A stretch of 60,463 nt of DNA, counting the filler, from Sluysia triapertura (taxonomy: Eukaryota), in the NCBI GenBank assembly GCA_046118255.1. It is 4 parts of 4 records of this genome, joined end to end, with 100 filler letters (N's around TTAATTAATTAA, not from the genome) between each part and the next. Parts side by side here need not be neighbours in the genome. Positions count along the whole stretch, not along the records: positions 1 to 18,802 come from JBJNIA010119750.1; positions 18,903 to 30,740 come from JBJNIA010164925.1; 2 more parts are not named here. The stretch is one strand, 5' to 3'. The stretch's first letter is position 1; every line of letters begins with the position of its first letter. Of this stretch, positions 1 through 60,463 are shown in pieces. The notes beneath the pieces were generated by a model that saw nothing but the letters and a program-made list of their open reading frames with translations, ran no database searches and had not been told where the DNA came from. A program made the translations under genes and the position numbers.

Positions 1-489
1 TATTATTACAGGGTGGAGTTTTTAAAGCTACATCCTTAATATATTAAATTGCATATTAATTATTATAAATTTATTATCGTTATTTGGTGTTTATATTTTA
101 TATTAATATTTTTTAATAATTTTCATTTTTACGTTATTAATTTTATAATTTTGATATTAATACTAAATATTTACGTTTTATTTAACCTTACGATTCTTAC
201 TAGTGTGTTATATAATAAAAATATCAAGTCTTTTTGTATTTTATTATTAATTTCAAATTATTACCAATATTAAGGTACGGTTACGGTGTTATCTTATTAA
301 GGTACTAAAAAATACGAATTGTGCTAAGAAGTTTTTTAAAATTTTCATTTTTCTTAAAAAACTAACGCATTAAGTCCAACGTTGGTCTCATTTAATTTTA
401 ACTTAGCTCAAGTTGTAAGTTAACGATTTTATTCATTAGTGTCAGATAGCGACTAAGCATTTTTTAAAAAAGAGTTAAAATTTTAATAA

Positions 490-800
490 TTACTTTACGT
501 GATTTTTACAGGTACGCCATAGGTAAGTCGTATACTGTAAACGGACTCATAAATATTAATTATTTTGCTGTAGGTAAGCTTTTAGGTTAAAAAAGAACCC
601 AGCAATAGCAAAATCACGTATACCTTGGATTATGTATGCATGATATTTCCAGATTTAAACTGAAATTAACAGTTAAGTTATTAAGTAAGAAATACTTCAG
701 CAAAAGCTACACCTTAGACGATTATTTATTTTAAAATCTTTTATCTACAAATCCAACGGCTAGCCCTAACTGGTAAGGCCAGTACGTTGGTGGACTCACG
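490..800 (+). mobile_element. Fragment of LTR-like leader repeat (family A)
   Basis: 490-580 aligns with 9970-10050 (TTTTACAGGTACG..AGTCG.ATACTGTAAAC.GACTC..ATTTTGCTG). It ends in a CCAACG...CGTTGG hairpin followed by TGGACTC, like the copies at 10.8 and 24.1 kb. Boundaries are approximate. Confidence 0.45.
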
Positions 801-1395
801 TTAAAATCTCGCCTTATTCTACTTATTCCCACATTATTGCTTCACCCAATGTATTAATTAATTTACAAAGTAATCATTTTAAGATAAAAGTTTTCAGGTT
901 TTGTAAAAATTAAATCTCAATCATTGTTCCAAAATTAATCTTAAAATATTCTTCACTATTGATGAATTTCTTGTAATATAATCATATTTTGCTTCATATT
1001 CGGTTTTGTAAGACCTACTTTTTCAACGTATTTTTATTATCAAAAATATTATCATCTTAATTTTAACATTAAAATAAAAGTGTATATATATGAAAAAAAA
1101 TTACATAAATTTAATTCTTATTTTTTCATAATTTTGCATTATCTCAATTGTTCCTTTTCATCATGATATTTTTCACCAAGTATAGAATATTTATTTGAAG
1201 TTTTTCATCATCTGTTTGTATTATTTCAAATTTAGTATATCGTAATAGCCAAACAATTTCAAATTTCATATGTTTACTTAATTTAACTTTGCATTAATTA
1301 TATATGTAATAAAGTGAAGCAGCTTCTTATGTTTATTCTTGAATTATGATAATCCATATTACACATGAAAAAATTACTCTGTAAAATTAAATGGA

Positions 1396-1432
1396 AACCT
1401 TCAGTAATTATTGATAATAATTACTGAAGGTT
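1396..1432. repeat. Perfect inverted repeat, 17-bp arms, 3-nt loop
   Basis: AACCTTCAGTAATTATT-GAT-AATAATTACTGAAGGTT read directly. Confidence 0.9.
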
Positions 1433-2193
1433 AAATTACGTTTTGCATTTTTCCGTAAAATTAACTTAATTAATGTCTATAAGCTTAATTATATTAGCTC
1501 TATCTATCTCGACTAATGCTGACTAAACAACGAATAATGATTAATACTATGTTTTCTAGTATGTTTTTCACGTCAAAAATATAAAGTTCTTTACAAAATC
1601 AGTTGGGAAATTCATATTTTTGTTTTTACTTAATATTTACTTTATATTTATGACTCTGAACACACAGTAGCACAATTTAAAATATATTTGTTAATCTTTG
1701 AATAAGGAATCATTTCCATTAAATCATTTGGGAATCGTGTTTTACATTTACTTCGTCAAGTTAATTTGCTAAATGATTTCTCAACCATTTAATTGTCTTC
1801 GCTGTCTTTTTTTACTCCTATTCAACTAACTTGATCTTTCTTTTTTGATCCTATATTACAACACTCAGATTTTATTTTGAAATTAATATTAAGTTAATGA
1901 GGTTACCATACTTATAATATTTTAAAGATTTTGTTTATATCAACTCACTTTAAGTAATTCTAGAACATTCCTATGAAATTTTCTGAAAATCAATGTTTGA
2001 ACGATCGAAAATATTTACTGTACGGCTATATATATTACGGTCTGAATGAAGAAAGATAAAAATGGTATTTATACACAAGTTTCGTACGTATTAGAGGATT
2101 ACGATTGTTAATCTTTTGTATTTGTTAGGGTAAAAGGCCTAAAAAAGTGCCAAGTAGTATAATTGAATATATTAAAAATGAAATTGTTAGACT

Positions 2194-2265
2194 GGGCTGA
2201 TAGCTCAGTGGTATCGCATTCGAACTGCGCAGTGATGGTCCCGGGTTCGATCCCCGGTTAGTCCA
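2194..2265 (+). tRNA. tRNA-Ala(TGC)-derived pseudo-tRNA / tRNA-like Pol III unit
   Basis: 72 nt. Acceptor GGGCTGA/TTAGTCC with G3:U70 and A73 (Ala identity elements). A box TAGCTCAGTGG, B box GGTTCGATCC, perfect T stem CCGGG/CCCGG, TGC at the anticodon position, followed by TTTT. The D stem and anticodon stem are mostly mismatched. Confidence 0.75.
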
Positions 2266-3089
2266 TTTTACGAAGTCTAACATATTTATTACTTTAAGTT
2301 TTATTAATAAATCTATATTCACAAATTATATTTTATTTATTTAGGGTTGTAGGCGTACAAATAATATAAATTTATAAAATACTATCGTTTCCGTATTGCA
2401 TATAAACCATTTCCATTTCCTAATACAAAACAATCAACCACTCAAAACTTGTGTCATAAAAAACAACCATCAAATCCCTAGCAAAAAACTTCTTAAATCC
2501 AGGAGTTTACTAGTAATTCAACAATAAAAGAACAAATAAAAGAACGAATAATTTTAATATTAATTTATTACAAAAGCATCGAAAGGAATAATTTTTTATT
2601 AAAACACCACACATTTAATGATTGATGTTACAAACTGTTATAAAAATTTAAAATTAAAATATCATACATTTTAAGAATTAAGTTTTATGTATAATTTTTA
2701 TATGTTTTTTTGGTAAGTTGCTCTAGGGAATTATGTAATATTCATAGAAATTACAAGAAACATGTAATATGTAAATGATATGACAAATTAAATTACTATT
2801 TATTTACTTTATCAATATAAATTGTTTTATTTTAATTTTTATAATTATTATTTAACGAAATTAATAAATTTTAAATTTTCCATACTCTTAATGTTAATGA
2901 CATTTCAAATACTATGCACATATTACGCAAAATCAATTTAAATCAAGTATAAACTAAAAGACCTTAATGAGTTAATTTCAATTTTGATTTCCTGACCTTA
3001 AAGTTGGAAAGTCTTTCTAAACAATAAATAATATCAAATATTTATGATAATAATAATAAATTAATTAATATTGCACTAATAAGTACTCA

Positions 3090-3250
3090 AAAGCGCTTAA
3101 AATAAATCATTCACCATAGTATTTCTTAAATTATTCATAATCTTCCACAGTAATTTGACATTCTCTGGTAGTTTGTTGCATATTTTTGAAGCATTACAAT
3201 TTATTTTGTTATCTGAATACGGATATTGATGTGATTTAGATATTTCCTGT
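3090..3250 (-). mobile_element. Possible LINE (CR1/L2-like) ORF2 3' relic
   Basis: Minus-strand translation ASKICNKLPENVK resembles the WNxLPxxV C-terminal motif of CR1/L2 ORF2. Short and degenerate. Confidence 0.3.
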
Positions 3251-4695
3251 CGCAAAATTTACATGTAATTTAGATTACTCACAGACAATCTGTAACTATA
3301 GATGATATTTAATTTAACACTTGTTTAGCGTGCTCCAGATGAAAATAAATAAATTTTTATTTCTAACACAATTATTGAATTATAATAGTTATTTTTTCGT
3401 ATAATTTATTCCAAAGTGTGTATATACATAAATCAAATTTAGATATTTTTTAAAATTAATACGATTAATGATTTGTTTTAATGATGTATTGAAACAATAT
3501 CAAAATTTAATATTTCTAAATAAAAGTACAAATCCACATATATTTTATTTTAATAAATATATTTTTTTTGTTTTATTTTAATTATTTATTTTTATTAATA
3601 ATAAAATTTGTTCAAAAAAATGGATAAAATAGAATTTACAAATTTATTTTTTATATTATTAATCTTTATATCCAATTTTATGCATTTAATAAATAATTAT
3701 TATACAAATTAAATAAATAATAATTACTTTATTTAATTTAATATTCACATTACACAAATGTATTAAACACTATATTCACTAACCAACTTTTAAACTATTG
3801 ACAGTATCGAATAAACTCGGTAAGGCAATAAATAAAACAAAAATTGACAATTTAATGATATTCATTATTAGTGTTATAATAATAGTACTGTTTCAAATAA
3901 AATTTTTGATTTCAAAAAATCAATTTTAATACAAATTTATAAACGCTTTTAATTTTTATTTTATAATATATATAATCAATTAACCAATAAAATATTTTAC
4001 TCAGTCTCCTCACCAATTAAAAATAATACGTTTTCATTTCATTTTTTAATAATTAATGAAATTTCAATATAATTAACAAAGATATTGTAATTCACATGAA
4101 TAATTATTAGAAAAACACTTTTTCAAAGTAGCATCATTAAAGTCATGTTAAAAATTAAAACAAATTCAAAATTTGTAATTGAAAGAATTTAGATAATCAA
4201 AACTATAATAATAAGGTTTGTAAAAATTAGAAGAAGAAGAAGAAGAAAGTTAAACTCCAAAATAAGAATGACAATAAATTTAATTTCGGGATATTCTGTT
4301 GTGCAGTCACATACAATTTGATCAGTTATTCAATTGCACATTTTAAGCCTATCCCTAAAGATAATAATAATCATAATAAAGCCTTATATTATGTTGAAAT
4401 AAAAGTGCAGCGGATAAGAATCTATCCAAGAATTTACTTTAATGGTTCAGTTAGCCAATGTAAAATACGATCTTCATACTAGTTTTTGAAAGGCGATACA
4501 GATCAAAACTGCATAAAATGAATTATAATTCTTCTAATCGATGAAACCAATTATTAATTTGAAAATGTTACTTTCATTATAAAGAAAATAACTTAATAGT
4601 AGTTTCAGTTGTTTCGGAGAAGATCTTAAAAATTTAAAATGCATTCAACGGAAAAATAAAACAAAAAAGCAAAAATAGACCATTAAAAACTTTGA

Positions 4696-4887
4696 AAGGA
4701 AGTTGCTACACTTAATTACATATTGAATAAAGTCATTATAGAAATTAGTGTTGGTATCTCTTCTAATTACTCAACAATTATAGTTTTTATAATTTATGGG
4801 TTCGCCTATAATCTACGGTTTAAATCCCAAAGAAGACGTAGTTATAGGAATGACAGTCAAAAATATTCTGCGATAAGGAATCCTTAA
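4696..4887 (+). pseudogene. Possible cadherin-repeat-like relic
   Basis: Open frame without ATG, KEVATLNYILNKVIIEISVGISSNYSTIIVFIIYGFAYNLRF, has the LDYE / xVxVxD / STxxVxI / NxPxF spacing of cadherin repeats. Nearby upstream peptides VEIKVQRIRIYPRIYFNGSVSQ and LKGDTDQN also fit. Confidence 0.3.
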
Positions 4888-6649
4888 TCTTTAGTGCACA
4901 ATTCACTAATAAAGTCTAATTCTTTAACAATTGTCAGAGGGTCTGTTAATTAACCTATTAGCACAAAGTATCTTTCAATTTATCTTAACACAATTATCTT
5001 TTATTTTACTTAACACTAATCTACGTTGTTGAACTGTAACAAATTACTTTTTAGACAAAATTAAGAAAAAACTCAGTTATCTCCGATTATATATTATGAA
5101 CAGACTAAATACATAAGTTAGATGCAAAATAAATATGATAAATATATATAGTAGTATATGATCTAGGATTTCTCCTAAGATAATTAATATGAATAAGAAT
5201 TTTAAGATTTTAACCCAGGTGAATATTTGGGCTTAGAAAATGTTTATGTTAATTTACGTATATTTTAACACAAAATAATAATTGTGAACAACTTATAATA
5301 AATAGCTTACGATTTCATGGATGCTCGAAAAATAAAGTGTAATGTTGACTGATAGAACAATTAGTATCCAAATCCAAATGTAATCGATCCACGAGGTGTA
5401 TATTCCGAATCAGGTTCAATAGCTGATACGAATCTTCCAACGAAGTTTTGTGATTTCTCTCTTTAAAATTGTGTGATTTAGCCAGAAATCGCAATCTATT
5501 TATACTAAGTTAATTTTTGTGAACTATACCGAAAGACTTTAGAGTATGCCGGCGATTTATTTGCGGCAATTATTTTATAAAAGAAAAATATGATTATTTG
5601 TTTATCAAAATAAAAGAATTTTATCTAAAATAACAGAAATTTTAATTAAATTTGTACTTATTAATTAATGTAAATTTTTCTAAAGTTCTTTATAAAGTTA
5701 TTAAACAAAATTTATTTACAAAATTTAATAAAAATTTAATATTTTATTATTTTAGGTAATCATATTTTCTTATAATTTTTAATATTTACATAATCAATTA
5801 CTAAAGAATAGGCCTTAATAACACCGTTAACTCTAACTCTGGTCTCTGTTGTTTTTACTTCTAACTCTATGTAACTGCTGTTTTATAGCAGTTTTATGAT
5901 GTTGTAAGAAATTAAAGTTAGAAATTGAACAAGACAGAAATTAAAGCTGTCTACTCTATTTTAGTCGGTAATAAGCCGACTAATTTTACTGATTGAATTT
6001 TGACACCAATTTCCGTCTTTGTTCAAATTCAATCTAATTTTAATGGAATTTGTGGTAAACAATCACCTTATCTCTTAATATCATCTAATTAAAATTTAAA
6101 ATCATTGTTACAATGCCATTATCGTAATAACGTAATTTATCACCTTAATTTAAAGATAAAATATATGAAATAATAAATCTATATCTCACAGGATTATTCT
6201 GCATTAATACGTCGTGCATCAGCCGTACGTTGCAAGTCAAGTTCAATAACATATTTGAATTAGTATCATTATAAGTGTTAGGAATCGTCGGACTGTAGGA
6301 CTGTCGGACTGCAACGTCGAACTTCAAGAACCAATGAACTACGAAGCTGTTGATATAATTAACAAATAATAATGGAATAATTAACAAATAATAAAAAAAA
6401 TTAACATATAATAATATCTGTTTTTTATTTTATTCTAACAATCGAACACTTTATTTTATTTTATTTTGACAATTTGAATAATTTTAGTTATTAGTTATTT
6501 ATTTTTATGGTATTTATTTTTAAATATTATCATTATTATAATACGAACAAATAATAATTTAAACAAGTATTTTAAATTTATAACTTTTGTTTTAATGAAT
6601 TCAAGTTTAATAAATTCAAATTTTGTTTTAATGAATCAAAATCGAAACT

Positions 6650-7335
6650 AGGAATATAAACAACAAACAAGGAAGTAAGGATTGTATATATAAAAGACAC
6701 ACTTTAGAAATAGGTCACACCGAAAAACTTGGGATATCACAAACAGAGAAAAAATTTTCAAGGATCAAGCTATTGTCCATGCATAGGTAAATTTTTATTA
6801 AATAGGTTTCACTATTCTAACCGTAAAAGATAAAATATAAAATAGACTTAAATTGATTGTATTATCCTATACCGTAAACGGATAGGTTAAAATCTTTTTA
6901 AACTTTCAACTATTTTATATCTAAACATTAAGTTTAAGGTACTAAAGTGAATATTAAAATTATTATTATTACTAAACTATTTGTATTCAACCGATTTGTG
7001 AATAATTACTTTAAAGTATTGAGTCTTTGTTGATTAATTTTTATAAAATACAGTTTGTATAAATCAGACCGTAACAGGCTGGTTTAATTTATAAATTCAT
7101 CTATAATTACCAGACCGTACAAAGGCTGGTTTAACTCACAAATTAAAGCATACTAAAAGAAAATTTAACATCTATAACATTACTGTAAGAAGCCTTACTT
7201 CTCTTGTTTTAAAGCCTAATTAGACCGTCGTCCGCTCGTGACGTAAACCGTATCTAATTAGCCGAGCTCAGCTCCAGTCGATAATCTTTTGTAAGTTAGT
7301 TCTAGTTAGGAAAGAACACTTGCAATATTTTGGCA
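6650..7335 (+). mobile_element. LTR-like leader copy (family A)
   Basis: TATATAAAA at 6687, AG/GTAAAT donor at 6787, three bulged-A hairpins (6866, 7061, 7109), a GCTCG/CGAGC hairpin, then AACACTTGCAATATTT-TGG. This parallels 23413-24209. Confidence 0.6.
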
Positions 7336-7429
7336 CAAGACTTCACATTCAAGGAAATTGGTTCTTTTAATAATGATTTATGTATATAGTTGTATCATTA
7401 TTCACCAAAACTGGGACAATGAAAAAAGG

Positions 7430-7594
7430 TGGTGGTTTCTAGAAAATGGCGGCTTTTCGAGTAAGAAAAAAATTATATATTAGTTATATAAATAATTTAT
7501 ATATATATATAACCAAATTACACTTATTTACATTCATTTTTGCAAAAATAAATTGGCGGATTCCAGAAAATGGCGGATAAGAGAGTAGTTACTG
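7430..7594. mobile_element. Terminal fragment of pogo/Tigger-type DNA transposon
   Basis: Ends ...GGCGGATAAGAGAGTAGTTACTG-TA (reverse TA-CAGTAACTACTCTCTTATCCGCC) with repeated AGAAAATGGCGG subterminal motifs. No partner TIR seen. Confidence 0.55.
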
Positions 7595-8469
7595 TATGTA
7601 GTTTTTTGTACAGCACTAAAACAGTAAAAATTGTGTGTGTTCTTACACAATTAAAATAATAAAAAATTTAAAACTTTACATAAATCATTCATCTTCTTAA
7701 CAATCACATCGCATCATTAATTGCGTTGTACAATTTCATTTTATACTTTCTCATCTTCTTTTATTTTGTCTTAATTTATTTTGATCCACATTTGGGCAAT
7801 ACTAATATTCTTAATACTATTTTTTGTTTCAGAAAGGCCTTTAATTTAAGGTCAAGTCCATTGATATATAAACTACTTTAATTACATTCACACATGTTGA
7901 AGCACAAAAAAATATAATTTGTGGTTGTCATTTGTAACAATAACAGGATTCAGATTGTACCTTAAATAATCGTTACTCTATTCTGTGTAATTCCACATTT
8001 AACGTGTTATTTTGAAATAATTCTTGAAATAGTCACAATCACTTTGTATGTAAATTTCTCGAAATAGAATGGTTACAATCAAATAAGTCCACGAAAAGTA
8101 TATTTCCCAAATATAATCAATTACGATCAGATATCTCCCAAATTAATTTTTGTCTTGGATTCAAATAAAAGATCACTTAGATAGATTTGCAGAAGTTTTA
8201 TAACGCATGTGCGTCGTACATCATTTTGAGCGTCTTATTTACAAGTTTTTATCTCGCTTGTAGGTAATAAAATATTTTAATTCCATGATATAAAGTTGCA
8301 ATTAAAATAATATGAAAGTATCATAAATTGTAAATAAAAATATCATAAAATACTATCATTAAGATTTGGAAGTTTTAAGATCCTTTTGATTTAAAAATTA
8401 AAATAATGTATTAAAATATTTACTAAATTTAAAAGCTAAAATAATATATATTTATGTTATATTTATGTT

Positions 8470-8553
8470 GCGCCCTTGAATTAACCGATTACAATAAGTC
8501 AGTAATAGCTTAAATGGAATCCCAATATTTTCAATACTTATCAAAATAAATTT
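8470..8553 (+). repeat. Dispersed ~85-bp repeat, second copy at 42907-42999
   Basis: Shared TTGAATTAACCGATTACAATAAGTCAGTAATAGCTTAA..GGAATCC.AATATTTT.AATAC.TATCAAAATAAATTT. Confidence 0.85.
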
Positions 8554-9969
8554 AAATTATCTCAAATTCTATTAGATTAATAACGGTAAATATTCTACCC
8601 CAACAGAAGTTATATTCTTTAATTCAAATAAATAACAAAACTCAATGTTATGATAATTACAAAAATTTAAAGTAAATCACCGCTGTAACAATAATGTAAA
8701 TGAGACAACTAAAAATAATAATAAAAGGTAAAAATAAAGTTAACAATGACTTTTTTAAATAATGTTAATAACCCGTGCACAACGAAAACCAGATGTCACG
8801 CAATAAAAATGAAGATTTGACAAATACTAATATTGTAAAGGTTGTAAATAAGTATTTTTATTGATATTTTAATATAAAATTATTTATGTTTTATTATTTT
8901 ATATTTTATGTATTTTTATGTTTTGTGTATTTATTAAAAAAATTATAAATATTATAAATACTATAAAAATTATTAAAATTATTATTATTTAAAAAATTCT
9001 AATTACAATTATATTAAAATTAAAATTAACACTTAATAATTTTAAAAGTAATTCAAAAACAAATTTCTAGAAATGAATTGTTTTATTAAATCAAATTTAA
9101 AAAATATGATTTCTTATATATAAAAAACTATATAAACAAAGAGCAGTAGGACCACCATTTTGTCAACTTCTATTTACTAGTGTGGTGGCCTATTGATATC
9201 AGCGACCATTTTTAATTCAAATCAAAAGTGCAATCGCCATTTTATTATCGGTTAATTTCAGTCATCGTTTCGGTTTCTTTTGGGTAATCAACGGCCTTAG
9301 CGATCCAAGTCAATTACAAAGCAGAATTAGTTCTCAAATATTCAATTAGAGAGATATCAGCTCCAAATTATCTTCAAGCAAATTAATTAAGCAAATAAAG
9401 ACATTCCTTCGATCTCGAATACTCTATCATCAATTATTAAATTATTGATTAGATAATAAGTTTATTTTAAATAAAGTGAAACACGCCAGAGTTTCATACC
9501 TTATTTTCAGTTGGCCATTAAGATCAATACAAAATTATAAAGTCATTATCGGGCTAGACCTCTTGTTATAAATAATTTAATATTGTTATTATCATTCTTA
9601 TTATTTGATTAACATTGTTTATACTATCATTTTAATAAGCTTATAATTGTTTTATTTTAATTTCGTCGTATTTACTTTTTGTTACATAATAAACTTTTAG
9701 TCATTTTTAAGTTTTAGTTCATTAGAATAGTGATTCCTAGAAAATAATTGTAGTTTTAGGGATAAAAGATAAATATGTTTTTATACTAATATTTGCAGCA
9801 TTATTATAAACTTAAATACAGACGACAGTGTTGGTCGTTGTTAGCGTTATATTTTATAAGTTATTTGGTTATCTGTCAACATAACTGACGATTTTGTTCC
9901 CTATTGTTTAAGTTAAAGTAAAGAGTATTTTTTATAGTGTTAATCTCGCACATAGTGTTATTCTCACAT

Positions 9970-10890
9970 AATTTTACAGGTACGTCATTAGTAAGTCGCA
10001 TACTGTAAACTGACTCTGAATAATAATAATCCATTTTGCTGATAATTAAGTCTTTTTTAATAGAAAAACAGCAGCACTATTTATATTCTTCCCAAAGAAT
10101 GAAAAACCAAATCAAAATTAAATATTTTTAAAATAAATTGGGCAGAATGTCTCCCACTAATTTATCTTACAAATAGCTAAAAATCAAATAATTAAAGTAA
10201 AATATTTTTAAAAAAAAATTGGACAGAAATGTCTTCCACAAAACTAACTTATATTAAAAATGTCCCCCTGTAAATAAAATTAAAAATAAAATAAAAATAA
10301 AATAAAAATGAAATTAATAAAAATTACGCAGAGCATGGAAATGAGTAGCATGAATCATGTCTTTGTTGTTTGTACTTTGTACTCTGTCATCATCATATCA
10401 TTATAATAATTATTATTATAATTTATTATTATAATTTATTATTATTATAATTTATTTACCATTGTAATAACATCTTGTACTGATCTTTGTAAAGAAAATT
10501 TCATAATACACCTTGAATGTGTGTCTATTTATTTATTAATAAATAAAATGTCATTTTATCCTCGCTAGATCGTAACAAGGCTAATTTAAAATACTGTTCA
10601 TTTAAAGCTGGACCGTAAAAAGGCTAACTTAAAATCTCATAAATTATAATTAATATTAATTAAAGAATTTTTTACGTATTAATAACATAACGAATAAGCG
10701 TTGTTACGTGACTATTTACATAATTATTGAGAACATATGTGACTGTTTACTCAATACATGACTCTTCTAAAAAAGAATTGTACCACTTCTTAAAAGCCTA
10801 ATAAACCACCTTCGACCAGATATAAGACGTTTCTTTTAGGTGGACTTACCTCCAGAATTATATTTTGCACTTTATAAGTTTTTAAGCTAA
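9970..10890 (+). mobile_element. LTR-like leader copy (family A), interrupted
   Basis: The 5' part matches 490-580. Two bulged-A hairpins at 10565 and 10605. The CCACCT...AGGTGG hairpin at 10806-10843 is shared with 24111-24142. Confidence 0.55.
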
Positions 10891-10933
10891 AAATCTTCGC
10901 AATGATATAAGTGAATAGTGTTATTAGGTAATG

Positions 10934-11910
10934 CTAATCCGCAATGTAAACCATCATATAATCATATGTTATTATCAATGCATTATCATCTAATGGATTG
11001 TCCATAATTACAATGTCACCAAGATATCGATAGATGACCATAGGAAATTCAATTGTCATAGTTAATTGTTGGAACGCAAATGGTTTGGTCCTACCCTTAT
11101 AATATCTTACTAATAATAACTTTTGAATCATGTTTAGTCATATTCCAATTCTATAGTTAGTGTAACATTAAATTGTTGATATTTTGTAAGGTCATTAAAG
11201 AATATTATCCAATGTTTGTTTGTTTCTGTTTCAACTCGACATCAGTTCACTATGCAACACTTTATTGAAGATGAATCAAATTAATTTTATTTACCTGTAC
11301 TGTGGCATAAATATCTTTCTGATTTGATGCTAAAGATATTCAAGGCGTGATATTTCTTAGTATATAATTATTTTTATCTAAGTTTATTGTAGCACTATAT
11401 GTAATTGATATACACGATAATTAAATTCATGCTAATAATGTTGACCTTAATTGTGTTATTTGTAGCATATTCATAAATCGGAGATGAAAACAATGGCATA
11501 CCTGTTACCGAAGCATAATTATTTCGATATGGAATTGTATACGGGTCACCGTGGTTGTTATTTTGCGTTAAACATGGATATCGACATCTGTTTGATATAA
11601 AAATAATAATAGTTAGTACTGCTATCCTGAGAGCGATTATAAACAATTAATATTAATAATGATGGATCGTTTCGTAATACTTCTAATACTGTTAAGAGTT
11701 TTCTTGCCTCTTTAATGCGAAGTGTAAATACACTGATTTTATTTTACTCTTACATAATTATAATTAAATTATATGTTCAAAATTGGTTAGATATAAGTAG
11801 AAACGTATGAGTATAAGAAACTAATTTGAAGATACTAAAATCATGTTTATATTAATGAAGAAGTATTATTTATTTCACCTTGATAATTATTGCAAAATCT
11901 AAATGGAATC
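10934..11910 (-). pseudogene. Decayed cadherin-repeat-containing gene
   Basis: Fragments in shifting frames: IPFRFCNNYQGEINNTSSL; YPCLT / ITTTVTRIQF / GMPLFSSPIYEY; FPMVIYRYLGDIVIMDNPLDDNALIITYDYMMVYIAD. These follow the cadherin pattern PFxIxxxxGxI...LD(YE)...YxxxVxAxD and PxLxxTxTVT...PxFxxxxY. Several stops and frameshifts. Confidence 0.5.
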
Positions 11911-12600
11911 TTTCTTAGAGATTAGACTAAGATTAGTGTAATAGTGAAATTAATATTGATATACTATTTTCTGGATTATTTATGAATTAATCAATAAAAT
12001 TTCAAATTTAAAAAATCAAATATACTTTAAAGGAAAGTTAGATTTAACAGTTCAATATTATCACAATATCGCAATCACTTACTCTGGATGAACTCATAAA
12101 TTATAAATTTTGCTATTAAAGTATGATGTCAATTGTGGAAAGCTATTCGAATATTCGAAGCAACTAAAGCAGTTATGAAGTGTTAATTCAAATCAATGTT
12201 AAATGATTAACAATTGATTTTAAAATGGCGTTAATGTAATAAACCTAGGGCGATCCAACTAATGATATACAAATTAAAAATATAAGTTTCCAAAGTTATT
12301 TAAACTTCAATTTTGTTCAGTCATAAAAATTAGAAGGGCGATTTATCAAATTATCTAAAATATCATTTTTATTCAATAATAATAACAAAGAAAAACAATT
12401 AAAAGGGGAATTTCCCAAATTACTAAAAATACTTCACAAAATTTCTTCCAAATTTTATTTTATTCGAAAAAAATATTTACATAATAACAAACATTAAAAA
12501 ATGATGAAGAATTTTGCCAAAAGTATTTAACAATTTGATAATAAAAAATAAAATACTGTGGGAGCTTATTTAATCAAACAATAAAATGCTTTATATAATG

Positions 12601-12650
12601 TGTGAGTTCACCTACGATCCTAAACTTACGAGTTATGGTTAATCCGTAGG
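12601..12650 (+). repeat. Dispersed repeat terminus TGTGAGTTCACCTACGATCCTA (other copies 18581 +, 42456-42485 -), probably an LTR 5' end
   Basis: Three copies share about 30 nt starting with TG. Similarity begins at the same base in each. Confidence 0.6.
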
Positions 12651-12852
12651 ATTTTTAAAGAATAATAATAACGCGAGCTAAAAGATTGCTAAATTCGGTT
12701 CTACGATGATAAGGATCTCTTAAAATATATTAAAATACTTAAAAAACTATTATGATAGTCGATCTACTTCGGTTTCTTTTTTAAATGAAAGATTACTTTC
12801 TAAAGAATTTACGAAGGTTCTTTATTAAACAGAACCGTCAAGGTTTTGTGTA

Positions 12853-13416
12853 CACCTATCCCCCGATTTACACGGTACTTGTTTTACACGTTTTCGCTTT
12901 TACACGGTTTTCCAAATAAGTTTTTTTGTTTTTATCGCACTCTACTAAATGCTACTGTGATTGAACACGTGCGCTGTGTACACATCTCACGGGGAATCCC
13001 GAGCTTATGTGCTGACTTGCTGCACACGCACACTGTGTCTGTATTTCTTCGCATAAAATTAAAGTTTTATCTACGGAAAATTGTATTTGAGTGAAAGTTT
13101 CACAGTTTCAGAAAGATTTAATTTTCCATATTCGTAAATTACAAGTGAGTGCATAATTTAGATTATTATAAATTAACGGCTGTGATTAAAGTAAAATTCA
13201 GAGGGAAAATGCGGAAATTTTGGAGGGAAATGATGGCAATTTACCAAATAGGTTTAATTAAAATAAAAAAATTAAAAAATCATAACTGTTAAATAGCAAA
13301 AATATGCATTTTCTGCAAGCTTTTCGATTTACACGGTTTTGACTTGAAAATTTTTAATTTACGATTTACACGTTTTTCTCAGGAACGTATCTACCGTGTA
13401 AATCGGGGGATAGGTG
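12853..13416. mobile_element. Intact Tc1/mariner-pogo-type MITE (564 bp)
   Basis: Perfect 25-bp TIRs (CACCTATCCCCCGATTTACACGGTA at 12853-12877; reverse complement at 13392-13416), TA on both sides, internal TTTACACG subterminal repeats. Confidence 0.93.
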
Positions 13417-14859
13417 TATTATTAATATTAGTATTCGATTATATCAAGAAACTTCATCGAAGTTATGGCTGCCTATAACAAAGCACAAGTTACTTATAGA
13501 ATAAAATAGAAATAAAAGGCAAATGCAAATTGCCGAAAAAGTAACAAATGAATATTTAGAAGATTCGTTAGAATTTGAAATCCTGCTAATTTTACTCAAG
13601 AGGTCATAAATGACACAAACCAAACACATGAGTTGTGTCGACGTATGATGATCACGTCATATTGTTTCGACAATTATTTCAATAACTATTTCGAATAAAA
13701 TAACCATTTATTCGGAATATACATTTTATTGATCAACTATGTGTAAAGGTATTTTATTGCCTTGTTTATGTTACTTTATTTATTAATATAAATTTTTTAG
13801 TTCTAAATTTAATTTTGTTTGTTTTGTTAAAGGCTTTAAGCCTAAGTTAAACGTTTTAAACCTAAAAAAGTTATAATTGAAATTTTTAATGCAATTCATA
13901 TAACACCCACGACATCCATAATTTTCAATTAACATCCAACTGCAGATATCTTATTATAATCAGACAACAAACCCGTAATCCATAAATATTACAATACGTT
14001 ATGCAAAAATCTCATCGCCAAATGTATCTATATGCTGCAGCGCTTTTTCGCGAACACAAAACTGTAGTAATTTAGCATAATTCTTTATCTATATTTTCAA
14101 TATTTATCTTTGCTCAAAATTTTAGATTGCATAAAATATATTCATTTTAAAAAGTATAAGATGCATTTTTAATGCTAATTGCGTTATAAATGCAATAAAT
14201 TTTATTAGTAAGTACTTGACAAAAATTAGTCAAAAAATAACAAAAATAAACTAACACTGTTAAAAAATCGGTTGAAAAATGAAATTCTGGAAATATAGAC
14301 ATACTTTAGATCCAATTCTTTACAACGACGAATACTTAATTATAATTAAAAATCAAAACCGACTTGTATTACTAATATGTTATTGTTAATAAATTTTAAA
14401 AATAAAACTTTATATAAATTCAGTTTAGGAAATAGAAACTATAAATATGTGGCTAACACAACATGTCATGGATATATTGAAAAGGTCTGTATTAATCCAA
14501 GAAATATGGCCGAAGTGATTAGATAATTATGATATTTGCTTTATTTTGCATTTAGAACTAGAACTAGAACAAATAACGATATTTATGTAACTCGAAAACT
14601 CACGTACAGATTATTGTTAGTATAGATCACGTTGCATAGTATTCGATTTATTAAAACAATAATCACATATTAAAATAATTTTATATAAAATGACCGTTTC
14701 GTTTATTAGCATGATTGATTTTAGACAACAATAACTTGATTGTTCAGAATGAATTTTTAGATTTCAAATAATTTACTGCAATGTTTTTTAATTGCCACGA
14801 TAATTAATTATAATTGTTTGAGGTAAAAATTTTAAATTAAAATAGATATTTAAAAATCA

Positions 14860-15400
14860 ATTATTTTTAAAATACAGATAACTTAGTAACTTCACATTCA
14901 AATCTTTAGATTTCAGATTATTATTTAAGGAAGTTATATATGCCGAAGTTTTAAAAAGTAAAGCTAAATTTGTCTGATTAAGAGTCAAAATGTATTAATA
15001 CTTATTTATGTGATAATACATTAACTTAAATTGAATATAAATCTAATCAAATATAAAACTTATTTTCAACAACACGTAACGGTACCTCAATTTCAATAAC
15101 GCATCTAGAATGATCTCTTATTTGATATACTTTTACTACATACACTCATTTTAATACATAGAAATTTAACTTTATAATAATGAAAATTAAAACTGATGAT
15201 TTTACGTTATCTACGTTGACGTGTTTCGAACTATCTCGGTGTTCATAGCACTGATAACTTTCATAAATTTATTTTATTATATGTGGTACCCGCTGTTGTC
15301 AAACATCGTACGAAAAGTTATTGATTAAAAATGATTTTCAAACAATTTGTATTAAATTAATTAATAAATTTTTTAAAAAAGCCTTTACGTTAAGGCTGTG
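14860..15400 (+). repeat. Unclassified interspersed repeat family B, copy 1
   Basis: Shares TTACGTTATCTACGTYRACGTG (15201) and TTAAATTAATTAATAAAT with copies at 22.4-23.2, 34.4-35.1 and (reversed) 46.2-47.0 kb. Boundaries are approximate. Confidence 0.65.
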
Positions 15401-16247
15401 ATATTCTTATGAACCTCACAATGAAATTTGTAATCGGAATGCTGCTACACACCTAAATTAAATTAAAACATATTGTAAGAATGCGTTTAATCTGAATAAG
15501 AAAATGACTAACATACATAAATAAAGAATAAAACCGATAAAAACAATCGTTGACAAAACTTATTCTTGCCATTACTAAAATGTTTTAAAACTTTAATCAA
15601 GTTGTTACATTATTTTTTTACTCATTTTATTTCAGTTAGCAAATTTTTAGCTTAATTCAAAAGTATCATATGCAATATTTTCATTATAAACGTAGTTTAC
15701 TCTTAATTATGCGAAATATTTCAAAAAGATTAACATTTATTCTCACATTTTCGTTAACATTATAGGCGTTCAAGACAGAAGCATAACGATGTAAACGTTG
15801 CTGTAAAGAATTATATAAATCTAAAAAATATGAAAATAAAACAAAGGTTAACAGAATCACCTGAATAAATTTCCAAATTTAAACTATTGTTTGTGATAAG
15901 TTCGTCTTTTAAATATATTCATCAATTATTACATTTAGTCTATTGTTGAGAACAAATACATACTAACCACCACAAAAAAATAGCAAAAGTAACTAATATC
16001 AACCACGAAATCCCTGAAAGTATACCTATTTTTTTCCACATCATCTATTAAATATTTCTAAAGTAAATAACACAAAGTACCACATCCATTTCAAACATTA
16101 CTGCAAATTTTCTATGAATGCTGTTTAATGCTTATAACTTTCATTTATAACCAAATATATGACCTTTGACTTTTAAAATTATATTTAGGTATCAAAATTA
16201 TAAAACAAAACAATAGTGTCATAATATTAAAATTTATATTAAATGCA

Positions 16248-17399
16248 TTAAACATTTTTGTCCAGAATATCATCGAAATTTTTTATCTGTTCCCATAAAT
16301 CATCTTCGTCAGCTTCATCTGTTAAATTAATTTGATCAATTAAAACAGAACTTGGCTCAAAAGCTACGTTCATCTAAATAAAAAATAATATAACAAATCA
16401 AATATTACTTTATATAAAACATTCTTAGATTTTAAATCAAACACCCGTATGCAAAAATCTTTCGAAACTACAATTAGAATATCTGTTTTACTTTTTCTTC
16501 TACCAATGCTAACTCCAAATTGAACATGCATTTCATTTATACAACTTAGTCCAATGGAACCCACAAATTTTTCATATCTAGTTTCTTTGTTAGGTATTTC
16601 ACATCCATTCTTAATGTATTTGAAATCAATTATTCCCAATTTTCCTGAATTTGATCCTGCAATCACTTTCTTACTTTCAAAAGAAATTAATGAATTAATT
16701 AAATTATCTTGAAATAAAGCAACTTGATTTGCTTTTCTTTTATTTGATCTAATGTCAAACAGCTGTACACGTCCGTATTTATCTCCACAATATAAAATAT
16801 GATTATTTTCTTTGTCATATTCAATAGATCGAATGTCAACTTTAGCCGGAAGAGACAAAGATTTGTTTCCCATTGTTTTGCTTCTGAATAAAATGCTGCC
16901 TGTATTTAAATCATTAACGTGTAATTCAACATTTTCACCACCCAAAGCAACTAAATCATTTCCAATGATACGCATTGCTTTATACGTTTCATATTTATCA
17001 AATAATTTTGCAACAGTGTTATTAATTACTCTAACGCAGTTATTATAACCGACAATGATTTTATCATTTACAAAGTCGTAATCATATAGCTTTCCACTAT
17101 TTTCGTTAATAACCAATTCACCTTCCGAATCAAAATTACTCAACTTATATAACTTATTATCATCAACTAAATAATACTAAGAAAATAAGTAAAGGTAAAA
17201 TAATACTTCATTCTGAAACTTTTTGAGTAAAGAAATACTATGAAAATCATAATTATAAGTTGAAATAAAAGCATCCTTGTTTGTTCCAAATAATCTACCG
17301 TCAATAACTATATTTAATTTAAAAATTAATTATTAAATTACTTTTAATAAACTCTTTTCTTGAACTGATTATAGATATGAAATTTATAGGAATTGTCAT
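16248..17399 (-). CDS. WDR74: WD-repeat protein 74 / ribosome biogenesis factor Nsa1 (350 aa)
   Basis: Exons 17399-17342, 17307-17207, 17176-16409 and 16373-16248 join in frame across GT-AG introns of 34, 30 and 35 nt. Motifs VALGGENVELHVNDL..FRSK..GNKSLSL, GRVQLFDIRSNKRK, AGSNSGKLGIID, DFCIRVFD and acidic DEDDLW match WDR74/Nsa1. Confidence 0.88.
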
Positions 17400-18802
17400 T
17401 AGTTGTTAATTTTTAATTCGAAATATTTAAACAAATTCATATAATATAAAAACCCAAACAAGAAATTTAACTAAATATTTATAATATTAGAAAATTAATA
17501 TGAAATTAACCTTAACATGTTGGTATAATTAAGAATGGTGATATAAAATATTAAAAAATATTCATATGATTATCGTACAAAATACATATACGATCTAACA
17601 AGTTTTGAAATAACATAAAACTTTAAACATTACATAATGAAAAGTGGATTAAAATGTATGTGATTATTTTAATTTATTTGATTACATTCTGCCAAACTAT
17701 TAAATAATTTGAAATAAATTCAATAAACAAATATCTTAAATTTTGAGATACTAAAAACGTTTAATTTAATCTAGATTTAATTTAATTCATATATTTGTGT
17801 TTTTAATTTAAATTGTAAATAGTAACTCAATAACATAATTAAATTAGTCCGAAATCTCGATATATTTTTAATAATCAAAAAAATAAACAAATTATTATAA
17901 TTAGTTTACATTGATAATGAAAGAAATTAATTTCGTTACACGATCAATTATTCAAATACAGGCACAGACGAAAAAATGTTAGTAACTGCACAAATACGGT
18001 AAAACGTGAATTAATTAAGCACAGTAATGTTGGGATTATCCAACTGTGGATTAGTAAATGTGTGAGAATCAAATAGAACTATGAAATAAAGGAAGAAGTG
18101 ATACAAATTAATTGAACATTATAAATATTGTCTGAATAAGAATCATGAGAGTAAAAACATTTATAATAATGTTAACAGCTGAAGAATGCCTTAGAGTTCC
18201 AAAGACCTATATAAATAGTGAGACATTATAGAAGCTTGAAATGGACTTAGAGTACCTTTAAAGACATTCAGTACCTTTGAGCTTGTATTCCTAAAACATT
18301 GATAAGCATCTAAGATCTTCGAGTAATCTTATAAAGTGTTTAAAAATTATAAAATATTTGAGAAATAAAATCATTATTATCGGTATTAAGAATAAATGCA
18401 GTATAGGAAAGTAGAAAAATGAATCAGGAAGGTGAAGGTGAAAACATCTAGAGTCTCATGAATGCCTTACAAACTATTAAATAATCAGAACTTTAAAACA
18501 TCATTTAAATAATCAATAATATTGTCAATAATTGATGAAATGTGTGAAATGATAAAATCCTGTAATGTAATTTTCTTAATTGTGAGTTCCCTACAATCTT
18601 AGACTTACGCACTCAAGGGCTAAGTTATAGGCAGTATTTTAGAAGATATTATGGAGGTACTAAATCAGTTACACTTATTTAGGTAGTTAATATGAACGGA
18701 CTCTTCTCGGCAATAATATAATATAGAAATTAGACAATTAAACTTTAAATGACGTCACTTTGTGCTTAATCTACTAAGTACAGTAAGCTGAGATTAAATC
18801 AA

Positions 18803-18902
18803 NNNNNNNNNNNNNNNNNNNNNNNNNNNNNNNNNNNNNNNNNNNNTTAATTAATTAANNNNNNNNNNNNNNNNNNNNNNNNNNNNNNNNNNNNNNNNNN
18901 NN
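18803..18902. other. Assembly gap with artificial six-frame-stop linker (same at 30741-30840 and 49344-49443)
   Basis: 44 N + TTAATTAATTAA + 44 N, identical three times. Confidence 0.95.
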
Positions 18903-19046
18903 TACTCTGATTTAAATTATAAAAGTATTGATTATGCCTTCATGAAATATGTTAAAAGTCTAAATGTTGATTTCATGAAGTACTCTGATTTAAATTATAA
19001 AAGTATTGATTATGCCTTCATGAAATATGTTAAAAGTCTAAATGTT
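18903..19046. repeat. 78-bp tandem repeat abutting a gap
   Basis: TACTCTGATTTAAATTATAAAAG... starts at 18903 and again at 18981 with identical sequence. Probably a collapsed array. Confidence 0.9.
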
Positions 19047-20729
19047 TTCCTAGACTTTTTATTTTGTAATGCCAAGCTTAAAAATTTCTTTATTTTTAAA
19101 TTCAGTTTATTAATTGTAATCTTTTTTAAAACGAAACCCACTATAGTGTATGATGTTTTTATTGTGGCTCATTTTATTTCTTGTAGAATTAAAAAACAAT
19201 ATATAAACCTAGTTCGTTGCGTTTTTTCCTCAATTAATAAAATTTTAAATTGCAACATATTAATAGGCCTTAAGCCACCTTTTGCTTTAATTAAACCTAG
19301 CAACTTTGATCTAAGCCCCAATATAAATATACAACGGCCATTACATTTAGAAATTTTACAACCCAATAATACTGACATGATAATGACTATAATTCATGAG
19401 ATGATCCAGTACCATTTCCATGGTGTTGTAACATTTTTTTATTTATTTTATATAATATAATTAATTATATATTTCAGTTATTTAAATTTTTTCGGGAAGT
19501 CCCTTTTTTTCTTTTTAAAAATAAATAGATAAGTAAATATGAATTATTTTTGGGAAAATCCCCTTTTGAATAATAAAAATTATTTTTTTGGTAATTCCCT
19601 TTTATTTATAGATTTTGAGAATCATCCTTGAAAATAAGAATTAAATTTCTGCGTTGCGTCACTTTGGTTGATGTAACTTTTGTTATTATTAAATTGATTT
19701 TATTGATAGCCAATAATTTTTCTTTAGATATTTACTAAATGTTTTAGCTAGTTTTGATAATAAATTAGTGTCAGTTTGAATACATTTGTATCTTTTGATT
19801 TAATAAATATCATTTCTGGAATAAAACAGAATGTAGTAATTTATATTTGATTCTGTGATTATTAAGTTTAAGAAAATTTCAGATTAAATTAACGCTGTTA
19901 TTGAATTTTTTTATATTTTTCTCATTTAAAGACAAAGACTGTCTTTGTGTGATAATTCTTTTCAACTTCTATTATTAAAGGAGTTCAATTTATTTGTTAG
20001 GTTGTCATCACAACTCTACAAAATAATTTTAAGATGTCATAATGACACCTTAAAATTATTTAAAACTATTTAAAATTATTAAAAATTTATTTAAAATCGT
20101 AGAAAATGTTTCACAACAATTTATTAATCATTAAAATCACTTAAAAAACAATTATTTTCCAAAAAGAAATTTATTTATATTCTAGAACATTCCATCGATT
20201 TTCATTGGATGATGACTAGTATATAAACTAACATCAATATAATGAAAATCTCCATTTGCATTAATCTCAATCTTACGCTATTTTGGAAATTGATATACAA
20301 ATATTGGAAGATTATTCGGTATTGATTATCACAAATTAGATCTTTTAGGAGCTGTAGTTCATACACCAAGTAATTTGTTTATGTTAAGTTCGATATTAGT
20401 TTTATTTAAGAAGGCTAATATTATAAAATACACCTAAAATCACACTCTATTTAGTAAAGTTTAAGGTTCCCAGATATATTGAGGGGTAAAATAGAGTGCA
20501 AAATTATATTTAATTCTATTAAATACTCCATATTGTTTTAATATTAAAATAATTGTTTAAAATTTTAATCTGTTTCTATCTTTTATTTTAGATATCTGAA
20601 TTTTTGTAAATTTTTTGAATAAAACTTAATAGACATTTGTGATTTTATTTAATAATTGAGTATTAAATTATTATAATCTGACCCCCGAATATGTAGATTA
20701 TAAGTTTACGTTACTAAGATTGTCTTAAC

Positions 20730-21260
20730 TTATATTGTTACAGAAGTGTCCTCTTTGCCACGTAAGATGCTTAATGTAACCGGATCTTGCTCAATTTTCT
20801 ATTTTGCCGAAGGTTTAGATCTAAACATTAACAATATTGCTTATGGAAATGTAGGAAATTTAGAAGCAATAAATTCCGATTTTTAGTAAAATGTTCGATT
20901 TCTGATGAAGCAGCTTCAAATGTTTTTTTATAAATGTGGTACCTCAGCGTCATTGTACAAAAAATTAAAACAAAATCAAAGTTGTATCCAAATGAACTTC
21001 TTTTTAAAGACGCACTTTCCTAGCTTCAGATAAATAGGTCACAAACTCTTCTATTTAAGGTATAATCAGCCGTTCTTTTACAAATACATAAAAGTAGTAT
21101 TTTTCGATTATAATGATTATTTCCACTACTCCTTCAGAAAACTTGATCATGCTCATTAACTAATTAAAGTGAACTTATTTCTTGGTTGGTATGTGTTACT
21201 TTTAGACGATTTTCCTGTTCACAATAAAATAGATTTTAAAAATTTCTGAGAGCGCCTGAA
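20730..21260 (+). mobile_element. pogo/Tigger (DDE_1) transposase relic
   Basis: VLLLDDFPVHN near 21195 resembles the LLLDNxxxH catalytic motif. Upstream YPNELLFKD resembles YxPxQIFNxD. Heavily decayed. Confidence 0.4.
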
Positions 21261-22429
21261 ATAATTTTCATTCTCGATTGCCGAATTAAGCAGAGCAATA
21301 CGCGAGCTCAATTTCCATTAAATATTTCTTCTACCCTCAGACTATTCTGTCAAAAATCAATACATACGACCAAATGTGGTGGCCAATTTCTTCACATAAA
21401 ATTTTATTACATCATATTACACTAAAAGTTATACTTCTACAACACCTAAAGCATTCATAACATCAAAAATCATTAAATTTATATTTTAAATCTAGTTTAA
21501 AACAGTAAACTAAGTGGAATTTCTTTTAACACCTTTAACTTTGTTATTACTGTCTTATGATACTCCTTCATAATTTTATTTTTATCTTTTATTTTATTTG
21601 CCTTTCTCTTCCGTTTCTAACATTGAAGGTGAAGACCGCCGTCCACTTGTTATTTATTCACAGCTATGCTTATACTCGTTCGAACACCTATGATTATCAA
21701 CAAGTTAGCAAATAAACCACTTCTACGGCACCTTTTACTACTTATTTATGCTAAATAAAGAATTAACAAAACAAGAAGAACAAAAGTGTAGAAAGAAAGA
21801 TGTAGAAAGAAGAAAGAATTTATATGTTTTTATTTGCATTTTATATTTTTATCATCAATATTACTTTTTCATTTTTATAATAATAATTATTATTATTAAT
21901 ATTATTCTTGTTATTATTTATTATTATTTTTACTGTACATTCACTATTATCATTTTAATTATTCTTATGCTTAGTAACTATTTTAACTGTCATTAGCAGT
22001 TAACAGTTTTTAACAGTTTTTCATTAGAAAATTTAATTTCTGTCAACAAATGACAGTGTTGCGTTGTTGTGTTTTTTGTTTACTAATATCCCTCTTTAAT
22101 AACTAAAAATCAAATAAAACTGAATCTCGATATATTCTTATATAACAATTACACAAATAAAATCTTTTATATGACAAATATAATTCTATAAATCAACCTC
22201 TTTATATTACAATTATAGTTAAAATAATTCTTTAAATCAAATTCTTTAATAAATTATTGTCTACCTTTTTTTAAAAATCACAGAGATTACACAACGTAAA
22301 TGCTGTTACCACAAATAAAATATAAAATAATGATAAAAACAAAATGAATCTTAACTCTCTACTAACCACGTAAACTTATCTTTATTTTAATATTATTACT
22401 GAAGAAAAAGATTTAATGAGTGTTATCTA

Positions 22430-23220
22430 CAACTCAATTGAATTCAGAGTCCTTACAGCAAGAAGTTGTTCCAATAGTTGGCTATTGACTATTTTGTCGC
22501 TTGTTACTGTTATCGTTTTTTGTTTTTTGTTGTAAAAAGTTAGCTCTTTATATAGTATCCAGATAATTGTCAGATAGTCGGGAATTCAACTTATTTATTT
22601 TGCATGTCTACTACACATGCTATTTTCTTAGAGTCGGTTTTATGCTGACCAATTACTAAGATGAAATTTTAATATTAATTTCCTATGCCCGACAATTATC
22701 TGGAGATAATGAGTTCTGTGAATAACAAACCCATATCTCTTTAAAAGAGCCAAATCACAATTATATATCACAATTGGAATTATACAAACAGATATAAAAA
22801 TGCATCATCCTAATTTACCTATACTTATATTCTAGTATGTGACTTCTTTTAATAACAATACTTTATATCATACGTAACAAGTTAATGGTACGTCGCACGT
22901 CAATCACAATATCGTATACTAACTTGTTTCTTTACAAGCTTTAATTTGATATATATTTTATTAATACTTAGACATTGGAACATGTTTAACCTTTAATTTT
23001 AAATTACAAAATTAATTAAAATAACTATTTATTACGTTATCTACGTCAACGTGCTTCGCAACACTTCATCACTAAACCAATAATAAAACTCAACATGATA
23101 AACTAAATTTGATATCATGAGCAAACATTTTTATTGACTTATCAAATTAAATAAATTTTAATTAAGTTAATTAACAAATGTACTTTAATATGATAACAAA
23201 TATTAACCCTACGAAGGGTT
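22430..23220 (+). repeat. Unclassified interspersed repeat family B, copy 2
   Basis: Motif at 23032-23053. Collinear similarity with the reverse complement of 46240-47040. Confidence 0.65.
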
Positions 23221-23399
23221 ATTTCTTCAAATTTCTCATTACTTTATCTTGATTTAAGTATTTTATGTACTTATCTTAACATAACATTTTATCATAATAC
23301 CTAATCTTAATTTTTTTAATAATGTTGAACTTATTCTGCTATCCTGAATCTTGACCCTTACATCTACCTATACCTTTACTAATCCCAACAATTGGATCA

Positions 23400-24225
23400 A
23401 TTAAAAATTTAGTATAAATTTAGTATAAATATTTAGAAAAATTTTAGAAAAGTCCAGAGTTACAGTTACAGTGTTACTTAAACAGAGTTACAGATAAAGG
23501 ATACGCAAAATGAAACAAGTAAATTTTTTTATATATCGTCCCATGCTAAAGTAATTTTTTATTTTATAAGTTTATCGTCTTACCGTAAGAAAGGAAGATG
23601 TAAAATCCACTTAAACTATATTCACTTTGTCTAGATCGTAAAAGGCTGGAGCAACTTACAATATGAATTATAAAAACACCAAGGGATTAAAAATTATTAT
23701 TGTTATTATAATTATCTTTAAGTTTTTTTGTTTGTACAGTTAGTTTTAAGTGTACTATTTTTTAAAAGTATTAATAAGTCTTCGTAAAACTTCATTTCTA
23801 TTTTAATAACATTATTTTATTGTGAAAACCAGACCGTATCTGACTATTTCAAAATTAACAAAATTATTTATTTGAAGTTACTAGAACGTACAAAGGCTAG
23901 TGCAAAATAGAATTTTTCGAATACTAGATCGTAATACGATTAGTTTAATATAAAAGTAAACTCTGTGATTAATAAAATAAATTAACGTATTTTTGTTAAC
24001 TCTATATTTTACAACGGAAAAAGTAAAATCTTCATATTCTAACACAGACTTAGTATAGACAAATTATTTATATTCTTGTAGTTTGCTTTAAAATTCTAAT
24101 AGCACGTCTTCCACCTTGATATAAACCGTATATATTAGGTGGACTCGATTTTCAGTTTTTTGTAATTGTAAGTTTTTAGCTTTCCCAATAAAACATTTGC
24201 AAAATTTGGTTCTCAGAGTGAGGAC
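23400..24225 (+). mobile_element. 5' LTR-like leader (family A) of a Gypsy element, with PBS-like TGG at 24207
   Basis: TATAAAT at 23413 and 23424, GTAAAT donor at 23519, four complete bulged-A hairpins, CCACCT/AGGTGG hairpin, AATAAA, then TGGTTCTCAGAGTGAGG. Followed by an AAGTT-rich UTR and gag. The primer tRNA was not identified. Confidence 0.6.
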
Positions 24226-24829
24226 CAGAAGTATTTTTACAATGACTAAAACATTACGTGCTAAGTTAAGTTGATATTGCAATTAAGTTGAAGTTGAATT
24301 ATTAAGTTAAGTATTTTGTTTAAGTTTTAAGTTTACGTATTAAGTTAAGTTTATTTTAAGTTAAGTTATTTTGAGTTTTTTTTTGATTATTACGAAGTTA
24401 TATTTAAGTATTAAGTTGTTGAATCTTTAGTTATTAAGTTATTTATTTACAGTTTAAGTTGCATTATTTTATTGCTAATTCGTTATATCTAGAAGTGTTT
24501 ATTGATTGTGCTGAATTATTAATTTTGTGAATTCACGCTGCATTACTAAGATCAAGTAAAGTTTTAAGTTACGATTATTGCTGAATACTTGATAAGTTTT
24601 TAAGTTTTGATTATGTCTGAGATTATTGTTTATTGTGAATTTAATTATTAAGTTTGTTAAGTCAAGTGTTTAAATTTAATTTGGTTATTGTGATAAATTA
24701 AACGAAGTAATAAGCATTTGAATTTTAAGCATTTACGTTTAAGTTTTAAGAATATATAAAAATAATAATAAAGATAAAACTAAGAAACCTAAGAAAGCTT
24801 TAAGAAATACTTCATTAGAAAAATTTATA

Positions 24830-25400
24830 ATGACAGTTCCACTTGACAAATTTAGAGACTGTATGTCTCAAATGATTCAAAGCATTAAGGTAATAGTGAT
24901 ACTTCCCGAAATGCGTAGGTTTAATGGCACCGAAGAAGACCTTTGTGACTTCCTATTTGAATTTGATAGTATAGCCGAAACTAAAAGCTGGACAGAATTA
25001 GAAAAATTAATCGGTGTAAAGATACAAACTTATAAGGAAATATGTAATGCATGTAAACAAAATTGAAATATATTTGTTGATACTTTTACTGAGGAAATAG
25101 CGTTAGAAAATATAGGTTAATATTACGCAAAGATGCTTAATATAAGGAAACTGAAACCTAATGAAACAGTTTACGAATACACTTGCGTACTTAAAAGTTT
25201 AGCAGCAAGAGCTAAAGTTTCAGAAGATAAAAAGGAAGCAACATTAATAGATAAGTTTAAAAACGGACTATGTCCAGAATTATGAATTTATGTAAGTCTA
25301 ATTGATAACCTACCACTTAAGGATACAGTTAAGAAATTAAGAAGTATTGAGCGAACTGGTAATGAAGAAAGAAATGATGTAAATTATATAGATAATAATA
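24830..25400 (+). mobile_element. Ty3/Gypsy gag pseudogene (capsid region)
   Basis: Reading through in-frame stops gives RRFNGTEEDLCDFLFEFDSIAETKSW..EKL ... KPNETVYEYTCVLKSLAARA ... LIDKFKNGLCPEL, the typical retrotransposon gag pattern. Confidence 0.8.
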
Positions 25401-26149
25401 GTAAGAATATAGAAAATAATTCTAGTGAACCCCCTAAGCATAAGTATAAGAATTCTTTTGAGAATAATAGTTTTAATGATGGTAATAGTATCAACAGTAA
25501 TAATTATAATTTTCGAGGAAATAATAGAAGAAATACGAATATTTTTAGACCGAGAAATAATTATCAAAATGTAGGAAGAAAAGTTAGGAGTTTGGTGGTT
25601 CAGCCGATTAGTGCGATCAATATTACATCATTAACAACAATCATAGCCACGAAAACTTTACCACGAAAAAAATAATAATATATTACAACATGTTTCACTT
25701 ACACCATCCCATACTTTCACCATCACATTTCAGCTATAGTCATTACATTTAACAATAAAGTCATAATCATCTAATATAAATTAAATTTTAAGTCAATAAC
25801 ACGTCAAGCTTTACAATAAATGTAATCCTCATAGTCATCCTATCATCGTTATAGCTCCGCACCTTTTATTATATTTTATTATGCTTTATTATATTATGTC
25901 AAATTGTATATTGTATTTATGCAATATTTTTATGTTTTATTAATAAATTAAAGAAACAAAAGGAAAAAGACAAATTGTTTGAATTAAATAAAACTGGTCA
26001 AAAACTTCGAGCTTGAACTAAAAATAGAACTTTTCAAAACATCGAAATGCTTTAAAATGTTACGAAAACTTTGAAATGTTACCTATAGAAAATTATAAAA
26101 TGATACAGAGATGCTATTTCAAAATGAAGATTACGTTGAACATGATGGA

Positions 26150-27060
26150 CTCAATACTATCATCATTTAGTCACCGGATCTTCTACCAGGTGATTCCAAA
26201 TGCAAGAAGTTTGAAATACAATAGGATACAAGTCAAGGAGGAGATAAATTCATGCTGGCACACGACAATTTTAAGTGCAATAGATGCATAGCAGCCAAGG
26301 ATGATTTAAAGTTCTTAGTAATCATTAAACTGACATCACCTGCTGGGTTTGATGCAGATATAATGTTGAACCTACGGTTCAGAGCTCAGATTATTTACTA
26401 CTATATCACTATTCAAAAATTTATAATTAATTTAGATCTGTGGATCACGAAATATTGTTTATTTTTTGTTTTTATATATGATAGTTTGAAATGCGAAAGA
26501 TGGACGATAGTCACATATAAATTAAGTCATAATATTAATATTAAAGTGGCATGGCCAATCATGTTACGCGTAGATATTGTGTTGTTGTTCAGTGTTCAGA
26601 TTGACTACTGTGCGAATATTTTTTGCAGGTTCACACGAAGTGACCCGGCGTGGATTTTAGCACGTTGTAGTTTAACGCATAGTTTCACCTTTAATAAATC
26701 ATCTATACATGTGACAAAAGTAGTACACAACCACTTTTTTGTATTCATATTTTTTGTGTTATAAGTCTTTGCGTTTTTATTTAAAATTTTTAAATTTTAT
26801 TTTTTAAAAATTATTCGATTTTTAAATTGTATAATCCCCAATAATTTTAATGAGAAAGTTAGTTCTATCTTCGTGTTAACACGGAAAGAATTGAAATCTA
26901 TTATTTCAAATCACTGCTACGAACTAGTGCTGTGGTCCTGCTTTCTGTGCATGGATTTGCTACCGATACGGTTCAATGTTCAATTCACTGTTCAAACTTG
27001 TCTACACGTAGAATCAACAAAAGATTGTTGATGACATCCACTCTGAGAACTACACGTGGC
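26150..27060 (-). mobile_element. Nested opposite-strand Gypsy gag-pol relic
   Basis: Minus-strand fragments in order: PGHFV*TCK (zinc knuckle end), IILGCYASIALKIV (protease ILG), YFKLLAFGIT (RT LPFG motif). The plus-strand ORFs here are shadow frames. Confidence 0.5.
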
Positions 27061-27280
27061 AAGTATACATGGATTGTAATAGAAGTTGCCGTTAATAGAA
27101 TTATCATAATTACTAAAATAGTTGCCCAGTTTATTCCAATAGTGATATGTGAACAACATTATCTTATGTATTTAAATAATTAAAAATTGTTTTCCTTATT
27201 TTCACATAAACGACGAGAATTTTTATAATAATAATAAATTTTCTAAGTGCATTAGGCACCTGAGTAATGCTTTTATAAAT

Positions 27281-28300
27281 GTGGATGATGATCACGTTTC
27301 AATAATAAATTACAAAGAATTCGTAAAGTTAATGACAAAATATTATCATTCACGACAAGAAGATTTGAGAAGTCAACAGAATATTATTGGTTCAAGAGAG
27401 TACGGGCAACGCCCACTACCAACATGGCCAAACAATCAGTCGAATAATAATTTTGGAAGAAATAAGAGTCCTGCAAATCAAACTATAATAATGAAAGTAA
27501 TTATAAAACATAAACAAATATGGAGGGAAACATAGTTTGCCATAATTCCGGCAAGCATGGACACTACGCCCGAAATTGTAATAAGTTAAAATCAAACACT
27601 TTTAGGCAAGAGTTAAACAGAATTCCAAACTCCAGGCACGCTTCACCTAGAAGAGTAAAGTTTGACACGGATAAAAATGAATGCCAAATAAATAGTAATT
27701 ATGATGAAGATTATGAGGATTATGAGTATGAGACACCCAAGAAGATTAACAGAGAAAGCAGAATAGATGTTAAGGGAGTTTTGCAGAGCAAAGATGGATG
27801 GTATAGATGGTAAGGAAAAAAGAAAACAATCAAGAAATAAACATTAGGACGAAGAGGTTATGTTTATTAATTATCTACGTAATTACTTTATGCAGATCTT
27901 AAAAGAAAAAGAAAAGGAAGATAAAAGTGAAAAGGAAGCACAATTAGCAGAAGAGCGGCGAAAATCTAAAATAGTTAAAAGTGCTCAACAACTCGAAGAA
28001 GAAAGAAATATGATGACCAAATTATAAACAGATGGAAAAAGGATAATGGTATAATAGATGAAGAAGAGGAAGAAGATAATATTATCAATTGGAGAAGAAT
28101 ATGAGTGCTTATCTGATCCAGAAGAAGATGAAATAATCAGTTTATTCGATCAAAAGGTGCGTACTAATGACACACTTTCGGATTCTGTGCCAATAATTAT
28201 TTCGGTTAATGAAATTGAGACACCAATTAAACACTGTAATACACAAGAACCAACATTAAAGGAAGATATATACATTTCTCTCGGAGTTGACAGAAGGTAA
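27281..28300 (+). mobile_element. Retrotransposon gag C-terminal relic with CCHC zinc knuckle
   Basis: CHNSGKHGHYARNC is CX2CX4HX4C with one Cys lost. It is preceded by an N/Q-rich linker and followed by frameshifted acidic/lysine-rich segments. Confidence 0.75.
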
Positions 28301-28606
28301 AAATATCGATGAAAATTTAGATATAATTTCTAAACTGGATTTAGATATGTTTAATAAACAAAATATTAGGTGAAGTTTACTTTATTTAAATCAGGCAGAT
28401 AGCCCATATAGTTTTAAAGCGAGACAGTTATGAAGAAAAATAAGTTTAGCTGAAAGGACACAGCAACATGAAACTTTGATGAAAATTAATGTATTACTTG
28501 ATGAAGTAGTAAATGTTTTAAAGGAATTGCCGGTTACTAAACATATAATAGATTTAATTAAGTTAAATGACCAGACAATAGTAAATGTAAAATTACATTT
28601 CTTTAA

Positions 28607-28835
28607 CCCCTTCCCCGTTTATTTATTTTTCAAGTGTATGGTCGAAAACTGGCTATTTTTTTATTAACAAAAAAACAAAAGTAGTGTATAACGATATTTC
28701 CGACGTCGTTTTATAAATATTACGAAGATTACACTTATTTTTCATTTGATTGTTTTGGTACCGTATATATACGGCATTTTATGCTCTGGTCGGTTTTAGT
28801 TATGCCGTAAATATAAGGCATAAACCGGAAATGGC
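28607..28835. mobile_element. piggyBac-type MITE
   Basis: TTAA on both sides. Imperfect TIRs CCCCTTCCCCGTTTAT / ATAAACCGGAAATGGC. Internal palindromes CCGTATATATACGG and TATGCCGTAAATATAAGGCATA. Confidence 0.6.
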
Positions 28836-30679
28836 TTAAATTTATCTTAAATAATTTTGACAATTACATAATTTGTTACTAATAATTACCCAATACTTAA
28901 CTTTAAACTAGGTAAGTTAGTTTGCTTTTTATTTACAATCAGAAGAGATGATTTTAATAATTCCTTCACAAATTAACTAATAAAACATTATAATGAATTA
29001 ATACTTTTTTGACAATATTTCTTTAGCATCTTTAAGGGTTCATTTAGGATTAATTTTGCCAATGATATATACCATTAGATAGACTAATTTATAATTATTT
29101 TTATATTTTACAGGATTGAAACTTTTTGAAATAATTTAAAGACTTGGCGAAACTTTGAAAAATTTAAACTGGACAAGTGACACAAACAAACAACAATAAA
29201 TAGTATTTAATATAACTAAGTTCTGAGACGTAATTTCAATTTGAAGATAAATGTTAAGAATGTAACAATTACTATCTCCGCATATATTTTTTGACTTCAT
29301 ATTTTCTCACAATATCGTAATTTGATATATCTTGATAGACAAATGATCTCATAACGTACTGTTGATTACATCAACGTCAAATAACGTCTAAAAACATCAG
29401 ATAAAGTAGGGTTTTAATAAAATCACGTTGATATTGATAATTGTAATTTATATCAAGAAATTGGCTTCGATTAAATAAGTGTATAATATTTGCAGAGATA
29501 GCAATTTAGTTATTTTCATTTCTTGCTCAGTATTTATATTGCTTTTTGATAATTCATTTTAAAATTCATTATACAAACTTCATAACCTTATATTCACATT
29601 AACTAATACAAAATTAAATTGATACAACTAATGTAAAATGAAAGATAAGAAAAACTTTCCATAATGGTGACTTTCATAAACAAAAATATTATTATAAATA
29701 AATCGTTTTCTTTGCATCAATCACATAAATGAATAACATTGTTTTCCATTTACCAAATTACTATATGAATTCAAAATCTCGTATAATACCGAAAAGCCGT
29801 CTGTCAAAAACTTACTTTTAAAATTCTATTTTTAGATACTAATAATAAACACTAATAAAATGTTACAATCCCAACGCTTTTGAACTAATATATTAAATTT
29901 AATGATTTTCAAAATAATAAACTTTTAAAAATTAAATTCATAATATTTAATTAGTATGAATAAAGTTATTTTTTATACAACACAATTATCAAAACATTAA
30001 TATTAATTTATATTTCTCAGATTATTTAAACATTATTTTAGTGGCTAATTCGGCTATAAAGTATAAAATGAATACATAACGACAAATTAGCATCTGAAAG
30101 AATATTTTTAAAATATTTTCCTGACATTTTAATTTTTTTGGCAAAATAAAAACAAGAATTCGATAATGAATCGTTTATAGTATCAGTTGAATATCGCTTA
30201 AACATTTATATATTAAACAGTTAAAATCAATTTGTTATTAAATTAACATAGTTTTGTACGAATCGAATCACTCAAAAAGATTAAAATGTTGGTTTTTGCT
30301 TGTGATTTATTGTTAAGTTTTTTATTATAGTATGTAGGTTTTACCAGGAATTTATTTTTCTTGATAAATTGTAAAAAATCAACTCATATTCTTTTATTTC
30401 ATGCAGTTATATTTCTCATTTAAAAACCTCTGTTCTGTTCTTAGACGAGAACCTTTGATAATAAAATAAAAATAAAAATAGATCAGTTTTAATTATTAAC
30501 CCTAGACATATTTGTTTAAACTTTTTAATCCTTTACTTATTAATGTTAAAACTGAACTGTAACGTGGATTGTATAGTTTATTTATTGTAGTTTATTAGTC
30601 TTGCATCATTTAGTATATCACTACATTACTTTCTGAAATTTATGAAACTATTTGACGATGTTTTTCAGAAAAATCTATT

Positions 30680-30683
<4 letters not shown>

Positions 30684-30720
<37 letters not shown>

Positions 30721-30840
30721 CTTACCAGGCATATTGATTANNNNNNNNNNNNNNNNNNNNNNNNNNNNNNNNNNNNNNNNNNNNTTAATTAATTAANNNN
30801 NNNNNNNNNNNNNNNNNNNNNNNNNNNNNNNNNNNNNNNN

Positions 30841-30911
<71 letters not shown>
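30684..30911. repeat. (TA)n and (TAT)n microsatellites flanking a gap
   Basis: Read directly. Confidence 0.95.
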
Positions 30912-30912
<1 letters not shown>

Positions 30913-31704
30913 GAATACATACAAAAATAAGAAATTCCTAGTTTTAACCCACTAATTTTTCATATATCATTTTTGCGATGTTTTATTTAAAATTTTTGTA
31001 AAATATTATTTATGTAAACCTTGCATTACTTATTCAAAAAGGTAGAACAATTCAAGATTAGTTTTTCAATTTCCTAGAAGAAATCGTACATTCTTGAACT
31101 AAATTTCAATAATTCTTAATAATATTTAACTTGTATCAGTGTTAAACTTCAAGTTTACTTCTTAGTTAATATTTATTTAAATTAATATTCTTACATTTCT
31201 TTATTTATTTAATACTATATTGTGTTTGAAAAATACGATTAAATTAATCTTTGCTAAATTATAAAAATATATTATTTGCTTAATTTTCTTTATTAAAATC
31301 ACGTTGAAATCAAAATAAATAACTTTATACTGTTTTATGATTTATAATGTTTACTTTAATACTTAATCTTACACTGCAAATTTAATTAATATCTTTTTTA
31401 CATTTTAAATTAAATTATTTTAAAAAAAACTAATCTTATTATTTTTTAAAAAATAATTAAAGCGTTTTTTCATAGTAAATATATTTGAAAAGTTAATAAA
31501 ATTACTTATTTAAATAATGTAAAATAATACAATAAAGAATTAATACAAAAATTATGACGAAAAATGATTATATTGGATTTACTTAACAATTTTATTGCCA
31601 ACATTAATCTAAAACTACGGAAAAATTTAATTTTGTATAAAATAAACCCAAACATATCACATTTTTATTTTTGCGTGCTGTTTAATGTTTTTTCGTTTTC
31701 TTTT

Positions 31705-31926
31705 TCATTGAAATCTTTTCCGTAACTCTTGCCTTAATCGCATATACGCCGAATCCAAATCGTCCAAAGAACGTTCATTGTCCAGTTTTTTAAATCGTAA
31801 ATCATTACCCAAAAATTCGTGATCAAATGCCGATCGTTTACGTTTACCATCTGGCATTGATTGACATATTGTTGCCATGGTTATTAAAAAAATTACAAAT
31901 GCGACAAATTTCAAATGTGCCTTCAT
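31705..31926 (-). CDS. Neuropeptide / peptide-hormone precursor (73 aa)
   Basis: Classical signal peptide MKAHLKFVAFVIFLITMATICQS, then MPD-G-KRKR (amidation plus convertase site) and further KK, R and RKR sites. No stops, GC above the flanks, single coding exon. Confidence 0.8.
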   Translation of the reverse strand: MKAHLKFVAFVIFLITMATICQSMPDGKRKRSAFDHEFLGNDLRFKKLDNERSLDDLDSAYMRLRQELRKRFQ

Positions 31927-33206
31927 TAATAATAATAAAATTTATTTATCAAAATAAAGTTATGATTTTTTTAGCTAGAAAGTCTTTAATATAGATGCAA
32001 TATGCTTTGCTAATATCAAATTTTATTGGCTGGAAATTTTTGAAGCATTTCTCATTCATTAATTATCTAAACAACACCACACCGAAATACATTTGATATA
32101 TAAATAATTTCTTGCATGCATTTTCTTTAAAACTATTGTTATTATTTTTTTATTTAAATTTAATGTTTTAGTTTAATATTTGTTACACATATTCATCATA
32201 AACTTGTATATATTAAATTGTTATCCTAGTATATTATTTAAAACACCTTGATAGTTTTTTATTGCAATTTCGTACTTTTTTTTCTTAAGCGATAAACACA
32301 TTTTCAAATTTTCTATTTGATGTTATTATTCAATAATACAAGTTTTTCTTCGTTATATAATCACATGCTCAAAAATAAATTAATTAATATGTTTCAACAA
32401 CTTCTATTATGAATGCTTTAAATATTCAATACAAAAAAAATAAAAATTTATAAATGAAATATATTATTGTAGAAAATAATAAATTCAAAAAAACATATTA
32501 TTGTTTAACAAGTGTTTTCTCATTTTTAGAAACATTGTCACACCCAACTGAGCATGACGTTAATATCCGTTATCAGTCGTCTTCAATAATTTCCTTTTAA
32601 ACAGATGGCGTTGTTCTTTAGGTATTTCAACTATAAATTCACGGCAGTGTGTTATTATTTATACAAAACATGGAGCAATCTTTTGGTCTTAATGTTTTTT
32701 TAGTTTTTAGAGTAACTAATATTTTTTGAAATAAACTCAAACGGTAAAAGATATACAAAATCGTAAAATACTTAGCTGTTCAATGTTATATTTGCAATTT
32801 ATGTAATTTGTAATTTTTATCAGGTTAAACTTCTGTAAATGTCGTATTTAATCATTTTTTACTAGAGAAAGCAAAAAGAGAAGGCGGTTACCTTCATGCT
32901 TCATTGCAAACAATACGTAATGATGATGTATCAGAAAATGATTCATAGATTTATATTCCTAGTAATGAAGGTGAAAATATCAGTTTTGAACATCAATCTT
33001 TAATGAAAATAAATTCGATTATGAATAGGTTTATTAAGAAGTTGAGTTTCAATAATGAATGTAATTCCCCCCTAATTGAAATATAATTAGCTATGTTTAT
33101 TGATGATTCATTTATCTTCAAGATAAAATCTATCATATTTTAAATTGATTTAACAACAGAATTTTAGAATTATTTTGTAGAATTATTGTAGAAAGAATTA
33201 TGTATA

Positions 33207-33392
33207 ATGATAAATAAATTGGTTACGGATAATGTGCCTTGTCATGCCGCAATGAATGACATAAAAGAAAATGAATTAATTGGCCATCCATTGCCAAGAT
33301 TCAGATCATATAGCCCAATGTTTAATGCTATCAAACATTCTTGGTCAGGTTTAAAAGCGGACATTAAAAGAGATTTAGCCATTCGAATATAA
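33207..33392 (+). mobile_element. IS630/Tc1 (DD34E) transposase fragment
   Basis: VTDNVPCH...YSPMFNAIKHSWSGLK corresponds to DNAxxH...YSPxxNPIExxWxxLK. There are 34 residues between D and the E position, which is K here. Confidence 0.85.
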
Positions 33393-34379
33393 CAATTTAA
33401 GCCGGTGAACTCAATTGGAGTATTTTTAATGAGATTAGAAACCATTATAATTGAAAATATAAATATATTTCAAGTACAAAGATTCATACCTGATGGATTC
33501 ATATAATAGATGTTAGATTTTAAATAATAATTTTTTGTTCTTTATTTATTATACTGGGTTTTAATCTATTTCTGTACTATATATTTAATAAAAATAACAG
33601 CAATTTTATATTTAATATTTGGTGTTTATTTTCTAATTCGAATTATTTATTAGAAAACTGAAATTGTTACATGCCAATTTGAAGTTGTAAAAGTACAGTT
33701 TATAATTTTGCGATAGGTATAATGTTTAAATAAAAACAAATGTCAGAATGATAAAACATTAAAAGTTTTATAAATTCTAAATAAAGCTAAAAATGTACCT
33801 ACAAAAATATTAATCATCAGGATTTGTCGTATATTAAAATTTAATTATAGAGGGAAAATAATTTATAGAACGGACTTGAAGAATTTATTAGTTGCAGTAT
33901 AATGTGAGTGAAAAATATCATGTAAAAAATAGAGATCTATACAGTCAAGGATTCTAGAATCTGCAAATGTTTAATTAAATTTGCTGATGATATTTAACAT
34001 TAATCTTAAAGTAATAATTATCGAAGTTTCTGAACTGACCATGGATTGGTGAATACGGATTATTTAATTTAGTAAGTACTATAACTAAAATAAATTTAAT
34101 TCTATTAAATTTATTTAATTAAAAATCTTATTAATTAAGTTTTGTTCTGTTTTTCTCTACCAAACAAACCGTAGTGTGACAGACGTTTGATTTATTTTTA
34201 TGAATATAAATTTTTTCTTTTATTGATTAATTTTATTGTTATTATGAATAATCGATAACATATTGAGATTGTGTTAATTTAATAGTTGATAATTTTGAAT
34301 AAAGACGCAACACAACAAATGTTGATACCCGTATTAAACAAAATAAAATATTAAGATAGTGGTTCACTAACCATAATAA

Positions 34380-35110
34380 TAGTAATATTGCTTATAAGGC
34401 TCTATCAATTGCTAAAGATAAATCCTCAATCACAGTGTTTATCACAAAAGTGTCGAAGTGAAGTTTTATTCTCTTTTCTTTTTGTATTCTGTCAAGATGA
34501 TTTTTTGTTCTAATTTAAATGAAAATGCAATCGATTATATAGTTGAGTAATTGGTAAAGAGATTAAAAATTGAAAAATTGGAATAATTACTTCATATAAT
34601 TATCCATTCTTTGGAGTATGTCATAAGCCGACCAATTTCAATAATTAAACTTCGACAATAATTTGCGTCTGCTCCCAATTTATTGTCTCCCTCACTTATC
34701 CAAAAATAACGTTTACTATTCAAATAATACATTAAGTTAAAACAAACATAAAATTAATTAAATTCAAATTTCCTTTATATTAAAAGTTTTTTATACAACC
34801 GTATGTTAAAGGCCATCTCAATAAGATGTTTAAGTTGGTGTCCTTTTGAGCATCAATTTAATATATACTTTAATTATACTCAGACATTACATATATAAAT
34901 TTAACTTGAAATTATAAAAATTAATTAAAATAACTACCTTTTCGTTATCTGTGTCAACGTGTTTCCTAAAATCTCAATACTACTTTAATTATACTTTAAT
35001 TCGTATGTTATTTTTTATATACAGATATTTTTCATAAATTATTGGAACACACAATTTTTAATTAAATTAATTAATAAATGTACTTTTATATTTTCAAGAG
35101 TAAAACCTTA
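34380..35110 (+). repeat. Unclassified interspersed repeat family B, copy 3
   Basis: Motifs at 34941-34961 and 35060-35087 match the other copies. Confidence 0.65.
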
Positions 35111-38099
35111 ATGTTTGCCTTTTCGCTTCCTTCTTTCTAATTTAAACATTTTACAAATACATCCCACTAACATGCATAGCTCATCATGATATTTTACTTT
35201 ATTCTTATAATCAAATTACCTCATTTGTATTTTCCAGATATTTTATTTATAAAATTCCTAAACAATAGTTCGTATATTTCAGTATCCAAGGGAATTATCA
35301 TACAACTTTGATAAAACTCGATAATCGATCCGAGTTGAAATCAATCGTCTTCAAAGTTAATTTACATAATAAAATATCGTGTAATAATTTATTCCATAAA
35401 CTATACACTATGTGCTTGATGAAAAGATACACAAGAAACTAACAATGGAACTCTATAATTGGTACATTTTGATATTATAAATTACATTCTAATTTTTAAA
35501 ATTAATCCATCAAAAGTAGTTCATTTGATGGACTTAATAAATCACATGGAATCCCTTTATTATACATTATTATCCATTTGTTCACTTAACTTGAAATAGA
35601 TCTAATGTCTTTATACATTAATTTGTCACTGTGATCTTCGCGGTATCGACGAGGCCTGGGATTGATTAAATTAAAACTATTAAAACCGTACTTCCATTTC
35701 TTCAACCAGATACAAGTAGAACTAATTTCAATTTTAATGATTTTATAATTTAGAAACAAGCTAATTAATTGATAAAGTGTTTGTGGTACTAATACAACTA
35801 CTAAATCAAAGTTTAAAGTTAAATATATGTAGTAAAAATAAGAAATTACCTGAAATATGGTGCCAATAAATTTACTTATACAGCTATTGAAATGTACTTT
35901 AACATCCTTTACATTTTAAATACATTTCTATTTTCAGAAACATTAAAAAAAGTTTTTTTTACAATAATCTTTTTCAATTATGAAAGGCATGATGAAATAA
36001 TTGTTGATTTATAAATAATTGTTTCATGTTAGATATTTTTTCTACTTATTGTTTCCAAACATCACTATAATTATCATTAAATTATAATTATAATGTTTTT
36101 TCATTAATATTGTTTTGGTACATTGTATGTATTAACACAGAAAAACGAATAAAATTAACAATACTTTTACTGAACAAAGAATTAACTTGTCAACATATGA
36201 TTGGTCATTTAAAAAATCAGGTTGGTATTTATCTCGAACAAACTGGTTTGAAATTAAAAATGTATAAACAAATGCATCTTTCTATCTTTAAATTTATTAT
36301 TTGAATTTTATAAAGAAAACCAACTAAACATTTTCAAAGTATTTTGAGCATTCAATGAGGGTAAATTTGCAACTAAAGCAACCAATGTCTTGCATGTATA
36401 AAAATGTCAGTTGGAATATGTCAGTTCGACATATTAAAGAAAAATGATTTGTTATAATATTTTATATTTACATTTATATTCAAATCTAATAAGACTGTAA
36501 AATTGTAACAAAATTTAATAAACCTTTAAACACTAATTATTAATGGTAAATTAATATAATATACTTCATCTAATTAATAAATACACACAATATCTTAAGG
36601 TATTAAATGGATTAAAAGTGCTAATTAAAAAATTATGCAAATTACCATAAGTAAAAACAAATTGTTCAATGATAACTCACAAAATATTCCATATTAAATA
36701 ATATGTTTAATAATTATAAAAATTCATTCAACTTTATTACTTTCTGTTTCGTTTCATAATTTTCAATTTCAGTAAGTCATATAGGTTATTTAAAAATTTC
36801 ATGTAATACAAGATTATAAGTTATCGAGATAGAATAAAATAATAGATGTAATGAAAATATTCAGTTTAATGTTGGAAAATGAAAATATGAATATTTCTTT
36901 AAATATTTGAGTTTTATTGTTTCAATGCCTTTAAATTAGCTTTTTCCTATTTATATACCTGTTTATTTAATAATTGTTCGTTACACTGGGTTTTTATGTG
37001 AAAGATAATTTTATCCTAATAAAATCTAGGTTGCAATGACGAGTTCGCCTGTAGTAAAAGACTTATGGGTATTTTCCTATAGGATTTTAATTAGCTTTCT
37101 TAAATAATCAAATAATGTTAATCCTTGTATTCATTATTCTTATAAATAACTCAACTAAAATAATATGTAAACGTTTATTAAAGTAAAATAAAATAAGCAT
37201 GCAAAATGAGTTTAAAAATAAATATTAAATATTTACTTGCATGTATAGTTTAAATAGGATTTTAACGTATCAGATTAATTTAAATAAAAATTATACATAT
37301 TTTAAGCTCGCTGTAAAACATTTAATATATTTGTCTGCAATGAAATTAAATTGTATCTGATTTTATATTGAATTGCAATGGATTTTGATATATTATAAAT
37401 GATACACCTGTACATTCGAGTATAATGAAGGTAAAAAAATTGGAATCTTTTAATAAAAATAATATTTTAAATTGTTAATTTAAAGGTGTTTTGCTGAAAA
37501 AAATGATATTGTCATTACATGCTTTAATTTATTTAACTTATTATTATTTTTTTATATGTTTATTATTATTATATTTATTATTATTACTATTATTATTAAT
37601 ATTATATTTATTATTATTATATTTATATTTATTATTATTATTATTTTGTCTTAGCTAGCAATTACTACTTTTTTACTCTTTTATTCTATGTTACTCGTTG
37701 CTCTATTTGCCTTCATATGTTTCATTTCGGTTTACTCTACTTCTATTTGACACCTCTCCTACAGCTTTTCTTAATTCGTTGTACAAGACCACTATTAAAA
37801 ATGCAAAATATATTATGAGAAACAATTTGGGAAATCATAGATATTGTAAATATTATTTATGAACAATTATGTTATATGGTGTTGAAATAACAATTTTATT
37901 TTATTAAATATTATGCATATTATAATTGTAAGTATTTGTAAAAAAATAATAATAATTAAATAAATCTGAATCGTTAACTTAGAAAACGTTAATTATAAAA
38001 TTTATAATTACAAAATATCTATTTTAATTGATAATTCAATGTTTATATTTTTCGAAAACTAATAATGAGATTTTTAATTCAATTAAAAACGATTCTGGT

Positions 38100-38820
38100 T
38101 TGATATAAAATAAACAAAAAGAAAAGTGCACAAAAACGGCATCTTCACGTTTATGTGACTACCAGAGTTAAGAGAAACTAAAAGAAATTAATTGGAAGAA
38201 AAAACGTTAATTTATTCTTTGGAAAAATTATTTGTGGAATCTTTCATCATCGCAAATTCGATTAAAGCTTTGTCACAAGTGGTGCTTATCGAAAGGGTCG
38301 TCGTCGTGGTGTTTAACGAAATAGTATTCTCAAAGGGATATTGATTGTAAATCCTGCTGCAGAATTTGTATACTCATTAATCTAAGTAAGCTAATTTTTA
38401 TAAGAAGCACTGATAAACTCTGCATTAAAAGCATTACTTAAAATCTACTAAATCTACACCCAAGAATTAATCCTGGGTCAAACTCAGGACTAAAATTTTT
38501 AAATTGGATATTTATTTATTGTATTTATTATTTAATATTTCGATTTTATTTGTGTTAAACACTTTTATAAAACTTTGTTCACTAATATTATTTGAGGTTC
38601 CGATTTGTATTTGTTCAGTAATAGAATTTTGTCTCATAAAGTATTTTGTTTTCTAGAAAGGGATAAAGTATTGTTTGTAGTAAATAATAGAATTTTGTCG
38701 AATAAAGTATTTTGTTTTCTAATAGTAAGCGAACTAAAATTAGTTAATAAAATCAAGTAAAGGTATTTTTCGAAAGTCGAATCAAATTATTTAAGAAGCT
38801 CAAATAAAGTATTAAAGCAT
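38100..38820 (+). mobile_element. Probable LTR end, PBS-like TGG (near 38280) and repetitive 5' UTR
   Basis: TATAAAA, CCAGAGTTA (shared with 23454), ...TCACAAG-TGGTGCTTATCGAAAGGG, then a ~66-bp tandem duplication (TAATAGAATTTTGTC..ATAAAGTATTTTGTTTTCTA at about 38619 and 38685). Confidence 0.35.
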
Positions 38821-39599
38821 TTTTGAATCATATAAGTAGCCAAAAAAGTTAGATCACATAATTAGAGAAGAGACAACTTATTGACCTGTAAATTCATTAA
38901 ACTTTATAAAATCCTGTGGACTCGTCCGTATACGATAAATCGTGTTATACATGTGGACCCATCTTAAATTTCTTTTTATAATTGTTCAAAGCTAAGGAAA
39001 GCGAACAATATTGAATCACCCAAAATTTTTGAAGAAAATGCTGTAGTTGAAATTATTCAACAACCTGCAAGCACAGTGAATAAGGGAAATTGTCATAATT
39101 ATTTTCAAAGGTCGAAATGCAAGAAGATCGCAGAAGAGAAATCGTCAAGGGGTGCAGCTGAAACATTTATATAAACAGCGTAATCTGTTTACGAGTTAAA
39201 TGAAATCTCCTTCAAACCCTTTTCTCAAAAATAATTAAGGATTTTTTAATATAATGTTTAATAATAGTGCACATAAAACCACCATATAAAATCACGATTT
39301 ATTATATTTATATGCTTTTTAGTCTGTTTCTTTCGTGTTTTTATGTCCATGCCAAAGCAGAAACCTTCGACGAAATCAAACACTTTTACAATGGAATAGA
39401 TTGATTTTGCATGGAGAACTTCAGCCCTTATTTCTTTCCTAATTCTTCAATTATGCATAATTTTCTGAATAGCGAACTCGATATTATCTGGCTTATGGTA
39501 ACTACCTGTTTCTGTACCCTCTTTGTCCAGTTCTAGAGAAGTCCATTTATTCGTCAATTTCATAGTTTTCTTCGTGAATAATAGAAAATCTTACTCGTA

Positions 39600-40010
39600 A
39601 TTTTGTCATCTAAAGTACATTAGTACTGTTTCCTTTTTTGCTTGCACTATGTGCAAAAGGTAATCAAAACCCTGAGTATCAGAAACATAAAACTTTACTT
39701 AACGATGAGATAAAACTTCTCTTTCTAGTCTTTCGATATGCGGTGGATTTTTGTGCCAATATAAGTTCCATTCTGAAGTTAAGATCAAAACAGCCTGGAC
39801 GAAAATTGCTTGTCTGATGCAGCGGACATTGACGATGTTCATCAATATTGGCTCAGATGTTTTCATGAACGATGTCTAATTTGAATTTGTTATCGAAATT
39901 CTGCTCTTTCCATTTGGTTGGTTAAGATACATCATAAATATACTTTTTCATCCAGCTTGTCAGACCTCTTTGCCAAGATTGGACAGACGTCCAAGTTTCT
40001 AAACCATTTC
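39600..40010 (-). mobile_element. Possible retrotransposon integrase relic
   Basis: ENI*ANIDEHRQCPLHQ resembles the second half of the HHCC finger (DIxxxxxxCxxCQ). GC is elevated and there are many stops. Confidence 0.3.
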
Positions 40011-40148
40011 NNNNNNNNNNNNNNNNNNNNNNNNNNNNNNNNNNNNNNNNNNNNNNNNNNNNNNNNNNNNNNNNNNNNNNNNNNNNNNNNNNNNNNNNNN
40101 NNNNNNNNNNNNNNNNNNNNNNNNNNNNNNNNNNNNNNNNNNNNNNNN
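40011..40148. other. Assembly gap
   Basis: Run of N. Confidence 0.99.
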
Positions 40149-40559
40149 TGGGTTACGAATACAAAAAGTTAAGAGATAGAAATTGATATATGTTAGTGTA
40201 ATTTATCAGCACTAGAAAATATATCGGCCAATAAACACTTTAAAATGCACAATTATATTGCCTTTGCAGATTTAATTGGTTTATTAAAATAAAAAAATAT
40301 AATAATAATAATTGATTTAAACAATTTATAACAATTCCAAATCGAAACTCCACTTCAACCATGTTATGCCTCAAACTCAAGAATAAAACCATCCACAATC
40401 ACCATAGGAATTTCACATCCACCAGTAGGGATTACTAAACATCGCGGTGGTAAATCCGGTACCAAAAGCATTTTGGCACAAAGAAACGCAAAAATTAGTA
40501 TGGAAAGGTCGAGAATGCACATTTATCAACTTCATTCACGAATTTGTAAGGCACGTTAC

Positions 40560-40740
40560 TAATGTCACCAAAAGATGTAAGATTTTCTAAATTGGATATA
40601 TTGATATTTGCTCTAATTTATATTGCTTTTCGAAAAGCGTTTAACTGAAGATGCAACCTGGTTACCATGTACTCCCTCCTTGGTCACATTACGGTTGTCA
40701 TTCTGGAGTATGCAACAGTCATTTTAATTCGGTTTGTCTT
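40560..40740 (+). mobile_element. CR1/L2-like LINE reverse transcriptase relic
   Basis: FALIYIAFRKAFN (IYLDFxKAFD motif) at about 40607-40645 and TMYSLLGHITVVILEYATVI (LYxSLVRxxLEYAxxI motif), joined by an internal deletion. Confidence 0.65.
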
Positions 40741-43579
40741 TTTAAATAGTGAGAATATAAAATATAATTTCGATAGTGCAACAGATTATTTTGCTTTAGG
40801 AAAAACTTATTACCATATATGTTACCATATATCGTGTTAATTAAAACATTATGTAACTGTGACTGTGTTCTAAAGAAAATAATACTGAAGAAAATTAAAA
40901 AGTAATATTATGAAAATGTGGTAAATGGAAGAAGATGATAAAGAGAAGTTTAAAAATCGAATTTCAGCAGAATATAATGAAGAAAACGAATAACTCGTTT
41001 TAAAATTTTTGATTCATTATTTTAAAACGAAGCTAAAGTATTAGTTGCAACATTTATGAATGTTTCCGACATATTACTAAATACGGTTTGAATTATATTT
41101 TCGGCCTGATGTTTGTAGCTGAGGTCATTGTTTAATTTGTCGTTACCAATACCAAAAGATCATTTGGTATAATATATGGTTATTCTGGACCAGGAGATAT
41201 AGTTGACTGTAAAAGTTTGTTGATCATTTACCAACTTTGAAAAGAAATCCAATAATTGGTATACAATGAATTTTAATATAACACTATTACAAATTATATA
41301 ATTGTTGAGAAACCTTTTATGCGGTTGCAGAAGCATTTAAATAGTCTTTAAGAACAGGTTATAAAATGTCTGATCGAATATATTAAAAATAAGTAATATT
41401 AATATAATAAATTATTTCTTTCAGAATTTTAAAGAATTATTAATGATATGAATAATGTAATTTTTATATTTATGTATGTACGCAATATTTATATGTAAAA
41501 TAATACATTTGGTTGTAATATTATTTGAAATGTCTAAAATTAATTACTATAATTATTAGTTTTATTGTAAATACTAATTTTATTGTATTATTAGTTTTAT
41601 AGTTTTATTAATATCATATGAAAAAGTAAATATTAAAAATTTTTAGATTTTAAAAGTTAAAGTTCAAAATTATTAGTTTTTTTAAAACGCATAAGATTAA
41701 ATAATCATAAAAAATTAGTTATGCGTAGGAGATACTATAAAAGGTATTAATTTGATAAGTAAATGCACAAGTTAAAAATATTTTAAATCTAAAAGTTTGA
41801 ATATTTCACAAGTTATTAAATCGAATTTTTAATCTTCGACATCTATTCAACAGTTTAGAAATCATTTCTAAAATTATTCAGTTTAATAATTTTCATTTTT
41901 TGTTAGTATCGTTAGTTTATTAGCAGTCTTAAAGGCTAACAAAATTTAACGCAAAATCTATAATATATATAATTAATAATTATTAATTACATAACTTTTA
42001 ATTTAGTTATTTTAAATTACTTTTAAATAAAATGATCTTTCGATTATTCATCTAGAAATAATCGCGATAAAATTCTAATTGTAAATTTATATTTTCATCT
42101 ACAATATATCCTAAAAAGTTTATTATTTAATTTATTCTCAATATATTTTTGTAATGCATTTTATTATTATTATTATTTTTTAAAGTAAATCAAAAGTAAA
42201 TTTCTCTTTAAATTCCATAGTTATAATTTTGCAAAAAATCTACGAATTACTTTAAAACGGTAATATTAAATATTAAACTTATTCTAATCTCACTATAAAA
42301 CGGAATACTAATTACCGATTTGTTTTAAAAGTTTAAAAGCACTATACATTCTAAGAAACTTTCACCATCATATCGCCTTACTTTACTTTGAAAATTTAAC
42401 ATCTAGTAAGTACACATTACTGTTCTAAGAAAAAATATACGGAGTAGCTGTAACACGTAAGCCTAGGATCGTAGGTGAACTCACACGAATTATTTTAATG
42501 TCGAAATATTTCATAAACAATTATACAATAAATTATTTAACTTTTAAAATTTATTGAATTTTGAAATATTTTTTGTTTAATTTTAAATTTAAATATAATA
42601 TTTGATTTGGCTGTAGTTTTTTAATTCCTAACATAGGGTAAAATAAAATGAGCAGGGTTCGGTTACAGTAAACGTCTTAAGCGTTCTTGTAACTATAATT
42701 AAGTAAAATTTAATTCAATGAAATCATTTGTTTTCTCTTATCGTAAAATAGAGGGTCCTAATTTTAACTCATCGATCAATCTGGTTTAGATTTCTGAATA
42801 ATTATTTACTTCAAAATTCTCTGAAATTATAACCATTATGTGATTTATAAACTATTCTTTTACGAAATTTAAATTAAAATAATAACAATCGAGTGAAATG
42901 AATATTGCGTCTTTGAATTAACCGATTACAATAAGTCAGTAATAGCTTAATTTATGTAAACGGAATCCAAATATTTTGAATACCTATCAAAATAAATTTG
43001 AGAAATCATATAAAATTCACAACATTTCTTACATATACAGAACATTAAATAAATTACTTGACTCATTCATAAAACAAACCTATTCGTTGTACATAATTAT
43101 CATGAACTATAATTATTATAAATTCAATCATACTAAAATTTATAATAATTATTATCATTATTGTTATATAAAATGATTATCATATAATAACATCACGATA
43201 TCATCAACATCATCATTTTAAAATATAACAATTATATCATTAGTATCTCTCTTTCTTTTTACATGTGTGTGATTCTACGTTAGATTCTACATTCCTCAGA
43301 GCCATTATGAAGCCATAAATCAAATATATGTTATAAAAAATTAACGAAGGAAAAAATCATTTAAGTCTAATGAAAAGTCTCATTCTCAATGTAATGTTCA
43401 ACTCACCCATAAATCTTCAATACATCCAACCACAAATCTTTCATACACAGTACAACGTTACCACATCTTTCACACAGGCCAATACTTAAAATATAATACA
43501 CCTTAAACAAATTATCTACTTTAAAGGCATCATATTAATATGCTTATCTAAAATATAACGTAATACATCTAAATTACAG

Positions 43580-44547
43580 TAATTTATCGAATAACGATAC
43601 TTCAATCCGCTGATATCGCTCTACCCAACTACACCAACATTGTGTCAATTTTACATTCTCCTTTTTATTATTTGAAGATAAATAAAGATATTTCGAATTT
43701 TTGTAAAAACAATTCACTTGTAGCTTTTTTTTCAAGTCTATTCATGATTGTGGCTATACAAGGTTTGCAAGCTTCACAAGGCGTACGTTATAATATATTC
43801 GTGGTTAGCAGCAGTGAGCATCAAATAAAGTGGAAATAAATAATTTACGCAAATATATCATCGATTTGGATCTTCTGCTTCAAATGAATCATTGTATATC
43901 AATAATTTGTTTGGTTTATGGATTGTTGTCAACGCCCAGGACAATCTACGATATCAGCAAGTACATTGTTTATCGTTCTTCAGTTGGACTGAGCTCATTA
44001 ACCAGTAGCAGTAAAAATAAACTAAATATTGAAAAGGGATTTTCCACCAATGGTATTTCTAACAATCCCGAAATTTCATCAAATTATCGTTAAATAATTC
44101 AACCAGATTATATCAAGACACGATGTTTCGTGAAACGTTATTACAAAATCTTGAATTCATCATTCAATATCTTTATTATCTTTTTTTTATATTAAAATTC
44201 TTACTCTTCTAAAACACGTTAATAAAGCACGAAAATTGGTAGTGTCACTGATGCCTTGTAAATCAAAATCATCGGTTGTTATACTACCATCATCGTGTCG
44301 TAATGTTACTGATCCAACAAGAACAAGTACAACAACATATAATTCCAGTAATATCCAGACGCATTTAAATATAACTCAAGTTAGACTAAATATGGCTACC
44401 GCTGTTCAACTTGATGTAGAACAAGCTCATAGTGATTCTAAACGAGAATCACTTACTCTAACATTTAAATCTCGTTCAGCTAGTTGCAATAATGATAAAA
44501 ATCAATCTACAAATCAGTCAATATTAAGATGCTCGTATAATATGTAA
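43580..44547 (+). pseudogene. Decayed class A peptide-type GPCR (TM5/6/7 and C-tail)
   Basis: ISIICLVYGLLSTPRTIYDI is TM6-like with the Pro kink. In the same frame after the TAA at 44091 comes KILNSSFNIFII (TM7 NSSxNxxIY type). A frameshifted RKLVVSLMPCK plus Ser/Thr-rich tail follows (helix 8 and palmitoyl-Cys). Upstream are hydrophobic NSLVAFFSSLFMIVAI and several N-glycosylation sequons. Confidence 0.55.
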
Positions 44548-45529
44548 TTAGTATTATTATTACTATTAATATTAGAAAGAATTATTTATTTACAAAAATA
44601 AGTAGTCTAAAATTGGAAAAAAAATTGAAACAATATTATAGATAGTAAATCACTATTTATTATAAGTTATATGATTTCGATTACTATTAATGAATTCATT
44701 TGGGTGTTACAAACTTATGTGAGTCAAGTAAAGCTGTCAGACCTCACTATATGAACTTTTACTTCGAGATAATGTATGACACCAACTTCATCACAATTTG
44801 AAAAAGAATAGAAGAATTATGAAAAAGTTATTTACCGTCATTTTGCATTACAGTTTTGTTAATGCAGATACAAAAATAATAATTTAATTCAAATGTATAT
44901 ATAACAATTTATACGAATGTCATAAAGTTATGAATATGAAATACTTGGTCATTAATTCAAGCATTGGTCATTAATCAGAAACGTTTATACATTTAATTAC
45001 GATGTAATTTGTGTTGTAATTGTCTGCATAATTAATTGAATCGAAATTTGATATTTTATCGTCGTCCGTCATTTGTCTTTATTTTTAGAATAACATTTTC
45101 TAAATTGTTTTAAATTGTAAATTATTCTCAACTGAATAAATATTAAATTAATTGTTTTAATTGGGATATTTACATGTTTAATTGTTAATTAATAAAATTA
45201 AAATGCAATACAAAAACGTGGACTTGAATGTGTAGAGTCGGAGTTTATGTAACTCTAAAAATACGATATGTACAAAGAACAAAAGCATCGACCACAACAA
45301 TAAAGAAAGTAATAAAAGTACTGAACAATTCCGTTAAAAAATAGTCTGAAATAATGAGTGTAATATCGAAAATACAATTTCATTGTTTCACTGAATTATT
45401 TCAACAATGCTGAAGAATACTTTGGAGTTTCCAGAAACATTTGTAATATTCTAACATTCTTGAACCTTTGAGAACATTTGAAGTCCTATTGTTGAGGTGC
45501 ACAGACCTACCAGTGGCATTTAGAATTAT

Positions 45530-45625
45530 AATAGTACGATTGACTATAATAAAATGCAATTGTTAGCGTAGTGGTCAGAGTTATGAGGTGAGAGATCCCG
45601 GTCAGTCCATTTATTGAAGTCATGT
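45530..45625 (+). repeat. Degenerate second copy of the tRNA-like repeat
   Basis: TAGTACGATTGACTATAATAAAATGCAATTGTTAG..AGTGGT..GATCCCGGTCAGTCCATTTATTGAAGTC matches 2155-2277, including both flanks, with an internal deletion. Confidence 0.7.
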
Positions 45626-46239
45626 ATTTCGTTAAGTCATTTGTGATTGTGAGGTTGTGCTTTTAGTAATAATGATAATGTAATAATAATAACAATCTAT
45701 TAGTAATTAGTTTATTATCAAAAAAGGCGTTTTAATTCAAATACCTGCAAGGCAATAAATTCATTGAAAATGATGCGATTACTCGCACCATGTATATTTT
45801 ATGAAACAGTCCCAGATATAATATTTTATAAAGTGTTTTTGGAAGTAACTGGAAATAATTTTTGAAGGAAATAATTCGATTAAACATTCGTTGACACTGT
45901 CGTTTCATCGACTTACGTCAGTCGATTAGTTAAGTGAAGATAAAAATTTTTACTTAAAACTTTATTCAATATTCTGATAATAATTTAATACACTACTGCG
46001 AATTAACTACTTATTTAATATTTAATTTTATTTTCTCTTTGATGATGATTCAAATGAAAAAGGGTTATTTATTTCTGTACTTTATGCATCGTGTGAGTAC
46101 GCGTTGGGTTTGGTTTTTATATACATTTTAATATAAAAATAAAATGTATCATTGAGGAATCAAGATAAAACATTACGATGAATTGTGATAAAATATTTTA
46201 AATCAAAACGAATGAAAAATACGAAGAAAGAACCCTTTT

Positions 46240-47040
46240 ATAAGGTTTTACTTGTTAAAATATTAAAGTATATTTGTTAATTACTTTAACTAAAAATTGT
46301 TTAATTTGATAACTTAGTAAAAAAATGTTTGCTCATGGTAAAATAATAATATTAGAGTTAGTGTTTAATGTTGGATTTTATTAGTGTTCTTACGAAGGAC
46401 GTCAACGCAGATAAAGTAAAAATGAGTTATTTTATACAATTTATATATTCTCTGATGTTTAAGTATAATTAAAGTATATATTAAATTGATGCTCATAAAG
46501 GTAGCAAGTAAAATTTGTTGCGACTTACGGTTGACGCACGACATATTACATAAAATATTTCTACGAAAAGAAATTTAGTATTTGGTTATTTTTATCTTTA
46601 TTTTAAGTTGATAAATTTTGCTAACAACAGAATATTAATGTAATAACTATGTTAAATTTTAATTTAATTATGTTGTAAAGATAAGGGGATTGTTTATCAC
46701 AAATCCTATTATCTTGGGATAATTGAGGAGGAAATAAAATTAGAAATTACTTTTGAAATTTAATTATTAAAATTAGTCTGGATATGATTGACTAAAAAGA
46801 ATGAATGGTTTGATAAGTAATTATTTCCATTTTCCAATTTTTAATATCCTAAGCAATTACCAAACTGCTACATGAACAAGTAGATTTTTGCCGTAAAATA
46901 AAAATAAGATAGCTGATAACTTGGTATGCAAAACTTTATCGCCATTAATAACGCTGCTTTAACGCATTTATGATAAATCCAGCAATTGATTAAACTTTAG
47001 AAACAATAGTTTTATTGTTAAGGTTAGTCACTTAAGTTAT
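46240..47040 (-). repeat. Unclassified interspersed repeat family B, copy 4 (inverted)
   Basis: GACGTCAACGCAGATAAAGTAAA at 46398 is the reverse complement of the family motif. Confidence 0.65.
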
Positions 47041-47715
47041 TCTTATTTTATTAGTTTTAATCTTGTTGTGTCACCTCTGGATTTTATAGATTTAGTACAT
47101 AAGATAGTGATTTATAATTGATAGTGATTTATAATTGATGAATTTATCTATTGAAAGTACAACGTATTTCTGAAAACAATAAGAACAATAATTAAAATAA
47201 TAAAGACGAAATCATTTTAAAATGTCTAGAGCCTTAATTTTAGAAATGTGTACCAAAATACACTTAGAACTGAATTAGGATTGAAATATAAACATGCACA
47301 AAATTATAATTCATTAAATTATAGACAGACTAGATTGTATCTTCGAATTCATTTTATGAAAAATTCTGATTTATTCAGATTAATACCTTTCACAATCACT
47401 TTATTCAAAAGGAGCCTTTTTAAACGGTACAATAAAATCAACTTAAAATCATTTGTTATTTCTTTGAAAAAGCCTTTTTTGGGGTATATATGTGAAAACC
47501 CCTTTAAATTTGCTGTTGAAAAAGTACGTATGTTCTTTAAGAATATGGCCTTACGATTCTTATTTAAGAAAATGTTGAAGATATAGACTGAGGACGTAAA
47601 CATGAACTTAATATGAAATATGATTTTACAATTATAATTGGTGAAGAGAGGAATGTCGACAGAGTTAAGTTCACTAGCATATAACTCGAGTCGAATTATT
47701 TTGTATTGTAGTACA

Positions 47716-49076
47716 TTATATTTTACTAGAGTTTCTAACTCTAGTGTATATCTTAACTTCTCTAATGTTTATTTTATTCATTGAGTTATTCTTTATAATT
47801 TCTGAATATGAAAAATATCTATGATGACCATAAACAACGTGTCTTATCAATTTTAGATTATCAAGCTTATCTAGTAATGACTGATTGTTTACATTATGAC
47901 AGTTTTTAATGATATATTTCTTAGTTAATTTTAAAGACTTTGAGTACACAGAATAAAGACAACACATACGAATATATATTTTAGCTATGATTAACATTAT
48001 TGTATTTTTTAGACTTTCATATACATATTCTCCTTGTTCCACTTTACAGGTATTTGGAATTTCTAAAAAGTTAAAATTATAATAAATGTTAAATTTATAA
48101 CTAACAAAAACTAGTACGTTAAAATCAAATATACTATGACTGATTGCAAAGTCGAATATGCTCATTTCGGTTGAATTATACATATTGGCTAAAAAGTAAA
48201 CAAGCAACTTCATTCCTTTAATATTCCATCTCTTGTGAATAATTTTCTTGATGACTAATATTGCATCTTCATTTTGGGTCTTTTTCTTTAAATAATTACA
48301 TCTACAATTATTAGGAAGGTGTACTAATTGATATAGCACTTTACGTATTTCCTTTTCTTTGTTCATCTTACCAAAGCTAAATGACTTTAAAATATCATGA
48401 TCATCACGAAAACTAAAAATAAGACATTATAGTTGAATTCATACAATATATAAAACGGTCTTTGATTAGAAATAATTGTCATCATATCATAGTTTACAGA
48501 AAGATAGAATATGTTGGAGCCTTTGATAATGTTAACTAAATAGTGTACACTATCGTTGTTATTCAATATCGACAAGAAGGACCTACAGATTGATCTTTTT
48601 GCATATATACCAACGTGATAATGTCGTTGAAAATATATTTTATCAATTGAATTAACATCCGTGTTTCCTGGTTTTATTCTTGGTAATGAATACTTTAATT
48701 TCAATTCATAGGAATTACAAATACTAAATTTAGAAAATTTGATGATTAAAATTACGTTATCAAATAAGACTACAGGATTAACAACATTTATATTCTGATA
48801 ATTATCCTTTAGTATTGTCGAGACATTTAAATCTTTAACTAAATTTGAATGTTGATATTTTAATAGATTTATCACCACTAGAACCATATCAGACACATCA
48901 AAAACTGATCCAGTTTTACACTTTAGATATTGAGTTTTTGTACAATCTTTACTTACATTGACCGTTTGTTGATGATTGAAATACTTCGAAACGAATATAT
49001 TGTCGTTACTTGTTTTCATAAACATTATGAATGATAATTTATTAAGTTTATTCTGTCTGGAATCTAAATTTGTCAT
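47716..49076 (-). CDS. Uncharacterised protein, ~442 aa, at least two exons
   Basis: The 229-aa and 216-aa ORFs join in frame when a 32-nt GTATGA...TTTTTAG intron (48413-48444) is removed (632+697 nt). ORFs this long are very unlikely by chance at this AT content. No family recognised. The 3' end may extend further. Confidence 0.65.
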
Positions 49077-49160
49077 TGTCTAGACATAAAATTTCGGTTG
49101 TACCAATTTTTATTTTTAATTGTGCTTGAGTATTATGGCTGCCAAAATTTTTATTTCGCT

Positions 49161-49227
49161 TCACCCAATCAGATGAAAATAATTAGTTAATTTTGTATTT
49201 ATGATGTGAAGTAATCTGATTGGGTGA
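49161..49227. promoter_or_regulatory. Inverted pair of 14-bp CCAAT-containing motifs upstream of the orphan gene
   Basis: TCACCCAATCAGAT at 49161-49174 and its exact reverse complement at 49214-49227. Confidence 0.4.
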
Positions 49228-49269
49228 TATGAAGTAAGTTATGTGACGAAGATTAAAAACTGCCAGCTA

Positions 49270-49331
49270 ACCATCATCAAGGCTGACAGCTCAATGTTAA
49301 CGCTAAATGGGCTGTCAGCATTGGTGGTGGT
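49270..49331 (+). other. 62-nt GC-rich hairpin (pre-miRNA-like or transposon palindrome)
   Basis: ACCATCATCAA-G-GCTGACAGCTCA / TGGGCTGTCAGC-A-TTGGTGGTGGT: 23 pairs including 3 G:U, one mismatch, 14-nt loop. Confidence 0.55.
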
Positions 49332-51849
49332 AGTAACCAGTGTNNNNNNNNNNNNNNNNNNNNNNNNNNNNNNNNNNNNNNNNNNNNTTAATTAATTAAN
49401 NNNNNNNNNNNNNNNNNNNNNNNNNNNNNNNNNNNNNNNNNNNCATACTCTAACATTTTTGAAACCCTTTGAAAATAGAGGGGCCAACAACAATATTTCC
49501 AATTCTATAATCGCCCTCACCACAAAAATAAATTTAATTGCATTCACTACTTAATTTATTTTAGTAATAGAAAATAACAATTTAATTAATTACAATCAAA
49601 ATTTAATATTATTGTAATTAAATTTAGTAATGATACAGATTTAAATTAAAATATAAATTTTAATTAGACACTGTATAAGGAATTGCACAAAGAGAAATAA
49701 ATTGTTGCGACGAGATATTATTGTCCGAGAAGTTTTTGACATATCGATCAAAATATTGCTTATATATTGTTGAAGGACCGAAGCTGTTAATACTGAAAAC
49801 TGCAGTTATTAAAGACTTAACAAGACGCTGCTGCATCATTATATTTATAAGCTATATTGAACATAATATAATTTTAATTAATATAGTTTAGAGTAAGTTA
49901 ATATCTGAATAAAATTTCTTTTCTTTAATTAAATAATTCTTTACAACACATTACGAGAAAATTAAGTTTAATATCTTATTTAATTATAAATTCTAATATT
50001 TTACATAATATTATAGCGTTTACATTTTAGTTAATAAACTTTGATGTATTTAGTCTTTTATTTTTAATAAAGATGGAGAAAGTTTGAATTTTAATTAAAT
50101 AAAAAATTGCACTTCCATCTCGAATACCGGAGACGGGTAAAGACTCTAAACCTTCAGCATAAGTATTTAATTAAATTAATTAATTAAAATTAAGTAAATA
50201 ATAAAATAAAAGTAATTCTGCTTAACAGAATTGATAAGGAACAGATACTAACTCAAATAGAAACAATAAATCATAAATAAGAGTTAAATTTTTTAATCTA
50301 ACAACAATAATATTATTTCTACTACGTAAACATTATGTAATTGCGTAAGGTTGCAAAAATAGCATTTAACCTGTGATAAAAAGTAAAAAATTCTTGTGAA
50401 ATGCAGTTAAATGTTAACGAGATTCTATATTCCAAAAACATGAAGTGATTTTAAATCATACAAAGAATATTTTCATGTGTATAAGATGGTAATAAAATAC
50501 ACTAAAAAACTTAGATTTCTTCCAGAAGTTTTATGTTAAACGCCTAAGTTGCATTTAATTCAACTCACTCGACATTATTTCATTTCATTCTTAAAATATA
50601 CAAAAACCTCCAAACTCGTTAATTATAAATGTGATTTCACGAAATAGTTACAATAATTCATTAAAATTATTGTAGTTTTTATTACGTAAGTAATACAATA
50701 TTTTAATTTCGATACCAGAAAATTTAATCTCAGTTTTCATAATTTAAAATAGCATATAAAATAATATGAATAAATGGAAAATTTATCATGTTTTAAGTTG
50801 ATCTATTTTTGATAAAGTAATAAAATAAAAAATGTGACAAATTATCAATTAAAAATTTTATCACAATTCATTCATTCTAATAAATTATTTTTTATTTTTA
50901 AAATAATTTTGAAACAAATAAAATGTTATATATTAAGATCAAACTTATATGAAATAGTTTTAAAAATATATTAGCGACTCGTTAATAGCTTAACTGAGAC
51001 ATGATTTATACGCAGATATAAATATTCAATAATGCGATATTAATTTCACAATTATGATTTCTACGCACACTGTAATTACAAATAGATTGAAAGCATAATT
51101 ACGTTTGTAGTAAGCATAATTACTTAACAAAGTAAGTTATGAAATTATTTTTCAATTAAATCTATTTTATTTACTTACATAAGGCAGCGTTTTTATATCA
51201 CCTTCATTTACGTTAATGAAACAATATATAACTGAAATATTGTAAATATGGCCTTCTATCCAAATCTGTTTGAAAGGTAGTATTGGGTACTTGAATAAAT
51301 TTTCATTATTTAAAATATAAGAAAAAAAATTTATCAAAATTTTAACTACTTTTTTAAAGTTTCTTAAAATATTTAGCTTTAACTTTTGCTCGAATGTCGT
51401 AGAAAATTTAACAGTAAAATTAGAATGTCAAGTTACATTCTAACTAAATAGCACTTTTATTGTGACCGAAAGTAACTGGTTGCAAGAGTTGAAAGAAACT
51501 ATCTGTATTGAAGCTGAGGTGAGAAAGTTATTTTTAGCAACTGCAGAGAACTTTTAAAATATTATATTTATGAAATAAAATTTTGCCAAAAATATGCGTT
51601 ACTCTATGGATTATTTTATATGGTAAATACTCAATAAAATACTTTAACAGTTGTTATTTTAGCATGAAATTTTGTTTGTTGAGAGTAAAGCCATTTATCT
51701 AAAACATTTACAACATTCAAGAGCATATAAAACAATTTTTATAAATCTCATTAGCTTGGTACGTAAGTTCGTTAATCAATTTTTATATCTTGAAAAACAG
51801 TATTAAATGTTCAAAATTAAGACTAAAACAATTAACGATGAGTTTTAAA

Positions 51850-54192
51850 CTAAACCTGCTGCTTGTAATAGCGTCTGTCATCTTCATCAGTGAGCACAAG
51901 ATTAAGAAAATAACGCACAGAAAATAATCCACCACAAACTTCATGCATAGTAGGTCTGAGACCTTTAACATCTTTGAGAAACAGTCGAACCGGAATATTT
52001 TCACCACGAACTGGACTTCCATCCATTAGTTCATATTTATTGAGATACGTTGATTCCGAAAATACACCTGGACCTATTTATATATAAGTTTTTTGTTAAA
52101 TTAAAACATTTGTATCAATCAATCTATGACAGATATTCATATTGTAATAAAAACGCGTTATTAATTACTTTACAATGAAGTTGCAAACTTATTCTTTACT
52201 AATGTCCCTTAAGCGCCTTAAAATTATTCGTAAACTTAACGTAAATAGTCTTTACGAAACTCTGGCTTTTAATTCTCTAAAATTAATCGATAAGTTTTAA
52301 TTCCTTTGATTAATCACAAATAACTCTAAAACCTCAATATAAACAGTTTCTATCCGAGAAGTTGTAGTTCTAACTCGTTTCTGATGTAAAATTTTCAATT
52401 TTATGTGAAAATCTCAAATAAAAAGAACTTAATTAACTAGAATATATTCCATATACTTTTGACCAATTTTATTCTATAATATAACTACATTAACATTCGT
52501 CTTAGTGAATGAATAGTTTTTTCCCATTATCAAATTTCTAAGATTTTCTTGAGTAAAAATTTATTTATTTCGTTAAATATTAAATTACCACAATAATTAC
52601 TATTTTAAATTATTTCTTTACAATAACAACTACTTATAATAAATACTTGATTATAGATAGTACACTTTTCGATTCCTTATATTCAGTATCTATATTTCAA
52701 TCTTTATTGTGGAGTCATTTTTGTGATATATTCAAATGCAGAAAGTTACTGTAATATTTTAATTAAATAAAAAAATACTGCAAATGTTATTGATATAACT
52801 TCATTAATGATAAATAAAATTTATTTATTAGTATTCATACCTCCTAAAATAATTTTATTCTATGTATATCTATTAAACAGTAATGAATATTATAAAATTA
52901 GACTTTTGTTCCAATTAATGTACATCAAAAATTTAGGTCAGGCGACAAGTTTGATTTCAAATTAAGTAAAATTTTAACTTGTAATTCAATCAAGTACAGA
53001 TGTAATAGTATATTACCAGAACAATTAATAACTTGTACACTAACAAATCACGAAGATGAAACCTTGTATTCATTTTGGATTATATGCTTTACCCATGTAT
53101 AGAACTCGTCAACTCCGTAGAAACCATTAACATCGTCAAGTATAACCAAACTTTCTTACCACAAACCCAAAGTAAATGCTCTCAAAGTGGGCTGGAAACT
53201 CAAAAAATTGGACTTCTTAAATGTTTTGTTTATACCATTTAACCAAAAAATTTATAACATAACTTAGAAAATTCATAAAATTTAAAATTAGAAACGTTAA
53301 TTGTGATTACAAACCAAAACATCATGATTTCACATTAACATTATCATTTCACCTCGTTTGTTACATATTTTAAGGCAAAACTTAAAAACGTGAAATACAT
53401 TATTATATTAATTAATTTCGAAATTTTAAGTTATTTTTTTAAAAATTAGATAACCTCGTCCAACAGTTTCATGACGTATAATTTGCAAATCCATATACTT
53501 TATTTTCACACGCACAAGTATGAAATATATTTTTCCAATTATGATATCTTCCAAATGGTATCTAAAAAAATTATTACAAAAAAACTGTCTTACCTAACAC
53601 TACTATATTCAAATTCAATATGTAAACTATCTTCAATACCTACTTCCATTCGTACACCTTCACTTAATTCTTGATATAAAGATAACGTCTGGACCTCAAT
53701 TTCCTTTTCAGTAATGGTGTTGTTTAATCTTTGAAGAACATGAACTCTCAAAACATAAATCAGGTTAACATTTATGCCTCTATAAGTTTCATATGGTTTT
53801 CTTACATTTCTAAGTATAATTAAAATCAGTACTTAAATATATTACTTAAATTCAAAAGGATAAGAAACTTGTCCAGCAATAAGAACACCATGTCTTGCCA
53901 AATCTTTTTCTAAGCACAAAAAATCCTGACTTGTTCCTCTATCATACAAAAATTCAATTTTCCCAATTAATTCTATTAATATTCCTTGATGATCCAACTT
54001 TTTGCCCGGTCTAACATTAATATTAACTTTTCCACTAACTGTTTCTCCATCATAATATATAGGTAATTCTTTATTATCTACAGTCACAAATTTTCGACTT
54101 TCCGTATTAAACAGTTCTATATCAATGTCTGCTTTTTTGCCAAAAAGAAACTGAATGTGAAGTAATTATATAATATATATAAATATAACCAT
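51850..54192 (-). CDS. VPS26: Vacuolar protein sorting 26 (retromer subunit)
   Basis: Exons 54192-54190 (ATG only), 54150-53846, 53809-53594, 53561-53455 and 52073-51856, with introns of 39, 36, 32 and 1381 nt. Peptides YYDGETVSGKV, LDHQGI, KPYETYRGINV, MEVGIEDSLHIEFEY, YHLEDIIIGKIYFILVRVKI, KYELMDGSPVRGENIPVRLFL and FSVRYFLNLVLTDEDDRRYYKQQ are diagnostic. The 3' end is uncertain. Confidence 0.96.
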
Positions 54193-56419
54193 TTTAGTAT
54201 TTATACTTTCTCTAATATTTCAATTAAAATTATACAATAATGCTGAAATTAAAACTAATGCACACTAATAAAATATCGCAATATAAATTTTGATAAGATA
54301 ATTATTAAAAAGTAATTATATAGTATTGATAAAATTTTATTTATATAAAATATTAATGATATTAGGTTATATTAAGGAGTTTAAACAAAATTAATATAAT
54401 TAAATAGTTATATTATATTTAATATTTTTCGAAATGAATGTACTACTGATATTTGTAATTTTTTATTTAATTCCTGTGTTGATTTTTGAAAATTATTATT
54501 TTGTAGTTTTAATTATCTTTTTAAATTTTTTTGTTCTAGTGGTAGTTATATGGATAACAACTTTCAATCATGACAAAATTGACATTTTATAAATAAATAA
54601 GATTTATATTTTGATAATTTTTTAATATATTCTTTTACGTATTCATTGTATTCGTACCATGTAATTATCAAAGTTGTTATGGTCGGTCTAGTTCTCGAAG
54701 AGGTTTGGTATGAGAGAATGATGGATTGTTAAAATCAAAGTGATTGGATGATGAAAGGGTATAAAAGGGAATACATGAAAGTTTTTACACAATAATAGTA
54801 ACAGCAGTAATATCCATGTATAAGTAGTTTTATTTATTATTTTATTTTAAAATAATAATTAATGAATAATTAAATATTTTATTAATAAGAATTTTTGATT
54901 CTTTTAAGAGGCTTCCTGTCCAAGTAATTTTAAAGAAGCAGAATTTTGTAAATTATTAATTTTTTATATTTAGATTAAATAATTGTTGATTTTCGGAGGC
55001 TCTCTGACCAAGGAATATTTAACTGAGTGATTTAGATTATATAATATTAAAATTGTTAATCAATTAATTGCAAATTTTTAAAGAGTCTACGGATTTAATT
55101 TTTGTATAAAAACTTTTATTCGGTGCACCATCCTTAGTTCTTTATCAAATTATTGCGTTGTTAGTATTATTACAATATTACTGCTAATTATCTGGTGCTG
55201 ATTTTTATTAAATACAGTTTAAAGACATCTTGGATATTTTGGATATTTTTCTCGATTAAGATTTATCGTAAATATGAGTTTAGTTACATTTAGTTCATTA
55301 GTGCTAATGTAATATTTATATCTCATTGAATATAATTGAGTTGAATATTTTTTATTTTAACAAATTTTTAAATTTAATTCTAGTTTTAAATGTTGAACAT
55401 AAATACATAAATGGAACATTAAACTATATTGATTTGATTGTACGTTGTGCGTTGGCTTATTGATTTTATTATACTATATTTGTTTATTATTGAAAAAACT
55501 TGGATTATTTTATTCGGATTTTATTCATTTTAAATATTTGTTTATTATCAAATTCATTTGATTTTATGTGATTTAAAAATTTGTGGAAGTATGTTATATT
55601 TTTTAATTTTGTTAATTTTAATTTTTGTTAATTTATATATTTTATTTACGATTATTAATTTATTATTTTATTAACGTGACTTAATATATTTTAAATTTTA
55701 ATTTAATTTTTAATTTGTTTTAATCTGACCTTTATATTATTATTATTATTATTCAATTTTTGTTTTATTTTATTTTCATCTGAGTTTAACATATTTGTGT
55801 CATTATAAAATTATTATTTTATTTATTTATTATTATTTAATTCGATTTAATATTAGCTTTTACCAAATCAATTTAAAAGTGTTCAGCTAATTGAAAAAAT
55901 TGATAAATTCCTTAAAAAATGCCATATTATTAAGTTTATTGAAGGTTAACTTTATCGTTGAAGAAATCTAATTCCAAAACAGTTAATAATCTTTTATTAA
56001 TCAAAACAATTTTAACATTTGAATAAAATTTTGAACTATTTAGTGAATTTGAAATTTCTTTAACTCAATTAGTTTTCGAATTAATGTTTTCTTAATTTAA
56101 CACTGAAGCAGAATTAGAAAAACTTGATGGGCTCGGCTACAGTGTACAGCTTACAGTAAATATATGATTATGTTTATTTTATTTTAGAGAGGCTTTTTTC
56201 CACTTATTAAAAATTTAATAATATTTAATAATTATTTAATTATTTATTAATAAAATAATTACTAATAACGGTAAATCAAAATGAAACTTTGATAGTTGGC
56301 TTCCAAAGAGATTAATAAAATGAAAAGTTACACCATTAATAAGCAAATTTCTTTTTAAATACTCTTGTTTATATTGAGCGTCTAGCTAGGTTTTACAGTT
56401 AGTTTCAGTGTAACTCGTC

Positions 56420-56720
56420 ATTTTATGTGCGAATGTGACATTTGATTATAACTTGTATACGAGAAATACAAGGCATCTTCTACGTAATTTTTCGATAGCG
56501 ACCTCCGCATGGTTAAAAGAATTTAGCCTTACTATTTTCACAAAAATGAGATTTTAAATGAAGATTTTTATCCCATTAAATCGGCCAAACAATATTAATT
56601 AAAGAATTTAATATTTGTTCTGGATTAAGAACAATAATAAACTTACCGCAGTACAAAATTATTATTCAGAAAATTGATAATAATTTTGTCGATGAATTTA
56701 TTGTGACTAATTTTCAGTGG
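56420..56720 (-). mobile_element. BEL/Pao pol relic (pre-integrase zinc finger)
   Basis: LILFGRF (ILRVGGRL-like), then NHAEVAIEKLRRRC / ISRIQVIIKCHI (HxGV...LRxxYWI...IxKCxxC-like) in shifting frames. Confidence 0.4.
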
Positions 56721-57756
56721 CCAATGAAAATTGATTAAGATTCAAAGTTTTTTCTTTTTTAGAAACTCTTCTCTTTTTTCGAAAATTCATTAAATTAAAG
56801 AGTTGAAATAGCAATCTAACAATTAAATGTTTTCCAGTAGGTTATTTAAATTGTAATTATTCAGTTATTTATTTGAGTATCTTTACATCGATTGAATATT
56901 TTTTTCATCATTCTAGCATTTTGTTTATATTTCCAATCATCATACTGAAGTTTTATTATTACAATGCTTTGATTTTAATATCTATTATATGTAAAACTAG
57001 TAAGTTTTTCATTTGTTCAAAATACAAAAGTAAACAAAACACTCTAAATTATTATGAAAATAAGAAACTAATGTAATTAGATTTTAATTAATAATCTTTT
57101 ATCCAATATTTTGTAATATTAAATAGCTTAACATTAGTATATCAACATAGATTATTACTATTATTATTTTCTAATTTATTTTATTTATGTGGTAATGTAA
57201 AAGAAAACAAAATTAAAATCTATAAATGAAACATATTTTAAACTATTTATTATCATCAATCCATTTTGATCAGTGTAGTATTTACAACGTTTTACAAAAA
57301 TTTAATATAGTTTAGATTGTGATTATTCTTCAAAAATTAAGTTTTCACCTTTTAAAGTCCTTCTTCTTCATAAACATCTGAACTACTCCTCTTAATTGTT
57401 GATCTAAATGATCAAATTTGATCATTAAATTTGATGATCTTTGTTTGTTAAATTTGTTTTACTTCCATATTAAGTGCTCTAAATTATTCATTATAAAATT
57501 TAAAAAATTATATTGATCGGTGATTTTATAAATATTTGAATCACCGTTCATAAATTGAACTAAATTGTAAAGGGTTAATTAATCATTGTTGATAATGATT
57601 AATGTTGTAATATTTATGTAGAATTTATTTATGTAGAATTATAATATGTAGAATTAGAACTGTTTCTCTGGAGATTTTGTGTCTCCGTTAATTAATTTTC
57701 ATTTATTTAAGTAAGAGAATTTTAATGTACATTTATATTTTGTATTAATGTTCTTA

Positions 57757-57820
<64 letters not shown>
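57757..57820. repeat. (TAT)n microsatellite
   Basis: Read directly. It explains the poly-Ile ORF. Confidence 0.95.
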
Positions 57821-58239
57821 TGTAGTAATGTAATAATACAATAATAATAAAGAAGATTTAGCCATAATAAAGATTGTAACATATCTATAAAAAGGCGGTC
57901 ACATCTAGCATTTAGCAAAGTTGGCTTTATTATTAGTAATATACGTAATATTGGTAAGAGTAGATAGAAGTATATAATATGGCTAATTATAAAAAAATGT
58001 TTGGCTATAATAAACATACTATGTAAACATTAATTTTATTTTATTCGAAGAAGCTATCTTATTATTCGGTTATTTGTTTAAAATCGATAAATATTTTGGG
58101 AAATTTAATGCAAAATGATTATCGAATTATTCTGAAGTGCAAAAAATTAGTCTGTAATTATAATGATTCTTACAACATAAATTGATAAAGATATTTAATT
58201 TTCTATCAAAATCTTTAAACAAAATAATTAAAGTCTTAA

Positions 58240-58681
58240 GCCTAGGATTACCAAGAAAAAATTTACATAGATTACCAAGCGTGGACATTACATATTTCTT
58301 TATTTTCAATAAATTTCATATTTAAATACACTTATTCCCTTGTTGGAATGTAAAAGACAAACATAAATGATGCATTTAACACACATACTAGAAATTCTTT
58401 TGGCTTTTTGCTTTTCTTATTGTCTAACAGAATCTGCCTCGGAATGATGTTATTGTTGTTGTTGATGATGATGGTATTTGGGTTTAAATTTTTCTCTGAA
58501 CAAATGACTTTTATTCCGCTCAAAACATTAGTGTGCAATCATACAATGACGGAAATGATTTTAAATTTTAAATTATAAAATTTCAATAAAATGTTTCACA
58601 ACTTCAACTCAATGTGTTTATTAATTATAAAAATATTAAAATAGCTGTGTACACTTTTGTCCACGCTTAGTAATCATAGGG
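58240..58681. mobile_element. piggyBac-type MITE
   Basis: TTAA flanks. Left end GCCTAGGATTACCAAG..GATTACCAAGCGTGGACA, right end reversed CCCTATGATTACTAAGCGTGGACA. Confidence 0.7.
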
Positions 58682-59625
58682 TTAAACACAGAAACGTGGA
58701 TAATTATTTGTTTAAATGTAGTCGCAATAAGTATCGCAGTTAATGAATGTTAGAAGATTATTATCGACTTATATTTTATTATTAATATCCCACTTCTATC
58801 TTTCTAACAAAACAGATAGAACTCTGACATTAAATGAAATTAATATTGTGATTTTAATTATTAAAACGTTGATTTGAGTATATTAAAGTAATTAATAAAT
58901 AATAAAATAATTAAAATAATTTATTTACGACTGTGCGATTAAGTTATAAACTAACTTGCAATAGTTAAATTAAATTATTTAATATTAGTAATAATAATAA
59001 TAATAACACATATATGTCCCACAAATTTATTCTGTTTAAAATTGATTTGATAATGTTTTCATTATTTATCTCTCATTATTTTGATCTGTTTATGCGAAGA
59101 ATAACATATTTTTATTGATAATGTAAAGAAATAACTTTCAAATAACTTTATATTAACATTAAAATAATTTTAACAAAATTTATAAGAAAATAAATACATT
59201 CTAAATCAATCGCTCAAGAATGTCAACAAATTCAAAGAAATTTCGAAAATCGAATCAAAAATCAAATAGAAAACAATCAATAAATGTATTTTTAAAAGTA
59301 ATAAAAGACAGAATAAAGTGTATTACATTTAATTAGCCAAAAAAGAAACCACAATGAAAGAAAAAACAATAAAAGTGAAACAATGTATAGATTGTAGAAT
59401 AAAATTAAGGCAGATGTAAATGTAATTCTAATACATAGTGAAACTATAGAAAAAAAACCCTTGAAAAATAATATATAAAATTTGATTTACCATTTACATA
59501 TCGGATGAAAATAGTAAAGAATTATGGAATTAAGAATCTAAAAACTGATCAAAAATATTTAAAATTAGGTCATGTAACTACAATATTCTAAAATTAGAAT
59601 ATTTCATAAAAATTAAATTATTTAA

Positions 59626-59785
59626 CACTAAACGTACCACGACCGGTCCAATGACCGTTTTTAGTTTTTACTTTAAAACATACTATGAAATTGTATTGTT
59701 TTTACCATTTTATAATATGACTTTTAATTTTATAATTAATTTTATACATTACCGGTGATTGTATGAAACCTTGGTACGTTTAGTG
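59626..59785. mobile_element. piggyBac-type MITE (160 bp)
   Basis: TTAA-CACTAAACGTACCA ... TGGTACGTTTAGTG-TTAA: perfect 14-bp TIRs and TTAA target duplication. Confidence 0.9.
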
Positions 59786-60406
59786 TTAAAGCATTAAGTA
59801 TGGTTTGAAATTGAGTCACTGTTATGCATGAATTTTATTTTTTTGTTATTTAAATAAACCTTCATTAGTTAGATTAATGAATAAGAGATAAAACAATAAG
59901 TTTAATTTAAACTTAGAATAACAAGCAACAAGTAGTTCTCATTTAAAATAATAAATTCGTTTATTTTATTACAATATTATATTTTTAATTTTATTCACCT
60001 ACAAGAAAATATTACAGCAATAAGAATGTAAAATGATATTTTTATTGTTCTTTTTTCAGTAACTAATTATTACAAATAATAACTACTAGTAATTGCCACT
60101 TTTTGATTCATTTGATTTTACTTTTCGAAGAGAGATGTTGATTTTCCAAAATACTAATAATCCTAGCATGACAATTTTTATATGCATGTGCCATATCTAT
60201 ACTAAGTTAAAATTAAATTCGATTTTAAAATTTCTGATATTACAATAAAGATGTGGATCATAGAAAATGAGAATAAATTGAATGAGTTTCATTTTAGTAC
60301 AGTTGCTTTAGAATATAAAAAATATTTGATATTATACCAACATTATTAGAAAAATACATTTATAAAGCATGGTCTGTTCTGGAATAAAATTCTATAAAAC
60401 CTTTAA

Positions 60407-60407
<1 letters not shown>

Positions 60408-60453
<46 letters not shown>
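60408..60453. repeat. (TA)n microsatellite
   Basis: Read directly. Confidence 0.95.
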
Positions 60454-60455
<2 letters not shown>

Positions 60456-60463
60456 CAGATCCC

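Follow-up and report, generated by a model that had tools for sequence, protein, structure and literature searches.

An array of covarying bulged-A hairpins in a probable retrotransposon LTR

The MS2/R17 operator carries a bulged A on its 5′ arm two base pairs below a 4-nt ANYA loop, and TAR likewise has a bulge below its loop. Retroviral packaging signals are usually located in the leader between the primer-binding site (PBS) and gag. Hardly any RNA motif has, to our knowledge, been described for the LTRs of invertebrate Gypsy elements. The MS2 TR hairpin is presented as an operator that covers the start of the cistron whose translation it represses (PMC4751978), while Qbeta binding is reported to require a 3-nt loop and a 4-bp upper stem (PMC11724954). 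In LTRs, stem-loops in R-U5 are described as a recurrent feature (PMC2664473, PMC3601003). Ty1 packaging is reported to need nt 237–380, with R dispensable for retrosome localisation, and the same account describes RNA selection and regulation by LTR retrotransposons as poorly defined even in Ty1 and Ty3 (PMC4974528).

The hairpin array and its three homologous copies

We assessed a hairpin array in a 60,463-nt stretch of DNA from Sluysia triapertura (the window), for which a preliminary description had listed nine bulged-A hairpins. Letters and coordinates matched in 9/9 cases, with every hairpin on the plus strand. The bulged A, a C-G pair and the GUA loop start are invariant, loops beginning with GTA range from 6 to 8 nt, and a 3′ NYAA tail common to all nine extends the motif. 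In the upper stem, one hairpin has a mismatch and two are able to add a third pair. The hairpins belong to a non-coding, LTR-like unit of 650–800 nt, present as three old and diverged copies (c1, c2 and c3) that are ~60% alike:

6680–7324, plus strand: copy c1 of the LTR-like unit; TATA-like box at 6685, hairpins H1*, H2, H3 and H4, and 3′ block; ends TGCA, with TGG at 7331
6815–6835, plus strand: c1 H1*, decayed; bulged A at 6820, 4/5 lower pairs, upper mismatch; absent from the preliminary description
6866–6886, plus strand: c1 H2; bulge at 6871, z −2.5, pair probability 0.97–0.99
7063–7083, plus strand: c1 H3; bulge at 7068, z −3.3, pair probability 0.89
7109–7130, plus strand: c1 H4; bulge at 7114, z −2.7, pair probability 0.89
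7216–7267, plus strand: c1 3′ block; 9-bp helix 7216–7224/7253–7261 and a 5-bp helix 7234–7238/7263–7267 crossing it
10450–10901 (edges approximate), plus strand: copy c2, alignable in its 3′ part only; H4, H5 and 3′ block
10564–10585, plus strand: c2 H4; bulge at 10569, weak (z +0.8), not the predicted fold when taken alone
10607–10628, plus strand: c2 H5; bulge at 10612
23410–24201, plus strand: copy c3 of the LTR-like unit; TATA-like boxes at 23413/23424, H1–H5, 3′ block and AATAAA at 24187; ends TGCA
23577–23599, plus strand: c3 H1; bulge at 23582, z −3.1, pair probability 0.98–1.00; lower stem paired although its letters differ from those of the other hairpins
23630–23650, plus strand: c3 H2; bulge at 23635
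23828–23848, plus strand: c3 H3*, decayed; bulge at 23833, 3/5 lower pairs; absent from the preliminary description
23880–23901, plus strand: c3 H4; bulge at 23885; an AAA tail comes after it (23904–23906)
23923–23944, plus strand: c3 H5; bulge at 23928, upper pair T-A replacing C-G
24095–24143, plus strand: c3 3′ block; helix 24095–24101/24133–24139 and crossing helix 24110–24116/24137–24143

The 5′ edge was found for neither c1 nor c3, and no TGG was found past the end of c2. A very high-copy repeat lies directly upstream of c3. Over the three copies, 11 slots are filled (c1 H1*–H4, c2 H4–H5, c3 H1–H5), of which two are decayed, and the bulged A is retained in 11/11. The nine hairpins are not independent sites: the three copies are homologous and have five slots in common, which the hairpins fill, so that their same-strand occurrence counts as one fact rather than nine. 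The array period is regular (43–53 nt), and the period and common tails show duplication. The spacers had been described as unrelated, which did not hold: c1 and c3 still align once the hairpins are removed (score 163 vs. 94 ± 8, maximum 117), and the shared NYAA tail lies outside the stems. The letters A-CCGTA recur in the 3′ block, there without a hairpin. The crossing helices in the c1 block form a possible pseudoknot, and the c3 block has the highest summed contig depth within the unit.

The hairpins occur far more often than chance would give. A descriptor requiring at least 4/5 lower pairs matched 10 sites on the plus strand (the nine and the decayed hairpin with its bulge at 6820) and 0 on the minus strand, compared to a mean of 1.3 and a maximum of 5 sites in 200 local dinucleotide shuffles, a test that is partly circular because the descriptor was drawn from the hairpins it scores. 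In a less circular test, cores were defined from sequence only (A-Y-CGTA followed 3–5 nt later by GR), with no stem required. Pairing of at least 4/5 was found for 9/10 such cores on the plus strand within the three units and for 0/11 others (Fisher P = 3 × 10−5).

Structure conserved beyond sequence

Pairing persisted through letter changes, as the preliminary description had claimed. Among 63 pair cells in the nine hairpins, 52 were Watson-Crick, 8 G·U, 2 A·C and 1 A·G, with double changes in 11, a small sample whose statistics ignore phylogeny. In the lower stem (L1–L5), 43/45 cells were paired compared to 32.4 in permutations. The five hairpins with 7-nt loops had double changes at 3/7 pairs, a level reached in 15/500 shuffles, and were 91% paired at the true register compared to 3–51% in slid controls. 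Seven of the nine lower stems share YRG/CTR letters, so that much of the pairing is plain sequence conservation, and the informative changes are concentrated in c1 H2 and c3 H1, whose lower-stem letters are unrelated to the others, yet 5/5 paired; the lower stems of c1 H2 and c3 H2 are two double changes and one wobble apart. We found the argument from plus-only wobble pairs to be weak, with 8 G·U against 2 A·C cells, and 3 of the 8 G·U cells being minority states in related contigs.

We also assessed variation among 77 related contigs, recruited by their likeness to c3 from one run that is possibly the source of the assembly. The arms had 12 variant counts over 18 positions and the spacer 86 over 21 (P = 0.002), such that the spacer was ~6-fold more variable per position, and the arms were also the less variable inside both the G/C and A/T classes. 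Five of six stem variants (among 40 of 125 rows) improved pairing, while the remaining one would break a pair unless its partner also changes. The AAA tail at 23904–23906 was nearly invariant, and contigs ran from H4/H5 into the 3′ block through spacers that are unlike one another.

Folding was uneven, with z scores of −2.5 to −3.3 for 4/9 hairpins, about −0.9 for four and +0.8 for one; in context, four of the nine were outcompeted and one shifted in register. The RNA fold was stronger than the DNA fold for 9/9 on the plus strand. Strand preference was mixed, as the plus strand folded better by at least 2 kcal in 4/9, the strands were within ~1 kcal in four, and the minus strand was better in one. 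The variable loop length and the one-sided bulge suit a single strand. Structure in the array is conserved beyond sequence, and an RNA-level signal under selection is probable.

Retroelement context and possible roles

Downstream of c3, the following features extend towards a gag-like frame:

24207–24224, plus strand: primer-binding-site-like stretch beginning TGG, 5 nt past CA; also self-folding (24205–24229)
24230–24829, plus strand: C-poor leader of 600 nt (36 C and 89 G of 601)
24830–25675, plus strand: decayed Ty3/Gypsy-type gag frame of 281 codons with three in-frame stops

CA is followed by TGG in c3 (24201 to 24207) and in c1 (7324 to 7331). The gag frame matched Retrotrans_gag in Pfam at E = 0.007 (17 bits, below the cut-off of 24.1), and 7/10 of its phmmer matches carried Retrotrans_gag or zf-CCHC (best E = 5 × 10−7), the others being two unrelated repeats and one unlabelled protein; by sequence similarity, a gag with a predicted Retrotrans_gag-type capsid domain lies behind c3. 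No clear CCHC knuckle was found in the frame, and no pol domain downstream of it or in window translations (43 of the 126 listed fragments and 6 read-through frames). Within the window we found no near-identical second LTR copy, target-site duplication or 5′ TG end for the unit. The unit likely represents the LTR of retrotransposons of one Ty3/Gypsy-type family in an animal genome, a superfamily assignment made from gag only, as the c3 element copy is truncated.

One copy ends in CA and is followed by a primer-site-like TGG and then gag, which puts the array within a probable LTR and ahead of the primer-site-like TGG. It is downstream of the TATA-like boxes and sense to gag, with the nearest hairpin ending at 23944, 886 nt ahead of the gag ATG at 24830, and the 600-nt leader contains no bulged-A hairpins. 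The preliminary description placed the array in retroelement leaders; we refine this to the probable LTR (R/U5) rather than the PBS-to-gag leader, and gag is found downstream of only one of the three clusters. Its reading of a structured, repeated and constrained signal on the gag sense strand stands, while this position favors control of expression over Gag packaging.

We tentatively prefer the reading, plausible but short of probable, that the hairpins form a repeated RNA signal which is bound by a protein and controls expression of the retrotransposon. The array would have been born by an old internal duplication of a 43–53-nt unit and then retained by selection. Transcription would begin from the TATA-like box, placing the five-slot array in the portion of the LTR that is transcribed (R/U5), and should the AATAAA at 24187 serve as poly(A) signal, the array would be in R and hence at both RNA ends. 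Each slot would fold in the element RNA as a docking site for one protein, which may recognize the bulge, loop start and tail, and the lower stem as a shape. With several copies bound, an RNA-binding protein encoded by the host or by the element could then act on the full-length RNA, promoting its elongation, 3′-end choice, export or translation, by analogy with TAR, the MLV R-region stem-loop, RexRE and the R-U5 PCE.

That the element's own Gag reads the array as a packaging or assembly signal with multiple sites, after the manner of MS2 assembly, is a rather doubtful alternative, as is its corollary that a signal in the LTR would also mark LTR-flanked cargo RNAs. The covarying stems and low arm variation fit it equally and the array is sense to gag; MS2 assembly is described as driven by multiple degenerate stem-loops (PMC4751978), and Ty1 Gag as favoring Psi RNA and binding a 5′ pseudoknot (PMC8396678, PMC4974528), a possible pseudoknot following the array here too. 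However, the array is upstream of the TGG and missing from the leader, the gag frame has no clear knuckle, and Ty1 Gag is reported to have similar affinity for different RNAs (PMC8396678), unlike so exact a motif. We also consider unlikely a new natural aptamer-protein pair, in which an MS2-like multivalent operator, with the bulged A, GUA loop and 3′ AAA tail as its features, would have arisen convergently in a Gypsy-type R region; its reader, encoded by the element, would be Gag or an accessory RNA-binding protein, and would select RNAs for packaging or switch them between translation and packaging.

Another reading is a set of double-stranded DNA sites, each with a core ACCGTA and an imperfect inverted half-site, that a transcription factor would bind downstream of the LTR promoter. 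Such sites would account for the YRGAYCGTA-type letters common to 7/9 hairpins and for the core without a hairpin in the 3′ block, and heat-shock-element arrays are reported in flatworm LTRs (PMC12801592). This is improbable given that the lower stems of c1 H2 and c3 H1 remain fully paired with unrelated letters, half-site spacing varies by 2 bp, and cores pair inside the units and not elsewhere. Internal duplication of one palindromic unit, with arms kept matched by template switching, would be a neutral by-product consistent with the period, the common tails and the two decayed slots, but palindrome correction would erase the bulge that every slot retains, and conservation of the unpaired loop start and tail beside a more variable spacer makes this origin very improbable. 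GNRA loops dock on tandem C-G pairs, and there is a similarly slim chance that the GUA..A loops fold GNRA-like and engage such pairs in a second hairpin, so that the RNA is compacted or dimerised without protein. Each unit has a G...A loop (7/9 end in A) and 5/9 have a CC:GG tandem, yet loops of 6–8 nt are not tetraloops, and the invariant bulge and tail would be unexplained. Retroelement R/U5 goes through single-stranded DNA intermediates, which would allow a signal in reverse transcription (strong-stop transfer or integrase end processing); this we regard as remote, as folding in DNA is weak (0 to −4.6 kcal/mol) and single-stranded DNA is first made as the minus strand, in which a T on the 3′ arm would take the place of the bulged A.

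Comparison with known systems

The 22-nt motif, with its invariant bulge, loop start and tail, five repeats and many genomic copies, is an unusually sharp handle on any binding partner. Were that partner encoded by the element, a retrotransposon would have a system of the TAR/Tat or MS2 kind, whereas a host protein would mark a host pathway that such elements exploit; were the aptamer-protein pair true, it could serve as an orthogonal RNA-tagging tool. For now the array is of specialist interest.

The array had not been recognized as described, in agreement with the literature, where we found no description of it, and with Rfam, where no hairpin matched a family at gathering score or with a significant E-value (one match in one search, a tRNA at 2194; five in others, best E = 1.5, none on the hairpins). 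The hairpins are like MS2 in that an A bulges out two pairs beneath the loop (9/9), but not in loop size and sequence. Membership of the MS2/R17 operator was rejected on the loop (6–8 nt, starting GTA) and on position (886 nt from the gag ATG), and that of the Qbeta operator, which also has a bulged A in a short hairpin, because the upper stem here is 2 bp long, or 3 bp in two hairpins, and the loop has 4–8 nt. No leviviral coat protein was matched in Pfam among 24 + 49 window translations. The MS2/R17 operator and dispersed packaging signals resemble the array in the bulge position and in multiple degenerate copies, while the array has a GUA-starting loop, covers no start codon and sits in a eukaryotic LTR.

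Among retrotransposons, planarian Gypsy elements such as Burro/GYPSM1 share a Gypsy-type Gag with a retrotrans_gag motif; the account of them (PMC6431247) describes no LTR RNA motif, and the gag here is short and decayed with no clear knuckles. The 5′ cis signals of Ty1 and Ty3 (pseudoknot, Psi) are likewise LTR-retrotransposon structures near the primer site, although those accounts describe no repeated bulged-hairpin array and place Ty1 packaging signals inside GAG (PMC4974528, PMC8396678). HIV TAR, HTLV RexRE, the MLV R-region stem-loop and the R-U5 PCE are sense-strand RNA structures in the transcribed part of the LTR (PMC2664473, PMC2836548), as the array would be, with structure retained better than sequence. 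As described there, vertebrate retroviruses have a single larger hairpin or two of them, whereas the array repeats one small design, with a 3′ tail, five times in a probable invertebrate Gypsy-type element.

Nine bulged-A hairpins in three copies of one unit

The nine hairpins each carry a bulged A on the 5′ arm, two upper pairs, a loop starting GTA and five lower pairs (L1–L5), and had been proposed in the preliminary description as a protein-binding RNA signal resembling the MS2 operator. All nine were confirmed, all on the plus strand, and an Rfam search gave no match for them. They occupy slots (H1–H5, decayed slots marked by an asterisk) in three diverged copies, c1 to c3, of a non-coding unit.

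Copies of the hairpin-bearing unit and their slots
about 6680–7324, c1: H1* (decayed), H2, H3, H4
about 10450–10901, c2: H4, H5
about 23410–24201, c3: H1, H2, H3* (decayed), H4, H5

With descriptors built from the hairpins themselves, a scan of the window (G+C ~24%) gave 10 plus-strand sites in which four or more of the five lower pairs form and 0 on the minus strand, compared with a mean of 1.3 and a maximum of 5 in shuffled sequence (n = 200), while the descriptor plus the 3′ tail recovered exactly the nine hairpins (vs. 0.075). In the fairer test, based on stem-free sequence cores, 9 of 10 plus-strand cores inside the three units paired at least 4 of 5 lower cells, compared with 0 of 11 elsewhere (p = 3 × 10−5). 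When five hairpins were used to build a covariance model, the remaining four came back (E = 0.001 to 2.6) alongside 12 non-member matches, and no new hairpin copy was found. An 11-nt likeness to the 3′ end of small-subunit rRNA was confined to one hairpin of nine (c2 H4) and was taken as chance. A possible likeness to the 5′ hairpins of flatworm spliced leaders was unsupported by PMC3795323, and neither spliced-leader RNAs nor ribozymes in Rfam gave a match. At 28755–28830 (+) and 2015–2045 (−) lie two or three further hairpins of the CCGTA...GG form, whose loops have 10 nt and whose bulge geometry is non-canonical; one of them folds with z = −2.6.

The three copies align with ~60% column identity, and local alignment scores of the copy pairs (186, 123 and 102) exceeded the shuffle maxima (112, 85 and 75). 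c1 and c3 were still homologous with the hairpins excised (score 163 vs. 94 ± 8). Slots follow the order H1, H2, a ~197-nt gap, H3, H4 and H5, spaced 43–53 nt apart. Because the clusters are three homologous copies of one unit, the spacers, earlier called unrelated, are related, and same-strand occurrence of the hairpins therefore counts as one observation. c1 and c2 have diverged too far to be paired LTRs of a single element. Other copies of repeat family X, which lies upstream of c1 and c3, have no hairpins, so this family was excluded from the unit. Pieces of an old dispersed repeat (~680 nt, copies 68–80% alike) lie upstream of c1 and c3, and a very high-copy repeat at 23300–23377 (summed depth 21000–23000) stops just before c3.

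Pieces of the old dispersed ~680-nt repeat
5959–6235
15125–15227
22930–23266
34541–35110 (+)
46188–46866 (−)

An intron-split Vps26 gene and a neuropeptide-like ORF indicate that the window DNA is of animal origin. A search with the Vps26 sequence returned two matches, one at 73% and one, from a mosquito, at 53%.

Other features of the window
51850–54165 (−), intron-split Vps26, host gene
16370–17176 (−), WD40 protein, host gene
33192–33392 (+), scrap of a DDE_3 transposase
31705–31941 (−), 78-codon ORF resembling a neuropeptide precursor, with signal-peptide-like start and dibasic sites; no Pfam match
2193–2266 (+), 74-nt tRNA-like gene, called as Ser(CGA), that lacks a long variable arm and has a low Rfam score (32.9 bits); maybe a tRNA-derived repeat
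12851–12877 and 13392–13418, perfect 27-bp inverted repeats ~570 bp apart; the pair likely marks a MITE-like element
12595–12656 (−), 42431–42493 (+) and about 18583–18625, family of short hairpin-like repeats that share a GTAAG core

Pairing, conserved letters and folding

The seven pairs of the nine hairpins comprise 52 Watson–Crick, 8 G·U, 2 A·C and 1 A·G cells, with double changes relative to the commonest pair in 11 cells across 6 of the 7 pairs. In statistics uncorrected for relatedness among hairpins, 43 of 45 lower pairs were paired compared with 32.4 when permuted (0 of 20000 permutations as high), and the outer pairs L4–L5 alone gave 16 of 18 compared with 12.0 (p = 0.005). The five hairpins with 7-nt loops were 91% paired, slid structures 3–51%, and their observed double changes were reached in 15 of 500 shuffles. 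Lower-stem letters had been said to change completely with pairing mostly kept, but 7 of 9 lower stems have letters in common, and the strongest covariation cases are c1 H2 and c3 H1. All 11 slots keep the bulged A, the inner C–G pair and GTA unchanged, loops are 6–8 nt long, and an N-Y-A-A tail, missed in the preliminary description, stands 3′ of all nine hairpins (background ~0.07 per site).

Folded singly, four of nine hairpins had z of −2.5 to −3.3, four were at about −0.9 and one was unfolded. Within whole-unit folds, the three c1 hairpins and c3 H1 had pair probabilities of 0.89–1.00, c3 H5 changed register, and c3 H2, c3 H4 and both c2 hairpins were outcompeted. On the plus strand each of the nine hairpins had a better folding energy as RNA than as DNA. 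This strand folded better than the minus strand by at least 2 kcal in four, about equally in four and worse in one.

The probable LTR and its relatives

TATA-like boxes occur at 6685 in c1 and at 23413/23424 in c3, where the slots are followed in order by a 3′ block, AATAAA (24187), TGCA (24201) and, 5 nt on, the primer-like TGG. Beyond it, a C-poor leader of 600 nt is followed by a gag-like frame of 281 codons with three stops (24830–25675, +). c1 likewise ends in TGCA, with TGG 6 nt later; TGG is absent after the end of c2. A piece of the c3 frame matched Retrotrans_gag weakly (E = 0.007, below cut-off), and phmmer against 1.84 billion proteins gave 10 matches at E up to 0.001 (best 5 × 10−7), seven with Retrotrans_gag or zf-CCHC, two to unrelated repeat proteins and one unlabelled. 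The best relative, a Gag-like protein of 1130 aa, has a CCHC knuckle and a fused Monjiviricetes-type fusion glycoprotein domain. Word-based homologue searches of the frame gave no match, the Gag alignment held no stretch conserved enough for scanning, and a 54-aa stretch as query returned one weak 21-residue match. Given the TGCA end, TGG and gag-like frame, but no pol, paired LTR, target-site duplication or 5′ edge in the window, the unit is likely, not provenly, the LTR of a Ty3/Gypsy-type family. The array sits upstream of the primer-like site, and the leader from primer-like site to gag contains no bulged-A hairpin. The primer-like stretch at 24205–24229 (+) folds on itself into a hairpin of 11 pairs, with ACCA at the end of its 3′ arm, and a similar stretch occurs on the minus strand at about 27035–27053. 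A second decayed gag-like region, at 27176–28300 (+), has a CCHC-pattern motif in frame 27514–27810 and no Pfam match.

The 3′ block has an outer helix of 6–9 bp around a TAA..CGT core, with differing letters yet paired in 6 of 7 copies. In c1 and c3 the outer helix is crossed by another, which may form a pseudoknot. The block occurs more widely than the hairpin array, and its copies outside c1–c3 have no bulged-A hairpins upstream.

Copies of the 3′ block
7216–7267 (+), c1
10796–10843 (+), c2
24095–24143 (+), c3
4772–4851 (−), elsewhere
505–541 (+), elsewhere
9973–10009 (+), elsewhere
38902–38995 (+), elsewhere

In one sequencing run that contains the window and may be the assembly's source, 891 contigs covered 23300–24400 at 80% likeness. 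Summed contig depth, which is not copy number (single contigs are at 10–20), was 370–1460 over H4–H5 and highest within the unit over the 3′ block (2800–6000). It was 3950 where the unit ends and at the primer-like site, and fell to <125 past that point. Several contigs connect the H4/H5 region with the 3′ block across unlike spacers. Among the 40 rows shown of 125, seven variants fall within c3 hairpins, one in a loop and six in stems; five of the six replace a wobble or mismatch of c3 by a Watson–Crick pair, four of these at 66–92% of depth, and the sixth would disrupt pairing unless a compensating change exists at the partner position, which lies outside these rows. Since c3 wobbles are replaced in related contigs, three of the eight G·U cells are minority states, and plus-only wobble (8 G·U vs. 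2 A·C), earlier cited for the plus strand, becomes a weak argument. Over 23862–23962 (77 contigs), variant counts were 12 at 18 arm positions (at most 2 each) compared with 86 at 21 spacer positions (p = 0.002), a contrast inflated by recruitment on c3 likeness and by private c3 changes. The counts were 7 over 8 arm vs. 51 over 5 spacer G/C positions, and 5 over 10 arm vs. 35 over 16 spacer A/T positions; the three positions of the AAA tail had a single count, and the H5 bulge had none. Four DNA pattern scans found no relative in viral or metagenome contigs: four viral-contig matches were without hairpins, one bacterial match was due to chance, and two scans gave 0.

Possible roles and comparison with known systems

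A lower stem conserved as shape alone, loops of varying length and a bulge confined to one arm fit a single-stranded ligand, and the conserved unpaired bulge, loop start and tail may be protein contacts. Tentatively, we rank first a protein-bound RNA element controlling expression, because of analogies of position with R-U5 stem-loops and Ty1; choosing among RNA roles by array position is analogy only. Stem-loops in R-U5 recur among LTRs, with roles in elongation, polyadenylation and export (PMC2664473, PMC3601003). A Gag packaging signal, ranked second, is less probable, as the array lies upstream of the primer-like site and Ty1 packaging requires nt 237–380, with R dispensable for retrosome localisation (PMC4974528). 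That the hairpins and an element-encoded protein reading them form a new aptamer–protein pair, as first suggested, is unlikely.

Other accounts rank below these RNA roles. An array of DNA sites is distinctly unlikely. Protein-free docking of hairpins is improbable, and equally so a neutral origin; neutral palindrome correction could yield paired arms, but would remove the bulge, yet bulge, loop start and tail are conserved. A single-stranded DNA signal seems the least probable of all.

Expression control is tentatively preferred as the role of this motif array, which is real, RNA-like and under constraint and lies within what is probably an LTR of Gypsy type. The array is apparently undescribed: no bulged-A array in a Gypsy LTR was found in open PMC and bioRxiv literature. 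The bulged-A geometry of the MS2 operator is the basis of comparison, and the hairpins are alike in that geometry but differ in loop and position. The Qβ operator requires (PMC11724954) a 3-nt loop and a 4-bp upper stem, and the hairpins are not members of that class. The array may work like a multi-site operator (PMC4751978), but is not a member of that class.

Follow-up and report, generated by a model that had tools for sequence, protein, structure and literature searches.

A minus-strand open reading frame (ORF) at positions 31705-31926 of the window (the 60,463-nucleotide stretch of Sluysia triapertura DNA, filler included) raises two questions: whether it encodes a precursor of secreted peptides, and which of the peptides that such a precursor would release is the one for which the gene has been kept. 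According to the original prediction, the ORF was a novel neuropeptide precursor releasing a very short amidated peptide directly behind the signal peptide. The DNA examined here was the piece 30841-49343 (18.5 kb, from record JBJNIA010139725.1), and 864 bp separate the gene from the edge of this piece.

Open reading frame and coding character

Translation of the piece yielded an ATG-to-TGA frame of 73 aa, in which all strings quoted in the original prediction were present in the same order, namely the leader MKAHLKFVAFVIFLITMATICQS, QSMPD-G-KRKR, SAFDHEFLGNDLRF-KK, LDNE-R, and SLDDLDSAYMRLRQEL-RKR-FQ. No extra coding exon is needed, because homologues of 73-86 aa align with the protein from Met1 through to the C-terminus. 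The piece is strongly AT-rich (GC 0.19-0.33 per kb) and contains a single N gap (40011-40148). GC content was 0.347 in the ORF vs. 0.227 upstream and 0.160 downstream of it, and within the ORF it decreased over the three codon positions (0.43 > 0.32 > 0.28). ATG-initiated ORFs of at least 73 aa were observed six times in the 18.5-kb piece, with 0.7 expected from block shuffles; since there are six of them, ORF length is weak evidence by itself. The ORF is a coding sequence, beyond chance, and it is homology (see below) that decides this.

A tblastn search of the piece with all five family proteins detected no second copy of the gene. Two hexamers resembling polyadenylation signals follow the stop codon (ATTAAA after 18 nt and AATAAA after 35 nt); they carry little weight, as DNA of ~20% GC abounds in such hexamers. 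Ahead of the ATG, a TATATT (67 nt) and a CCAAT (103 nt) are consensus matches only, in AT-rich DNA. All features assigned to the gene are listed in Table 1.

Table 1. Features of the peptide gene, in window coordinates
Feature	Position	Strand	Basis
Single-exon complete CDS, 73 codons + TGA	31705..31926 (stop 31705-31707)	-	ORF, composition, homologues
Predicted signal peptide, residues 1-21, MKAHLKFVAFVIFLITMATIC	31864..31926	-	Hydropathy, (-3,-1) sites, AlphaFold helix, alignment
Spacer QSMPD, Gly as candidate amide donor, KRKR as putative cleavage site	31834..31863	-	Sequence; positional equivalent in Schmidtea amidated
Predicted core peptide SAFDHEFLGNDLRF, 14 residues	31792..31833	-	Conservation in five members; Schmidtea equivalent detected by MS
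KK dibasic site adjoining the C-terminal end of the core	31786..31791	-	Equivalent KR, KK or RKR in 5/5 members
C-terminal peptide LDNERSLDDLDSAYMRLRQELRKRFQ, predicted helical, possible RKR site at 31714-31722	31708..31785	-	AlphaFold, alignment A2
Polyadenylation-signal-like ATTAAA (31681-31686) and AATAAA (31664-31669)	31664..31686	-	Hexamer match
TATA-like TATATT (31988-31993) and CCAAT (32025-32029)	31988..32029	-	Consensus matches

Other features of the piece

None of the ORFs in the piece carried a Pfam domain above threshold, and an Rfam scan of the piece returned no family. Two adjoining long minus-strand ORFs occupy 47716-49079 at ~25% GC, one of 229 aa (48387-49076) and one of 216 aa (47716-48366). 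Both far exceed the length expected by chance at such composition, and their stop-to-stop frames, which are different, overlap by 37 nt, so that the pair resembles a frameshifted ORF of ~450 aa. Neither had a Pfam domain or was found among called genes on record; the pair may be either an orphan gene or a mobile-element gene in decay. On the plus strand, a frame of 66 codons (33192-33389) matched DDE_3 weakly (E 0.0017, 18.7 bits; Pfam cut-off 28.6) and is probably the remnant of a decayed Tc1/mariner-type transposase, situated ~1.3 kb upstream of the peptide gene. A GC-richer island surrounds the N gap (38800-40850; 0.30-0.41 in 200-bp windows vs. ~0.22 elsewhere) and holds several open frames of 50-76 codons on both strands, for which neither Pfam nor Rfam gave a match. 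Low-complexity sequence was represented by an (ATT)n/(TAA)n microsatellite (30841-30912), which reaches the piece edge and lies 0.8 kb downstream of the gene, and by a long run of I/L-type codons (37479-37655, GC 0.10).

Homologue searches and family membership

An exhaustive HMMER search with the window protein against 1.84 billion representative proteins returned three matches (P0001-P0003). Two of them were full-length matches, i.e., P0002 (83 aa, E 1.5e-5) and P0003 (73 aa, E 8.3e-5), both encoded on short contigs of ENA sample ERZ27256860. The top-ranking match, P0001 (2024 aa), was dismissed as fortuitous: it contains a repeated FLG(T/Q)D(I/T)RFQKSLI stretch that mimics HEFLGNDLRFKKL six times, and by its sequence the protein appears to consist of insect-odorant-receptor-like units fused in tandem. 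A profile was built from the window protein, P0002, and P0003, excluding P0004 and P0005, and this profile then recovered both of the excluded proteins, P0004 (86 aa, from Logan run SRR33002330) at E 1.5e-17 and P0005 (86 aa) at E 2.5e-11. The latter is named X1.D.A1.2 of Schmidtea mediterranea (V9XMT1) in UniRef and nr. Across the searches of 1.84 and 5.8 billion proteins the family thus has five members of 73-86 aa, and a profile of all five found no members beyond these. No match was obtained by exact look-up of the protein among the gene calls of public contigs, by a word-index search with the window protein alone, or by a Pfam scan of the 73-aa protein, which gave no family even at E 10. 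Profile search of the PDB sequences returned designed helical bundles only (E 1.6), and scanning JGI metagenome contigs for back-translated FDHEFLG[GN] produced 47 pattern matches and no relative.

The five members have a common layout (alignment A2), consisting of a hydrophobic leader, a variable and mostly acidic spacer, a core flanked by dibasic sites, and a tail with an A-Y/L/L pattern. The protein agrees with the prediction of a dibasic-rich precursor of the prohormone type, with a putative signal peptide. The predicted novelty was upheld in part: the protein clearly matches S. mediterranea X1.D.A1.2, whose peptides have been detected, so the window gene is a divergent additional member of an existing family and a claim to a wholly new family fails, but the existing family carries no name and has not been described as one of neuropeptides.

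Sample ERZ27256860 carries a long form (83 aa, P0002) as well as a short form (73 aa, P0003), a co-occurrence which suggests that a single animal may carry two paralogues. The window gene, too, encodes a short form, which is not clearly closer to P0003 (32% global identity) than to P0002 (45%). The family appears to be restricted to flatworms. Besides the window, the only member from a named organism is that of the triclad planarian S. mediterranea. The window was called flatworm-like on the sole basis of this triclad member and the AT-rich genome.

Peptides of the Schmidtea homologue

Peptides of V9XMT1 were detected by mass spectrometry (MS) by Ong et al. (2016, J Biol Chem 291:8109; PMC4825013), whose supplementary file 2 lists SEQADENQLIDNTGP-amide, TASFDHEFLGGNLR, SFDHEFLGGNLR, and PLQNPSTTDQFWKDFELAYRRLKDHLEKKNA. 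The X1.D.A1.2 products found in Schmidtea therefore comprise the amidated spacer, the core peptide, and an intact C-terminal 31-mer (PMC4825013), and from the detected peptides it follows that the Schmidtea precursor is cut at G20|S21 and at both dibasic sites flanking the core. The spacer is amidated via G-KR, and the 31-mer tail stays intact despite internal RR and KK. According to the main text of the same study, the transcript is enriched in the head or CNS. That study named spp-20 and did not name X1.D.A1.2 as a prohormone, and it was the only paper retrieved by a literature search for “X1.D.A1.2.” The strings FDHEFL, EFLGG, GGNLRF, and NQLIDNTG were absent from the eight supplementary files of Collins et al. 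2010 (PMC2953531), including Table S5, and Table S4 contained no matching family; since the motifs are absent from these files, the family lies outside the 51 catalogued planarian prohormone genes. Full-text searches for the core peptide strings, with the catalogues of McVeigh 2009 and Koziol 2016 outside their scope, found no paper.

Conserved core and proposed processing

The strongest conservation falls on the core. Residues F34-G40, R44, and F45 are identical in all five members (alignment A2), and the core follows the pattern FDHEFLG-x-x-(L/F)-R-F, with dibasic sites on both sides in each case. The upstream site is KR, KKR, or KRKR and lies 1-3 residues ahead of the core, while the downstream site (KR, KK, or RKR) immediately follows RF. 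The window holds the most divergent copy of the family, its core reading GND where the others have GGN, and its post-core KK is less favourable to convertases than the KR or RKR that the other members have there. Compared with the core at locus L001 (a 1717-nt contig of GC 0.37 with an unbroken coding sequence), 10 of 12 residues are common, and at 7 of these 10 the synonymous codons differ, which points to selection on the peptide and not on the DNA.

As judged from the alignment, the family-conserved product in the window would be SAFDHEFLGNDLRF, a 14-mer with a calculated [M+H]+ of 1667.78, predicted to be non-amidated because no Gly stands before the KK. The exact C-terminus of the mature core is uncertain, since the Schmidtea core peptide was seen extended to ...GGNLR with the last Phe absent (PMC4825013); the window peptide lacking this Phe would have a calculated [M+H]+ of 1520.71.

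In our view the gene is probably intact and free of introns, and its product would be a small secreted prohormone belonging to the X1.D.A1.2 family. The leader (residues 1-21) would direct entry into the secretory pathway and would then be removed, probably at C21|Q22. A prohormone convertase would cut at KRKR (residues 28-31) and at KK (residues 46-47), and a carboxypeptidase would trim the basic residues. Three products would result: a short spacer peptide amidated at the expense of its C-terminal Gly (pGlu-SMPD-NH2 or MPD-NH2), the family-defining non-amidated 14-mer, and a helical peptide of 21-26 residues from the C-terminal end (calculated [M+H]+ 2552.24 or 3267.67). Of these, the invariant 14-mer is the best candidate for the signalling molecule, and it may act in the nervous system via a putative receptor. 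Only for Schmidtea does the literature document cleavage at the corresponding sites, an amidated spacer, and expression enriched in the head or CNS; for the window species, processing, expression, and activity are inferred.

The gene thereby represents a divergent addition to a very small family of secreted precursors, one member of which is processed in the planarian head. Comparison of the members marks a peptide of 13-15 residues (FDHEFLG..RF) as the product under selection, which gives planarian neurobiology a specific peptide candidate and no new category of signalling molecule.

Predicted leader, and spacer and tail as possible alternative sources of the active product

Residues 5-20 of the window protein are strongly hydrophobic (9-residue Kyte-Doolittle means reach 3.5), and AlphaFold, run with the family alignment, predicted a leader helix over residues 3-23. 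Positions compatible with the (-3,-1) rule occur after residues 16, 18, 21, 22, and 23. Gln22 would be the likeliest new N-terminus, because C21 shares an alignment column (A2) with Schmidtea G20, which precedes the MS-detected N-terminal peptide, and because T-I-C|Q at C21|Q22 fits the (-3,-1) rule. The candidate spacer products have calculated [M+H]+ values of 559.22 (pGlu-SMPD-NH2) and 361.15 (MPD-NH2, from a cut after S23).

It is unlikely that this very short amidated peptide, located right behind the signal, is the active product and the remainder of the precursor an associated peptide. G-KRKR is a canonical signal for amidation and cleavage, a Schmidtea-aligned cut would leave an N-terminal Gln and so permit pGlu, and amidation at the window G-KRKR is plausible because the positional equivalent, the Schmidtea post-signal peptide, was detected in amidated form (PMC4825013). 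The spacer itself, however, is unconserved across the five members in sequence and in length (3-5 residues in the window protein vs. ~6-16 in the others), and a Gly ahead of the first dibasic site occurs in two of them only (window and Schmidtea), being missing in P0002, P0003, and P0004. Selection is seen on the core and the tail and not on the spacer, and acidic spacers beside signal peptides are commonly by-products of processing. MPD-amide or pGlu-SMPD-amide as the defining product thus gives way to the invariant FDHEFLG..RF core; the spacer peptide is best read from the alignment as a variable by-product rather than the reason for conservation of the gene, and among the three products it probably matters least.

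The tail presents a second alternative, in which the C-terminal helical peptide would be the active hormone, or a sorting or chaperoning domain, and the core would be kept for processing or binding. The model agrees with the predicted helical tail, placing a helix at residues 53-72 behind a low-confidence disordered coil (24-52), with block-mean pLDDT values of 71, 89, and 74 across residues 51-73 and a mean of 69.6 for the whole protein; outside the signal-peptide helix, the tail is the most confidently predicted part (pLDDT up to 89). This predicted succession of helix, coil, and helix matches the shape expected of a prohormone. In the tail, A60, Y61, L64, and L68 are identical in all five members, and the Schmidtea 31-mer was found intact in tissue extracts despite its RR and KK. 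The invariant positions nevertheless amount to 4 of ~26 in the tail vs. 9 of 12 in the core, and tail length differs by 5-8 residues among members; an active tail, like an active spacer, is unlikely. A further splitting of the tail, at the single R and at RKR, had been predicted; the corresponding strings are present, but the window tail may stay whole, as the 31-mer does in Schmidtea.

That the ORF arose by chance or is a decayed pseudogene in AT-rich DNA, giving no product, could draw on the six ATG-ORFs of at least 73 aa in the piece, on the most divergent core of the family (GND for GGN, KK for KR), and on the absence of the protein from the called genes on public contigs, but it is very improbable given a frame unbroken from Met to stop, full-length homologues, retained cleavage sites, a GC rise patterned by codon position, and amino acids conserved across synonymous changes, the chance origin being ruled out by the homology.

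Comparison with known systems

The closest known system is Schmidtea X1.D.A1.2, with which the probable prohormone of the window agrees end to end (leader, spacer, dibasic site, xxxFDHEFLGxxLRF, dibasic site, and A-Y..L...L tail) at ~41% full-length identity and 49% in the best local alignment. The window protein differs in being 13 residues shorter, with a spacer of 3-5 vs. 15 residues, GND vs. GGN in the core, KK vs. KR behind it, and a shorter tail without the starting Pro. More generally, it resembles the planarian spp/npp prohormones (PMC2953531; spp-20, PMC4825013), which are likewise small, signal-peptide-bearing, lineage-restricted, and cut at dibasic sites; two of these, spp-12 and spp-16, stand under “Miscellaneous non-amidated peptides” in Table S4 of PMC2953531.

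A likeness to GnRH/AKH/corazonin-type genes had been noted, and it extends to the position of a peptide directly behind the signal, the possible pGlu start, the G-KR, and the longer associated peptide. Peptides of that type have 8-11 residues and conserved aromatic positions. The window peptide, unlike these, would comprise 3-5 residues, has no aromatic residue, and is unconserved in its own family, so its sequence does not place it among them.

The family core ends in LRF, as in FMRFamide-like and RFamide peptides. Here, unlike in those, RF is directly followed by KK, KR, or RKR, and because none of the five members has a Gly before the dibasic site, an RFamide cannot form. The spacing D-H-x-F-L...R-F also recalls arthropod myosuppressin (xDVDHVFLRFamide), from which the family core differs by four added residues between FL and RF. 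Pedal peptide/orcokinin-type peptides are non-amidated, occur in multiple copies, and are 13-15 residues long, starting with x(F/L)D and ending in an aromatic residue. A possible resemblance of the core to them lies in its length, in the xFD at its start, and in its non-amidated C-terminus; it is present as one copy per precursor.

The internal EFLG had been noted as recalling EFLGamide/TRH-type peptides while lacking the basic site behind it, and this observation holds for the whole family. The Platynereis TRH-type receptor has FSEFLGamide as its ligand, and F-D-H-E-F-L-G(-G) of the family resembles F-S-E-F-L-G(-G). The difference lies in what follows: the window EFLG continues into NDLRF-KK and that of the homologues into GN(L/F)RF-(KR or RKR), so that all five members extend to RF before the dibasic site and the cleavage/amidation site after EFLG is absent from each. 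By sequence, the combination of an amide-donor Gly and a basic site that marks EFLGamide/TRH-type peptides is thus missing. The precursors are also quite different, with one core copy each in the X1.D.A1.2 family, while the annelid EFLGa peptides are encoded by a second coding region behind the stop codon of the FVa precursor. Descent of the FDHEFLG(G)xLRF peptides from a spiralian EFLGamide/TRH-type peptide, by which the cleavage/amidation site after EFLG-G would have been lost and a C-terminal extension gained, is improbable. If true, it would supply the missing flatworm ligand of a TRH-type receptor; failing this, the family could constitute a flatworm-specific orphan neuropeptide system.
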